Of a stretch of 64,000 nucleotides of DNA, positions 1-64,000 are shown piece after piece. The stretch's first letter is position 1; the number at the start of each line of letters is the position of its first letter. Origin of the DNA: Lingula anatina (Eukaryota; Animalia; Brachiopoda); NCBI GenBank assembly GCA_051362555.1, contig CM120640.1:36599967-36663966 (forward strand), given 5' to 3'. Position numbers and translations under genes: made by a program. Under the pieces are notes generated by a model. It was not told the origin of the DNA. It saw only the letters and a program-made list of their open reading frames with translations, and ran no database searches.

Positions 1-930
1 TGGTCAAAATTCTTAAAATAGGAAGTGCTCTGAAGTTCCAGAAGTTCAAATTTGATGAAATAATGTCATTTTTGACCACAAGTTGTCTGCTTTGCCAAGC
101 CTTATGTATTATTTTTCCAGAGTTCAAAATTTATTATCCATTACCGTACTGCACATTTTGCTTTCACCACCATTATGTACTTTTTGATACAGCATAACTT
201 GAAAACCGTATGGAATACAAAAAAATGGAGACCACCTCCAGTGTTGGGCTTTACATGCTCTACAAAATGCAAAAAAAGAATGGGTCTCTAGCATTAACGG
301 TTCCCGAATTAGAGACAGTTTTCAGTTTCGGTACTTTATGGCCGCTACTCCCGTGAAAATGCACCGATTGACCCCAAATTCAAGGAGATGAAAGATGACC
401 CGAAGGGTAACACTTTCCAATAATATTATTGGTTAAGTCTGTGTGGTGTCTGAATAACAGGGCAAAAAAAATTTTTTTCGTAAAAAATTTCATTTTTTTG
501 AAAATTTTGGCCCGTTTGACCTTGAAATAAAGGTCAAAGGTCAAATCCAAGGGCATATTTGAAATCTACACATATGACTTTTGGAAAGCTGTCTGTAGAA
601 ATTTTTCCCATAACTCCTTCCGTAGGGTAGATAATTAGCATTTAATTTTGCCATTTTTAGACAAGGGTGCATTGCAATGAGTGCCACACCTAGACCCCAA
701 TACCGACAAAGCCCAAATTTTACGTGGAACGAGTTGAGATTATAGGTGACCTAAATCCAAGAGATGGGTACAGGGGCCCTTACCGTCTAGGAGGAGAAGC
801 GGTAACAGTGACTTGGCGGCGGAGCCGGCGGAGCCGCAGGAGCCGCAGGAGCCGGCGGAGCCGGCGGAAAATACGGGTCGGGACTAAAACCATGGGTACC
901 GCCAGCGCCTACGCTGGTGGTACAATTAAC
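1..930. mobile_element. Terminal part of a non-autonomous Helentron/HINE-like interspersed repeat (truncated by window start)
   Basis: Contains GACCTTGAAATAAAGGTCAAAGGTCA motifs of the kind common in molluscan repeats and a GC-rich 9-bp microsatellite (815-867). It ends in a terminal hairpin GTACCGCCAGCG-ccta-CGCTGGTGGTAC (896-923) followed by AT-rich flank, which is the typical HINE end layout. Confidence 0.55.
815..867. repeat. 9-bp tandem repeat (GGCGGAGCC/GCAGGAGCC)n
   Basis: About 6 units are directly visible; they explain the RRSRRS ORF at 724-939. Confidence 0.9.
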
Positions 931-1104
931 AAGGCTTGAAATGATGCCAGTAAGACGTTATCTGTTGTATAGAAGTGTGTAATGTTGATAGTAATGATGA
1001 AGTAGAGCATAAAAATGATTGTGAATTATGTACAATATGCCCTTAAAAATATGTGTTTAAAAAAATGTAAAAAAATGTGTGTTTAACATTCCATTTTTTT
1101 TTTC

Positions 1105-1830
1105 ACTTTACTCACATAGTTATGTTCACAGTTTATTTGTCTGGGAGTAGTGTTCTTCTGTCTGTAGTGCTCTAGTGGATGAAATCTGAAATCAAAGTAA
1201 TGATTTTTAATACCAAAGACAAACAATCTACAAACCTGGAAGAAATTTATTCAATTATCTTTGAAGCAAGGGTGAAACTTGTAAAAACTGAAAATGTAGC
1301 TTGCGATTTCTCATCACATTTAGACCTTATGAAAAAAACTATCAAAATGGAGACTGTATCTCGTATGAAGGGTTGTTAGCTGTTTAATTTGTGAAAAATC
1401 AAAGGACATGTTATTGGCTTTTCATTTGCTTTTTACTCATGTAAGCACGTTCGCGGTTTGTTGGAGAAATACTAATTGTATCTCTGTCTGCAGATGATGT
1501 CTGAAATCAAATTTTGAATATTGATAAAAAGCAGCATACTTATCTGTGAAAGACATTATAAATGATGTTGGTATAATGTGTCATACAATTTGTGGGTGCA
1601 TTTTTAGATGAAAATGGAACCGAGATAAGTACAGGAATAAAAATTGCTTTTAATTTTATTTAACACGGTCTTTGAGTTATGAATACTATTCAACTTTTTT
1701 CTTTTTTACTCACATAGTCATGTTCACTGTCTATTGGTTTGGGAGTGGTCATTTCTCTGTCTGCAGTACATGAAACCTGGATCCAAGTAAGGACAAAATT
1801 CTCCAAGCCTGTAGAAAATCTTATTTTATT
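1105..1830. repeat. Degenerate dispersed triplication, roughly 300-bp spacing
   Basis: Related blocks TTTTACTCAC/T...GTTC...TCTGTCTGYAG begin near 1107, 1431 and 1704. Confidence 0.6.
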
Positions 1831-2597
1831 ATTTTTAATTTCTTAAAAAATTAAGGTTGAGAAAAATTAAATATTATGATTGAACAGATATTATACCTCT
1901 GTTATTTTCCTTTTTGATGTAATTATATTATGCATTTCCTTAGTGCATTTTTCTTTCTCACATGTACTTAAAGTAATATTTGAAATCAAATTCAGTTATC
2001 TGTAAAGAATGTTCTGTATAAATTTACTTAAAGTAAGCCAATAATATAATCCATCTTTGTCTATCAAATTTTGTATTGATTGGTGAATTTAAGTTAGAAC
2101 TAAATGGTTCATTTGTTTTTGCCTAACAAGTCCGTACAAATTTAATAAGAATTTGCTGGCCCAGAAACCTATCTCTCCAAAGTATATTTTAGCTATATTT
2201 CTCTGAAAAATCATTTGGGGTGATAATTTAATCAAATATAAAACTTCCATAGTTAATTCTTTTTTAATTCTACAGAAATAGGGACATTTTTTGCTCTGTT
2301 TAATAAATACATTGTGGTGAAAAACTTTTGTGGTGAAGGGAGTCACCGGGCTACTTGCCATGGGTAAAGTAAAAATAATTATGTGATAAGACTAATAAAT
2401 TATAATAACACAATGAAAATTAACTGCAAAGAAAGATGTAATTATTAAAGGTGGGGGTACAAATGTACCCCACTGATGAAAAGCTGTAGGGTGGGTGGTG
2501 TAAATCAAACGAAAGAAAGGAAACAAAAAGAGAGCAAGCAAGAACAAGAGACAACGTATGTAAGAATAAAAATAAGCGTAACATTAGGAGTGCTTAC

Positions 2598-2727
2598 CTC
2601 GTGATTCTTTTGTTAAATTGGAAAGAAATTTCACTGGCGAATTTTGATGTCCATTCTTACCAGCAGCAAGAGTGAGACTGGCCCTTGGTCTCGTGTTATG
2701 GAAACTTGCTACTGATTGGCTCTGCAT
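2598..2727 (-). CDS. Candidate first coding exon of an unidentified gene continuing leftwards
   Basis: aagATG at 2727 opens MQSQSVASFHNTRPRASLTLAAGKNGHQNSPVKFLSNLTKESR and ends at a consensus GAG|GTAAG donor. A CpG-containing promoter-like stretch with CCGGAA lies at about 2765-2830. No downstream exon was identified. Confidence 0.45.
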
Positions 2728-2930
2728 CTTTACTGTAGGTCAAAGGTCATGTACTGATAATGTTGCATTCGCGTATATACGGAATACCCCGATGACTCCG
2801 GAAAGTAAATCTGTGTATTATAAAATCGGTTAAAGCTTTGTGATAACCTTGTATTTATTTCATAAAATTTGTTTGGTAACAGGACTTACAATTCCAAAGA
2901 CAATAAAAGCTGGACATGACAGGCAATGTC

Positions 2931-5900
2931 TTATTTTCCGAGTTCATACTGTAAATGGAACTTTAATTCCATCATTTCTTTCACAGAAGTGTGTGCAAGA
3001 TCATAGTGCAGTTTGAAAATACTCAATGCCCTATCTGTAACATTTAGTGCCTCTTTGAATTTCTTTGCATTGTACAACACTTCTGCATACTTCTGTAGTT
3101 CATTGGCAAGTTCAATGCTATTGGCTCCATAGAGAACTTCCGTACTTTCTACACTTCTGGTTAGATACTTGGATGCTTCTAGGAATTTTCCTGAAAAAAG
3201 AGAAACATCTTCGAATGTATGTCAGCACCCATGGCAAGGTTAATCAATTATCAAACTGTATTTCTAATTACCACATTTTTCTTCATTTAAACCATATGTC
3301 ACCAAAACATGTTTGTGGATTGCTGAAAGAAACAAAAGTGGAGCTTATATACTCCTGATATCGACAACATAACAGCAAGGATTACTTTCCTTCAGGCATT
3401 GCAAATCTCTTCTCTATCATTCTGAAGATTGTTCTATTAAATCCAATAAGCAGTATTCACTGCCAACAAATTTGCTCACTCAAAGTCACTTAAATTTAGG
3501 TCATTTGGACCTGGTCTCATTACTTGGCAATGCACAATAGTGTTATTATATATAGTGTTACTTTTTACTTTTTATCCTTATTTTTCCCATTTGAAAATGA
3601 AGAAAAATTGTTTCTCAAAGCAATGCCCCTATTCCACACCAACTACAAGTTCCACAAACTGCCATGAAATGATATTCATTTCTTTTCATTTTTAGACCAC
3701 ATGTTACAGCTGCTAGTTTAAATTGTTTGTGCATGACAAGAGGGGTTTCCCATTTATCAATACTAGGCTTCAGACAAATTTCTTTGCTGAACAGTCCCCC
3801 CCAGCCCACTGGTTGCCAATTATTCAATAAAAGACAAATATAAATGGTATGAAGAGAAACCCGCACTTTTTAACCTTCAAAATATAAAAATGGACCTTCA
3901 GACAACAGCACAATCAGTTTTCATACAGATGAATTTTGCATTCATCAAAAATCAACACCAGCAACATGTCAGGTGACAGTGGGGTACTGGTCCAGAACAT
4001 TTCTGTGCATATGCGGAAAATGAAATTTCCTTAGTATTTCTCTTAATACACTGGAAGGAAACAGTAGTCCTCAACTAAAATATTCATTTCCTTATGTACA
4101 AAGCCAAGCGTTTCTTCCTGGTCCAGAACATTCATGTACATTTACAGAAAATGAAATCTCCCTAGTACTTCTCACTGACGCATTGGAATGAAGCTATATC
4201 ACAACCCCATTATTAAACAAAATTACCCTGGGAAGCATGGCACCTTGCCAGCTGGTCGCAAACTTCTGACAGGTCCTGGTTGTACTTATAGAGCACTTCA
4301 GATCTCAACTTGTAACAATCCTTCAACTTTGGCAAGGCTTCTGCAAGGGGTCAAAATAAATTGGTATAAGTAAAAGAGTTATTCTCAAGCAATATGCATG
4401 AATTCTTCCTATTTATATCAAAATTAAATATGAAGCTGACATAGTGATCCCTGAATGAGTAGATGATATCAATTATCATTTAAATCCTTTAAAACCAAAG
4501 AACCTGATGTTATTGCAAATCAAAACGCATACATTCTCCTCTACAAAAATCTACTGAATAACCCTACAAGAAACAACAATCACTAAAATACAAGTCATGT
4601 TTTTGAGCAGCAGTAATTGTTTACCAGAGTAATTTCCTTGCTCTAGCTGAACAATCCCTTGGACAAAGAGTTCCTTGGCCAGTACTGCTCCCTGCAACTG
4701 CTCTGTGGCATGGGTCTGCTGGCCACACTGGACACAGGAGAATAAGTGTGTTGGTTTGGAGAAGGTGAGAGGGCCTGCACAGCTAGGGCACTTCAGGGCC
4801 TAAAATGGTGTTTGTCGTGTATATTTCTATTGTGTATTTTGGTAAATTGAATTTGTTTTCTCAATAAAAGAATAAATAAACAAAGGCATAAAACAAAAAT
4901 GAGAAAAAACCTCCAAGAACGAAGACCACCAAGACAGCTCAATTCTCATTATTATTTATTAATCAATATAAAAAATTTCATCCATTCTTATTCCATTCCT
5001 GACCTTTCCTGAATATTTCATTATAATCCATCCATAATTTTTTTTTTTTTTTTTTTTTTTGGGGGGGGGGGTAATGTTGCAAACATACAAACAAACAGAC
5101 AAATGAAAACAAAAACAGGTAGAGGTAATAATTCAAAAATATAAACACAAGCACAAAATCCTCATTGCTTTCACCAAGAAGTCCCCGAATGAATAATATT
5201 TCAGTGCTTAGAATATGCAAGCAGACCAATACAGCCTCTGCAGTTACTATCAAATCTATAACCAAGTTCTGAACAAATTGGATTAAACAGATACCATTAC
5301 CTTAAATTTCTCCTCCTTTGCCACATCTTTTGTACAGGCAGTGCAAGTACACTCAAAGAAATATTGTTCCTTCAAACACTTTTGTCTCTCTGCCCACGGC
5401 ATTCTCCTACAGTTGGGGCCTTGAGGGGGAAAAAATTAAAATGGATTCAACGAGGATAATAAGAAAAAAAAAACACAACAATAATTTTAAAGATGGGAGA
5501 TTTAGTACCCTTATGTGATAGAATATAGCTATTTGGAACATTTCAATAACAGATTCTTACCATAGCAGTTAAATATCTCCTCGCCCTTTTCTACATCTTT
5601 GGTTGCTTTGACTATCAAGATGTCATTCTGAAAACTTGAAGTGCAGTGGTAAAAATTAGCATTCAATGGTAATTGTAAAGATATGCATCAAAAATTCTTC
5701 ACAGAAGTTTTTTATACTATGATAAAAAAATATTAAGTCAAGAAATTTTCAGCTGGCCACTTGAAGATATTCCACAAGCTGTAAATCAATTATCCTGTAC
5801 TTAAAAACATGCACATTATACAATGTTCATATGTGTACCATGTGTGACTATTGAAATCAATGTTAATTAAAAATAATATTAATTCAAATGTTTATTAAAG

Positions 5901-8900
5901 TAAGCAAACAATTTTAATATATACCTTGAAATAATGGTAGGATCACAGGAGTGGTTCATAAGGCTGGCAGTTGGGTATATAGCTGTTGCTATTCTCACTT
6001 GACTAAGGCTGTCCACTAAGGATTCTGTTGAAAGGGAGGATGTCTGAAGCTCTGTTATGGCATGAGCATTACATATCAGCTGAAGCACATGTCTTAATAA
6101 GAGTCCACCAATGTAAACTTCATCATCAGATGTGATCTCAGTGGCCTGCCTTGTGTTACTTAAGTCTTGAGCAGGACGACCATCTGCTTCATTTTTAGCA
6201 GAATATGCACTGCAATCATTCATGCTTTTCTCCAATGTCAGAGTGCTAAGACTTTCAACATTTTCATGGTTTGTCTGGTTTTTGTAGAGATTTTTTGATT
6301 GGCCATCTTTCATGAAAAAATTGCTTTTCTTCAGACATTTTAACAAAAGAGTCGCTGTCTGGAAACATTCAAGTTAAAGTTTAATTTACAACAAAAATTT
6401 ATAGAAAGTTTTTTTCAAAAAGAAAAAAAATAATATATTTCTTTATCGAGATTTTATAAGCTTTACAAAAAAGGTTAAAGACTTAAATTTTGTCATTGTT
6501 AGCTTCCTACCCAAATCTGACACTTCTTTTCTCCAGATGTGGCACAATTACCCCTTTTATTAAATTATTTTGACAGTGTGTGTAATAACTGAAAATTATA
6601 TTTACCAAAGCATAATGAAAAAGGTCCTCTGGCTGCATATGTTCACTGTGTGTCATAAGATGGTACACTGTCTCATAGTCAGTGCCATACGAACCATTTT
6701 CTGATAGTCCTGCTTCAGATGGACTGCAGATGCGAGATCTTAATCTTCTGAATGCTAAAATGATTGATATGTAACATGAAAACAGTTATTATCATTGTAG
6801 TGGATTATAGGAGTAAAATTTGTCAACTTCAGTTCATGATTCAACCAGTCTGTGTATGCCCTCAAAGACATGCATTAAAGGATTTTCAGGGCTAAATTAT
6901 GTAGATTCCAATAATAATCCAACAAAATTTTACACCTACCTAACAGTTTTTGCAGTCCACTAACCAGTACCACTCTAAAACTAAGATGTCCTATGCCAAT
7001 CTACAGAGAAAGGAGGAAACACATATATAAATGTAAGAAAGGTGAAAAACTTCACTTTTTCTTATACTGCTACTCCCTTTGACCACTTTTAACATCAACA
7101 CCCAGACTAAATAATACACAATTTGATTATTTCCTTGGCTGATAATTTCTATATTTTCTTAAATTGGACAGATTACAGCACTCTAATACTAATAAATTAT
7201 CAAAAAAGAAGTCAACATTTTTTAGAATGTTTCATCTTACAGAGTGCATTATCTCCAAGTAAGGGCATTCAATACAATGATAACTGTCCCACGATGCATC
7301 TCTGCACTCCTCAGAGCAATACTGCACTTCAACACATTGCTGACAGCTGTAATGAAGAGAAAATTTTGCAGCAAAACTGACAAAAAAGAACGCTGTTATA
7401 ATTAAAAAAAAAAAAAAACAGCCCCATATGAGTAATACTTAATATTGGAAAGTATTCCATAAAACTAGTTTTAAAAAGTACCTTAATTGACACTTATGGT
7501 ACTGGTAAATCAAGCTAAATTAGAGTTAATGATCAAAAGCAAACAAAACTGCAACACTTGTATTGTTTATATATATAATTAATATTCAACTATTTATAAG
7601 TGGTTTTTTTTTTCAGTATAGTGTTTTGGAGAAGGCACACAGTACAGGTTAACTCACGGCACAGAGCCCAGCAGTTTGGTAAAGCAGTGGTGGCAGTGTG
7701 TGTCATACTGGTCTGGTAACAGAACTGCTGCATATGGCTTCTCTACAATCAGCGTGTCCCCTGCTGCAATTGACTGGTTTGCCTTTAAAACCAAAGAGAT
7801 GTACTGTCAACTTCAAAGTGCACAAATGTATTTTGTATGTGCACAAATGGCCAGAGGCATAATAATAATTAAACACACACACACAAAAACACACACATGC
7901 ACACACTCATCTAAGACCAAGTCCCAATAAGTTTTCAGGCGATGAAAATCATACAAATTGCTCTACTATGCATCCATTGACTTTTTCCTTCTGACCAGGG
8001 AACTTAGAGACATTTTACACAGGAGTAAAAAGATAAAAGATCTTAATATGGTGTTTGAAACCAAAGACAGTGTTCCTGAGCCCAAACTACCAACACCTAG
8101 AGTTGAAAAACAAACTTTCTTGTTATAAAATGATTGTTAGCTTGCCGTTCACTAAAAGTTAGCAGAAAAAGAGATTTGACAGCATGGCACTGTACACCTG
8201 AAGTTGCATTCCGTGAAACACTTAATCACACATTGTAAAATCCTCATTAACTTGTATTACCACTAGCTAGAAGATTTATTTATTTACTTATATGAACAGC
8301 AGAGACACTAGCTATTTAAAAAAGGATGACTACAGAAAATTAAATCAAACTTTTTGGGAAAAAGCAAAACTTCTTGGATGTCTTTCCATAGTGGTTTCTG
8401 CAGTTCTCTTCTATAAATAAACTCGAATGACCCTCACTTGACAACTTATTTGACCCCATTGAATGAATCACGATTTGTGCATGCGCAAGTGGGAAATGCA
8501 TGGAAGCACATTTTGAGTTTGGAAAAGATGTCTTTATGAAGTCTTTAAGTATTTTGTACCATTATGGCCTCTGCAGGTGAATCAAGATCTACATTTGGCC
8601 CTCATTCTATTCCTGAAACCGAAACTGATGATCTGTACCTGGCTCAGTGAGAAAACTCAACGCGTTTAACGTGTTTCTTGCAGCTAACCGCAAGTTGTCT
8701 CTCCTGGACGCCTATGCAGAAGACCCCATAGTAGTGAAAAATAAACGCGTTTTGTTTAATAAAGTGAGGGAGATGTTGGAAAAAGCTGGCTTGGGTTTCA
8801 CTCCCCAGAACATGGAAACTGGGAAAAACATCACGCATGCATTGACAAATAGCTTATGGTTCATTGACCCAAGCCTGGAAACTTTAAGAGAACGTGCATT

Positions 8901-11900
8901 TCACATCCCAGTTCTGTTAGGCTTCTTCTGATCATCAGGACCATGTTCAATATCCAACTTTGTTATTGTTTTAGAACATTGTTTTAATAAGAAACTGGAT
9001 TATTTGTGTATAAATTTTTAAATTAAAACATATGTTTTATTCATGTCTGTTTTTTACAAAAATGTTTGATTCTAGATAGGTGATGATGGTCATTACCGAA
9101 GCTTTGATGAAGTGTTTGGTACCCAAACAACAGAAGAACATATGTCGTCTTTCAAGAAACCCTACAAATCTGTTACTGCTCATGCAGGCCACTGGATCCC
9201 TTTTTCACCCAGTGCACAGACTGCTTGAGCGTGCAAGATGTGAGGACTGTGTTGACTGCGAGAGACCACAAGATCAAGAATTTGATCTTTTACACCAGGT
9301 GTTAGATCTGTACCAATATTCATGTTTCAGTGTGTTACAGGATCTCATACCAGAAGATCCCACTAGAGCACCCAAAATATCTGCACTGTTTAAAAGGGTT
9401 TTTGTTAGGGCAAATCTTGATCGTCATATAGTAATATTGAAATTCCTCACTTCAGCTCAAAGAGTTTTCCACAAATCTGTTTTTTTTTTCTGTGGAATAG
9501 CAAACAATCTAGTCACTGAAGATGGTCATTACCCTGTTTGTAATGGATGCACAGATCATCCATCTTAAGAAATGTTAATGGAACGTTTTGGAAGAGAAGA
9601 AAAATAAACTGCAGAAAACGTAGTTCTGGTGTAAACTTGATTGTGTACACTGTTGTGATGTTGAGTTCACATACAGACAGTGAATATTACTGACTGATAA
9701 CTTTGGTGTCAGTATAGACAGACATTTACAAAGTCTGATAACTTTTAGTTTTTAACTTCAACAACATTCATATTATTGTTTTAAAGTTGTTGAGAGTTTT
9801 ATGCAACATTATAATAAATTTGTGACTAGAAGTTCAGTGTAGCAGCAGTGTTTATATCCTAGAAATTGCAAAATATGAAATGTCCTGATCTTTTGTCATC
9901 TTGCCTCTGCACTTATACTAGAGAAATTTACTCTTACAAATTCATGTATGATGCATTGGTTAAGCTTTCATTGTACTATTCTAAAGTATGGTGTCAAGTA
10001 TACTTTTATAATGATATGAGTGTACCTATAATGATGAGCATTTTTACCAAAGTAAAGCCAAGTAAGCATCGTTTAATTAAAAAAAAGACCTTGCTCACCT
10101 GTTTCCGAACTTAAGAAAAAAAAGCCCTCCTCCCTCACCTTTTTTTTGGGGGGGAAAAAAAGGGAAAAAAAACTCCCGACCTCATCTGTTTTGGAAAAAA
10201 GTGGCCCGAGAACCAAGTAATTAATTTTTTTTGGCCTCAGTGACCAGCAATGCAGCAACTTACAGAGCATCTTTCAAAATAAAGATAATAAAAAAAAGCT
10301 GTATTCAAATAGTTGTAAAAGATATCCTGATACAGTCAATAACTACAGTCAAACCTACTATCCATAGTCAACAGAAGCTAGCTCACCACAAAAGCCATGG
10401 ACCAGGATGAGTTGAAAAATAAAAGAAAGGAGTGATGCCAAAAGAACAGTCACAGTAGCTGCAAAGTCCTTAGAACAAGCCATTCGTGTGAGAATAACAG
10501 AGAAAGATTCAGCTGAAATATTAGAGAGAAAATACCTACATTTTTTTAGAAATAACAAATGAGCACAGAGTAATATGTGATACCAGGTAAATATAACAGC
10601 ATTGATGAGAGGTGAATTTATTGTCATTAGTGTCTGATAGCTTGCTTCTGACCTGTGAAAGTTTCTGAAACTTGGCGTAGTTGCAAAAACAATTTAAAGG
10701 AATGTAGAGCACTTGAAATGAATATAAGTTTGAAAGGAATAGAAAAGAAAATAGTGATTCAAGTAGCAGTAGTTTTATGGACTTATCACAACAAGCACCA
10801 AAAGGAAGGGGATATATTTTGTATGCATTTGTTGCTAAAAACAAATTTAAAATGGCCTGTGGCAAAATGATCCATATTGTCACAAAGTGTATTGGTACGC
10901 CAAGCTCAGGAATCGTACATTTGAAGATTGTATGAATTACTTTCATGTGAAAAATGCAATTCTCAAAGCATATGTATTACTACTAGAAGCTTACTTTAAT
11001 AGGATTATACCAAACATTCCGTGAATTAGTATTAAAACAATGGTGTTAATCAAGAAAGTCTTGATCTGATTTTGGCAGACATAGACAAATGCTTTTGGGA
11101 GCAGAATTGCATCTTGGACACATTAAAAATCCATTCAGAAGACAGAAATGTGCATGCTAACAATCTTAAAATCAAATGAATTCTTTCCTGCTTGGCTTTA
11201 AAAATAAACACCTGGGCTGTATTGGTAATAAAGAAAGACAAACTCACCACCAAATATCTTCCCTGTTTTTCATTGTATTTCCACCCTACAGCAGCAGATG
11301 CCTGCAGGATAACAGGATTTGGCCCATGGCTTAATGGCGGCCACTCAGGCACAGGTGGTGCTGCAGAGCTGTAAATTTTACAGATATTACTTAATTTATA
11401 AAGAAATGATTTCAAGGAATAAAATAAGTATTTCATTATAATAATATACAACCATTACCAAAATATACTTATAGAATAATGCACTGTGCACACATTTGCT
11501 ACTAAAGGCACTGTCACAGCTAGCATAAAGAAATATGTATGGGTATTGTATGTGACATCAATTATACCCACAACTTTGAGCACACAAAATCACTGTTTCA
11601 AGAGTATTAATATTAAGATATAAGCAGCATACAAAATTGTTTTTGAACATGCTCAGAACATTTTATCTCAGTCCAGATTTGTGAACACACAACAGCGCTT
11701 GCTTTCATACTCTAGACAAATCTGTCATAAGTCTAACGAAGCCCTTGCATGTGTTTGTGATATTTTTTTCATATTTTGTGCTATACACTAGGTGCGACAG
11801 TGCCTGAATGGTTGGTGCATTGTTAACTGCTCATACATCACAAATGTGGTATCACATTATTCAGCTCTTTTCTATGACCACTATGATTAAATATAACTTA

Positions 11901-14900
11901 CAATAGAAGAGAAATAAAAGTATACAACTGTCTGAAATTGTTTTGATTTAACTCATAAAATAAACAGCATATATAACACAAAACCCATACCACATGTAAC
12001 TTTCTGAAATTTTGTCCACTTTCTTGTTCAAGAGCAACAAGTCATTCACAATGGTATCTGAATAAAAAAACCCAGAAAATTAAGCATTTAAGAAAGCAAT
12101 ACCACATTAACATTATGCTATATATGTAAGTGGCAAAATGTTTCATTTCTCAGATCTGTTAAGGTAAACCAGTAATCATTTACCTGTAGATAATATGTAC
12201 TTCAAACTAATTTTTCAATCTTTCACATACAAATCTACTTTGAAAAAAAAAATTATTTCAAATAACCTCTTCTTTTACAGGCAAGTTCTGAATCCAAGCC
12301 GGCTATTGCCTCTTTTGTTGCCTCTATAGCTGAAAAGGAAAACTTACTGTGTATGACAATTAAACTGATCTATTCTACTCTTTAAAAAGTAAATGAAATT
12401 TGTAAAAAACCCAATCGTTTGAATGATTTTACCCACCAATTACAGTCAATTTACAACTACTAATTCAGTAAGTCCATTAATCAATTTACAACTTTGTGGG
12501 TTACCAAAGAGATTCTAACAACAGGGGGAGAAAATGATAACAGAAGATATAACTAATTTAAAAACAAGTCTTTAATTACCTGTCTGTGCTTCAAATTTTC
12601 TATTTAATGCACAATGGCATTGTGCCTTCCTGTGAAGCAATTTATATGTAAGATTCTGTGGGTAACCATTGTCCAAAGCTCGGTTGATATCATTTAGGCA
12701 GGCCTGAAAAATAATCAAAAATAATTAAAAACTTGTTTGCACTTTCAATGTTCATACTAGAATGAATTTAACCAAAATGGCCACAGGCCAAATCATCTCA
12801 TTTTTCAGTCACCACACTAATGTTTTTCTTAAACATATCTACTACAATATGTTGGTCTTGCTACTGTATATGAGCAAAGTTAAAAAACACACTTTGATTA
12901 TGACATTGATAACAGTTAGATAGCAGTTTGGGCCAGATTTCACATCATTTTACAGACAGAATATGTCTTTCAGGGGGTAGAAAAATTGATAGATGGAAAT
13001 TTTGGAATTATATTTCTTGTCAAATTTTCATAAAATCCCCTGGTTTGCAGGCAGCCACTGGTCAGCAGCATGGTCAGTTGACAGCTGCAGGTTTTCTAAC
13101 CTCATACTTTCCCATGTGGTATAAAACTGCAGACCTATTGGCATAACCCAGGGCCAACTCTGGACTGGATTTGTTGCTGGGGGCATATTGGATACTCTGA
13201 AATAGAAGTATATGGAGAATCAATAGATATACAGACCTCATGGGTATGTGCCACCAGCTCAGTTAGGCCGCATTCCCATAGACACCATCAGTATAGTGGA
13301 TCTACCCAACTCTGGGGAGACTCTTGATGACTATAATTACCTTAACTGAATGACAAACCTCTTCCTGGTGTTAAGTAGAATACAGAAAGCTGTGTTAATG
13401 ATTTAATGAGTACATTGGAAACATGAGGAGGCATGTCATTCAGTTAAGCTGATTGCACTTAGCAAGTCTCTGTAGAGTTTGGTCAATCCACATATTAAGT
13501 GTAACGATGGTGTCTACAGGAATGAGGTCTTAGGAACATTAACAAGATACTACATGTACCACATTGTGATACTTACAGAAAATGTACTGAAACATGTAGA
13601 GTGACTATCAAAGAGTGACCCCCCATTGGTACAAAGTGAATGCTGTGGATGTGTGAGACTGTATCAATGACAAGGTCACTCAATATAAGAAATTTGATAG
13701 ATAAGATATTTTAATAATGGGTGAACATATTTTATCATAGTTATAAACCTGCAGCAAAATAACTAGAATAAAGTATTAAGAATTTAAAATCCAGAGGCCA
13801 TTTAACAGCCTGACTTAAGACCTAGTTTAAGTTACCTTTGTATATAAGTGCAAAGCATCAGCATTAATCTTATGCTTGAATTTCAAGTTGCCTTCTTCGC
13901 GGTATGCTCTTGACTTGGCAGTGGACTTCTCTACTCTCTGGTCCGATGAAGCCTGATCAAAGTAAGGTTCAATCCATGGCACCTGTCTGATACATTGTAA
14001 AACAATTAATTGACATTTGCCCATATTACACATGACAGGCAAAAGCTGAATTATACTTGTATTATATTGGCAAAAACAGAAAGTGTTATTAACTTCGAAC
14101 AAGAGTTGAATTTCTTTATCAGGTAGGTTGTTAAAATTCATTACAGGATGAGACACGTGTTCAGACTGAAATGTTCAGTTTAGAACACTGAAGATTGATT
14201 AATTTGATCCCATTCCCCAAAACACCATCAGCTGATGTGGATCAACTCAACTCTCACTAAATCCAATAAGCTTAACTGAATGACACCCCTCCTCTTGTTT
14301 CAAACATACTTGTATAATAAACTTATCTGCATTCTAATTAATGCCAGGAGGAGCTACGTGTGTCATTCAGGTAAGCCAATTGCATTCAGCGAGAGTTCCC
14401 TCACAGTAGGGACGATCCACATAGACTGATGGTATAAATGGAAATGGGGCCTTTGATTAAAGCTTTATAAAGGAGACTAGCTGGGACTTGGGGAGTACAG
14501 ATGATACCAGGTGGCGCCAGTTGTTTTAAATTAAAGTTTTGAAGGGGAAACCTAAATTGAACTTTTCAAAAAAATTGGTGGCAAAAAAAAATATATGCAA
14601 AGAGTAAGTTATTCCAGGCATGTCAGATTTTTGGAGAATTTGGGAAAATATTTATTTTTTAAGACTAATTGTTACCCCTCCCCTAACTCGTTCCCCATTC
14701 AGCGAATGGTGGTCAAGTTCTACTTCACATGCTTTAGAAGATACATTGTATCAATTTGCATTCCCCATATACAGTTTTCACCTATGTCCCAATATTCTTT
14801 CACTTTGACCACTATGGAAAATACTAGCATCAAAATTTAAACTGTGTTCAAGGCTAGCTTCTTTATTTATTGGGTAACAAATTTAAGTTCCCATGGCATT

Positions 14901-15426
14901 ATTTAGGGGTTGAACATCAAGTGGGACAACTTTTGACTCACTTTTAAAAGTGGTGTCAAAAAAAAAAAAAAAAAAAAAATCAAAGACATACCGTAGTGTA
15001 AGCAAGGAGTTATAACTGTTGTAACTCCTTGGTGTAAGTAAAACTTAAATATTTTTAATGTAAATGATTTTAAATTTAAACGGTTTATTCATACTAAGTG
15101 TATAGCTATCTGCGTGTAAAAGTTCAAGTCTCTAGCTTAATAATAAATAATACTTGTGGGCCCTACTTGCCTCAGCTTTCGGCCTCACTGTGAGCTTGTA
15201 AGGCCGAAAACTGAGGCAAGGGCCCTACTGGAGTAAGTTTGTGCGTTTGAGTGAGAGGATGGTTGACGTACTCAAGTAAGCGGTTTTTCAAACAAAAATG
15301 TACTTTTTCCTCTTCTGAATTAAGTGCTTTGAAGCCTGGCCACGTTCCATTGCACTTAGTTCGTTTCAAAGCCCAGTCCAATACCTTTAACCAGTCTGAA
15401 AAACCTGTAACTTGGTCCCAATCCAT
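2931..15426 (-). CDS. SMYD4: SET and MYND domain protein 4-like lysine methyltransferase, 17 coding exons, about 797 aa
   Basis: Exons in transcript order: 15272-15426, 13836-13986, 13101-13196, 12580-12703, 12267-12329, 11991-12057, 11248-11368, 7658-7782, 7241-7346, 6940-7000, 6606-6754, 5925-6358, 5561-5634, 5301-5419, 4625-4799, 4227-4340, 2931-3190. All introns are GT-AG with consistent phases. Motifs: TPR-like ELALGYANRSAVL, split SET (GRYLVA..AGDTLIVEKPY; AIYPTASLMNHSCDP; GEEIFNCYG), MYND (CHHC..CQQC..YCSEEC..H..EC), post-SET YFFECTCTAC. AATAAA on minus at 2854-2859. Confidence 0.93.
3987..4192. repeat. Degenerate tandem duplication, about 131-bp period
   Basis: CTGGTCCAGAACATT...GAAAATGAAAT..CC.TAGTA.TTCTC occurs at 3987 and 4118. 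Confidence 0.75.
8020..10236 (+). mobile_element. Decayed DNA transposon (possibly Zator-like) in SMYD4 intron 7, antisense to the host gene
   Basis: Broken protein-like frames at 8647-8931 (..LWFIDPSLETLRERAFHIP..) and 9080-9568 (Cys-rich CEDCVDC..YSC..VFVRANL..CG..YPVCNGC). The right end is ...AATTAATTTTTTTTGGCC at 10236. The left TIR was not found and the family assignment is from memory. Confidence 0.45.
10355..10950 (+). mobile_element. Second degenerate TE-derived coding relic
   Basis: Stop-interrupted protein-like frames on + inside the SMYD4 intron, with no splice-compatible link to any gene. Confidence 0.3.
13266..13529. mobile_element. PIF/Harbinger (Tourist)-like foldback MITE, copy 1
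   Basis: Imperfect TIRs GGCCGCATTCCCATAGACACCATC / GATGGTGTCTACAGGAATGAGGTC, internal inverted repeat CTTAACTGAATGACA / TGTCATTCAGTTAAG, TTA on both flanks. Confidence 0.8.
14206..14451. mobile_element. PIF/Harbinger-like MITE, copy 2
   Basis: Same TIR and internal motifs as 13266-13529 (CCCATTCC..CACCATCAG; CTTAACTGAATGACA; TGATGG..GGAAATGGGGCC). Confidence 0.75.
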
Positions 15427-15731
15427 TCTGCATTTACTCCTTTCACTAACTCACGTGTAAATAACTACAGTGTAGGTCACGCATAGTCTCAACCGCACGC
15501 TGTAAAATGTAAACACCAACACACCCGAACATAGAGTAAATATCGCGTGTAATATTTCGGGAGCTTAAGCAGACGATTTTACTATCTAACTGGTTTAACT
15601 GGTTTAACTCATAAAAACATAATTGCCAGGTTGGGACTTTCAAGAGTAGCACTTAACAACTCATGTGACTTGTCATGTGACTTTTTTACGTTCCAGCCAG
15701 CAGGTGCGAGGTTACTCTCGGATATCTGAAG
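15427..15731. promoter_or_regulatory. Bidirectional SMYD4/HEX promoter with tandem CLEAR/M-box-like motifs
   Basis: The divergent ATGs are separated by 305 bp in CpG-enriched sequence. TCATGTGAC at 15661-15669, GTCATGTGAC at 15672-15681, TCACGTG at 15451-15457. Confidence 0.75.
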
Positions 15732-18700
15732 ATGGCGGTAGTTGGGAAGCTAGAACTGTTGATCGTTTCTGCATTGCTATTACTGACAGCTTGCTACAGT
15801 AATGTTCAGCGTGGATACAAAACAACGCTAAAATCCGTGGCATCGTCCGAAGGGAAGCCGTGGCCTATTCCACAGCTTTACATTCCCACACCGACAACGT
15901 ACACGTTGAACAGTGATTCCTTTAAAATCAACCCCACAGGGAAAACTTGCGATACACTTGTGGCTGCTATGACTCGATATTACAACGTGATCTTCTACCC
16001 TGGCCGACAAGATGATGCGTTACGATTCAAGCCTATTAGTAAATCTAAACTGACTGTTGGCACAGAGCTGCCATATCTAAATGTTAATTTGGAAAACGAC
16101 TGTGAAATTTACCCATCTTTGGATATGGACGAGTGGTGTATGTATAAAAATTAGCGTTAGTTGTTGTTTTGTGTAAGAGGAAATTTTGGGATTTTTGTGG
16201 CCTGTCTTCAACTGATATCAGTTTAGTAGACCAGCACTGTAAAGCTTTGAAATTGAAATTCAGTATATATTTCCTAAAAGGCTACATACAGTGTTTTAGT
16301 ATAAGCAAAAGGAAAATTTTCCCTATTATGTAACGTGTGGATCAACAAACCAAAAGTTCAATACCATTACCAATAGACTTTTAGTATAAGCAAAAAGAAA
16401 AGTTTCCCTGTTATGTAACGTGCGGATCAACAAACCAAAATTTTAATACCAATAGACTTGCAAATTTTTAATATTATTATTATTATTTATTTATTATTTT
16501 TTTACAAGAAACTGGTAAAATATCCTCTAGCAACTCATGATAAGGGGAACAAAGAAGCAGATACAACATTTTCTCATATTTGAGCATATTTCCATTGGTG
16601 CATTTTACAGATCAGCTGTTTGTGAAGAGTGATGGTGCTATCCTCACTGCTCGCAGTATTTGGGGTGCTTTGAGGGGTCTAGAAACTTTTAGTCAGCTTG
16701 TGTACCAAACTCCTGATGGAACGGTAAGATGATAGTCTAATCATGCAGCTGAGAAATATAACACAAAAAAACATTTTATGTTATGTTTTTCTTCTTATGG
16801 GATATATATATATATATACTAGTACTTTTTAAATTAAAATTTTCACAAAGTATTAAAATGATTCAGTAAAAACACTTTGCAAATATATGCTGTAAATTTT
16901 AATTATACCTGAACTGTTTTACTTCAGTGGGATATTTTTGCATCATTTTAGTTCACTATCAATGATACCAAGATAGAAGATTACCCAAGATTTTCTCATC
17001 GTGGACTTCTTATTGATACTTCAAGGCATTTTGTTCCAAAAAAGATTCTTCTGCAAAATCTGGTAAGTGCAACCATCATCACATATAAGGCACAACATGT
17101 TCCCATAAGTTTTATGTAATTCTTTATACTGAATATAGTTTTCTCTTTATGCATTAAATATGTTAGGTTCTTCATTTAATGTATTCATTTATAACATTAA
17201 GTGCAAATGCATATTAAAAAAAGAAAAGAAAAAAGGCCCTCACATTAAGAACTTAGCTTATATCAGATTCAGTGCAAAACATTTTTGTCCAGCTTTATGA
17301 AGGGATGATAAACAGTCACATGATGGTGGGCGTCTTCAAAGGTCCAGGCACCCACAGCCCCATTTAGGCTATAAATGATTGTTGGCTTATCGGTAATTTT
17401 TCAAGAGCATATCATATTAACTGTATTTATCAGTTTTCACAGCTTAAACTGTAAAATGTTGAATGCCCACCAATTATGCCCTTATTTGTTATCTCATGCA
17501 GTTACATTGTACATATACCTGACCTTAAGCTGTAATTTTAAGCCCATGAACATTGGCAGTGGGTAGTAGTTTGCACATTCAACAATAAGGTTCAGCAGTT
17601 CTGTTTTCTTGCACTAGTTTTAATGAAACATATATTGTGTACACAGTGTATGTTTCATTCTTCTTTTTTTTTCATAAAATTCACAACTTACATAAATGAG
17701 CTCTTATTATTATTATAAAATTTCTGTATTTTTTGTTAAACATTTATATAATTTCGTTGGAAATGCCTGGATCCATATATCTTGAAAGGGATAGCATAGG
17801 CATGAAAAAATATAATTAATGTCAAAACACAAAAACATCCAATTGATCTCCGTCTCTTAGACCCAGTTTTCTTCCCTTATCATAGGTTGTGCATTAGTTG
17901 CATTTCCACTCTGTGATTCTGTCATTGTAAAAGAATGCAGTGTGCCTTTACACTCATACAGGTTATCTTAACTCTGTTTTACAGTTTCTTTGAATAATTT
18001 TAAAGTGTGTGCACTACAATTACAAATCATGTCAGGTGTTTGGAAGCTCTGTGTTTATTATGTGGGCAACATTGTCAAAACTTTGTGAGACATGTTAGCA
18101 TTTTGTTTTCTTATCAGATTAAAAAATGATCAAATATGATTTGGTTTGGTGATGAAATGGAAATTTAGATATGAAATGGATATTTGCTCAATTTTTCCAT
18201 GTATCTGTTGATAAAAATTTAATTTCATGTATTTTATTAGCATCAGTCATCAGGGCTTTACTATCACATTGAAAAGCATGTGAATCATGTGTTATGTTTG
18301 ACAACTGGATAAGAATTTTAATTCTTTTTAATTTTGTACGATAAATATTGATATATGATAAGATAATGGATATTAATACAAATATACAATGGTGAAAACA
18401 TTTGGCAAACACTTCCTCTTTAAGCTTTGAGCTGTTGTGAAGTATTGTATTAATCATTGCATAACATGATAAATATTTTATGTGAGTAAAATTAAATCTG
18501 AGAACTGAATAAATTAGGGCAAACTTTGTAAACTCCTAAAACAGCAAAATGATCAGAACGGGATATAACCATAGGCCTACAGCATGTGGAGAAGCTGCTG
18601 AATATAAGATGGACCTTATAATGACCAAGTTTTATATCTAAACACAATTATCATTTTAATTTTTCATAGGGCATGATATACATTTTATGAAATAAAGGAA

Positions 18701-21700
18701 ATACCCTTGTATAAGAAGTAATTGTTTTAAATCATCTTTGCCAGTTTTTTCTTTCTCTCTAATATTTTCTAGGATGCCATGGCCTACAACAAATACAATG
18801 TGTTTCACTGGCACATTGTCGATGACCAGTCCTTTCCATATCAAAGCAGACACTTTCCAGAACTAAGTAATTTGGTGAGTAGGATATGTTTTATCTTTTA
18901 TTAGTTTTATTGTGTTGATTTTTATGCATTTTGTGTTTGTTACCTGTTTCAAGGGCATGTAGTGCCTGGGGATGTGTTTTGCAGACAGCATAATAAGGTT
19001 GAACTATAAGGTATAACTATAAACACCAGACAGCTACATTATATTTTACTGTCACCATCTGGAATACTTGCTTGGCTTTAAGGTCACAATTTGTATTCAT
19101 GATATCAGTCATTCATTGTGTAAAAATGAATTCAGAAGTAAGTCTTCTAAGAAAACTTCCTGGTCCCAAGTTGCAGTACTGATACTTATTGTTGTGATAA
19201 AATAAGTGTTGAAAGGATGTTGATAGCTCTTTGGGTAAGGGAGGCCTCTTTGAATGCAATATTTATTTTCATCCCCAAAAACTCTGCTTTCAGCTCAAAT
19301 AAGCAAATTAGCCCTGATATATTTTTGATGTGTTGCCATTGTTTCATAATATGACAATGTTAACGTTCATATTATTTAAATTGATAAAGAAAAAAAATCT
19401 CATGTATTGGTCCCTTTTAGTGGTCTAAATCCAAGACCGCTTTAACTTAGTTGACTAAAGCTGTCTCTTTGAGTTTAGCAGATTTAGCAAAGCCAACTGA
19501 CCTAAGTTTTGCATGAACTGGGACCATGACATAAGTTCATGTTTGGTGACTATTACAGGGAGCATATGACCCACACACCCATGTGTACAGCCAGCAGGAC
19601 GTGGCTGAGATAATTGAGTATGCCAGGCAGAGAGGAATCAGAGTGATACCTGAGTTTGACACACCTGGTAAGTGATTATAGATGACCAGCTTCACCTCTA
19701 CAACCCACTCCACCCCACTTCACCCCACCTCACCCCACCCATATCCCCCCTCTTCATCACTAACACTATTGCCACCAAAACAAGAAATAATCCTATGGAA
19801 TTTTTTGCTCAGACTTACAAAAAACATTAGTTTGCTATTTTGATTGACATTTTTTTTAAACTCAAAAATTTAAACTCAAAGGGAAAGTCGTTTTTCAGGA
19901 CACAGTGAGTCTTGGGGCCCGGCCATTCCAGGTCTGTTGACCCCATGTTACAAGAGTGGGCAGCCTGATGGCTCCTATGGTCCCATTGATCCCACAAAGA
20001 ACAGTACTTACGATTTCCTGAAAGTGATTGTCATGGAATGGACTAAGGTGTTCCCAGACAAATATGTCCACCTAGGAGGTGATGAGGTGTCATTTGACTG
20101 CTGGTCAGTATGGCAGGTCACAGGTTAAGAAAGAAAATTTAAAATGATAAATTGTAACTATCAAAATCATTGATTTTACCTTAAACTATTTAAACCACAT
20201 CTGGTTTATACTTGGACCTATTTCTAATAACCTGAAGATTTGAAGAATTCAAAATGTACATATTTAATCAAAAAAAGCCAATTTGAAATTATGTTCACAG
20301 GAAAAGTAACCCAGCTGTTACCCAGTTTATGCAGAAGATGGGATATGGAACAGACTACTCAAAATTGGAGCAATACTATATGCAAAAGTGAGTTAACCAG
20401 GCACAAGATGAGTATAGACTGAAGGGAAAATTCTGCTTATTCTTCTTATATTTATTTCACTGCAGAAGCATAAAAACACTTGTCAGCAGTACTCAAAAGT
20501 TATAAAGATTACTTTATATAAGTACATTTGTAATACATCATACCATGCAAACCATGTAAGAAATTCAATTTTTGCAAGATGGCTCAAAGGTATACATATA
20601 TTACAACAATTTAAAATTATACAAAAAAAAATTCTCTAAAAGTAGGTATAAGTAAGACACCATTTTGTCTTCTCTGACTGATAATTTGGATGAAATGATG
20701 TCCCTAGTTTATTAAAAAAGCAAAACGATAATAGATGATTGTGGTAGACACTTACATGGCTTTTCTTACATTTCCAGTATCTTGAACATTGTGTCCTCGG
20801 ACCAGGATAATTTGGATGAAATGATGTCCCTAGTTTATTAAATAAGCAAAACGATAATAGATGATTGTGATAGACACTTACATGGCTTTTCTTACATTTC
20901 CAGTATCTTGAACATTGTGTCCTCGGACCAGGATGGGTATGTGATATGGCAGGAAGTAGTGGACAATGGAGTCAAGGTAGGATATATAGGATGTGTAGGA
21001 TATATAGGATATGTAGGATATTTCACATCTGCCATCAGTCTACACATGCCACCAGTTAAAGTTTTTATCTTACATGCTATGATGTCTTTGTATGGAAAAA
21101 GTAAACTATCTTTAAAATATTTTGGCAAAATGAAATATTTGATTTGAAAGTGATGTAACTTTCATATTATTCTGTTTAATAAATGACAAAAATCTTTTAA
21201 AGATTAAATGTGGTGGCAGTTAAGTTAATTTTACTAGTAAAACACAGAGGCAGAGCAGACAGGTAAAACCATATGTGGAATCTATCTATATATTTGTTTG
21301 ATTTAATTTAAGATTAGATTTATTTTTTAGAAAAAAAAATTAATCTAAATCAGACATCAATCAGGTCTCATCAGTAAAATGTTTTTAGCAGTTGTGATCA
21401 GATGTGAAGTCAAATGTTACCACAGTGGAAGGAAAAACATATATTTCAATCATTTATCCAAATATGTAGTCGCATCCTTTTTAAAGGATAATAAAAAATT
21501 AAATAATTTTAATTAGAAGGCCATCTGATTTCAGCCATGTGTAAGAAGTTTATCTGTAACATTGAAGTGCATTAGCCCACCCTCCTTCCTCTCAAAAATT
21601 AAATGACCATCTTCTTGACATTTTAATTTTTCTTGTCTTTTTTTTCCTTTGGCAGACATATATCCTATGAAAGCCCTTTTGCTTAATTAGTATGTTAAAC

Positions 21701-24700
21701 TTTACAAAATTACTATCTTCATTAAATATTGTGGTAATTGATGGATGCTTTTGATGTATGAATTGGTATTTGGTTAAAATTTTTTGTCATTAAATTAATT
21801 GTATTTTTTAGTCACTGGATGTAATCAGCATTATAATAGTTAATCTTGATATTTAACTGAACAGTCATCAGAAATTCAAATTTTGTTAGAATATTGAATT
21901 TTGGTTTTGACCATAGAAAAAAATGAATGCAATGATTAGTACAATTTGACCAAGCTTCTTGTGTTTGGTGAATGAGATGAGAGACAGGAAGATACAAAAA
22001 AATTAGTCTTCCTGAATAAATATATATGAAGTATTTATTTAGTAGCTTGATTTAATAACAGGATATAGTGTACTGGTAGATACATGTTGTGATAATCTTT
22101 CAACTGTATTTGCCAAACAAAAAACAGAAATGAATGAAATTTCAGCTGAAAAAGTGCTCTTAATAACTTAAAGAGCTTAGTGTGATAAATGTATGTGTGT
22201 GCTTAGGTACGTCCTGATACAGTGGTGGAGGTATGGAAAGGGGGCTTCCAGGCTGAAATGAGTAAAGTGACTCAGATGGGACTTAGGACTATCTTGTCCT
22301 CACCCTGGTACCTTAACTATATATCCTATGGTCCTGACTGGCCCAAGTACTATATAAATGATCCGCACAATTTTAATGGTAAGTTAAACAGAGATTTGGA
22401 TGGCAGGACTCTGGTGGCTGGCTTTCTGTCGGTGTTCTTTTAAAAAAGAAGTGATATTTTCACATGGTTGCTGAAAGTACTAAAAACCTTTTTTTTTTAC
22501 TCCATACACCTTCTTCTTTTTTTCAAAGGCAGGCAGCAGGTAATGGTTTAAGGTGTTAGATCAATAAATAAAAATGAAATCTACGTGAAGATCAAGAAAA
22601 AAAAATTATTTGCCAATATTTATAGTGGGTAGTTAACCTTTGGGTAAAGGTAGAGGTGGGTCATGGTCAGGGCCTGAATGCTGTTATTTACCATATAGTC
22701 AGCAAAGATAACCATCCTTAATATTGTCTTCTTGTAGTGATATGTGTGCATTTGAAACACTTGAGCATTTTTGGGCAACATGAAAATCTTGATGCTATGG
22801 AAGTTGCGTCATTAATATATTTCATTGAAGGATGTTTCTGGTTAACGTGGTGTTGAATTTGTGGTAAAGGTCATCAAAAAATCAGTGGATTAGCTTCTTT
22901 GGTGTTGTTTAAGGCAAAGGGCTGTTGGTTCTGCTGGGGTCTTTGTTAAGTTAGAGGAGTGATTGACCAGTATCTTAGGTAGAGGACATAAAAAACTTCA
23001 AAAACCATTTGCAAAATGTGTGTTTTAGAGGATAGCGGGCAGTTAGGAAAAGGAAAAAAAGTGTGTCAGATTGTAATTGAATATTACCAATGACAAAATC
23101 ATAATTTTTAGATTTTACATATAAAGAATTATTGAATATCATCTTTCTTTATAGCAGTGATAAATGGAAATGTGAGGTTTTCTTCGGTTAATGTTTTCAA
23201 AATCGGTGATATTCAATGAATGAAAATATGAAGCATCTCACCATGTAATGTTTGTGCCAGTTTCTTTCAAAATTTAAGTCCCATTTTAATACACTTTCAC
23301 CATTTCAAATATTTTTACATATCATATTATCCATTACTGTATCAATAACAACAAAACAGGAGTAAAATTTCAGTCTTAAGTGAGCTGGGTATGGTAAATG
23401 TATACATGTGTGCTTAGGTACGTCCTGATACAGTGGTGGAGGTTTGGAAAGGTGGTTACCCTGCCGAAATGAGCAAAGTGACTCAAATAGGACTAAGGAC
23501 TATCTTGGCCTCTCCTTGGTATCTTGATTACATATCCTATGGAACTGACTGGCCCAAGTACTATAGGCCAGACCCCCACAATTTTAATGGTAAGTTAAGA
23601 TATGGCGCAGCAATACTCTCATGGGAAGGTTTCTGTAGGAATTGACTGAAAATTAAAAAAAAAAAAAATTCACTCTTAGTGTGCCTCTCTCCCTTCTCTG
23701 AAGACTTGCAAGACTGTGGTTTAAGTTTTAATTGTTTGAATTATTTTTCAGATTATTATCTATAGTTTGGATTTTTCTTATCTGGAACAGTTTGGATTTT
23801 TTTGTTTGGTTTTAAACATCTACTAACAATGATACTTATACTCTGTGTTGGGGACTAATACATGTAATATACCAGTGTGCACTTTTACCAAAGCCATTTG
23901 CCAGACGCTTACAAAGAGGAAGCAAACTAATATATACCCCATATATGCATAGAATTTAAAACATCAGGGAAGGAGAATGGAAATTGTCACATATTGCTGT
24001 TAAAAGTCCCTTTTTCAAATATTTTGCATTGTCATAAACTTTGAGTTTGAGTTCTCAAAGAAAAAATATGAAAGCAATATTCCAGTTCATAGATAATAAA
24101 ATGCTTATCAGAAAGGTTTTTGCACACTTAACAAAACTGAAAAGAATGCATCTAGTTCACAAGTAGGCTTTTTTTTTAGCAAACTGTTCATGCTGCGATT
24201 CTCACAAGTTGACCTGCTTTTTATGTGTTATTTAGCTTATCACAATGCTTTTTTCTTCACATCTTCAACCCCATACCCCATTTTACCTAGCATTTTTTTA
24301 AAGAAGAGTGGATTCCCATTTCTCCTCCTAGTCTTACAGAGAAGACAGCATGCAAAATGAAGGTTGTTTTACCATTGTTATTATCACCATTATCAGGCCC
24401 GTAGCCAGGGGGGTTTGGGGGGTTTGAAAAAACCGCCCCTTTTGCTGGAAAAAGGTCCACTCTGGGTAAAGTTTGATCTAGGTACATGAAGTTTTTATGG
24501 GAAAAGGTCCACTTTTTCAAAAAAAAGAACCCCCCTTTTGAAATTTCTGGCTACGGGCCTGACTATCATTATTCTGGGCCTGTTTAGGTGAACCCTGATA
24601 CTGTAGTAGAGGTATGGAAGGACAGGCACAATCCAGCCACCTACAAGGCAGAGTTGAGCAAAGTTACTGGACTGAATTTAAGGGCCCTTCTCTCTGCCTG

Positions 24701-27700
24701 CTGGTACCTAAATGATATCTCCTACGGTGTAGACTGGCCCAAATATTATGCATGTGACCCACACGACTTTCAGGGTAAGGACAGGGTTCATTGGATAAGA
24801 AGATTATACATTTTATTTCATGGAAGTGGATAATCTCTGTGAAATTTTGCCAATAATTGCAATTTTCTAGATTCAGAAAACAAATTGCTTGATAATCCTC
24901 ATTGCCACAGTACAGTATGCTAATTTGAAACATGATATAGGTGGTTTAAATGATATATTCTGTATATGATAACAAGCATCTGATATCAGTTTGCCTCTTG
25001 GAAAGAAAACACCCTCACGATAATGTGATGGCCTTTTTAGCTACTTTTGTTAACTTTGAAAAAAAAAATGGGAAATAAAAGATAATCTTACCATTTGTTC
25101 TGAAGCTTGCAAAAATACAAAACAGGAGAGCAAAGCTGTAAAAAAAAAGAAGAAAGAAAGAAAGAAAATAAAAATGTTCATTTCAAACTACCATACTTTT
25201 AGATTCTTTCAAGCTTATAATTTATCACCCATAAATCATTAATTCGCAAGATTTTCTTTTAACAGCTTCTTGAGTTCCTTATATGCATGTCATTTTCTCA
25301 GAAAGTCTAACACTCTGTCTTCAGTGCAAATTTGCATTTCTTGGTATCTTATTTCAGTTGGTTCTCCTATTGCTATTTTCTAATGAATGTGTGCTGGCTT
25401 GTGGAATGTTTTTTTCTTTAAATAACTCTTCTATGTTTGAGTTAACAACACTTACTATTAACCATCTATTATATAATTCATTCTTGGAATTCTAATTTCA
25501 TCATTTCTAATGCCCGCCTTTCTTAGTTGTGAGAGAAATTCTTTGACACTTTTTTTTACTATATGTACGGTAGTGTTTTGTAGTGGGAGAAATAGTACAC
25601 TCCAGTATTACTATGGAGAGCCTTAGGTGTCAAAAGTTTGATTTGGATATACTAAAAATTGTGAGCTCATAACCACTACCTCGAGCTATTATAATGAGAG
25701 CATTGTAATGAAAAATCATGGGGATCTGAAGGATAATGTTATGAAATTGCCTATTACCAGAGAAACATGTTGAATTGCATAATTGTACCCTTTGACTGTT
25801 GTTTCTTATCTGTTTCCTAAAAAGCCACCAGTTTCTCTTTCTGCCATTTCTCTATTTTTTCTTATTTGTACTATAATCATTTCATATAGGAAATGTGTTT
25901 ATATATATATTTGTTATATTATAAGATGTAATGCTTCTCTACACATTTTGATTTACATGTACTCATCCATAACTTGACTTGTATTTTTTATTATTAATAA
26001 TGAAGCTGCCATTTTTTTTGAAATAGTTAAATTAATAATTTTGCAGTTTGATAATTAACAATTCTCTTATACATTTCTGTCATCATCTGAGCAACATTGC
26101 CATTGCCAGATTTCATTTTCAGTTACAATTTGAAGTATTCTTTTTTTTTTTTTTTTTTTTTTTGTAGGCACAGATGCTCAAAAGAAACTTGTTATTGGAG
26201 GTGAAGCATGTATGTGGGGAGAGTATGTAGATGGAACCAATCTCATATCTAGACTCTGGTAGGTACTTTTAGAAGCCGCAACTTATGCACCCTGAGCTTC
26301 AGAGATAACTTGCCACTAACCTCTTCACTATAGCCTATCTTCATCGTGTCAAGTTACCTCTGACGAAAATAGTTTGACCTAGTTTAGATAAGCCAATCGA
26401 ATCCATGTTTCAAAATTTTTCACCAAAGTTTGGTGAAAACGCTGATTGGTTGACCGTCAATCGGCAATCCTCGGCTGATTCCGCAAGCTCCATACTAACA
26501 ACAAAGTTATTGTCGAGTGCGGAGACATCCGAGTAGTTCCGAGTGCAAAACCGTACACAAAGAAAGCATGGCGTCTCCTACGAGTGACTACGTAAAATAA
26601 TGTGTTAAGTTATCTCTTGATTATTTGCAAAATATGAGGATATCAGAATTGAAACCAGAGCAGTTTGAGACCCTACATCATTATCTACTGAGGGATGATG
26701 TATTTTGCGTGCTGCCCACAGGTTACGGCAAGTCCCTGATATTCAGCCTTATCTTTGATTGGTCCGGATTTGAACAAAGCGCGCTTTGACTCGTTCGCGT
26801 TCATTGGCTAGATTGTTCAATGAGTCATTGAGTGCGGGCTTTAAATTTGATTGGCGGGCGGCGGGGGCTATCGAATGTGGTCAGAGGTAACTTGACACGA
26901 TGAAGATAGGCTATTGTGAAGAGGTTAGTGTCAAGTTATCTCTGAAGCTCAGGGTGCAACTTATGCTGTTAAAGGCAATAATTTTAATAAAATTGTTGTG
27001 TTTGATGCATATTTTTTGTCAACAGTGAGTTTTTCCATCTCTGCTTTGAACTTTCTGAAAAGGCAAAGCTAGTATAAGTCTTGTACAGTACACTTTTGCT
27101 GTGTTCTAAAAACGTTAGTCCAATATTGAAATATTTATCCTCAGATGATTACAATAAAATCTCAATCAATTTTTTGATAAACAATAAACAGACACCATAG
27201 GTCAGCAAGATATGCCATCACAGGCCGAGTATCAACATGGACCGATGTTACACATGTACATATATGTCTAGAGGAGTGATGCTAGTTATCAGAAAAGTAC
27301 AATTTTTTAATTTTAAAGAAAGATGTGCCTGTAGTAAAAAGAGAAAAGTACACTGAAACATTGACATTATCAGAATAATCATAACTTGATCCGGAAATTA
27401 GAAAGCTTCTTGTCATTATACATTTCCCTTGTCTTTTCAGGCCCAGAGCTTCTGCTGTAGCAGAGAGACTGTGGAGTCCCAAGCAATACAACAACACTGC
27501 AGAGGCTGCACCCCGTATTGAAGAACACAGGTGCAGGATGCTCAGGTTGGAGAGATTTGTCAATATCAAAGATTCAAATATATACAAATAAAAATGTTCT
27601 TTCTGTTCACCTCCATTTAATTATCTAGTATTAATAGTGAAAGCAAAATGTTTTAGCACATTAAGTCTTTTTGTTTAGCCATTTTCTGATTTCTAGTTTT

Positions 27701-27794
27701 TTGTCTCTGTAATTTCGCATATGGGCAGGAATGTAGTTAAGCTGCAAGGCAGGCTAAGAGCACACGCACGCATCACGCATGCTTGCTCATGTAT

Positions 27795-27835
<41 letters not shown>

Positions 27836-28166
27836 CATTACCCAGTCTCTTATCAGTGTTTCTTGTAGTGGGCAGTACTTATGTATATATCAATGTTCCT
27901 CAATCATACAGATTCTTGGCATCACAGATTTAAGTTTGTTTGGTATTGGAAAAAAACGCAGTGAACCCATTGCAAAGGCTCGTTTTCCTAGTAGTTTGTT
28001 TTTTAGTACAGATGAAAGAAACATTTTAAAAATAATAAATATGTATAAAACATGTATAAAAGTAACTGTAAATTATAATGTTTTAAATGTTTCTTCTAGG
28101 AGAGGTTTGAATGCTGAACCTGCCAATGGTCCTGGGTTCTGCAAATACGAGATGCAAGTCAACTAG
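15732..28166 (+). CDS. HEXB: Lysosomal beta-N-acetylhexosaminidase (GH20, HEXA/HEXB-like), about 546-551 aa, with alternative exon 9
   Basis: Exons: 15732-16137, 16611-16723, 16952-17062, 18773-18874, 19559-19667, 19899-20103, 20301-20387, 20904-20976, [22207-22378 | 23418-23589 | 24588-24774], 26168-26258, 27441-27545, 28100-28166. Has a signal peptide and the motifs [53 protein letters not shown], catalytic [19 protein letters not shown] and [13 protein letters not shown]. Probably co-orthologous to vertebrate HEXA and HEXB. Confidence 0.95.
16294..16460. repeat. About 85-bp tandem duplication in HEX intron 1
   Basis: TTTTAGTATAAGCAAAA...TTATGTAACGTG.GGATCAACAAACCAAAA occurs twice. Confidence 0.85.
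20680..20934 (+). repeat. 126-bp tandem duplication that includes the HEX exon 8 acceptor
   Basis: Units start at 20680 and 20806 and differ by 2 mismatches. Both contain TTTCCAG|TATCTTGAACATTGTGTCCTCGGACCAGGAT. Confidence 0.92.
22207..22378 (+). CDS. HEXB: HEX alternative exon 9a ([12 protein letters not shown])
   Basis: 172 nt, cttag|GTA...AATG|gtaag, phase 0/1, open frame. Confidence 0.9.
23418..23589 (+). CDS. HEXB: HEX alternative exon 9b ([12 protein letters not shown])
   Basis: 172 nt, cttag|GTA...AATG|gtaag, phase 0/1, 49/57 aa identical to 9a. Confidence 0.9.
24394..24561. mobile_element. hAT-like MITE, copy 1
   Basis: 15-bp perfect TIR CAGGCCCGTAGCCAG and a degenerate 8-bp TSD (ACCATTAT/ACTATCAT). 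A sister copy lies at 29724-29887. Confidence 0.85.
24588..24774 (+). CDS. HEXB: HEX alternative exon 9c ([14 protein letters not shown], +5 aa loop)
   Basis: 187 nt, tttag|GTG...CAGG|gtaag, phase 0/1, open frame. Confidence 0.88.
26288..26956 (+). mobile_element. Non-autonomous AcademH-like DNA transposon carrying a RecQ-type helicase fragment
   Basis: 77-bp TIRs (26288-26364 / 26880-26956, 2 mismatches) and a perfect 9-bp TSD CAACTTATG (26279-26287, 26957-26965). The internal frame 26568-26789 reads ...[10 protein letters not shown]...[16 protein letters not shown] (Q-motif plus Walker A) with one premature stop. Confidence 0.85.
27797..27832. repeat. (CA)n microsatellite
   Basis: Directly visible. 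Confidence 0.95.
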
Positions 28167-29723
28167 TCAGTAGCACCAGACCGATAATATCAAATAAGAG
28201 ACAATTCACCACATTCCAGGGGGAAAAATTGATCAGCATTCTAAAACTTCTGAAGGACTATCAGCTTTTCTTAATAATGCTTAAAACTTTATATAAGCCC
28301 AGTAAGAAGATGCCCATTATGAATGGTAGAAGCTGCTTTTACAATCTTTATTTGAAACCAAGTAACTGATTTTCAAGATAAATTTTCATTTGACACATAT
28401 TAATATGATATTCCTCTTTATTATTAATTAAATTTAAATCATTTATGAAATCCTCCTTGTTATATTGAATAGGCATCTTTGTCATATTGTGAAGGAATAT
28501 ATTGTTTTTATTAAATTGTGTATGTGTAATGGAATTAATATATTAAATAATGTATCTGAAATGTAAATGCTATTATTCGGAATAGTGCAAGGAGTTCCGC
28601 TGCAGTTTTTCTTTTTCAATTTTGAGGTTTTCCTTCAAAATGTCTACAATTTATACCTATGTATGCTTTTTTAAAAGAGGAAGGAAAAAATAAAGAATGA
28701 AAGACATTAATCTTTAAACAAGTTATTTGAATTTTAGACAATTTATTCACTGACATACATAAGGCATCCCGTAAATGCTTTTATATGGTTACCAAAGTAG
28801 TCATTGTCACCATAAGATGTAAAGAAACAGACACTGAGTAAATAATAATTTTTATTATTAATTAAATTATGTTGAAAATGTATTATGGTATGTTCCCATG
28901 TTACTCAGTGAGCAGGTAGAGGACATTGACCTACCTCAAGGTGACAATCAGCTTAACTTTTGTGTCACCACTTTCTTCTCAACAATTTATACATTTTTGA
29001 GTTGTTTAAGTTTCAAGCAGCTGAAGCATAAAAAGACCTATTTATATGTTGTAGACTGTATGAACAAGATTGGCTTTTTTACAGCAAGACAATCTTAACT
29101 GAAATTAGCATAATTATTGTAATATTTTGGCCTTGTATTAATATTGTTGTTTGAACAAACACCCTGTATGCGAATTACCATTATATGTAAAGATCAAGTT
29201 AGAACTAAATGCTTGCAGCTGGAGACATTTTTGCTTCATTCTATTAATTACATTCTGTCTGTACTTTTGTTAGCTTTACTGCCTAGTTGCTCTGAGAGCA
29301 GCAATTAAATTTGATGCAAACATTGATTCTTTACAAGCATTTTAACTTAGTACATGTAGCTACTGTACATATGTAATACATATATATATACATGTAATTT
29401 GCTAGAAATTAAGCGATGATGTTTACAAATATATGTATTCATTTGTTATTTGTTATAAGTACTTTAAATGAAGGAAATGGGACTCAATCATAACTTGTTA
29501 ACGTACATTGTACACGTATTAGTACAAGAACAGTTATATAATTGTAATACGTATTAATTAATGCTGATCAATACAGAGTATCGTCATATACACTGAAAAC
29601 TTGAATTTATCAACTGTCAGAAAGCCATTGTCTTCATATAATATACTGCAAACAAACAAAAAAGAGTTGCTGTTTATTGTCATTATAAATTGACTCTCCC
29701 CACCCACTCACACATTGAAAATT

Positions 29724-29887
29724 CAGGCCCGTAGCCAGCAATTTCAAAAGGGGGGTTCTTTTTCTGAAAAAGTGGACCTTTTTCCATAAAAAACTTCATA
29801 AACCTAGATCAAAATTTACCCAAAGTGGACCTTTTCCCACCAAAAGGTTCTTTCGAACCCCCCGAACCCACCCTGGCTACGGGCCTG
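29724..29887. mobile_element. hAT-like MITE, copy 2 (inverted relative to 24394-24561)
   Basis: Same TIR CAGGCCCGTAGCCAG, with reverse-complement internal sequence (AAAAGTGGACCTTTT twice). Confidence 0.85.
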
Positions 29888-30772
29888 ACATAATTTATGG
29901 GGTTCGTGAAGACTTCTTTACATGATTCCAGGGGCAGCACAATAAAACGTATTTCAAAACTTATATGGTTTTGCGCATACTTTTAAGTAATTTTAACTAA
30001 GTGGTTAATGAATTATGATTGTTTTTTATTATGTACATTGTGGTTTATTATTATTATTATTTTATTCCTCATCAAAGTGGTCAGTTTGTGCTGCGATCAA
30101 TTTCAAAATCCCATTTGAACTTGGTTCTTGAGGTCTTCGTCCAAGCCGTCTGAGTGCCTCGGCTTAGGGCTGAACGCCTACCAACTGTTTCCAACGTTGA
30201 ACTGAAGTTGAAAAGAATTCACTATTGATATATTGGTCTCCACTATACAATTGACTTAAAATAACGTTTTTCTTCGACAGAGATAAATGCGTTTAGTGCG
30301 CTCAATCCACGACTGGCATTCTCCTACAAAACCTTATGTTTTGATCACGCTTGGGACGAGAGTTTACGCGACTTCCTGCTTTATTCTTTACTCCTGATTG
30401 AGAGGTCACTTTGTGTATACGCGTCGAAAATAGTTCCATATAATCAGCAATGCAGCATATGTACTACCAAGAATTTTTACTTAGTTTACACGGCTACAGA
30501 ATACCTAGGCAAGGTTATATCACACTGTATGTTTCGTTGTCCTAAATCCACCGAAAACTTAAATTTAAGGTCAGACTGTGCGCACGAACATCAACTCTTG
30601 ACCCCAGCAATAAATCCCATTCACCTAGTGAGTCGCAAGGCTTAGAAGAAAGAGAGTCGATTACTGCAAAGGCCCATCAGTGCATTCTAGCACAGAATCA
30701 CGGACCATTGGATACCCGCATTGTCTGTGCCAGAATCATCCTGAATGTCACACGGAATCAGCTACAACACAC

Positions 30773-33700
30773 ATGGAGTGTATTCATTTGAGCGAAAATG
30801 TAAAAATCACAGCGCCCCCTATGAAAGACGAAAATCCACCGTGCCAGTTTCACTGTTCAGGTAGATGCCACAAAAGGGGTAGCTGCATCGCATTTGGTTT
30901 GCGATATGTCACCATATTGAAATTCAGTTCGAAGACCGTCACTGTAGTGCGATGGAAAATGTTTTGTGTAATGGCATTCAGAAAATGGGTGTAGCCAAGA
31001 GATCATGTGACTGATATTTAACAAGTTCGCTACTTTACAATATTCCTGGGAGTCGATGGGAGCTCCATATGAAGAAAATCTCTCTGTGATGTGTGAAGAA
31101 AAAATTATTTACTTGAAAATGATGAAATTGTGTGTACAGCTCTACTGCTTGAATATCCTGTCTTGCATGTATTTGCCTTGGATACTGTATAATTTTGTAC
31201 ATACGTTGGAGATAATATTCTCCACAGTCTTAATATGAATGACATTAGGTCTGAATAGAATGATCTTGAGTTAGTTTGTTGAGGTCAGTGCAGTCTGAAT
31301 GTATGGTAGGAATATTGACACTGTGAGGTTGCAGGCACATACATTGTCAAGTTCAAAATATCTTCAAGATTCCAGGCTATGAAGTGAATCTATTAGATAG
31401 AGAGCATTTGGGATCCCACAAGGTATACAAATGGTGTGGCGGTGATGTCTCTGTTCAGTGGAGAAAAAAAGAATGGCTCTATGCTATGTTTAGATTTACT
31501 TATTGTCAAGGAATTACCAATTTATGACAGTGTTGCACTGCGCATTTCCATGTTCAAATCTCATGGATATTCTTTGAAACTTGATATTGTTGGTCAGTAG
31601 CTGCATATGTGGGCAAATGACATCACATTTTCAAGGTGTGTAAGTCATGCTGTTTTGGCAGATGTCTGTAACAAATAACTAGCAACAAAGTTTTATAGGT
31701 GGCCTTTATGAGTAAGGTGTGCAGGGAAAAAACATTCCAGTTAGATTCATAAGACATATGTGCTAAATTAACTGTTTCTGCCACTTGAGGATAAATATAT
31801 GATAATATCCATGTTCTTGCCACATTCTGCATTATTCCCTTGATCTTATTATTGTCCAAATTTGTATTTTACCTTCTCTGTTTCCCTTAAATATGTGGAG
31901 TCAGCAGTGGGAACAAGAAGCAAGTCTTATATTGCATTGTGTAGCACCTTATGCACAGCTACTGCATAATTACTGCAACCATCTGTTATTTTGATGCCAA
32001 ATGAAGCAGTCTATAGAATACTTCAGAACAAATATTCTAGCCTAGGATGCCCGACCTGATCTTAAATAAGCCTCCTGGAAAATATTTTTGTTTAGTACTC
32101 TCTGCAAGGTAAAACTACAGCAGATTGATTATAATATAGGCTTGCCAGTACTCCAGGTGGAATAAGAATTATTCTTATCGGTGCACCCCCTCATAAAGTT
32201 TGTTTATAGTGGAAGAACCTTTTAAAAGTAGGTAGCTGTAATTACCTGGTCTTCCTGAAACTTCAGTGTTTACACAAATTTTTAATTTTTGATGTTGAAA
32301 ATGCAAGATCAAATAAATTAGTGGTTGTGAGTCATTGTCAAGATTTTAAATACCAGGAATAATAATGCAGTGTCTGTAAGGTTCTGTATCATGGTTGGGA
32401 TAATGGGAGGTATATATGATAGCAGATATATCAACTGTGGCCAGTCTTGATATTTACCGTCTCGCCTTGAATGACTCTTCGACCCCTATTATTATTATTG
32501 GTCTTTGCCAAGAAGGAGAGAAAATCAATATGGTGCTCTATAACAAGGAAACTGTTTGGATAATAGTTACATGAAAATATTCTTTTGCAGTTTCCATTAT
32601 TAGATAAATGAATAAGAATTTTAAAAAATAGATAAATTTTTTTTTTTTATATATAAAATGGACATTCTGTTTGAAGTCGTGTTTATTATGTTTCAGTATG
32701 TAAGACAAGCAAGAGTCCATGGCTTTGTTTGACATGTGGAGCAGTTCATTGTGGAAGGTAATAGGAAACCAGTCATGTGTTTGATTAAAGGGATTGGTGC
32801 TCAGTATATTTAAACAAATCAATATGATAGATGCAATGCAGTGGATGATAATAATTGAAAAAAAAAATATCATTATAACAATGTGGCAAAAGAGCCTGAC
32901 ATTTTTCTCTGTTATAGGTAGTAGCAGGCATATTTAGCAGTAATAGGTTTACTCATTTTCTCTGATTTATATGTAAATGATGCATAGAAATATTTTCTCT
33001 TCTGTGCAAATTAGGAAATTTGATATGCTAATAAACCCAAGATTAATAGCTTTTATGAAATTCAGCATAGATATTTTGTAGTATAAGAGGCTGCCCATGT
33101 AACATGAGCCTTTGAGAAATGCTGAAAAGTATCCAGAACTATTGATTTTCAAAAACTACAACTGTCTTCACATTACCAGAGTTAATGTAGATCTATGTAT
33201 TTATTTTGGCTCTTAAAAAGAAAAAAAAAATTTAACATTGAATTTGCAGCATTGTTACATATTTGTTGGTATTTTCAGATATGTCAATGCTCATGCCAAA
33301 CTGCATTACGAGGAGCGACAGAAGCATTCAGTGTGTATGGACTGTGACAGTTATGCAGCCTTTTGGTAAGAACAGATAAAATATTCCAAGCAATCTGCAC
33401 CTTGAAAAACCTTAGAATTCTTTTCATCTCTCTAGCAACACACTTTAGTAGCACTCAACTGTCACATATTATTAAACCAAAGATGTAAATTTTTACAATT
33501 TATTTGTAATATTATTCAAGACTACAGGTCATGTAAAAAAGATGTATTCTTAAAGTGGTATTACACAAAAACACTTAACTTTAAAACAATTTATTCTGTC
33601 CATAACAATATCCCCACTGCTACATTTGTAGTCAGTTTTGCTTTGAATGCTCACGTTTTTCAGCTATGCCTGTGATGAGTTTGTTATCAATGACACCGAT

Positions 33701-36700
33701 TCAGGAGACCTAGACAAACTTAGGAAACATTTACGATCAGTAGCAAAGTAAGTTTGATTCAACATATGCATTAAATGTAAATTAAGATTAATCAGATAAT
33801 ATTCCCTTGTGCTTGGTAAATAGCTGTCTCTGGTGAGGGTTCTCAGCCCTTTGAGTATGCCATTATGGGATAAAATCTAATTAAAGCACTCAATCATATT
33901 CAGAATTAAAGAGTTCAATAAAAAGAAAGTAACTTTTGTCTCTGATATGGGGAGGACCACCTACTGTGAGTGTTGACAATGAGGTCCCATCCTTCCTTGA
34001 AGGTCATCTTCAATTTTAACTTTTGTTTGTTTTTAAAAGATTAAGGAACTTGAGAACTCAAAGAAAAAAAATTATTGCACTAAGGGTGCTTTACCAGAGA
34101 TTTAGATCGATCTAAAGATTAAGTTTTAGATCGACCTAACTCCCTGGGGGTTCACGCTAAATTGCAGTCAGTCGAGCGGGCACCATAGTTAATTACCCCC
34201 TTACAGCTTTTAGTAGGCGGGACAGACGCTTAATCCTGCCAAGCTGACAGTAATCTAGTGAGACTCCCCACAGGGATAGATCGATCTAAAAATCAATGGA
34301 AATGGGGTGTAAGGGTCAAAAAGCTTTGCTAGGGAGCTTTTATAAACAAAGTAAGATATTGAAAACATTAAGTAATTGAAATTTTATTACACGTAATATA
34401 GAAGATTTCAGTTCGATGTCAGAAATGAACAATTTTAGAACAGTGGGTAGCAGAAACTGTATTTTTGTTTATTTTTGTTTCATCTCCTAGGTTTCACACA
34501 GTGAAGAACAGGAGGCGTGACTCATTGGAATCAACAGAAAATGAAGGAAAAAAGAAAAAAATTAAAACAGTAAGAAATGGGTTTAAATGTAGGATGTTCA
34601 CGAGTTATTTTGTCTAATGTATTTTTTGGGTTGGGGAATAAAGGCAGTTTGTACATATTTCATATCAGTTTATAATTATGAGATAACAAATGTAGCATAT
34701 CCGAATATTACCAATGATTATTCCTTCACCTAAATTCTATCATATGTTAAACTGCCCGAAGAAGCAACACATGAATCCCTATCATCTTACTTTTTATGCT
34801 TCAATTTTTTACTTGCTTTTCAGGACACTGGTGCTAAAGCTATCAAACCTCGTACTTCAGGACTTAGAAACCTAGGAAATACGTGTTTTATGAACGCTGT
34901 GCTGCAGTCGCTTAGGTATAGATCATAGAATTTGAGAATATGTTTAGTGCATGCCATTTGAAGGTATAGGTTGTATTTAAACTCTGATATCCATTATAAA
35001 CAAAATCAGCTTATCTTACAGTTTACACCTGGGTTTAATGGATCTGTTTAGTCTTGAATCAGTCTCGATTTCCTTGGGAGATACAACCCTAGCTGATGCT
35101 TATTTGGCCATGTTTATTTGTCATGAGGCATACTGAATTCAAGTGATGTATTGTGTTTCAGTAACATTCAGCAGTTCTGTGGCTACATAAAACAATTGCC
35201 ATCTCTGGAAAAGAAGAAGCCTCGAGCAAATGTGACCAGGTATAGAAATGGACGAGATGATGACATGTACGTTTTTGAAGTAATTTATTTTGTAAAAGTT
35301 TTGTTCTCAACAGTTTTGAATTAATCTTCATTATATCAAAATGGTATTAGTATTATACAAAACAGATATTGTTTTATTGCTACCAATGTAAAGGAGACTA
35401 AAAATAAGTTCATGGAAAACTGATATCATATAGTAAACCTGACAGCAACTGTTATGCTGGTGCTTTTAGCTAAAATCAAGGTATTCCTGTGTCAGTTTGT
35501 TTTTTAACACGATCTGTTGATATTACTACTTTCCCACAAACATACTGCATACTGTGAATTATGAATGGAGTAAAAGATGATACTCAGTTTTCACATTTCT
35601 GTTTAACAGCTTGTCATTTTGCAGAATTGCATCATTAAATTTGTAAATGTGAAAACTGATACGTTGTTTAAATTACTAAGAATTGCATTGATTGTTCTCT
35701 TAATGCAGTTATGATGCAACCACTGTGCTGTACATCTGTAACAGCCTTTGCTGTTTAGTTTTGTAAGTCCATCTGACATGTACATTATTAATCTGCAATA
35801 GTAACTACTGACTTTTACATTTATTTTGCAGTTTGTTGGTAGAAGAACTAAGAAAAACACTGATACAACTGTGGCAAGGGAACAAGTCTGCAATCTCCCC
35901 AGAGTCACTTTTTTCTGTTATATGGAAAGTAGTGCCTAGATTTAGGTATGTTTGAAAGAAAGAATGAACATAAATTTTGTCAAATATTTGGAATGCATAG
36001 TAATTATGATGTACTTCTTATAGTTTAGTTTCAAGGCTTTTTATTGAATAATATTCTCTATTTTCTTTATTAATAACATAAACATTAATTTTCTTTGAAA
36101 TTTCAGGGGTTATCAACAACAGGATGCTCATGAGTTTATGCGGTATTTATTGGACCGTTTACACACAGAGCTTTTGACTCTTCTCCCGTACCCTAATCCT
36201 TCCAGTCCATACATAGGACCAAAAGGAAAAAGTACAATTGTGACTGCCATCTTTGGTGGTCTACTTCAAAATGAAGTAAACTGTCTTATATGTGGAACAG
36301 ATTCCAAGAAACATGACCCTTTCCTTGGTAAGGATGATCTGTTGGTGTGCCCCTCGGATGTTTTTTCACAAAAAAGGACATGAATTTTTTATTTGTTAAT
36401 GTGTTAGAATGTTTGTATAGCAATCATCTATGTAAGATTTTGTGTTCATAGTTGTTTTATTCATTAGGAGACATTTCTTTAAAAACGTGGCATAAATTGA
36501 TAAATTGGGCTGTGGTTTCCGCCATTCCAGATCTCTCTTTAGATATTCCTGATTGTAAGGAAGGACTTGTCAACTTGTCAGGTGGGTTTAGATAGTATAC
36601 ACAGCAGTAACATTTGACAGATACAAAGATGTAGCAATAATACGTTAGAAACAATTATGATTTATTATTAGAAACTATTCTACACCTACATTTCAGTGCT

Positions 36701-38902
36701 GTGTACACGTTACATATTTGTGAATTAAATACTAAGTGAAAATGAAGATATTTGTGATTTGAATATTAAGTGAAAATGATATTTTATTTTAAAAAGAATC
36801 CAGATTTTGTCTGTTGGTGATAGTCTTTTGGTTATGTAAACAGTTTAGGTCAAAGTTAAAAGATTGGTTTTGAATTAGTTGATTACAGATGAATGGGTCT
36901 CCAATATGAACACTGTCTTAGAAAAAAGGTCCCGCAGAATGAAAATATATGTCCAATATCTACTAGATTTTTAAAAATGTGACAAAAATGTACTTTTTGC
37001 TTGATCAACAGCTGACCTTATTCTTTTAGTGCGTTATCTTTTCAGAGTGCTTGTCCCACTTTACTGAGGTAGAAGAATTAGAGGAGTCAGAACTGTACAA
37101 TTGCGGCACTTGCAAACGGAAACAGCGGTCAACTAAACAATTCTGGATAAGACGCTTGCCAAATGTTAGTCACTGGTGTCTTTCTTGTTGCTCAAACTCT
37201 TTGGAGGGAAATTTGGTTTGGCATTAATAAGCTTAAAGGAAATAATTTAACACAGCATAAATGAAAATAATTGCCTAAGGCAAAAATTGGAAAAATTTTA
37301 TGCATGATGTATAAGAGAAATTTCTAAGATTCAAGGGTTCTAATTTTCTGTCAAAATCCAGGTTGATGGTAACAATAAGGAGCAATGTCATTCGTAGCAA
37401 AACCTTTTTTTTTTTTTTTTTGATTAATAATATCAATTGCAAATCTCAGTTACATGTTTGTAATTGGTAATCTTGAATGAAGATTCTAATGCTTAAAGAG
37501 AATGAATTGCCTTAGAAAGCTTAATGAGGCAACACAAATGAACATCAGCAGAGTGACCTAGAAAACTGGTTTATATGTTTTACATATAGAGAAAAAGTGA
37601 AAAGTATCCAAACATGGTCATAATGAGAAAAGTTTTACTCACTTTCTTAACTGTAAAAAATTTTCATCCATTCTGATGTACACTTATATTTATGTAGCTG
37701 AAATTTGGCTGAGCATTCAATGATTTCAGACTTAAATGTTTAAGAATCCATTCTTTTCTTTTCAGGTACTTTGTTTACATATTAAAAGATTTCGCTGGAG
37801 CTCGCACTATAGAGTGAAACTAGAAACTTTGGTCAATTTTCCTATACATGGTCTGGACATGAATGAATATGTGCTTAATAACATGGTGAGATTTGGTTCT
37901 CTTGTACATAAAAATATGAAGACACACAACACTATATTCACAGATTCACAATGATTTACAAAACCAGTGTTTTTGATTTAACGCATCCATGGGGAAACTG
38001 CCTGTCCAACAGGTCATGACCACTTGTAATGCCATATGACCTGCAGGATTTCTGATATGGCTGGTCTTCTGGACTGGCAAGATTTTTGTACATAAAAATA
38101 AATCACTTGTGAACACAGAGTAATGGAAATAAATTACCGAGTTTGGACGAGCACAAAAATAGGAGGGAGTGCAGATTTCTTGTAGTGCAGATCCTCTGGA
38201 CCTGCAGTATGTCCAGTTTTCCCCATGTATGCTATACGTAACTTTGTTATCACAGATAAGCAGTGGCAAAATTTCCCTCGCATTCATGGGTAAAAATAAG
38301 AGTGATGTTATACTTAGTCAGTTTCCTTCTGGCATAAGTGTAACATTAATATACACATGCTCAGTTGTGTTAAATCTACGAAACAAATTTGCAACAGTAT
38401 GGTCATTTTGAAAATGGATTTTGTTTTTGTACTACATTTAGTAATATAAATTAAATTTATTTCAGCATGAAACGAGGAACAGCTGCTCTGGTAGTAATCT
38501 GTATGATCTAGCTGCTGTAGTTGTTCATCATGGATCAGGGTAAGACATTTGTTTTTGTGTGTATTTCACTGTTCTCTTGTACATATTCAGTACAGATTTT
38601 CTTTAAATTGTCAAAACCTTAACATACTATGTCTAGTTGAAACAGGTTCACCTAACACTGATATCTGAAGTAAGGGATTTGTATTCTGTTCCAGGGCTGG
38701 TTCCGGCCACTACACTGCCTATGCTTACCACGATTCTCGTTGGTACCACTTCAATGACAGTAACGTATCTGTGTGTGAGGAGGAGACTGTGGCCAAATGT
38801 AAGGCATACATACTGTTCTATGTGCGCCGAGAACTCAAATTACCTGACTTCTTGGTGAACATTGGGAGCAATGGCGAGGAGACGACAAAAGAAGATCAGT
38901 AG
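30773..38902 (+). CDS. USP3: Ubiquitin carboxyl-terminal hydrolase 3, 14 exons, about 500 aa
   Basis: Exons: 30773-30860, 32697-32757, 33279-33365, 33664-33747, 34491-34569, 34824-34915, 35162-35266, 35832-35945, 36107-36327, 36531-36581, 37046-37164, 37766-37885, 38466-38539, 38695-38902. Has an MECIHLS N-terminus, ZnF-UBP ([21 protein letters not shown]), Cys box [28 protein letters not shown] and His box [29 protein letters not shown]. Confidence 0.94.
34084..34309. mobile_element. Harbinger-like MITE related to the 13266 family
   Basis: TAA on both flanks, TAGATCGATCTA palindromes near both ends, right end TGGAAATGGGG. Confidence 0.6.
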
Positions 38903-41414
38903 AATAGCCTAATTGGAATGGGCTGTTTTTACACACAGATTTATGTGTGGCCACAAATGTTCACGATGCTAGATGGAACCCTGTCACTTTCTCGGTAATG
39001 TTTGCATGAAATTGTTATACACAGAAAAACTGTATCGGCTGGAATAACTATAGAGAATATCATGATAACTCATGATTTGACATGTTAAAGTTACTTTAAA
39101 CAGACTTAATTATTAATCATCGTTGTTAACTTTTTTTTCAAAAACTAATGCCAGGATTTGAACCAGCCTGTAACATATTGCCTGGCCTGTTACAGGTGTG
39201 CAGGTCTGCTTCATTCACTATACTAAGTCTAGTATCAGTATCCGCCAACATTCCATTTAGTTTCATATACATTGAACATGCATGTGATTCATTGTTTGCC
39301 AACTGCATTGTCTGCATTTGTATTTAAAACCTCAGAAGCAGGCAGTGTTGTGCTTCACATTTCTTTCAGTTTTGCATGGTATTTATGGTTTTGTACGTCA
39401 GATTCCTAAGTTTTTTAGGGTACGTAAATGTTTATAGAACATTGTCACAATGATGAAGTAGAAAAAAAATCAGGGATACTTAAGTTTAAGCTATTGTGCA
39501 GTACAAGTTCAAAAGTAATCAACAGTTAAAAGATCAAGAAATAAATATTTCTAAAGCTGTCTCAGAAAATGTTCCTATTATGTCTGAATACACTGCCTAA
39601 TAACCTCTCCTGCAACAAAGCATATTGGGTAGGGGGAGGTGCAGATATGTTTTCACCTTGTGAAATCTAATACATGGCTCATACAGACCTTTGGGGCAAA
39701 TTTGCAGTTTACCAAATTAATGTACTCCTTTTATGTAGAGTGTAAAGATTTGTAAACAATCACAAAAAAGTTCCCTAAAACAAATGATATAGTTACATAT
39801 TTAAATACATTTATTCATAATGATTGTATAGGGCAACTTACTCTGCTATATAAGTTGGCATTGCATAGAAAAATATTAACCACATACATAAGACAAAAAT
39901 GATGTCTTGGTAAAATAACACTGATATATATATATGATAACTTGTTATACAGGCAAAGGTTTGTTTCTACCTGACTGCTTTGTGGGAACATTAAAACAGC
40001 AGTCAATAGCAGCAATAAAATCCCTTTAAATACTTAATCTCAGAAGCTGTTTTGGGGGATATTCACTTAAAGCCACTTATTTTCTAATCAGGTAGCCTGC
40101 TGTAAAGGTACCCCATGTATTAAAAGTTATGAAACTTGCATTTCTACCAGATACAAAAAAAAACTTGAAATTGCAAATTGACTAAACACAGTAAGAGAAA
40201 TGGCCTTTAAAATATGTATTCTTATGCACAATATTTCCAAGTTTGTATCTAAACCAGAAAGGGGTGGGTAACTACTGAGGAAAGTTGAAAACGGAAAATT
40301 TATCGACTTGCATCAATCTGAAATGACACAAATGATTTCTTAAAATTAAAAAACCATCTTACCTTAAATTTTCACAAACATCGTAGAAATTTAACATTCT
40401 GATTAAAATTACTCTGGAATGCAGTCATAGTTGGCAAAACATTAGGAGCTTATCACCCAACCAACATGTTGACCCTGTGTCTTCCATTATCTGTGATTAT
40501 CTTAACTAAATTGATAACAGCTATTAACAAACGAGTAGGACTGGTATCATTCAGCATCTAGTAGCCAACTGGTATTTAGTTTCTTTTGTAATACAGGCTT
40601 GTCAAAAGTAGTAGTTTTACTAATGAATATCAAAAAGTTCAGGCATCAAAATATCTTATAGCATCAATCAATGTTCATGATATGCTGCATTTATCATTCT
40701 GTCCAAGTGTGATATGTGAGTAGTCACAACTATTAGAAGTATATCTACATCTTTGTCAAAAATGGAGATGTATCAGTAAAGAAATTATTGACAAATGCAA
40801 CTCGTCTAATGCACCATTTGTATCAACTGAATGAGAAGACACCTGAAGTTGTAAGGACATCCTATTCAGCTGTGAGAAGCCTAGCAGCATATTGTGCTCT
40901 AATGTAAATCAACCTCTTCATTTCATTTGCTTTACTATATATACATATATAACAAAAGAAAAAAGATAATAACAGAGATTCCTAATCCTAAAACAACATT
41001 TTGATTTTAAGCAGACTAGAACCCTAATTTCATTAAAGGTTTGCAATCAGCAGTTTCAGATGGATACTGGGATATACAGAATAAATTTGTTAATCCTATA
41101 AATATAACTTTAAAAATGCACTTAACTTGTGATTGAGTTAAAGAGCAATACTGTAAAGTGTATACACACATATATATAATATGTATAAATCAAACATCTC
41201 GATACCCTGGCAAGTACAATGACACTCCATTTGGACAGCACTCTTAGCACTCAAATTTCTTCACCATTCTATAAATATGCTTCATCATTGCTGTACTACA
41301 TGGCATGAAATTATTAAGGAACATTTAAAACTTGTTCAATGCATGCACATGAAGCCCATGCTTCAGAATTATAACTGCATAAAAGTATTAGGCAAATCTC
41401 CTCACTGCCACCAT

Positions 41415-44400
41415 CTAGGCATCACTTTGACTCAGGACCGGATGATGTGCCAATTTTTCATGCAACTTTGTAACTTCTTGTAATTTTGTTCCAATATCTT
41501 TATGTAACGTCAACAATTCATGCCTGTCTTTAGACTGTTGTAATTTCAGCTGTTTCAATTCAGATTCCAAGGAAGACACCTTTTTGCGCAAAGTGCTGTT
41601 CTCTTTTTCTAGGTCCTAGAAGACAAAAGTACAGTATATATCAGGTGGCATCCCCATTTCCTGATTGGTCAAAAGCACTAGAAACAAATAGTAAGATATC
41701 AAACCAGTATATTTAGATAACACAGATAATACTCAGTTAAATGAATACTTAAAAAATGAAGTTTTTGACAGAAAATTAGTTTGTTTTTTTTTTTGCTCCA
41801 ACAAAATAAATAGAAATGTGTGAATGGACCTTTGTATCTCCCTCTCTCTCTTTAAAAAATGATTTATACCAGTACATTGTTTATACTTGATAGCTTTCTA
41901 TACCTTTATATGGGCTTCATTTTTTCCATTTTGCTCCACCCTAATGTTAAGTTCTTCTAATCTTTTAAGTGCCCCTCTCAGTTCCTTGAACACAAATGAA
42001 ACAAGAATTGAAGGAGAAATTATGTTACATCAATTCTAAATCAACTTTGTGCAACAACATATAAAACAAGGCTGAAAGCGGTATTTTTATGTGGGTTCTG
42101 TGTTGTACAAAGCCAGTTTAGAAATGCTTTCATGTATAGGCATACCAAACATACATGTGGCCAACATTAAAACCCACCTGACCCTGACAATATTCTGAAC
42201 AAACTACAAAAGACAAAGAAAAACATGTCTGTCATTGTACAGGAATACTATTTCTATTATTCAATTATTGGCTATGGCCAAGTTCAATATGTTGTTTTGC
42301 AGACCACAGAAAAAAGATAAAAGACCAAGACATCTATGTCCTTCCAAAGTTACATCCCTGCCATCCGCCATTGTTGTTATCTGATTGATAAAATGTGTTT
42401 CCTTTTCTTTCGTTGGTCAAAACATCCTCCAATGATGTTACCAGTCAATATTATGTTTTGTCAGACATAGAACTCGCCAATTTAAGATCATAATCTATGC
42501 TTATTATCTAATAAATATTTATATTCACTACCTCTGTAGTGCTGTCCCTTTCTTGTTCAACAGCCTGCAGTTGTTCTGTGGTTTCCTTTAACTGCTGCTG
42601 CAGCCCAGAAATTTGCTCATCATTAGCAGTCTGCTCTAACTCAATTGTCTGTGGAAATACCGACAAAAAAATGATAACATTTTCATCTTTAAGTTACAAA
42701 ACAGATAATATTGATGAATCAATGACATAAACAAGGTGAAGCTTTTTATCTGTATCACGGTAACTGAGAACAACAAATGTGAAATCTGTTACAAGCTACC
42801 AAGGAAATCACCCCGTGTTTCAAAGAGTGATTTATGAAGCACATGGTGTTTAAAAATTGGAAACTGAAAGCAATTTGTAAATCAAAGTTAAATTTTTGAT
42901 TCATCCAGTTTCATTACACTAAGATAATAAAGAGTAATTCTCATACTGGATTTTACTTAGAAAATAGATCAAGACATTCTGACCTTTTAACAAGGCCTTC
43001 AGGTGAACGAATTTTGAGTTGTCACCAGTGTCAAGTGGAAATGTTTCATGTTATTACCTATCATACCATTTTCACTTCACAACTACTCTCTATTAAATAC
43101 TCCACATTCATAATCTTGCAATCCAAATCTACCTGTTTTTTCAATTTGGCACTCTCCTCTTTGTATGCTGCTAGTTGTTTCTTCCATTCTTCTACATTAG
43201 CAGTGCTTTCTTGCAGAGCAGTAGTCAGACGAGCATTGTTGTTTTTTAATGTCTGGAGTTCAATTTCCCATTTTTTAGCATTGGCAGAGCTGAAATGAAA
43301 GAAGTGCAATTAAACGTGGAGACTTATACCAATTTACACCAATAACCCACAAAACAAACCCAAAACTGTATAACACATTCATACATCTAAATTAAATTTT
43401 TTCTCTAAAAGCATGCAATATAAATATATTCACAAAAAATAAACAAAAACACACATGTTAAAAGAATTTACACAATGCTTTGGGGGATACAAAATGATAC
43501 TGCTAAAAATGCTACCAAACAGTAGTTACCTCTGTGCTAGAGCAATCTTTAGCCTGTCATTTTCATACTTGAGCTGGTATTCAACTGTAGGAAGACCGGA
43601 GGTAGACAAACGCTGTTGTTTTTCAGACCCATCACTCTGAAAAGGTAACATCCCCCTTTTCAATATTTAATATTATGTAATTTAAATCTCATTTTTTTCC
43701 TTAGTTTTCAATGGATTTTTTTTGGATATAAATTGTTTTTCACTGCTGATAAAGTCTACAAAAATTCTACTTTTTCTCCAAACTGCTGAATAGTTTTAGC
43801 AAAAATGGATTTAGCCTAATATTGAACCTAATAAGCCTCACAATTTTTTTTCTTTTTCCTTGGCTACATCAGGCTAAGTGCTCTTTGTCAAAGAATTACC
43901 TTTCTCTCACCTGATTACTAGACACACTGGAATTCCTGGAATGTAGTGGTGCCGCATGTACAGGGTGGGTGGCCAGGGGGGAGTGGGGTTCTCCTGAACC
44001 ATTGCTCTCACCAGGTGTCTGCTTAGCTAGCTCACGCACCTCTTGAAACTTTTCTATAAACTAAAAAAAAAAAAAAAAAAAATCATTCAATCTTATCTTT
44101 TTTAAATTTTTTTAATAGTAGTAAAAATGGGTGTAAATGTAAATTTAGTCTGAGATATGGATTTGCAAAATATCTTGAGACATAATAATGGAAATATAGA
44201 TCAGTGTTGAGTCAATATTCAATTATCTTATTATTTACATGGATTTTTTTATTTTTTTATTTTTTTAAGAGCATGTTAATTCTCTGGTGCAAATGTACAT
44301 GTATCCAAAATGGTGGCAAGTGCATAAAACAAGCAGCATTGGTTAAATCTTAGCCTTCCTTCACAGGGCATGTTTCTTGGCTGTCCCATAGAGGAAAATT

Positions 44401-47400
44401 ACTTTTCTATAGTACTTTGTCTATAGTTTGTACTTATCAACCTTACGTTGTGTGCTGAACAGTTTATTGCAAGTTCAATAATTGTCACATCAAGGGTGTG
44501 ACCATGTGGTTATCTAGCTGACGTCTTCCAGCCGTACCAGTAGTACAGATTTTTCATTCCCCCCCCCCCCCCCCCCCCCCATCACAAAGCTTTTTTCACC
44601 ACACTCACCAACCCACCAATCTGGTCATGATAAGGAAGTCCCGACTTATTGTTAGAGAAAAGAACAGGTCCTACGTGGCAAACAACCCATACGAGGAAGC
44701 TAAGTGCAAAGTGTATATATAAAGAATGATATACAACACAGCAGGGGGTTTTGTTGAAGCTTTTAACACGCCACAATTAAGTCACTGTTATGATTAAACA
44801 CGAGAAAAAAACAAAGGCGTTTAATCAACAATGTCATGATGGAAATTTTCTGACCTGGGTTTAAAAGGGTTTCTTTTAGGAAACAAGGAAATAAGGATAT
44901 CAAGGTAGCAGGCTCTATATAGGTGCCCATTGGCCATTTGCTGAAGTGCCCACCCCTACCTTTTGAAGATCTGCCTCTGTAGCAAAGCCCAGTCCATACA
45001 CTGTGTTAGCCCTTGGATCTGACCACTGTCCAAACTTCTGTGATGTCTTGGTGAAGGTCATGTTAGGTGTGATGGTGCTATTAATGATGGCCTGAAATAA
45101 TAAGATAAAATTTTCCTTGCCAATTTGATGTCAAAAAAAGTTCTTAATATAATTTGTAAATCTCTCATACTAAAGACTTATGAAATGCTTTTACAGTTAA
45201 TAAGTTTTCTAGTAAAAATCATTTTAAATAATAGAATTCTGTTAATTTTCATGTTTTCATGGCCTAAAATAAGATGCTGTCAAGCACTTATTCTTTTAAT
45301 AAGAATCAATTTATTAATATACTTATATTTAATTTTTAACAATGGTGGTAACTGGATAACAGAAGCTTGATTTGGTTTCCATGCTAGGCACTTTTGTTTA
45401 GCACGTTCCACAAGTTAATTTTCAAAATGAAAGAAAATCTATATAGCACACTGCTAAAACAAAGCCGGAATCACTAACCTTGGTTCCCTCCACACTGATG
45501 ATCCTGTAGGAGTTCCTGTTGCTGTCATAGTAGTAGGCTACACTAACAGCCACTGTGCTGGCGGGCATCCAGTTCTTCTTGGTCTGGGGGTCTATCTGGA
45601 ACACATGAGCCTTGGTGGTGTAGATGGGCTGCTCCCTGGAAAAATACATTCACAATAATTAAATAGTCCTAAGAAATCATCCAGAGCAATGGGTTATTTT
45701 ATATATATATATAATAATTGTAAATGTGATTAGTTTAGACCACACAAAAAAAGTGAATAATAGAAATAAATGTATCGATTTTGGATATTGCATGGACTGT
45801 TCTGTAGTTTGTATGCATATCTTTGGGGAATATTTGAAATATATGTGAATCACAGCCAGGAACAGATAATTTGCAGAACAGGCCATTCTACAGTATTTTT
45901 CCTGTCTGTAACATTTTCCCCCTCCATAAATCATTTTCAATCTAATCTTCATCTCCATTTAAAAAAGAAAAAACAAGCAATATGCTCCAGTTTTCAACTC
46001 TCTTGGGCCAAACTGGCATAAATGGAAATGACAAAAATTTTAGGAAGGGAAATAAGTTACGGAGCTTGAGGGAGATACCATGTAATAACCCATTACTGAA
46101 ATCAATCCATAAATAGTAATTCATATATAATTTGAAGAATTCCCCAATGTCATACCTTGTACTCAGTGACATGGCTGAGATAGTTTTTACAATGGTCTTC
46201 TGTCTAACTAGCTGGACACAAGAATCTTACTACCGTGAAAAATGTTGCTGTTTTCATGAAAGTTTTAACAAAATATGACACAATCCACAGAAATAACTGC
46301 CAACAGGATACGCTCACAAATAATAGATGATTAAAGTTGCATAATGCCTACTGTTAGTAATTACCCATCACTCAATATATTTATGCCACAAAAATTTGTA
46401 CAAGAAGACAATGACTTATAAGAAACAATCTATGTAGTCTAAATGTCATATGAAATCATCTTTATCTGAAGGTCTTCAATATCAATTCACATAATAGTAA
46501 TATTTCTAAAGACCTTTAAATTTGCATCAAGTATGTGAAGTTTCTAACCTCACCTATTCTCATTTTTTTGTAGGATTGTCCCTTTAAAAAAGCCATATCA
46601 TCTAAATCAGAATCTGCAAAACATGTTTCGAATACTGAATTCCCAATGGATCAGAACTGCTGCAAATGGTCAATTCAAATGGAATTATCCTGACTAATTA
46701 TACAGCAAGCTCGATCACCTGCTTCCTTCAGTTGACCTGACATGTGTGCATAACTACAAACATCATCGAACATATCTGCCAGTTGTTGAACATATCTGTG
46801 CCCACCTCAAACCACTGTCTTCATAGCACTCATTAAAATCCTCCATTCAAATCAAGCTTCGGGCAGTTTCCATTACAAATACAAACCTTCTACAATTAAG
46901 GGAATTTCTGTCAACATTTTAATACTTGACACCAAACTCATTTCAGTCAGTGAACTACCTCATATATAAAAACAAGCCGGATACTAAGACCAAAGCGAAC
47001 ACCCAAAGACCCCAGAAGAACACCCAGAGACCTGTCTCCAGGAAAAGAAACAAAGAAGCACCCTGAGTTTCAGAAGATACTAGAAAGTCATCTCTCTGCT
47101 CTCAGCATGCCTTTGTGTACATACATGCAGTTTCTAGTATCAGTTTTCAGTGTTCTCTGGAGGCCATGGTGCAAAGGGAAGTCCCTCACGATAACAAAAG
47201 GATGCACATCACATCCAATACCAGACTGGTGACATTTCATGAATCCAAGAGATTCAAATTCAACCCATGTGGTAACAGTTAACATGTACTACTTGTATTG
47301 TAAAAAAAGACAACTGAGAACTAAGCTACACATTCAAACACATTTGATCGTGCTAACAACTGCTGTTCCAACTGTTATTACTATATCACGCCAAATAACA

Positions 47401-50400
47401 TCTTTGTTGTGTAAGAAACACTTCCAAGATCCTCATTTTTTTAACTTACGCAGGTTTTATGCAATTTAGACAAAGCTGCTGGAGACTATGACATACAGTA
47501 GATTGTTTAAAATTTTTGAGCAATGGAGCAGTAAATGAAAATGGAAAATGAAGGTAATCACGTTAAGTATTTTCCACTCACAGGCAATCCCAACTGTCTT
47601 CTTCAGACTCTGACGAAGACATTCTCCCAGATTCCTTCACAAGCTCCTGACAGTAATAATATCACTTCCACCACAATAGCATAACACTTATCCGCAGCTC
47701 TTATATCAAAAATTAACTGCCCTGGGAGAAGCAAGGAATTACACCAGTATTGGCAATTGCCAGGTATTGATCCTCAAGCTATTTGATCAATACAAGCAGT
47801 TGCTTTTTCTGGTTCCTTTCTTTAATTGAATTACTCGAGCTGCACAACTATTACCTTTACCTTAAGGTAATCAATGTCTAAAATAATGAAGAATTCTTTA
47901 TAAAACGTAACTCCAATCAACTGATTAAATAAACATATTAGGAGGAATGCCAAACACTTGGGAAGTGTATATCCAGTAACGGGGTACATTAACCTTTATG
48001 AAACCCCAATAAAATGTTGCGGTTCTGAACTTCCATTTTAATAACCTTCTTTAACTGCAAGTGTCAGGCAATACACCCAGTCAGACAATAAGTCACAAAA
48101 ACTTTAACTGGGTCACTGCTTAATTTAACACAATAAAATTGCCATTCGCATAATTTGTCACATAAAACAGGTGGAAAGCATATCAAACCACCATTATAGA
48201 TAAACATTTAATGATGGTCAACCATGCTGGACCAACTCGATCAATAGCAAAAAATATTTTTAGAAATGACATAAATGAAACAAATCTATTATGAAAAAAA
48301 TATGAAGAGCCAACTAGTTTCATATTGCTACTATATAGCATGGTGCACCATCGTATCTCTTAACTACTGTATTCCAAACAGCCCTATAATTATTCTTACA
48401 AAGGGAAAACATTTACAAGCAACACTACTTTGTCTGTATACAAACTGCTTCATCATACTCATTACTGTGTGCATAAACAGGTTTACCCTATTCATTCATA
48501 ACAAAAACTATAGTCATACTGTCATAAGCCCAGGCAGGGTGAAGAATGGCCCACTGGAGCCACTTTCACATTATAATAATGCATTACCAGCTGAGGAATG
48601 AAAAATGACTTCTCAGTCAACAGGTACATTTTTGCTCTGCATACTCAAGAGTTAATTAGATCTACCCCTAACCACATTTCAAATAAACCTACGCACATTG
48701 GGGTTTACGAAATCCCAATTCCGTTAGGTATAGATCTCTAATCAGCTAACCTGAAAATCCCTTACGCCAAGCATTCAAACATGCTATCAAGAACGTTCAA
48801 GATGCTTTTCTGCAAACAGCATCCAATTTTACAAGAGAGCATTCTTACCAACATATTTGCATGACTTGACCAAAGACATCAGGCATTAAGTGTGCCACCA
48901 ACAAAGAAACAATTTTATTTGTCTGTTTGGTTTTGCTGACATTTTCTGTTCAATATAACAATCTGCAATAAATATTGTGAAAACAGAAACTATTGTTTTG
49001 TGAAGCAGAAAAGGTTTCCAGAAGGCAAGTAAAATCACTGCCTAGATTTAAATGCATTATGTTGAAACAATGGTGGATATTCTGCCAAAATGACAAATCC
49101 AAGAACAGTTATCAATTTTGGGCCCACATGCAACTTGGTAAATCCTTGTTATTTCAATCAAATTCGTATCACTCTTAAGATCTTAGAAATAAAGATTTTC
49201 ACAATCCAGCTCCTTTGCATTCCCACTTTCTCATTAAGTTAATAATTTTGACTGAACTCACAAAGAACAACTGACCAAAGAGTAAATGTAGCTATGTTAA
49301 AAGTTTTTGAACAAAAAACTGTAGATTTCCTGCATATCCAGAGAACCTCCAGTATTTCCACAAATTGAAAACCCCAGTATCCTTGGGGTTGAGTTCCAAA
49401 AAGATCTTTTTTCATCTCCCAGACTGCAGATTCTATCACAAAATTAACATTAAATTTACACTCAAGTTGTCAAATTGAACAAGTACTCAAATGCATCATC
49501 TTTCTAATTTATCTTTGATTAAAAAAAAAAAAGAAAAGTGGTATGGACACATCAACATAGTTACACAGGGTGGATTGAGGCTGTCTTCTGGGTCTTCCAG
49601 AAGATGGTCAGATTTTCAAGTTTACATTGACAGTAATCTAATTTTTTCTTTTGGAAGATGGTCAAAAATGGGAGTATGGATCAACAAAGATAATTTGGAA
49701 GACTGTCAGAAAATATCACTGGATCCGCCCCTGTTACAGATAAGGAAATACACAGAGGCATGTTTCCCATATATGTAGACACTATGAGTTCCTCCAATAA
49801 TAAGCTGAGACACAATCTACCTTAACAGAATAATTTTTCAAAAGAGAAATTCCTCCACACCCCAACCTGACACCAACACAAATCTTGCCTCTTCATCTTG
49901 TCTTGTTGCTGTTGTATGACCCAGGCCCTGATCAGTTCGTCCTGTATCTCCTCGTAAGCAGCCATGTTTCAAGTGAGAGTCGGAATGTTATGGCTAAAAA
50001 CATTAGTACCACTTAATGACCATTAATCAAAAGCAACAGCAAATAAATTACAATAAGCGAGATCCCATTCCCATAGACCCTATCGGTCTATGCAGATCGA
50101 TCCAACTCTGTGGGGACTCTCACTGAGTGCAATCAGCTTAACTGATGAAGATGCCTTCTCTTGTTTCCAACATATTCATATATATATATATACTAGTAAT
50201 CACCAGCTTTTCTGTATTCCACTTTACACTAGGAGGTGACTTGTAAATCTGTTGCAGATTGCATTCAGTGAGAGTCCCAGCACAGTTGGATCGATCTTAA
50301 TAGACTGATGGTATTTATTGTAATGGGGCCTAAGACAAAATCTTTGATTAAAAAAATAAAAAAACACGATAAAAAATATTTTCATTTGGCAAGTTGGCAG

Positions 50401-52729
50401 CTGTAATAGTTAATATTAATATCTAGCTGAATATTTGGTCTTCACTTTACTTTGAACTCCAATTTAAATGCTTACCAGTGCTGCTTATAATTTCAAAAAA
50501 AAAAAAAATGCAATGCAGTTCCATACATATATGGTCACCTGGCTACATGTGCATTTACATCAGAATTTACCCAAATTTTCAGAAATATTCAAAGTGCTTA
50601 CTATTACTAGTAAATATAACATACAGCAATAAATTTGTTATGATTGCTTTCCTTTTACGGTATTTCAGGGCTAATTGCAATTTGAGTGACACACGTGTGG
50701 TTGCATCTAAATGCTAGGCATTTACAGCAGATGGCCAGTGAAATAAGAATCAGTTAACAAGTTGCACTTTACCTGAACTTCAGTACTAGTACACATTATC
50801 TTGCACTTCTAAAATCTAATGGCTTTTTTGTCAGTTTATCAATACTGGTACAAGATAGCAATCTATGATGCTATAGAATGTGCAATCAATTCTACAGTGA
50901 AAAGTGTTCTTAATAAAAATGTATGTAAATCCAAATTAATTAATGAATGATTTAGTGAGTCATGCTGAATATGAATTAAATATGACTTGTTCTATACAAC
51001 TGCCTCCCTTCCAAGTCTTAGCACAGACTCCCTTCATTAATTGTCCCTTTATTTACTCATGGCTGCAGATATATCAGTACAAATAGAGGCACTTGGTCAG
51101 GCGTGAGTTGCTTTAGCTGCGATATCATATCAGTGGAATTCTACTCAGTCTGTAACAGAGAAAAGCAGCCCCCACAATTAGATAAGTCACAGTTTACAGA
51201 TAATATCTTCTAGACATTGCAATCATGCATTAGGAATGCAGATATTCCTTATCTTCTTAAGTGGTTCTATTACCATCTTTTCATCAATTTCTACAGACTA
51301 CAGTACTTGGCTGAGGTCATTTTTAACAGTCTTGAGAGGGAACTTAAACTCAAGATACATTCCTTATGTAAGACTAATAACATTTTTTTTTTGTTAAAAT
51401 CCTTTTGATCATGGTATGTCTGCCCCCCCCCCCCAAAAAAAAAAAAAAAAATTCATACTAGTAAATTGATTCTATCTTATAATGCATCTTAACTAGATAG
51501 AAAAACTTGCAAAAGTTCACAGCACAATTATGACAAAAAAGGCACACATCTACAGAAAATATGAAATTAAGACAATCCAAACCACTTGAGTCCAAATTAC
51601 TTATTTTCCTTTTCTGAACTTAAAAATGACACAAAATGTTCATACTGTAAAAAACTTAACTTTATATCTGGTCTACCAAGACTCAAAAACAAAACAAAAA
51701 TATACTAAATCGGATCATTATCTTGATTAAACTGCAAAATGCATACCATGATTTAAAATGGTCAAATACAGTAAATCTATATATGAATTAGCTGGACAAA
51801 TGGTGCCACAGGGTGCCAAAAATTCCATCACAGTGACCAGGCATTCTATGTTGTAGTGACTTTTATTTTGTCAAAGTAACAAGGTCAGATATTAATAAAC
51901 TCATCTGTGGCATGTGCTTAATATGAGTGTGTGCCAAATATTCTACAAGCATGACATTTTTGTAAAGGACACCAATTATACAATATCTAAAAAAAACTTG
52001 ATTTCTAAGGTTCTATTATCATTACCTCAATCTCGTGGAGTCACTGAACATTTTTGTCAATTTAAAACTGACATTTCTGTGTGAGTGCAGCATTTCCTTA
52101 ACAAATGTGCATATTTTTTACATTAAAATGTGTCACAATTTATTCATCTCCTGGCATATTGGAAAAATATTCCCATGGTGTGAAAAAATGAAGTTTTATA
52201 TTGCCTAGAACCCTTACTTAAAGGTACCCTTGAAGTTTTTGCAACAAATCTAATTTTCTTCAATTAAATTTTTTAAATAACAATAAAGTCCTACTCAGTT
52301 AGAATTAACCTGTCCCTGCTCTTGGATTTCCAGTTTTACTTATTTATCCTATTCAAGCCATGCTTGTTCAGAGTTTTATACTAACCTCTACAAATCCATT
52401 GGAAATATTGACATCAGATACTTTATTTGAGTTGGTTTATCATTTTTTTTAACTTTGAATGGGGAAAGCTTTGAGGGATTTGTAGATATAGAAAGTATGA
52501 CCCAGAGACATTTTATAATATGTACAATATAGTTTTAAACTTAAATATACTTTTAAATATATACTTTTATTGTTTCTACTTCTCTATGGATCTTAATCAA
52601 GTGTTGGCCACACTTTGGTTTCATCTTTTATTCTTCAAATATAAAAGCATAGAGAGAGCACTTCATGTAGCTTTTTGATTCAATGATAAACAAGTCTGTC
52701 AGTGACAGCAGTGCACACAAACTTGGGCC

Positions 52730-52789
<60 letters not shown>

Positions 52790-53451
52790 CTTTTTTTTTT
52801 CTTATTTTTGAAAGCTCAAGCATTAGGATCGGCAAACATTGATTTACAGCCCAGCAGTCAGGTATTGGGCAGGAAATGGATTCTAAAAGGGGGATGAAGT
52901 TGTCCAATATAATTCACTTTAGCACCATTTTTTTTTGGTACTTTTGGAACACTCCGCCCCATAACTTTCACATTTTTCACTTTACCATTAGTCCCCCCCC
53001 CCCCCCCCGTACCTTCAGGAATATACGTGCATTGGTGCTGGGGTCTGAGAGATACTGATATAATGTGGCTGACAATCATTTCCACTTTTCTCATCTACCG
53101 GTATGCAAGTAAATATTTCTCCTTACTTCGATTATAAGCTGTGGCAAGAAGAGTAGGCAATCCAGAAACATGATATACAGTATACAGCAAATGTTAACTT
53201 TATATAACATCGTGTTTAAAATTGCCAAAGTGTAATAATGCCAAAGTGTAGTTATACAAACTTTAAGTTTGGCAGTATTTCAATATTTGCTGAGGTCTGA
53301 CTCAGTGACTGTAGCAATGTTTTGTTTTGATTTTTGATAAAATGAATGGAATTTGGAAATTCACACATAATAAATTGACTGGCGTCTGCAGTAACTATCG
53401 CTACTTATATTTGCTGTCAACCAGCAGCGGCAACTGACAAACTTACCCCAT
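41415..53451 (-). CDS. HOMER: Homer scaffold protein (EVH1 plus coiled coil), 9 exons, about 368 aa
   Basis: Exons: 53447-53451 (ATGGG|gtaag), 45479-45635, 44960-45091, 43911-44060, 43530-43636, 43133-43289, 42532-42648, 41904-41984, 41415-41615. Sequence includes [60 protein letters not shown] and [22 protein letters not shown]. Confidence 0.95.
46156..46172 (-). CDS. HOMER: Candidate alternative Homer first coding exon (MSLSTR)
   Basis: gccATG TCA CTG AGT ACA AG|gtatga; phase 2 joins exon 2 in frame. Confidence 0.5.
47059..47171. mobile_element. Old about 113-bp foldback with AcademH-like termini
   Basis: Starts CACCCTGAGTTTCAGA (compare the 26288 TIR) and ends CTCTGGAGGCCATGGTG. Internal inverted repeat GATACTAGAAA/TTTCTAGTATC; similar flanks CAAAGAAG/CAAAGGGAAG. 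Confidence 0.5.
49566..49733. mobile_element. Degenerate hAT-like MITE (CAGGGGCGGATCC-type TIR)
   Basis: CAGGGTGGATT at the left end and GGATCCGCCCCTG at the right end. Confidence 0.5.
49889..49965 (-). CDS. HOMER: Candidate alternative Homer first coding exon with GC donor
   Basis: aaacATGG opens [25 protein letters not shown] and ends AG|gcaag; phase 2 is in frame with exon 2. Confidence 0.45.
50061..50330. mobile_element. PIF/Harbinger-like MITE, copy 3
   Basis: GATCCCATTCCCATAGAC...GATCGATCCAACT / AGTTGGATCGATC...AATGGGGCC followed by TAA; homologous to the 13266 and 14206 copies. Confidence 0.8.
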
Positions 53452-53748
53452 GTTTTAAGCTATCATACCCAACACATCAAACTTCAGCAACAAAAACTGT
53501 AAACTTTTGTAACCGATCAGCCTCAGCTCAATCTCGGCAGTCTGCCCGGAAGTTAGTCAATTGTAGCAACAGGGCATGCGTTGTTCTACATCTCGCATAT
53601 TCTCGCATGGTACGTTCGAGGAGGAATTATTGTTGTCTTACAATATTTCGGGATCAAGGAAGCAAAATAACCAGGAACTTGGCGAAGTAATACGTGGTCC
53701 AGCTGAATAACAACAACTCCAAAGCTTTATTGTGCTATCAGGTTATCC
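53452..53748. promoter_or_regulatory. Bidirectional Homer/ARNT promoter
   Basis: The divergent ATGs are separated by 297 bp in CpG-enriched sequence. ETS motif CCGGAAGT at 53546-53553, TCTCGCAT twice at 53591-53608, TACGTG at 53691-53696. Confidence 0.7.
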
Positions 53749-56700
53749 ATGAGTATGGCAGCTGCCTCAGCGGCGCCCCCAGGGGCTCTAGGTAAGAATA
53801 TAGGGTAGCTAGTCAATATATTTGCCTTTATTATAGCGCCGGAGGCCTTGTTTGCTGGACCCAGATTTCTTGTGGTTTGAGGCCGCTTGGCCAAAATAGG
53901 TCTGCTGTTATTTAGGCATCTTTCCAAATGCATAAAAATTATGTGATTTGTTTTTAACAGTATTATTTTGACTGTAAGTCCGTTTGTTGTTCACACTAAA
54001 ATGTTTTAATGTTGTCATGCCTGATTAATCTGGTACTCCAGTGTTTATTGAGTTGATGCAAACGTGTTGAATGTGGTCAAAGTCTTTGTGTTCTGTGGCA
54101 GGTCTTTTGCTTTGTTGTCAGTAGGGACAGAATCCCTGTGAAAATGCAGACATCGATTCTTCATATCACATAAAATTTGCCAAAAGCTTTACCTAAAAAT
54201 AATTGTTTTGCCTGCCTATTTGAAATGTAGGTAAATCAGGTCATCTTTGTCATGGCTTTAGTGTTTGGCATTATCATTGGTATTTGTTTAAGTTTTGTTG
54301 GTCAAAATAATTGTATGTGGAGAGAAACAAGTAAAACTATTGGTCACTGAGTATTTTCTGAATGTTGTCATGGATAAACCATTCCATTTATTAGCTGGTA
54401 AATACAATTTTATACTAAAAATGTATGTTCATCGGACCATTCTCTTTATCTGCCATAGGCTTTGTGAACAGATGCATATAGTTCTTCCTTTTTCCTTAAT
54501 TTAGAAATTCAATTTTGAACACAGTTAATAATTTCATTTCTTTAAAAAGATTTAACAGCCACTTGAAGATGTCTGTTCTGGCTAACTGACCAGAAAATAG
54601 ATGGTAGATGGGATATATTTTTTTTTCAATTAGAATTAAGATTTTTTATTATGTGAGTGAAAATAATATAAGTACATTTAATATGACAGAATTTGCAAGC
54701 ATATTAACATAAATAGAGATGTACCTTAACTATTTCTGAATTTCATGCTCAAAATCTAAATGCTATGTTGCCATCCATATCTAGTTATATTAAGAAAATC
54801 CTTTGAAAACTAATTGGCCTCTAATTAACATAATGGGATATTCTCTACACTCAGGTGGTCAGTACATAGAGAGGTCATTACAAGTCAATTATAGGCCTGT
54901 ATACAATTAGGTTAATTGCACTCAAACAACACAGGGGACAAATGTCTGGTTGTACAAATGCACTGCTCAGATAACTCTGCTTGTTTATTGATATCAATAC
55001 CGAAATAGAAAAGGGGATCCAAAGAAATTGCATTAAGTTTATTGCATTTTATAATTGTTGTCTAATGCAGTCACCTAAAACATATTAAGTCTTAAGGATG
55101 TTACCAAGAAAGCATCTTAAGCAGCCCGTCTGTTCCCTAGTTGTAGGAGCCAGTTTGATTGTTCAATAGAAAGTAAACCTAATATTGCAATACCATTAAA
55201 ATATTGTCTTTTGAAATTGTATCACTATTTGTTATACCTACAGTTAACCCTCACACATGTTCAGATATTTTCAAGAAGGTTTTTAAAGTTAAGGATAAGA
55301 AAGTTTTTTAAAATAGAGAAAGTAAGGGACGCTTCCAAAAAATGTATTCAGCTTCAGCTACAGACATTTGGAGCCTGTTTTCGACTAAATTGCATGTATC
55401 ACTTCACCTCTGTTGTCTTTATTTATAACTATAATAGTCCTATGAGTGGGTGATAACTCTTCCTTGATGGGATCCTGGTGATAAGTAGGTGTAAATTGTG
55501 AAATAGAGATGCCACTGATGTACCAGACCCAGTGATATGATCGGCTACTTTTCTTTTGTTCAAATAAATCTAGGTTTAAATCCTTGACAAGGATTTAAGT
55601 TGTAGTCATAAGCATGTACAGAATATGAAAATGTCTTACCCTTTGAAAAAACGACGTCATAACTTATTGATATGATACTTAATTCTTAGTAACTGATACA
55701 TCAGAAATTGTTTCACGTTTGTGTTTACTAGTATGTAAATGTAAATCTAGCAATTTTGAACATTTGTATACTTATTATAGTTATATTATTGAATGAGTAT
55801 GCTATCATCATAATATGGGTGGAAGCGTGAGGTCAGGGCAGGTTTCCATGGTGATTTAGGAAAATGGATGGTTTTCTATTGACCAGGTAATAAGATAGGT
55901 CATCAGGTTTATTGAATAGGATTCAGATTACTTATTTTGCAAATGGATATCATTTGCAGTTGTAAGTGCTTTCACAAATTAACTGGTACTGTATTTGAGG
56001 ACTGATGGATTGGTTTGCTAACTATTATATTACTCATATAGGTAATTTGTTGCAAATATGCTCAGATTCTGATCTTGAAAAATATGCACATTCTTATTTT
56101 GATATGCTTGGTTTGTAATTGATATTAAATCATTTTGATTAATTTATCTTAAAGACAACCCAAAGATTTTTTAAAGAAATGTTGAAATAAATGAAAAATA
56201 TAAATCAATGGCTGGATGAAAGCACTATAGAAATGGTAATGATTGCAAAAGATTTTACTTTGATAGCATAAAAATCAATGTAAAGAACATAGAGTCTATA
56301 AAGAGGACTACTAAATTGAATGAAATTGTTATTGTACAGATTTGCCCTATTAGAAATTAGAGAGAAAAAACAATTATTTTCAACTATTGATTAATGGAAA
56401 CTGTAAAGTTGCACCATTAGTAAAATTTATTTTTCCTATTTTCAGATGGAGGCAAAAAGAGGAAGAGGGCATCTGGAGGAGGGTAAGTTAGAGATGTCTT
56501 TTTTGGCCACCAGATAGCAGCACTTAACAGTTTGTTGGTATCTTTTCTTAAGCAAAATTTAAGTTATTGTTATCAAATTATGACAAAAATCTAAATCATT
56601 AAACAGTGCAATTATTCAGTAGTGTGGTATGGGGATGTATAGTTTGATACATATTATGTTATTTTTATTGGTTAGCACAGGGATGGATATGAAATTTTAA

Positions 56701-59700
56701 TATTAACATTTTTTCTTAATAAAACCATCATTAGAAAGTTATAAATGTTGTGAAGTAAGGCTCAAGAACGAAAAGGTATCATTTGCCTTTATCATCAGCT
56801 ACACATTGGTACATACCAAAGGTTTGATTTATTATTGTGACAGTTAAAGTGATGCTGGATTTTCATATAAGTGCTATTAAATTAAATTAAGTGTTTTCTG
56901 CAATCTCTTCAGCTCTGACGATGAAGATAGCCAAGGTTTTTCACGAGACCAAGATACAGTTGACAAGGAAAGATTTGCCAGGTGAAGTGCAATTTTGTGT
57001 TATGTGAAATTGTCTAAATATAAGGTTCAACTTGGTATGACTAACAGTGCATTTTTTGCACTGATTGTATTTATATAATTTACTGAAAGGTAAGAGGCTT
57101 TTTTTTTTTTATTAAAGCATTAATTTGAGAAAAGTGAAAGAGTGTTCAAATATATACGATTATGTAAACAGTTTAACCTAAGGAATATGAAGGTTGCACT
57201 GTTGATATTCAAAGAAGGAATTTATTTGTGTATTTGAACTATTTTGTATTCTAGCCAATGCTGTACTTATTCATGAGATGGCATAGCTATCAAACATTAG
57301 CACTGACGCTGCACTTGGCGAGGGAGGGCACTGAGGAATTTTTCCTTGTAAAGCTCAGTCTGTCAGTTGTTAAATGGATGGTGAATTAAATCCATGTGGA
57401 TCCTTTGGAAAATGTTTTGAAGACTTTTAGAAAGTCACATTTGTGGAACATCTATTGCAGCTGCATGTTTTACTGCAGATTTTATTGAATATTTGATAAA
57501 AGTTTTGTGTCATTTTCAAAATTTGGATGTGTTTTGACTATATTCTGTTCTGTTCCATTGCATCAATTTCAGTTTATTATTTTATAATTAGTTAAATAAA
57601 CAACAATTGATTTAACTTTGCCATATTGTTTAAATAAAATGAAAAAATCCAAAGATATTATTATATAAATCTAATTCAAAAAAGGAAAAAAAACTGATGA
57701 CATGGTTGCACTGTTAGTGCCCCCTCCTTGGTCATTATTTTCATATTGTATGCATTTAACCTTCAAGAGTACAGGGAATGCAGTGCCATCCTGTTCATTA
57801 ATAGATCCCTTTAGGGGCAATCATCAAATATAGTGTATTCAGACTTGCTCTGTGTCCACTGAGTTAATGCTATAGGACTGGTGCTATATGTGGCATTAAG
57901 GAACTTACTGTAGGCATTGGAGATATAAGTTATATAGCAGAGGAGGAGTTGGTGATATGGAGGAGGACATGTGCACTGTAAAACCACCAGTATTTCCATG
58001 GGTCAAAGCTAAGGCTGGTACTGGGTAGGACTAATCCCTAACGTGGGATAAATTGAACTCTGTAGTCAAAACAAGAACAAATTGAACATAATATTGAAAA
58101 ATTGATTACTTTTTAACATGACTTTTTTCACAGTCAGACAAAAATATATTAGTATTTGGTGAAAATGTTGTGTGATAAATGAGCCTAGATTTGTGTGCAG
58201 GCATTTGATGTGATGTTTATGAGGGGTGATATGGTACAGTCTGGTTATATGCCATTGGTAGATTACTTCATATGAATTTTATGCTAGTTTTTATCATTTT
58301 TTTTTTCAGGCATGCACCAGCAACAATTTTGATAAGTTTGAATGAAATATACCTTTTCGTTCCTTTATGATCAGATATGTTTTAGATATAGGATTTGTTC
58401 ATATCTCATACATGCATTAATGATATACCCTTTTATTTTACCTTTTGCATTGACCTGTTTTTCCCACCAGGGAGAGCCACTGTGAAATTGAGCGACGCCG
58501 GCGTAACAAAATGACTGCCTACATGTCGGAACTGTGTGATATGATCCCATCATGCAGCTCCCTTGCCCGTAAACCTGATAAACTGACCATCCTGCGAATG
58601 GCGGGCTCGTACATGAAAACTTTACGAGGTAATCACGTGGCACCTGTTCAGTGGTTCCAGGGCCTGTACTATGGTTGTGTGCATGAGCAGTCTTGCTGGG
58701 GCTTCCGAGGATGTATACAGGGCAGGGATCAGTCTGCTTTCATAATTGTCATTTGTTCTACTGTGTATAACTGGTGTGAGGCATGCATGCTATGTATTCT
58801 GTAACCCAACTTCCAAGACCATGGCAAACAGTTCAACAGGCAGAAATTGCAATGTCTTAATTATATAAATGGAGAGCATTGTATTTGTTCAATAATACTC
58901 ATATGTCAGTCATCTTGCTGACGCCTACGCACAGTCACACGATTCTAAATTGGAGCTTCGCGAGTCCAGAAAATTGGGCACACTTGTTGGGCTCAGGGGC
59001 ATGGTCCTGGTAGTTGAGTCATTTCATTTCAGTTGAAAAGGCCCCCAGGTTCTCAGCCGCCACCTTTACTTGGCCATGTCTCTTTAAGTATACTGAGCAT
59101 TTTGGGGAACACTGTCAATTTTCTTGTAGGGAAAGCCATTGTGAGATAGAGAGGCGTAGACGTAGCAAGATGGCTACATATGTCAATGAACTGTGTGATA
59201 TGGTCCCTGCATGTAGCACACTTGCTCGCAAACCAGATAAGCTGACTATCCTCAGGCTTGCTGCAGCACACATGAAAACATTACGAGGTAATGGTGGTTT
59301 CTTAAATGCTATCTAATTTTACTTTCACGGCTTATCAGTTTTGCTTTGGAAGAAGACTGTTTAGATGTTCTTCTGTCTCTATATGTTTTCTTTTGTAAAA
59401 TTAATAAAGGCACATTTCTCAGTCTGGGTAGCACTACAAAATAATATTCATGAGAACATTTTTTTTGCCAGTATTTTAGCTCTGTGTTTGAGCAGATATG
59501 TGATTATTATGCATAGAAAAGCATTATTACATGCAATATGTGTTAGAAATTGAACACATTTACCAATTCTCACAGTGGTATGTGAAATTGACTGCACTTT
59601 TTAGTTCCTTTATATAAGTGGGTGGGGAGATCGGACAAACTGCATGCACTTTAAGCAGGGATGGGACTTTTTCTTCATTTGGGGTTTTATTATATTTTCT

Positions 59701-62700
59701 GTATGAAAGATGATTTTGAAAGTTTGATTTCATGAAAAATGATAAAAAGTGGATAAATTTAAGGGAGGGAAAAACTTTCCTTCTGTTTTAACAATTTTTT
59801 GTTCCCATCCCTGAAAAAGCGAATGTCTTTTAAAAATACAATTACCTTTTTCATTCAGTCAGTAGCTGTGTAATACAATATGCTAATTAGCCTATGATAA
59901 ATTATCTAGCAATTGAACACTTCATCATTTTGAATGATGGATATCTTACACGAAAAAAAAAATCCTACAAGTTAAAATATGTAGTTCAAGGGATGCCTGT
60001 TGAATATAAGTATATACTGTATGTGATTTTCCACTGTATTGTAACTACTTTATTTGATGTAAGTGCATGTACAATGTGGCACAGGGTATCAGAATATGAT
60101 TTTTTTCACTGAATATAAGGAAATGATTACTAACAATGAAATGGGTATTCTGGCAGTTTGGTGATGGTGTTTTCTATGTAGTAGAATTCTCATTATTAGC
60201 TGTGGGCTCTGTCTTTTCTTCTGCTTACTGTGTTTGATATAGGTTGTATTTTTTAGCAGATATGTTCTGTTATTTCATGTAGGTGCTTTAGGATAAACAA
60301 AAGCACACTTGAGATATCAAATGTTGATGATAAGTCACAAATCTTGCATTATAAAACACAAGATACATGTTTTTATTTGTTTGTGAGATGTTGACGCGGT
60401 ATTGTTTAAGACTTCCACATGAATCTTCATTTCCTGCTTGCTTCAAATAATGATCTCTTACAAAAAAGATGAAACAATTTTCAGTTATTCTGTTTCTCTT
60501 ATCATCAGTCATTTTTAAATGTTATTGTGATCACTTAGGCAGCAGTGGAGCAGTAACTCAAATGTGAGAGTCGCAGTGCTGAGCAGCTTCGATTGCTTCT
60601 TGTTACATAAGCTAAATATTTGTATTTAAACCACCAATTTCATAGGCAGCTAATGCAGTACTTTTTCATATAGAGATAAAAGTTGTATTTCAAACAATAT
60701 ATATTATTTACACAAGTTGTGAATGATGACTTTTATTGCTAAATTTCTCAGAAAGGGGGTGTTGTGATTTTGATGATATTGATGCCAGTGATCTCTCCTA
60801 GGAACAGGCAACACTAGCAGTGATGGTTCCTACAAGCCGTCCTTCCTCACAGATCAGGAATTAAAGCATCTCATTTTGGAGGTAAGTTATTTCAAATGTA
60901 AAAAGAATTGGTATGGATTGTGAAATATGTTTAGCATTTGACTTAAGTTGACTGTGTTATAATGATTTTTATTTTTTAAAAAGTCTACACGTGTATTACT
61001 GTATTTTTGCTACATGTAATTGTGGATGTTGTCTTCCCTTTCAGGCTGCTGATGGTTTCTTGTTCGTAGCTCAATGTGACACAGGGCGTGTGATCTATGT
61101 CTCTGACTCCGTCACACCAGTACTTAACCAGTCTCAGGTTAGTGAACTATATGGTTGACTTGGCCAAGAGGCTCACTTTTCTAATGCCCATAATGCTGAT
61201 GTTAAAATAAGATGCATACATCTCTTTAAAAGAATGCTCCCTGGAAACATTTTTGGGCGAAGTTAGTTACTTACACGTGTAAGTATTTCCTACATTTGTG
61301 AATCATCATTTAAGACAGTGCAGCCCAATTTTTTGAAGGTTTGTTTATCAAAAGGACCATTGAATCAAAGCATTATTGGTAAATATAAGTAAATGTCTAA
61401 AAGATGTTTGTTTTAAAAAATGTCTGTGGAAATATCACCCTATAGGTATCAAATATATAGATAAGATGTTTACTTTTCTCTTGACACAGTCTGACTGGTA
61501 CACCAGCACCCTCTATGACCTGGTACACCCTGATGACGTGGAGAAGGTGCGTGAGCAACTGTCCACCACAGAATCCCAGAACACAGGGCGTATACTGGAC
61601 TTGAAAACAGGAACAGTGAAGAAAGAAGGGCATCAGTGTAAGGTTTTGTTTGTGCAATCTTCACACTATCTTTAGCAAGAACTGAATCACTGCTTATTGA
61701 AATGAATTGTTTTTATAAAAAAAGAGGTTCTATTTAGCCCAACATTTGCTATCAGAGAGCATTTCAAGGACTTTTCAAGTTAGATGTTCAATGTTATGCA
61801 AGTCAAAAATATTATATCATCAATCACGCAGTCTGGTAGTATTTCATAGTATGTTTAAGCCAGATGCTTAATGATTTCTAATTTGGGAAAGAAAGTGAAA
61901 TTGCTATTGCTTCCTGCTCTGTTTTTCACTTACTTATAATTATTGATTTGACTAGTATTATCCAAAGAGCGAACGCATTATCACATTTTATTTTTTTCCA
62001 GCCTCCATGAGGTTATGTATGGGATCACGCAGAGGCTTTATATGTCGAATGCGTCTTGGAGCCATTCAAGTGGACACCATGACCACAAGTCATGCCATAC
62101 GACTGCGCCAGAGGAACTCGCTAGGGCCCTCTGGTGACGGGCACCAGTATGCAGTGGTGCATATCACAGGCTACATCAAGAACTGGCCTCCTGCAGGTAA
62201 TTTCAGCAGAGGTAATTGATGTTACTCTTTGCTGTATGTCACATGAAAGTGGTTGTCTCCAAATTATATTTAACAAATAACTGGTTTATGCAAAGTGTTA
62301 TGGATTAAGAAGTTTGTTGAAAGTGTGGTTTTTATATTTTAACATAAAAATCTTACTGTTAAATGTAGGTTGTATAAAACATCCTTGTTTAAAGCTATAA
62401 TTAATTTATTCATTTAGAATATGAATTTTCGTGTATTCTTATTCATTTTCAACAACCCACTATTAAGCATTTTATACAAAAGAAACATTGTCATACTTTT
62501 ATTTTACAGGAGTGCAAATAGAAAGAACAGAGACAGATGAGCCCCATAGTGGCAGCCATTGTTGTCTTGTGGCAATTGGTCGACTTCAGGTCACGGGCAC
62601 ACCAAATTGCAGTGATTTGATTGGTCCTAATGCTACGTCAGAGTTCATATCTAGACATAGTATTGATGGAAAATTTACATTTGCAGATCAGAGGTACAAT

Positions 62701-63561
62701 TGTGTTAGACAAAGTCTTGCTTCATATTTACTATTGGTTATTAAGTAATTTTTTTTTTTCAAAAGTCAAATTTAAAATGTTCTGTTTAAATGAGACTGAT
62801 GTAATTTCCTAATTCACTAACTTTCCGTCATCCACTAATTGTACATTATCCAGAAATATTGAAGATATGGATGTTTTGGGTCAAACGCAATCCTGTGAAT
62901 TGGATAACAGTGAGAGCCTCAAACCTCGAGTTAAACATTAACTGTACAATCAAACTAATTTGAGATAGAAGTTTTGAAAGACCTTTGAAATGGGTGCATT
63001 CACATGCACACACATGTATATTTGATTAAAACAATTTATTTGTAATGTACTTTTGCTCTATTTGTTTCAGAGTGGCCAACTTATTGGGCTACCAGCCTGT
63101 TGACCTGTTGGGCAAGTCTGCCTATGATTTCTACCATCCTGAAGACAAGGGCCACATGAAGGACAGTTTTGAACAGGGTACACCATGCTTTTACTTAACA
63201 GAGACTTTAATCACATCAAGTCATATAAGACAAGTTATCCATATGGAATTGTGTAGATATTTGTTCCCTGATGAATGATCTGTATATTATTATTATTATT
63301 ATCTTAGATATTACCATTTTACCTTAAGAAAAAACCATATCCAGAATTACCTTTATATAGTGAATGTTGAATAATGTTTTCATATTGACATTTTTATTAT
63401 ATTTTTCCAGTGCTAAAACTGAAAGGACAGGTGATGTCCATCATGTATCGCTTCCGGGCCAAAAATGGAGAGTGGGTGTGGCTGAGAACCAGCAGCTTCA
63501 GCTTCCAGAACCCATACACAGATGAAGTAGAGTACATTGTGTGCACCAACAGTTTAGCCAA
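53749..63561 (+). CDS. ARNT: Aryl hydrocarbon receptor nuclear translocator (HIF-1beta/tango), bHLH-PAS; 3' end lies beyond the window
   Basis: Exons: 53749-53791, 56446-56482, 56913-56981, [58471-58628 | 59130-59287], 60802-60881, 61045-61137, 61490-61637, 62002-62196, 62510-62693, 63071-63177, 63411-63561. Sequence includes [81 protein letters not shown] and [16 protein letters not shown]. Confidence 0.95.
58471..58628 (+). CDS. ARNT: ARNT alternative bHLH exon 4a
   Basis: 158 nt, ccag|G GAG...CGA G|gtaat; [52 protein letters not shown]. Confidence 0.92.
59130..59287 (+). CDS. ARNT: ARNT alternative bHLH exon 4b
   Basis: 158 nt, gtag|G GAA...CGA G|gtaat; [52 protein letters not shown]. 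Confidence 0.92.
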
Positions 63562-63669
63562 GTAAGAACAGAAAATATCCCAGTGGGAGTTTAGTTGGTA
63601 AATGAATCTCTGTAAGAAGAGTACAGTAGATAATTCTTCTGATGATTATTTTGTAAATGTGAGGATTTT

Positions 63670-64000
63670 TGTTCACCAATTGTTGAACACAGCAGGACAC
63701 AGAACATTCAGCTTTTGGAGATGGTTAATGCATAACATTAAAACAGGTTACAATGTACTTTAAGGAGAAAGTTTATGCCCCAAATGTTGTACCAAGCAAA
63801 GAAAAAAAAACTTTTAGCTGTTTAAGATTGTAAATGTCTATCTTTAAACCGGTTACAATGAACTTTAGGGAGAAAGTATGTGCCCCAATTGTTGAACCAA
63901 GCAAGAATGGTGAACTTTTAGCTTTTTAACATGGTTAATGTACATCTTTAAATGGTCTTAGAATACAGTGTACTTTATAGGAGAAATTATGTGCCCCAAC
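63670..64000. repeat. Diverged about 105-110-bp minisatellite in an ARNT intron
   Basis: TACA.TG.ACTTTA..GAGAAA...TGCCCCAA recurs, with GCCCCAA at 63777, 63882 and 63993. Confidence 0.85.

What the first reader, a model, noticed from the sequence alone, without database searches (positions are those of the whole stretch)
22207..24774. Three mutually exclusive active-site exons: HexA/HexB-like specificity switching from one hexosaminidase gene
Seen: three intact paralogous exons (172, 172 and 187 nt) with canonical splice sites, all phase 0 to 1. Including zero, two or three of them shifts the frame relative to exon 10, so exactly one must be used. Flanking exons 8 and 10 are single, so this is not a gene duplication. 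The variants read [12 protein letters not shown] (9a), [12 protein letters not shown] (9b) and [13 protein letters not shown] (9c). Exon 9c also has a 5-aa insertion after the EVW tryptophan and two extra Cys. Established: this segment carries substrate-pocket Trp/Tyr residues, and human alpha N423-R424 (WYLNRISYGPDW) versus beta D452-L453 (WYLDLISYG) governs acceptance of anionic substrates such as GM2 and GlcNAc-6-sulfate; it also contributes to the dimer interface. Inference: this animal makes up to three catalytic subunits (six possible dimers) with different substrate charge preferences by splicing, converging on the vertebrate HEXA/HEXB gene duplication. None has the alpha Arg, so true HexA activity is not implied. 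I am not aware of a prior description but cannot search.
Basis: partly seen in the sequence, partly recalled or inferred. Interest (0 to 1): 0.92.

Follow-up and report, generated by a model that had tools for sequence, protein, structure and literature searches.

The report
Swappable pocket exons in hexosaminidase
A lamp-shell gene for the sugar-trimming enzyme beta-hexosaminidase carries three intact copies of the exon that lines the substrate pocket, only one of which keeps the reading frame, likely giving enzymes with different sugar preferences; the same exon is also duplicated in database records of many shellfish, fish and frogs, and the human Tay-Sachs and Sandhoff genes probably each kept a different copy of such a pair.

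Summary
Observation confirmed. A 12-exon GH20 beta-hexosaminidase gene has exon 9 in three intact copies, and only single inclusion keeps the frame. The three products match RefSeq Lingula anatina isoforms X1-X3 except for one residue, so the isoforms are already annotated. 9a and 9b are under purifying selection (dN/dS about 0.11). Splicing was not seen in reads.

The triplet is not unique. Isoforms differing only in this exon occur in 10 of 16 invertebrate genera whose isoform records I read, and in HEXB of 15 ray, fish and frog species. The column matching human alpha-R424 diverges most between copies within a gene. No gene repeats the 423-424 dipeptide (11 of 11 sets). Bony-fish and frog HEXB carry a D-type and an N-R exon. 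Sturgeon and carp HEXA also have two copies. Amniote HEXA resembles the second copy and mammalian HEXB the first. The human alpha/beta difference therefore probably came from splitting an ancestral exon pair, though the tree test is not significant (p-AU 0.075).

Substrate switching is inferred, not assayed. No Lingula copy has the arginine. Ten paper searches found no description. Verdict: new member of a known kind.

The parts
15732..16137 (+). Hex coding exon 1 (ATG, hydrophobic leader, start of the N-terminal domain)
   Evidence: model equals RefSeq X1-X3 except residue 94
16611..16723 (+). coding exon 2
16952..17062 (+). coding exon 3 (start of the GH20 barrel)
18773..18874 (+). coding exon 4
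19559..19667 (+). coding exon 5
19899..20103 (+). coding exon 6, carries the catalytic HLGGDE motif (D342-E343)
20301..20387 (+). coding exon 7
20680..20931 (+). 126-bp tandem duplication that copies the exon-8 acceptor; the upstream acceptor leads to a stop
20904..20976 (+). coding exon 8 (ends phase 0)
22207..22378 (+). exon 9a, 172 nt, N-Y at the alpha423/424 position; RefSeq isoform X2 (P0126)
23418..23589 (+). exon 9b, 172 nt, D-Y; RefSeq isoform X3 (P0011); the younger duplicate pair with 9a, sharing about 40 nt of acceptor flank
24588..24774 (+). exon 9c, 187 nt, N-D, 5-aa longer loop after the pocket Trp, Cys pair; RefSeq isoform X1 (P0127)
26168..26258 (+). coding exon 10 (starts phase 1)
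27441..27545 (+). coding exon 11
28100..28166 (+). coding exon 12 to the stop codon

Best explanation
This lysosomal-type beta-hexosaminidase gene has three tandem, intact copies of its substrate-pocket exon, of which only one at a time keeps the reading frame, and it likely splices them mutually exclusively to make three subunits predicted to differ in which charged or substituted sugars they accept. Shown: the frame rule, the intact exons, purifying selection on 9a/9b, three annotated isoforms, and the alignment of the variable dipeptide to the human alpha/beta specificity site. Inferred: transcripts with zero, two or three copies would be removed by nonsense-mediated decay. 9b (Asp at the beta-452 position) would repel anionic substrates, like human beta. 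9a would be a neutral default. 9c (Asp where alpha has Arg424, plus a longer loop at the place of the alpha IPV loop) would exclude anionic groups and might suit neutral or cationic ones such as partly deacetylated chitin oligomers. None would act like HexA. The triplet is one case of a repeated pattern in animals: duplicate this one exon, keep an N/D-Y default, and change the pocket dipeptide in the others.
For: Frame and stop analysis. RefSeq X1/X2/X3 differ from each other only within aa 404-459. dN/dS for 9a/9b has bootstrap median 0.11 (0.03-0.29), with 0 of 500 replicates at or above 1, while the flanking introns have lost detectable similarity apart from ~40 nt before 9a/9b. Residue mapping to human alpha and beta chains. 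The 9c isoform folds as Hex (pLDDT 91; target-normalised TM 0.96 to 2gjx_A). Of the 57 exon columns, column 440 (= alpha R424) has the largest excess of within-gene over between-species divergence: 0.86 vs 0.31, differing in 10 of 11 variant sets. All 11 sets have all-different dipeptides; P = 4e-5 when drawn from 24 background proteins. Arg or Lys recurs at this site in variants of Haliotis, Littorina, Anneissia, amphioxus and vertebrates; Asp recurs in oyster, Mya and Lingula. The role of N423-R424 / D452-L453 is stated in PMC3587417 (passages).
Against: No read-level junction evidence was obtained; RefSeq models are predictions. No kinetics exist for any of these variants. 9a and 9b differ at only 8 of 57 residues and share Y440. 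No Lingula copy has the basic residue that drives the human switch. dS between 9c and the others is saturated, so its constraint is less precisely measured: NG86 was estimable in 163 and 25 of 500 bootstraps. The background set for the hot-spot test was hand-picked, is related by descent and may hide unannotated variants. The clusters I opened were chosen because they were labelled 'isoform', which inflates the 10-of-16 figure. No docking-site/selector structure stood out.
Confidence: 0.7

Rival explanations
1. The exons are spliced mutually exclusively but tune something other than substrate charge: dimer pairing, stability, pH optimum or binding of an activator protein.
For: The exon also carries the loop at the position of the alpha IPV398 GM2-activator loop, where 9c has its 5-aa insertion (table in PMC3587417). 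It carries the Tyr matching beta Y456 (dimer role recalled, not tested) and a covarying Cys pair. Subunits complete each other's sites (PMC3587417).
Against: The strongest repeated divergence falls on the known specificity column, not on the loop or Cys columns.
Confidence: 0.17
2. Only one copy is really used; the others are redundant or decaying duplicates, or annotation artefacts.
For: No reads were seen. The locus is prone to local duplication (126-bp repeat at exon 8). The acceptors of 9a and 9b are pyrimidine-poor, 9/20 and 10/20, although constitutive exon 6 is also 9/20.
Against: All three frames and splice sites are intact despite dS of 0.6-0.7 for 9a/9b and saturation for 9c. Three isoforms are annotated. 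Parallel clusters exist in other phyla. Logan contigs of about 2 kb encode full-length vertebrate-type proteins of both the N-R type (P0252) and the D-Y type (P0292, P0293), so both types exist as spliced sequence.
Confidence: 0.08
3. The region is a collapsed or mis-assembled tandem array of whole Hex genes.
For: Tandem Hex genes occur in other animals (Pomacea, Batillaria, Strigamia records).
Against: Only exon 9 is repeated among 12 exons. The copies are 14% or more diverged at the DNA level, with unrelated introns. The window has no N.
Confidence: 0.03

Closest known systems
Homologous mutually exclusive exons (tandem duplicated exon substitutions), as surveyed in PMC9741552 and PMC7954323
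   Same: Tandem paralogous exons of the same phase, one used per mRNA, a non-multiple-of-3 length, conservative substitutions, repeated independent origins in orthologues.
   Different: Here the exon holds the experimentally known specificity dipeptide of a lysosomal glycosidase. 'hex' has 0 hits in the main text of PMC9741552 and none in the six supplementary files of PMC7954323 held as text.
Human HEXA/HEXB (GH20; PDB 2gjx, 1nou, 3lmy)
   Same: Same family and fold. The variable site is alpha N423-R424 / beta D452-L453.
   Different: One gene with three exon copies instead of two genes with one each. No Lingula copy has Arg424. Activator-dependent GM2 cleavage is not implied.
HEXB of rays, bony fish and frogs (RefSeq/Ensembl isoform pairs found here)
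   Same: The same exon is duplicated; isoforms differ only there (15 species). In 17 of 17 predictions holding both copies in tandem, the D-type comes first and N-R second.
   Different: Two copies, with D-Y vs N-R (N-V in Mobula and bichirs). Orthology of the Lingula copies to these was not shown.
Subfunctionalisation of duplicated exons after gene duplication (CACNA1F/CACNA1S, FYN family; PMC9741552 passages)
   Same: Ancestral exon pair, gene duplication, each daughter keeps one exon: the pattern inferred for amniote HEXA and mammalian HEXB.
   Different: Inferred here from protein records only; the case was not found in the papers searched.

Membership tests
GH20 lysosomal-type beta-hexosaminidase (HEXA/HEXB clade) | GH20 catalytic domain plus N-terminal domain 2 | tested here: met
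   PF00728 (E 1e-91 to 1e-95) and PF14845 in all three isoforms
GH20 lysosomal-type beta-hexosaminidase (HEXA/HEXB clade) | Catalytic Asp-Glu pair in HxGGDE | tested here: met
   D342-E343 aligned to human chains
GH20 lysosomal-type beta-hexosaminidase (HEXA/HEXB clade) | Fold closest to human HexA/HexB | tested here: met
   AlphaFold2 model of the 9c isoform; top 9 Foldseek hits are human Hex chains, 51-57% identity
GH20 lysosomal-type beta-hexosaminidase (HEXA/HEXB clade) | Measured hexosaminidase activity, dimer formation, lysosomal location | not testable with these tools
   needs expression and assay; no complex prediction was run
HexA-type (alpha) subunit | Asn-Arg at 423-424 | tested here: not met
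   N-Y, D-Y, N-D
Homologous mutually exclusive exon cluster | Tandem paralogous exons, same phase, canonical splice sites, single flanking exons | tested here: met
   partial copy of the exon-8 acceptor noted
Homologous mutually exclusive exon cluster | Exactly one exon gives a full-length product | tested here: met
   all 8 combinations translated
Homologous mutually exclusive exon cluster | Each exon under coding constraint | tested here: met
   dN/dS about 0.11 for 9a/9b; 0.15 by LWL85 for 9a/9c with saturated dS
Homologous mutually exclusive exon cluster | Each exon seen in transcripts, never together | tested here: inconclusive
   three annotated isoforms; no reads examined
Homologous mutually exclusive exon cluster | Docking-site/selector RNA pairing or steric exclusion | tested here: not met
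   introns about 1 kb, too long for steric exclusion; best candidate docking window ranked 133 of 6395, matched by 15 of 100 random real triplets; not a required feature
Exon subfunctionalisation between HEXA and HEXB | Both paralogues hold both exons in early-branching lineages | tested here: met
   sturgeon P0200/P0201 group with HEXA on the rest of the gene (SH-aLRT 94.6); Labeo P0323 is named alpha; each has two copies
Exon subfunctionalisation between HEXA and HEXB | Exons group by position, not by gene | tested here: inconclusive
   free tree joins second exons of both genes (87/81; 65/64 with Labeo); gene-wise clades not rejected, p-AU 0.075, or 0.26 without the two specificity columns; diagnostic columns sort by position
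Exon subfunctionalisation between HEXA and HEXB | Reciprocal loss in amniote genomes | not testable with these tools
   only protein records seen: 11 amniote HEXA and 4 mammal-type HEXB segments (one unnamed), each single; no genomes searched

The most novel reading that the evidence does not exclude
The substrate-pocket exon of animal beta-hexosaminidase is a recurrently duplicated, spliced specificity cassette, and the human alpha/beta split (Tay-Sachs vs Sandhoff gene) arose when HEXA kept the second exon and HEXB the first exon of a mutually exclusive pair that predates the gene duplication. Bony-fish and frog hexb alone would then make both a beta-type (D-Y) and an alpha-type (N-R) subunit. 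Lingula's triplet is the same cassette expanded to three specificities. A single bilaterian origin of all clusters is not excluded but is less likely (about 0.25).
Probability: 0.55. Interest if true: 0.83.

Novelty: new member of a known kind. Interest (0 to 1): 0.7.

Why it matters
If the variants differ in specificity, this is a natural library of pocket variants at the site that protein engineers have swapped by hand to make HexA-like beta subunits (PMC3587417). It would give an evolutionary origin for the alpha/beta difference behind Tay-Sachs and Sandhoff disease. It would also change how fish and frog models are read: hexb could supply both activities, which fits the report that zebrafish hexb loss removes over 99% of total activity (PMC6772114), although dependence of alpha on beta also explains that. 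All of this can be tested with standard substrates and existing RNA-seq.

Tried and rejected
Genome-wide paralogue count: no genome is held, so whether the animal has other Hex genes is open. Read-level splicing and tissue use remain open.

Docking-site/selector mechanism: a candidate at about 25290-25340 beat 20 of 20 Markov shuffles, but 15 of 100 random real triplets reached it and it ranked 133 of 6395 windows. Rejected.

Ancient 'Cys-type' and 'Pro-type' exon classes across phyla: the 116-row tree placed 9c with Tubulanus, amphioxus and spiders. However, a clade of the three Lingula exons was not rejected (p-AU 0.59; 0.71 without the Cys columns), nor were all within-species clades together (0.19; 0.12). 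Pro-type sacoglossan exons nest among Cys-type gastropods. Not supported.

No exon-9 variants were found in the clusters read for Pomacea, Patella, Mytilus, Ciona, Nephila, Octopus, Callorhinchus HEXB or crocodilian HEXA; absence from records is weak evidence.

Rows dropped: P0059 (two copies about 255 aa apart) from the tandem count; P0155, P0101, P0087 and P0100 from the tree; proteins with two whole GH20 domains (P0001, P0005, P0012, P0306) were not counted as exon duplications.

No dimer prediction was run, since a pass would follow from likeness to solved Hex dimers. Both look-ups of earlier findings were empty.
Full report
OBSERVATION. The three exons are at the stated coordinates, with AG/GT ends, lengths 172, 172 and 187 nt and open frame 0. 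tblastn with three full-length relatives found 12 coding exons on the + strand (15732-28166), with only exon 9 repeated. Translating all eight combinations showed that one copy gives 546, 546 or 551 aa, skipping stops at aa 423, and every pair or the triple stops at aa 463. These stops lie well before the last junction, so decay by NMD is a reasonable inference. The introns between copies are about 1 kb, too long for steric exclusion, and a search for docking-site pairing gave nothing above controls. Frame plus NMD is the only enforcing mechanism I can point to.

ALREADY ANNOTATED. The three products equal RefSeq Lingula anatina XP_013385148, XP_013385149 and XP_013385147 (P0126, P0011, P0127) except residue 94. 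The isoforms are therefore in public automatic annotation. That such models usually rest on transcript alignments is recalled, not checked. No reads were examined and no genome was available, so tissue use and the number of other Hex genes are open.

CONSTRAINT. 9a and 9b differ at 4, 4 and 19 first, second and third codon positions. NG86 gives dN 0.082 and dS 0.70; bootstrap dN/dS is 0.11 (0.03-0.29). 9c differs from them at 19-20 of 57 residues with saturated dS (LWL85 0.27/1.8 against 9a). Of six 400-nt intron flank comparisons, only the ~40 nt before 9a/9b scored above all 100 shuffles. The exons have stayed open while the introns diverged beyond recognition.

PLACE IN THE ENZYME. Alignment to human chains maps W412 to beta W424, Y437 to beta Y450, 439-440 to beta D452-L453 / alpha N423-R424 and Y443 to beta Y456. 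The catalytic D342-E343 is in exon 6. PMC3587417 (passages) states that alpha R424 ion-pairs with 6-sulfate or sialic acid, that beta D452 repels them, and that the alpha IPV398 loop is a proposed activator contact; the 9c insertion lies at that loop. PMC4774620 (passages) agrees on the charged pocket. Predicted preferences are inference: 9b beta-like, 9a neutral, 9c acidic where alpha is basic.

WIDER PATTERN. Isoform sets differing only in this segment were found in Lingula (3), Crassostrea gigas (3), Pecten (2), Mya (4), Mercenaria (2), Haliotis (3), Littorina (2), Branchiostoma (3), Ptychodera (2) and Anneissia (2). None were found in Pomacea, Patella, Mytilus, Ciona, Nephila or Octopus. 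That is 10 of 16 genera, in a sample biased towards records labelled 'isoform'. Across these ten sets plus manta ray HEXB, column 440 shows the largest excess of within-gene divergence among 57 columns, and no gene repeats a dipeptide (P = 4e-5 against 24 hand-picked, related background proteins). Trees of 57 columns cannot date the invertebrate copies: neither a Lingula clade nor all within-species clades were rejected. Repeated duplication, or turnover of an old cluster, fits best.

VERTEBRATES. HEXB isoform pairs differing only in this exon were seen in 15 species: two Mobula, Polypterus, Erpetoichthys, Conger, Clarias, Hoplias, Seriola and seven frogs. In 17 of 17 predictions that run through both copies, a D-type exon precedes an N-R exon. 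Sturgeon P0200/P0201 group with amniote HEXA on the rest of the protein (SH-aLRT 94.6; HEXB clade 95.5) and also hold two copies, as does Labeo P0323, named alpha. With the two specificity columns masked, 11 of 11 amniote HEXA exons are closer to the second HEXB exon and 4 of 4 mammal-type HEXB exons (one unnamed) to the first, by 1-9 points. One Tyr is kept in 16/16 first HEXB exons, 4/4 mammal-type HEXB, 3/4 first fish HEXA exons and 11/11 outgroups, and is lost in 16/16 second HEXB exons, 11/11 amniote HEXA and 2/2 second fish HEXA exons. The free tree joins the second exons of both genes (87/81). Against this: gene-wise clades are not rejected (p-AU 0.075; 0.26 with the columns masked), first HEXA exons do not join first HEXB exons in the free tree, and the second exon has N-V rather than N-R in rays, bichirs and sturgeon HEXA, so the Arg may have arisen more than once. 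I rate origin before the gene duplication, with reciprocal loss, as likely but unproven.

LITERATURE. Ten full-text searches listed no title or abstract start describing duplicated or mutually exclusive exons in hexosaminidase; most hits were seen as listings only. PMC2492878 (passages) says vertebrate Hex genes have 14 exons and that it used the longest isoforms. PMC8933327 (one passage) lists hexb as differentially spliced in a reef fish, without detail. PMC6772114 (12 of 20 places shown) has no hits for 'isoform', 'splic' or 'MUG'. PMC10002607, PMC9741552 and PMC7560691 were read as passages. Supplement searches of PMC4417111, PMC4494069 and PMC7954323 found nothing, but file 1 of the first two could not be searched and may list the gene. 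Subscription journals are not covered.

VERDICT. The feature is real and already annotated at the isoform level. It belongs to a known class of splicing. Its value lies in the site it varies and in the vertebrate history it points to, neither of which I found described. Interest 0.70; new member of a known kind.

Noticed in passing
window 58471-58628 and 59130-59287 (+): An ARNT-like gene (name from recalled sequence likeness; Pfam gives HLH) has two tandem 158-nt copies of its bHLH exon. Both have AG/GT ends and are open, and they differ at 13/3/27 codon positions. The length is not a multiple of three, so this looks like a second mutually exclusive pair, here in a DNA-binding domain.
   Followed up: partly
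window 20680-20931: 126-bp tandem duplication (98%) creating an in-frame decoy acceptor for Hex exon 8 that leads to a stop at aa 399; real allele or assembly artefact unknown.
   Followed up: partly
P0026/P0161/P0163 and P0162/P0164 (Patella): Limpet Hex isoforms differ in an equal-length block at about aa 211-243, suggesting a different duplicated exon in the same gene.
   Followed up: no
P0323, P0380, P0417 (named HEXA for the first two): The first exon copy of fish HEXA is strongly diverged (C-Y-x-C motif, altered ISYG region), unlike the conserved first copy in HEXB.
   Followed up: no
P0186 (Ptychodera) and P0469 (Branchiostoma): Both have a variant with Gly before WYL and N-H at the specificity site; possibly an old deuterostome variant, but not grouped in the tree.
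   Followed up: partly
window 26286-26958: 94-nt inverted repeat arms (90%) around 485 nt in Hex intron 10, like a small non-autonomous DNA transposon.
   Followed up: no
window about 2900-14200 (-) and about 36100-36380 (+): A SMYD4-like gene lies head-to-head with Hex, and a ubiquitin-specific-protease-like exon lies downstream; names recalled from ORF translations, not tested.
   Followed up: no
window exon 1, residue 94: The window encodes Asp where the three RefSeq proteins have Asn; the only difference.
   Followed up: no
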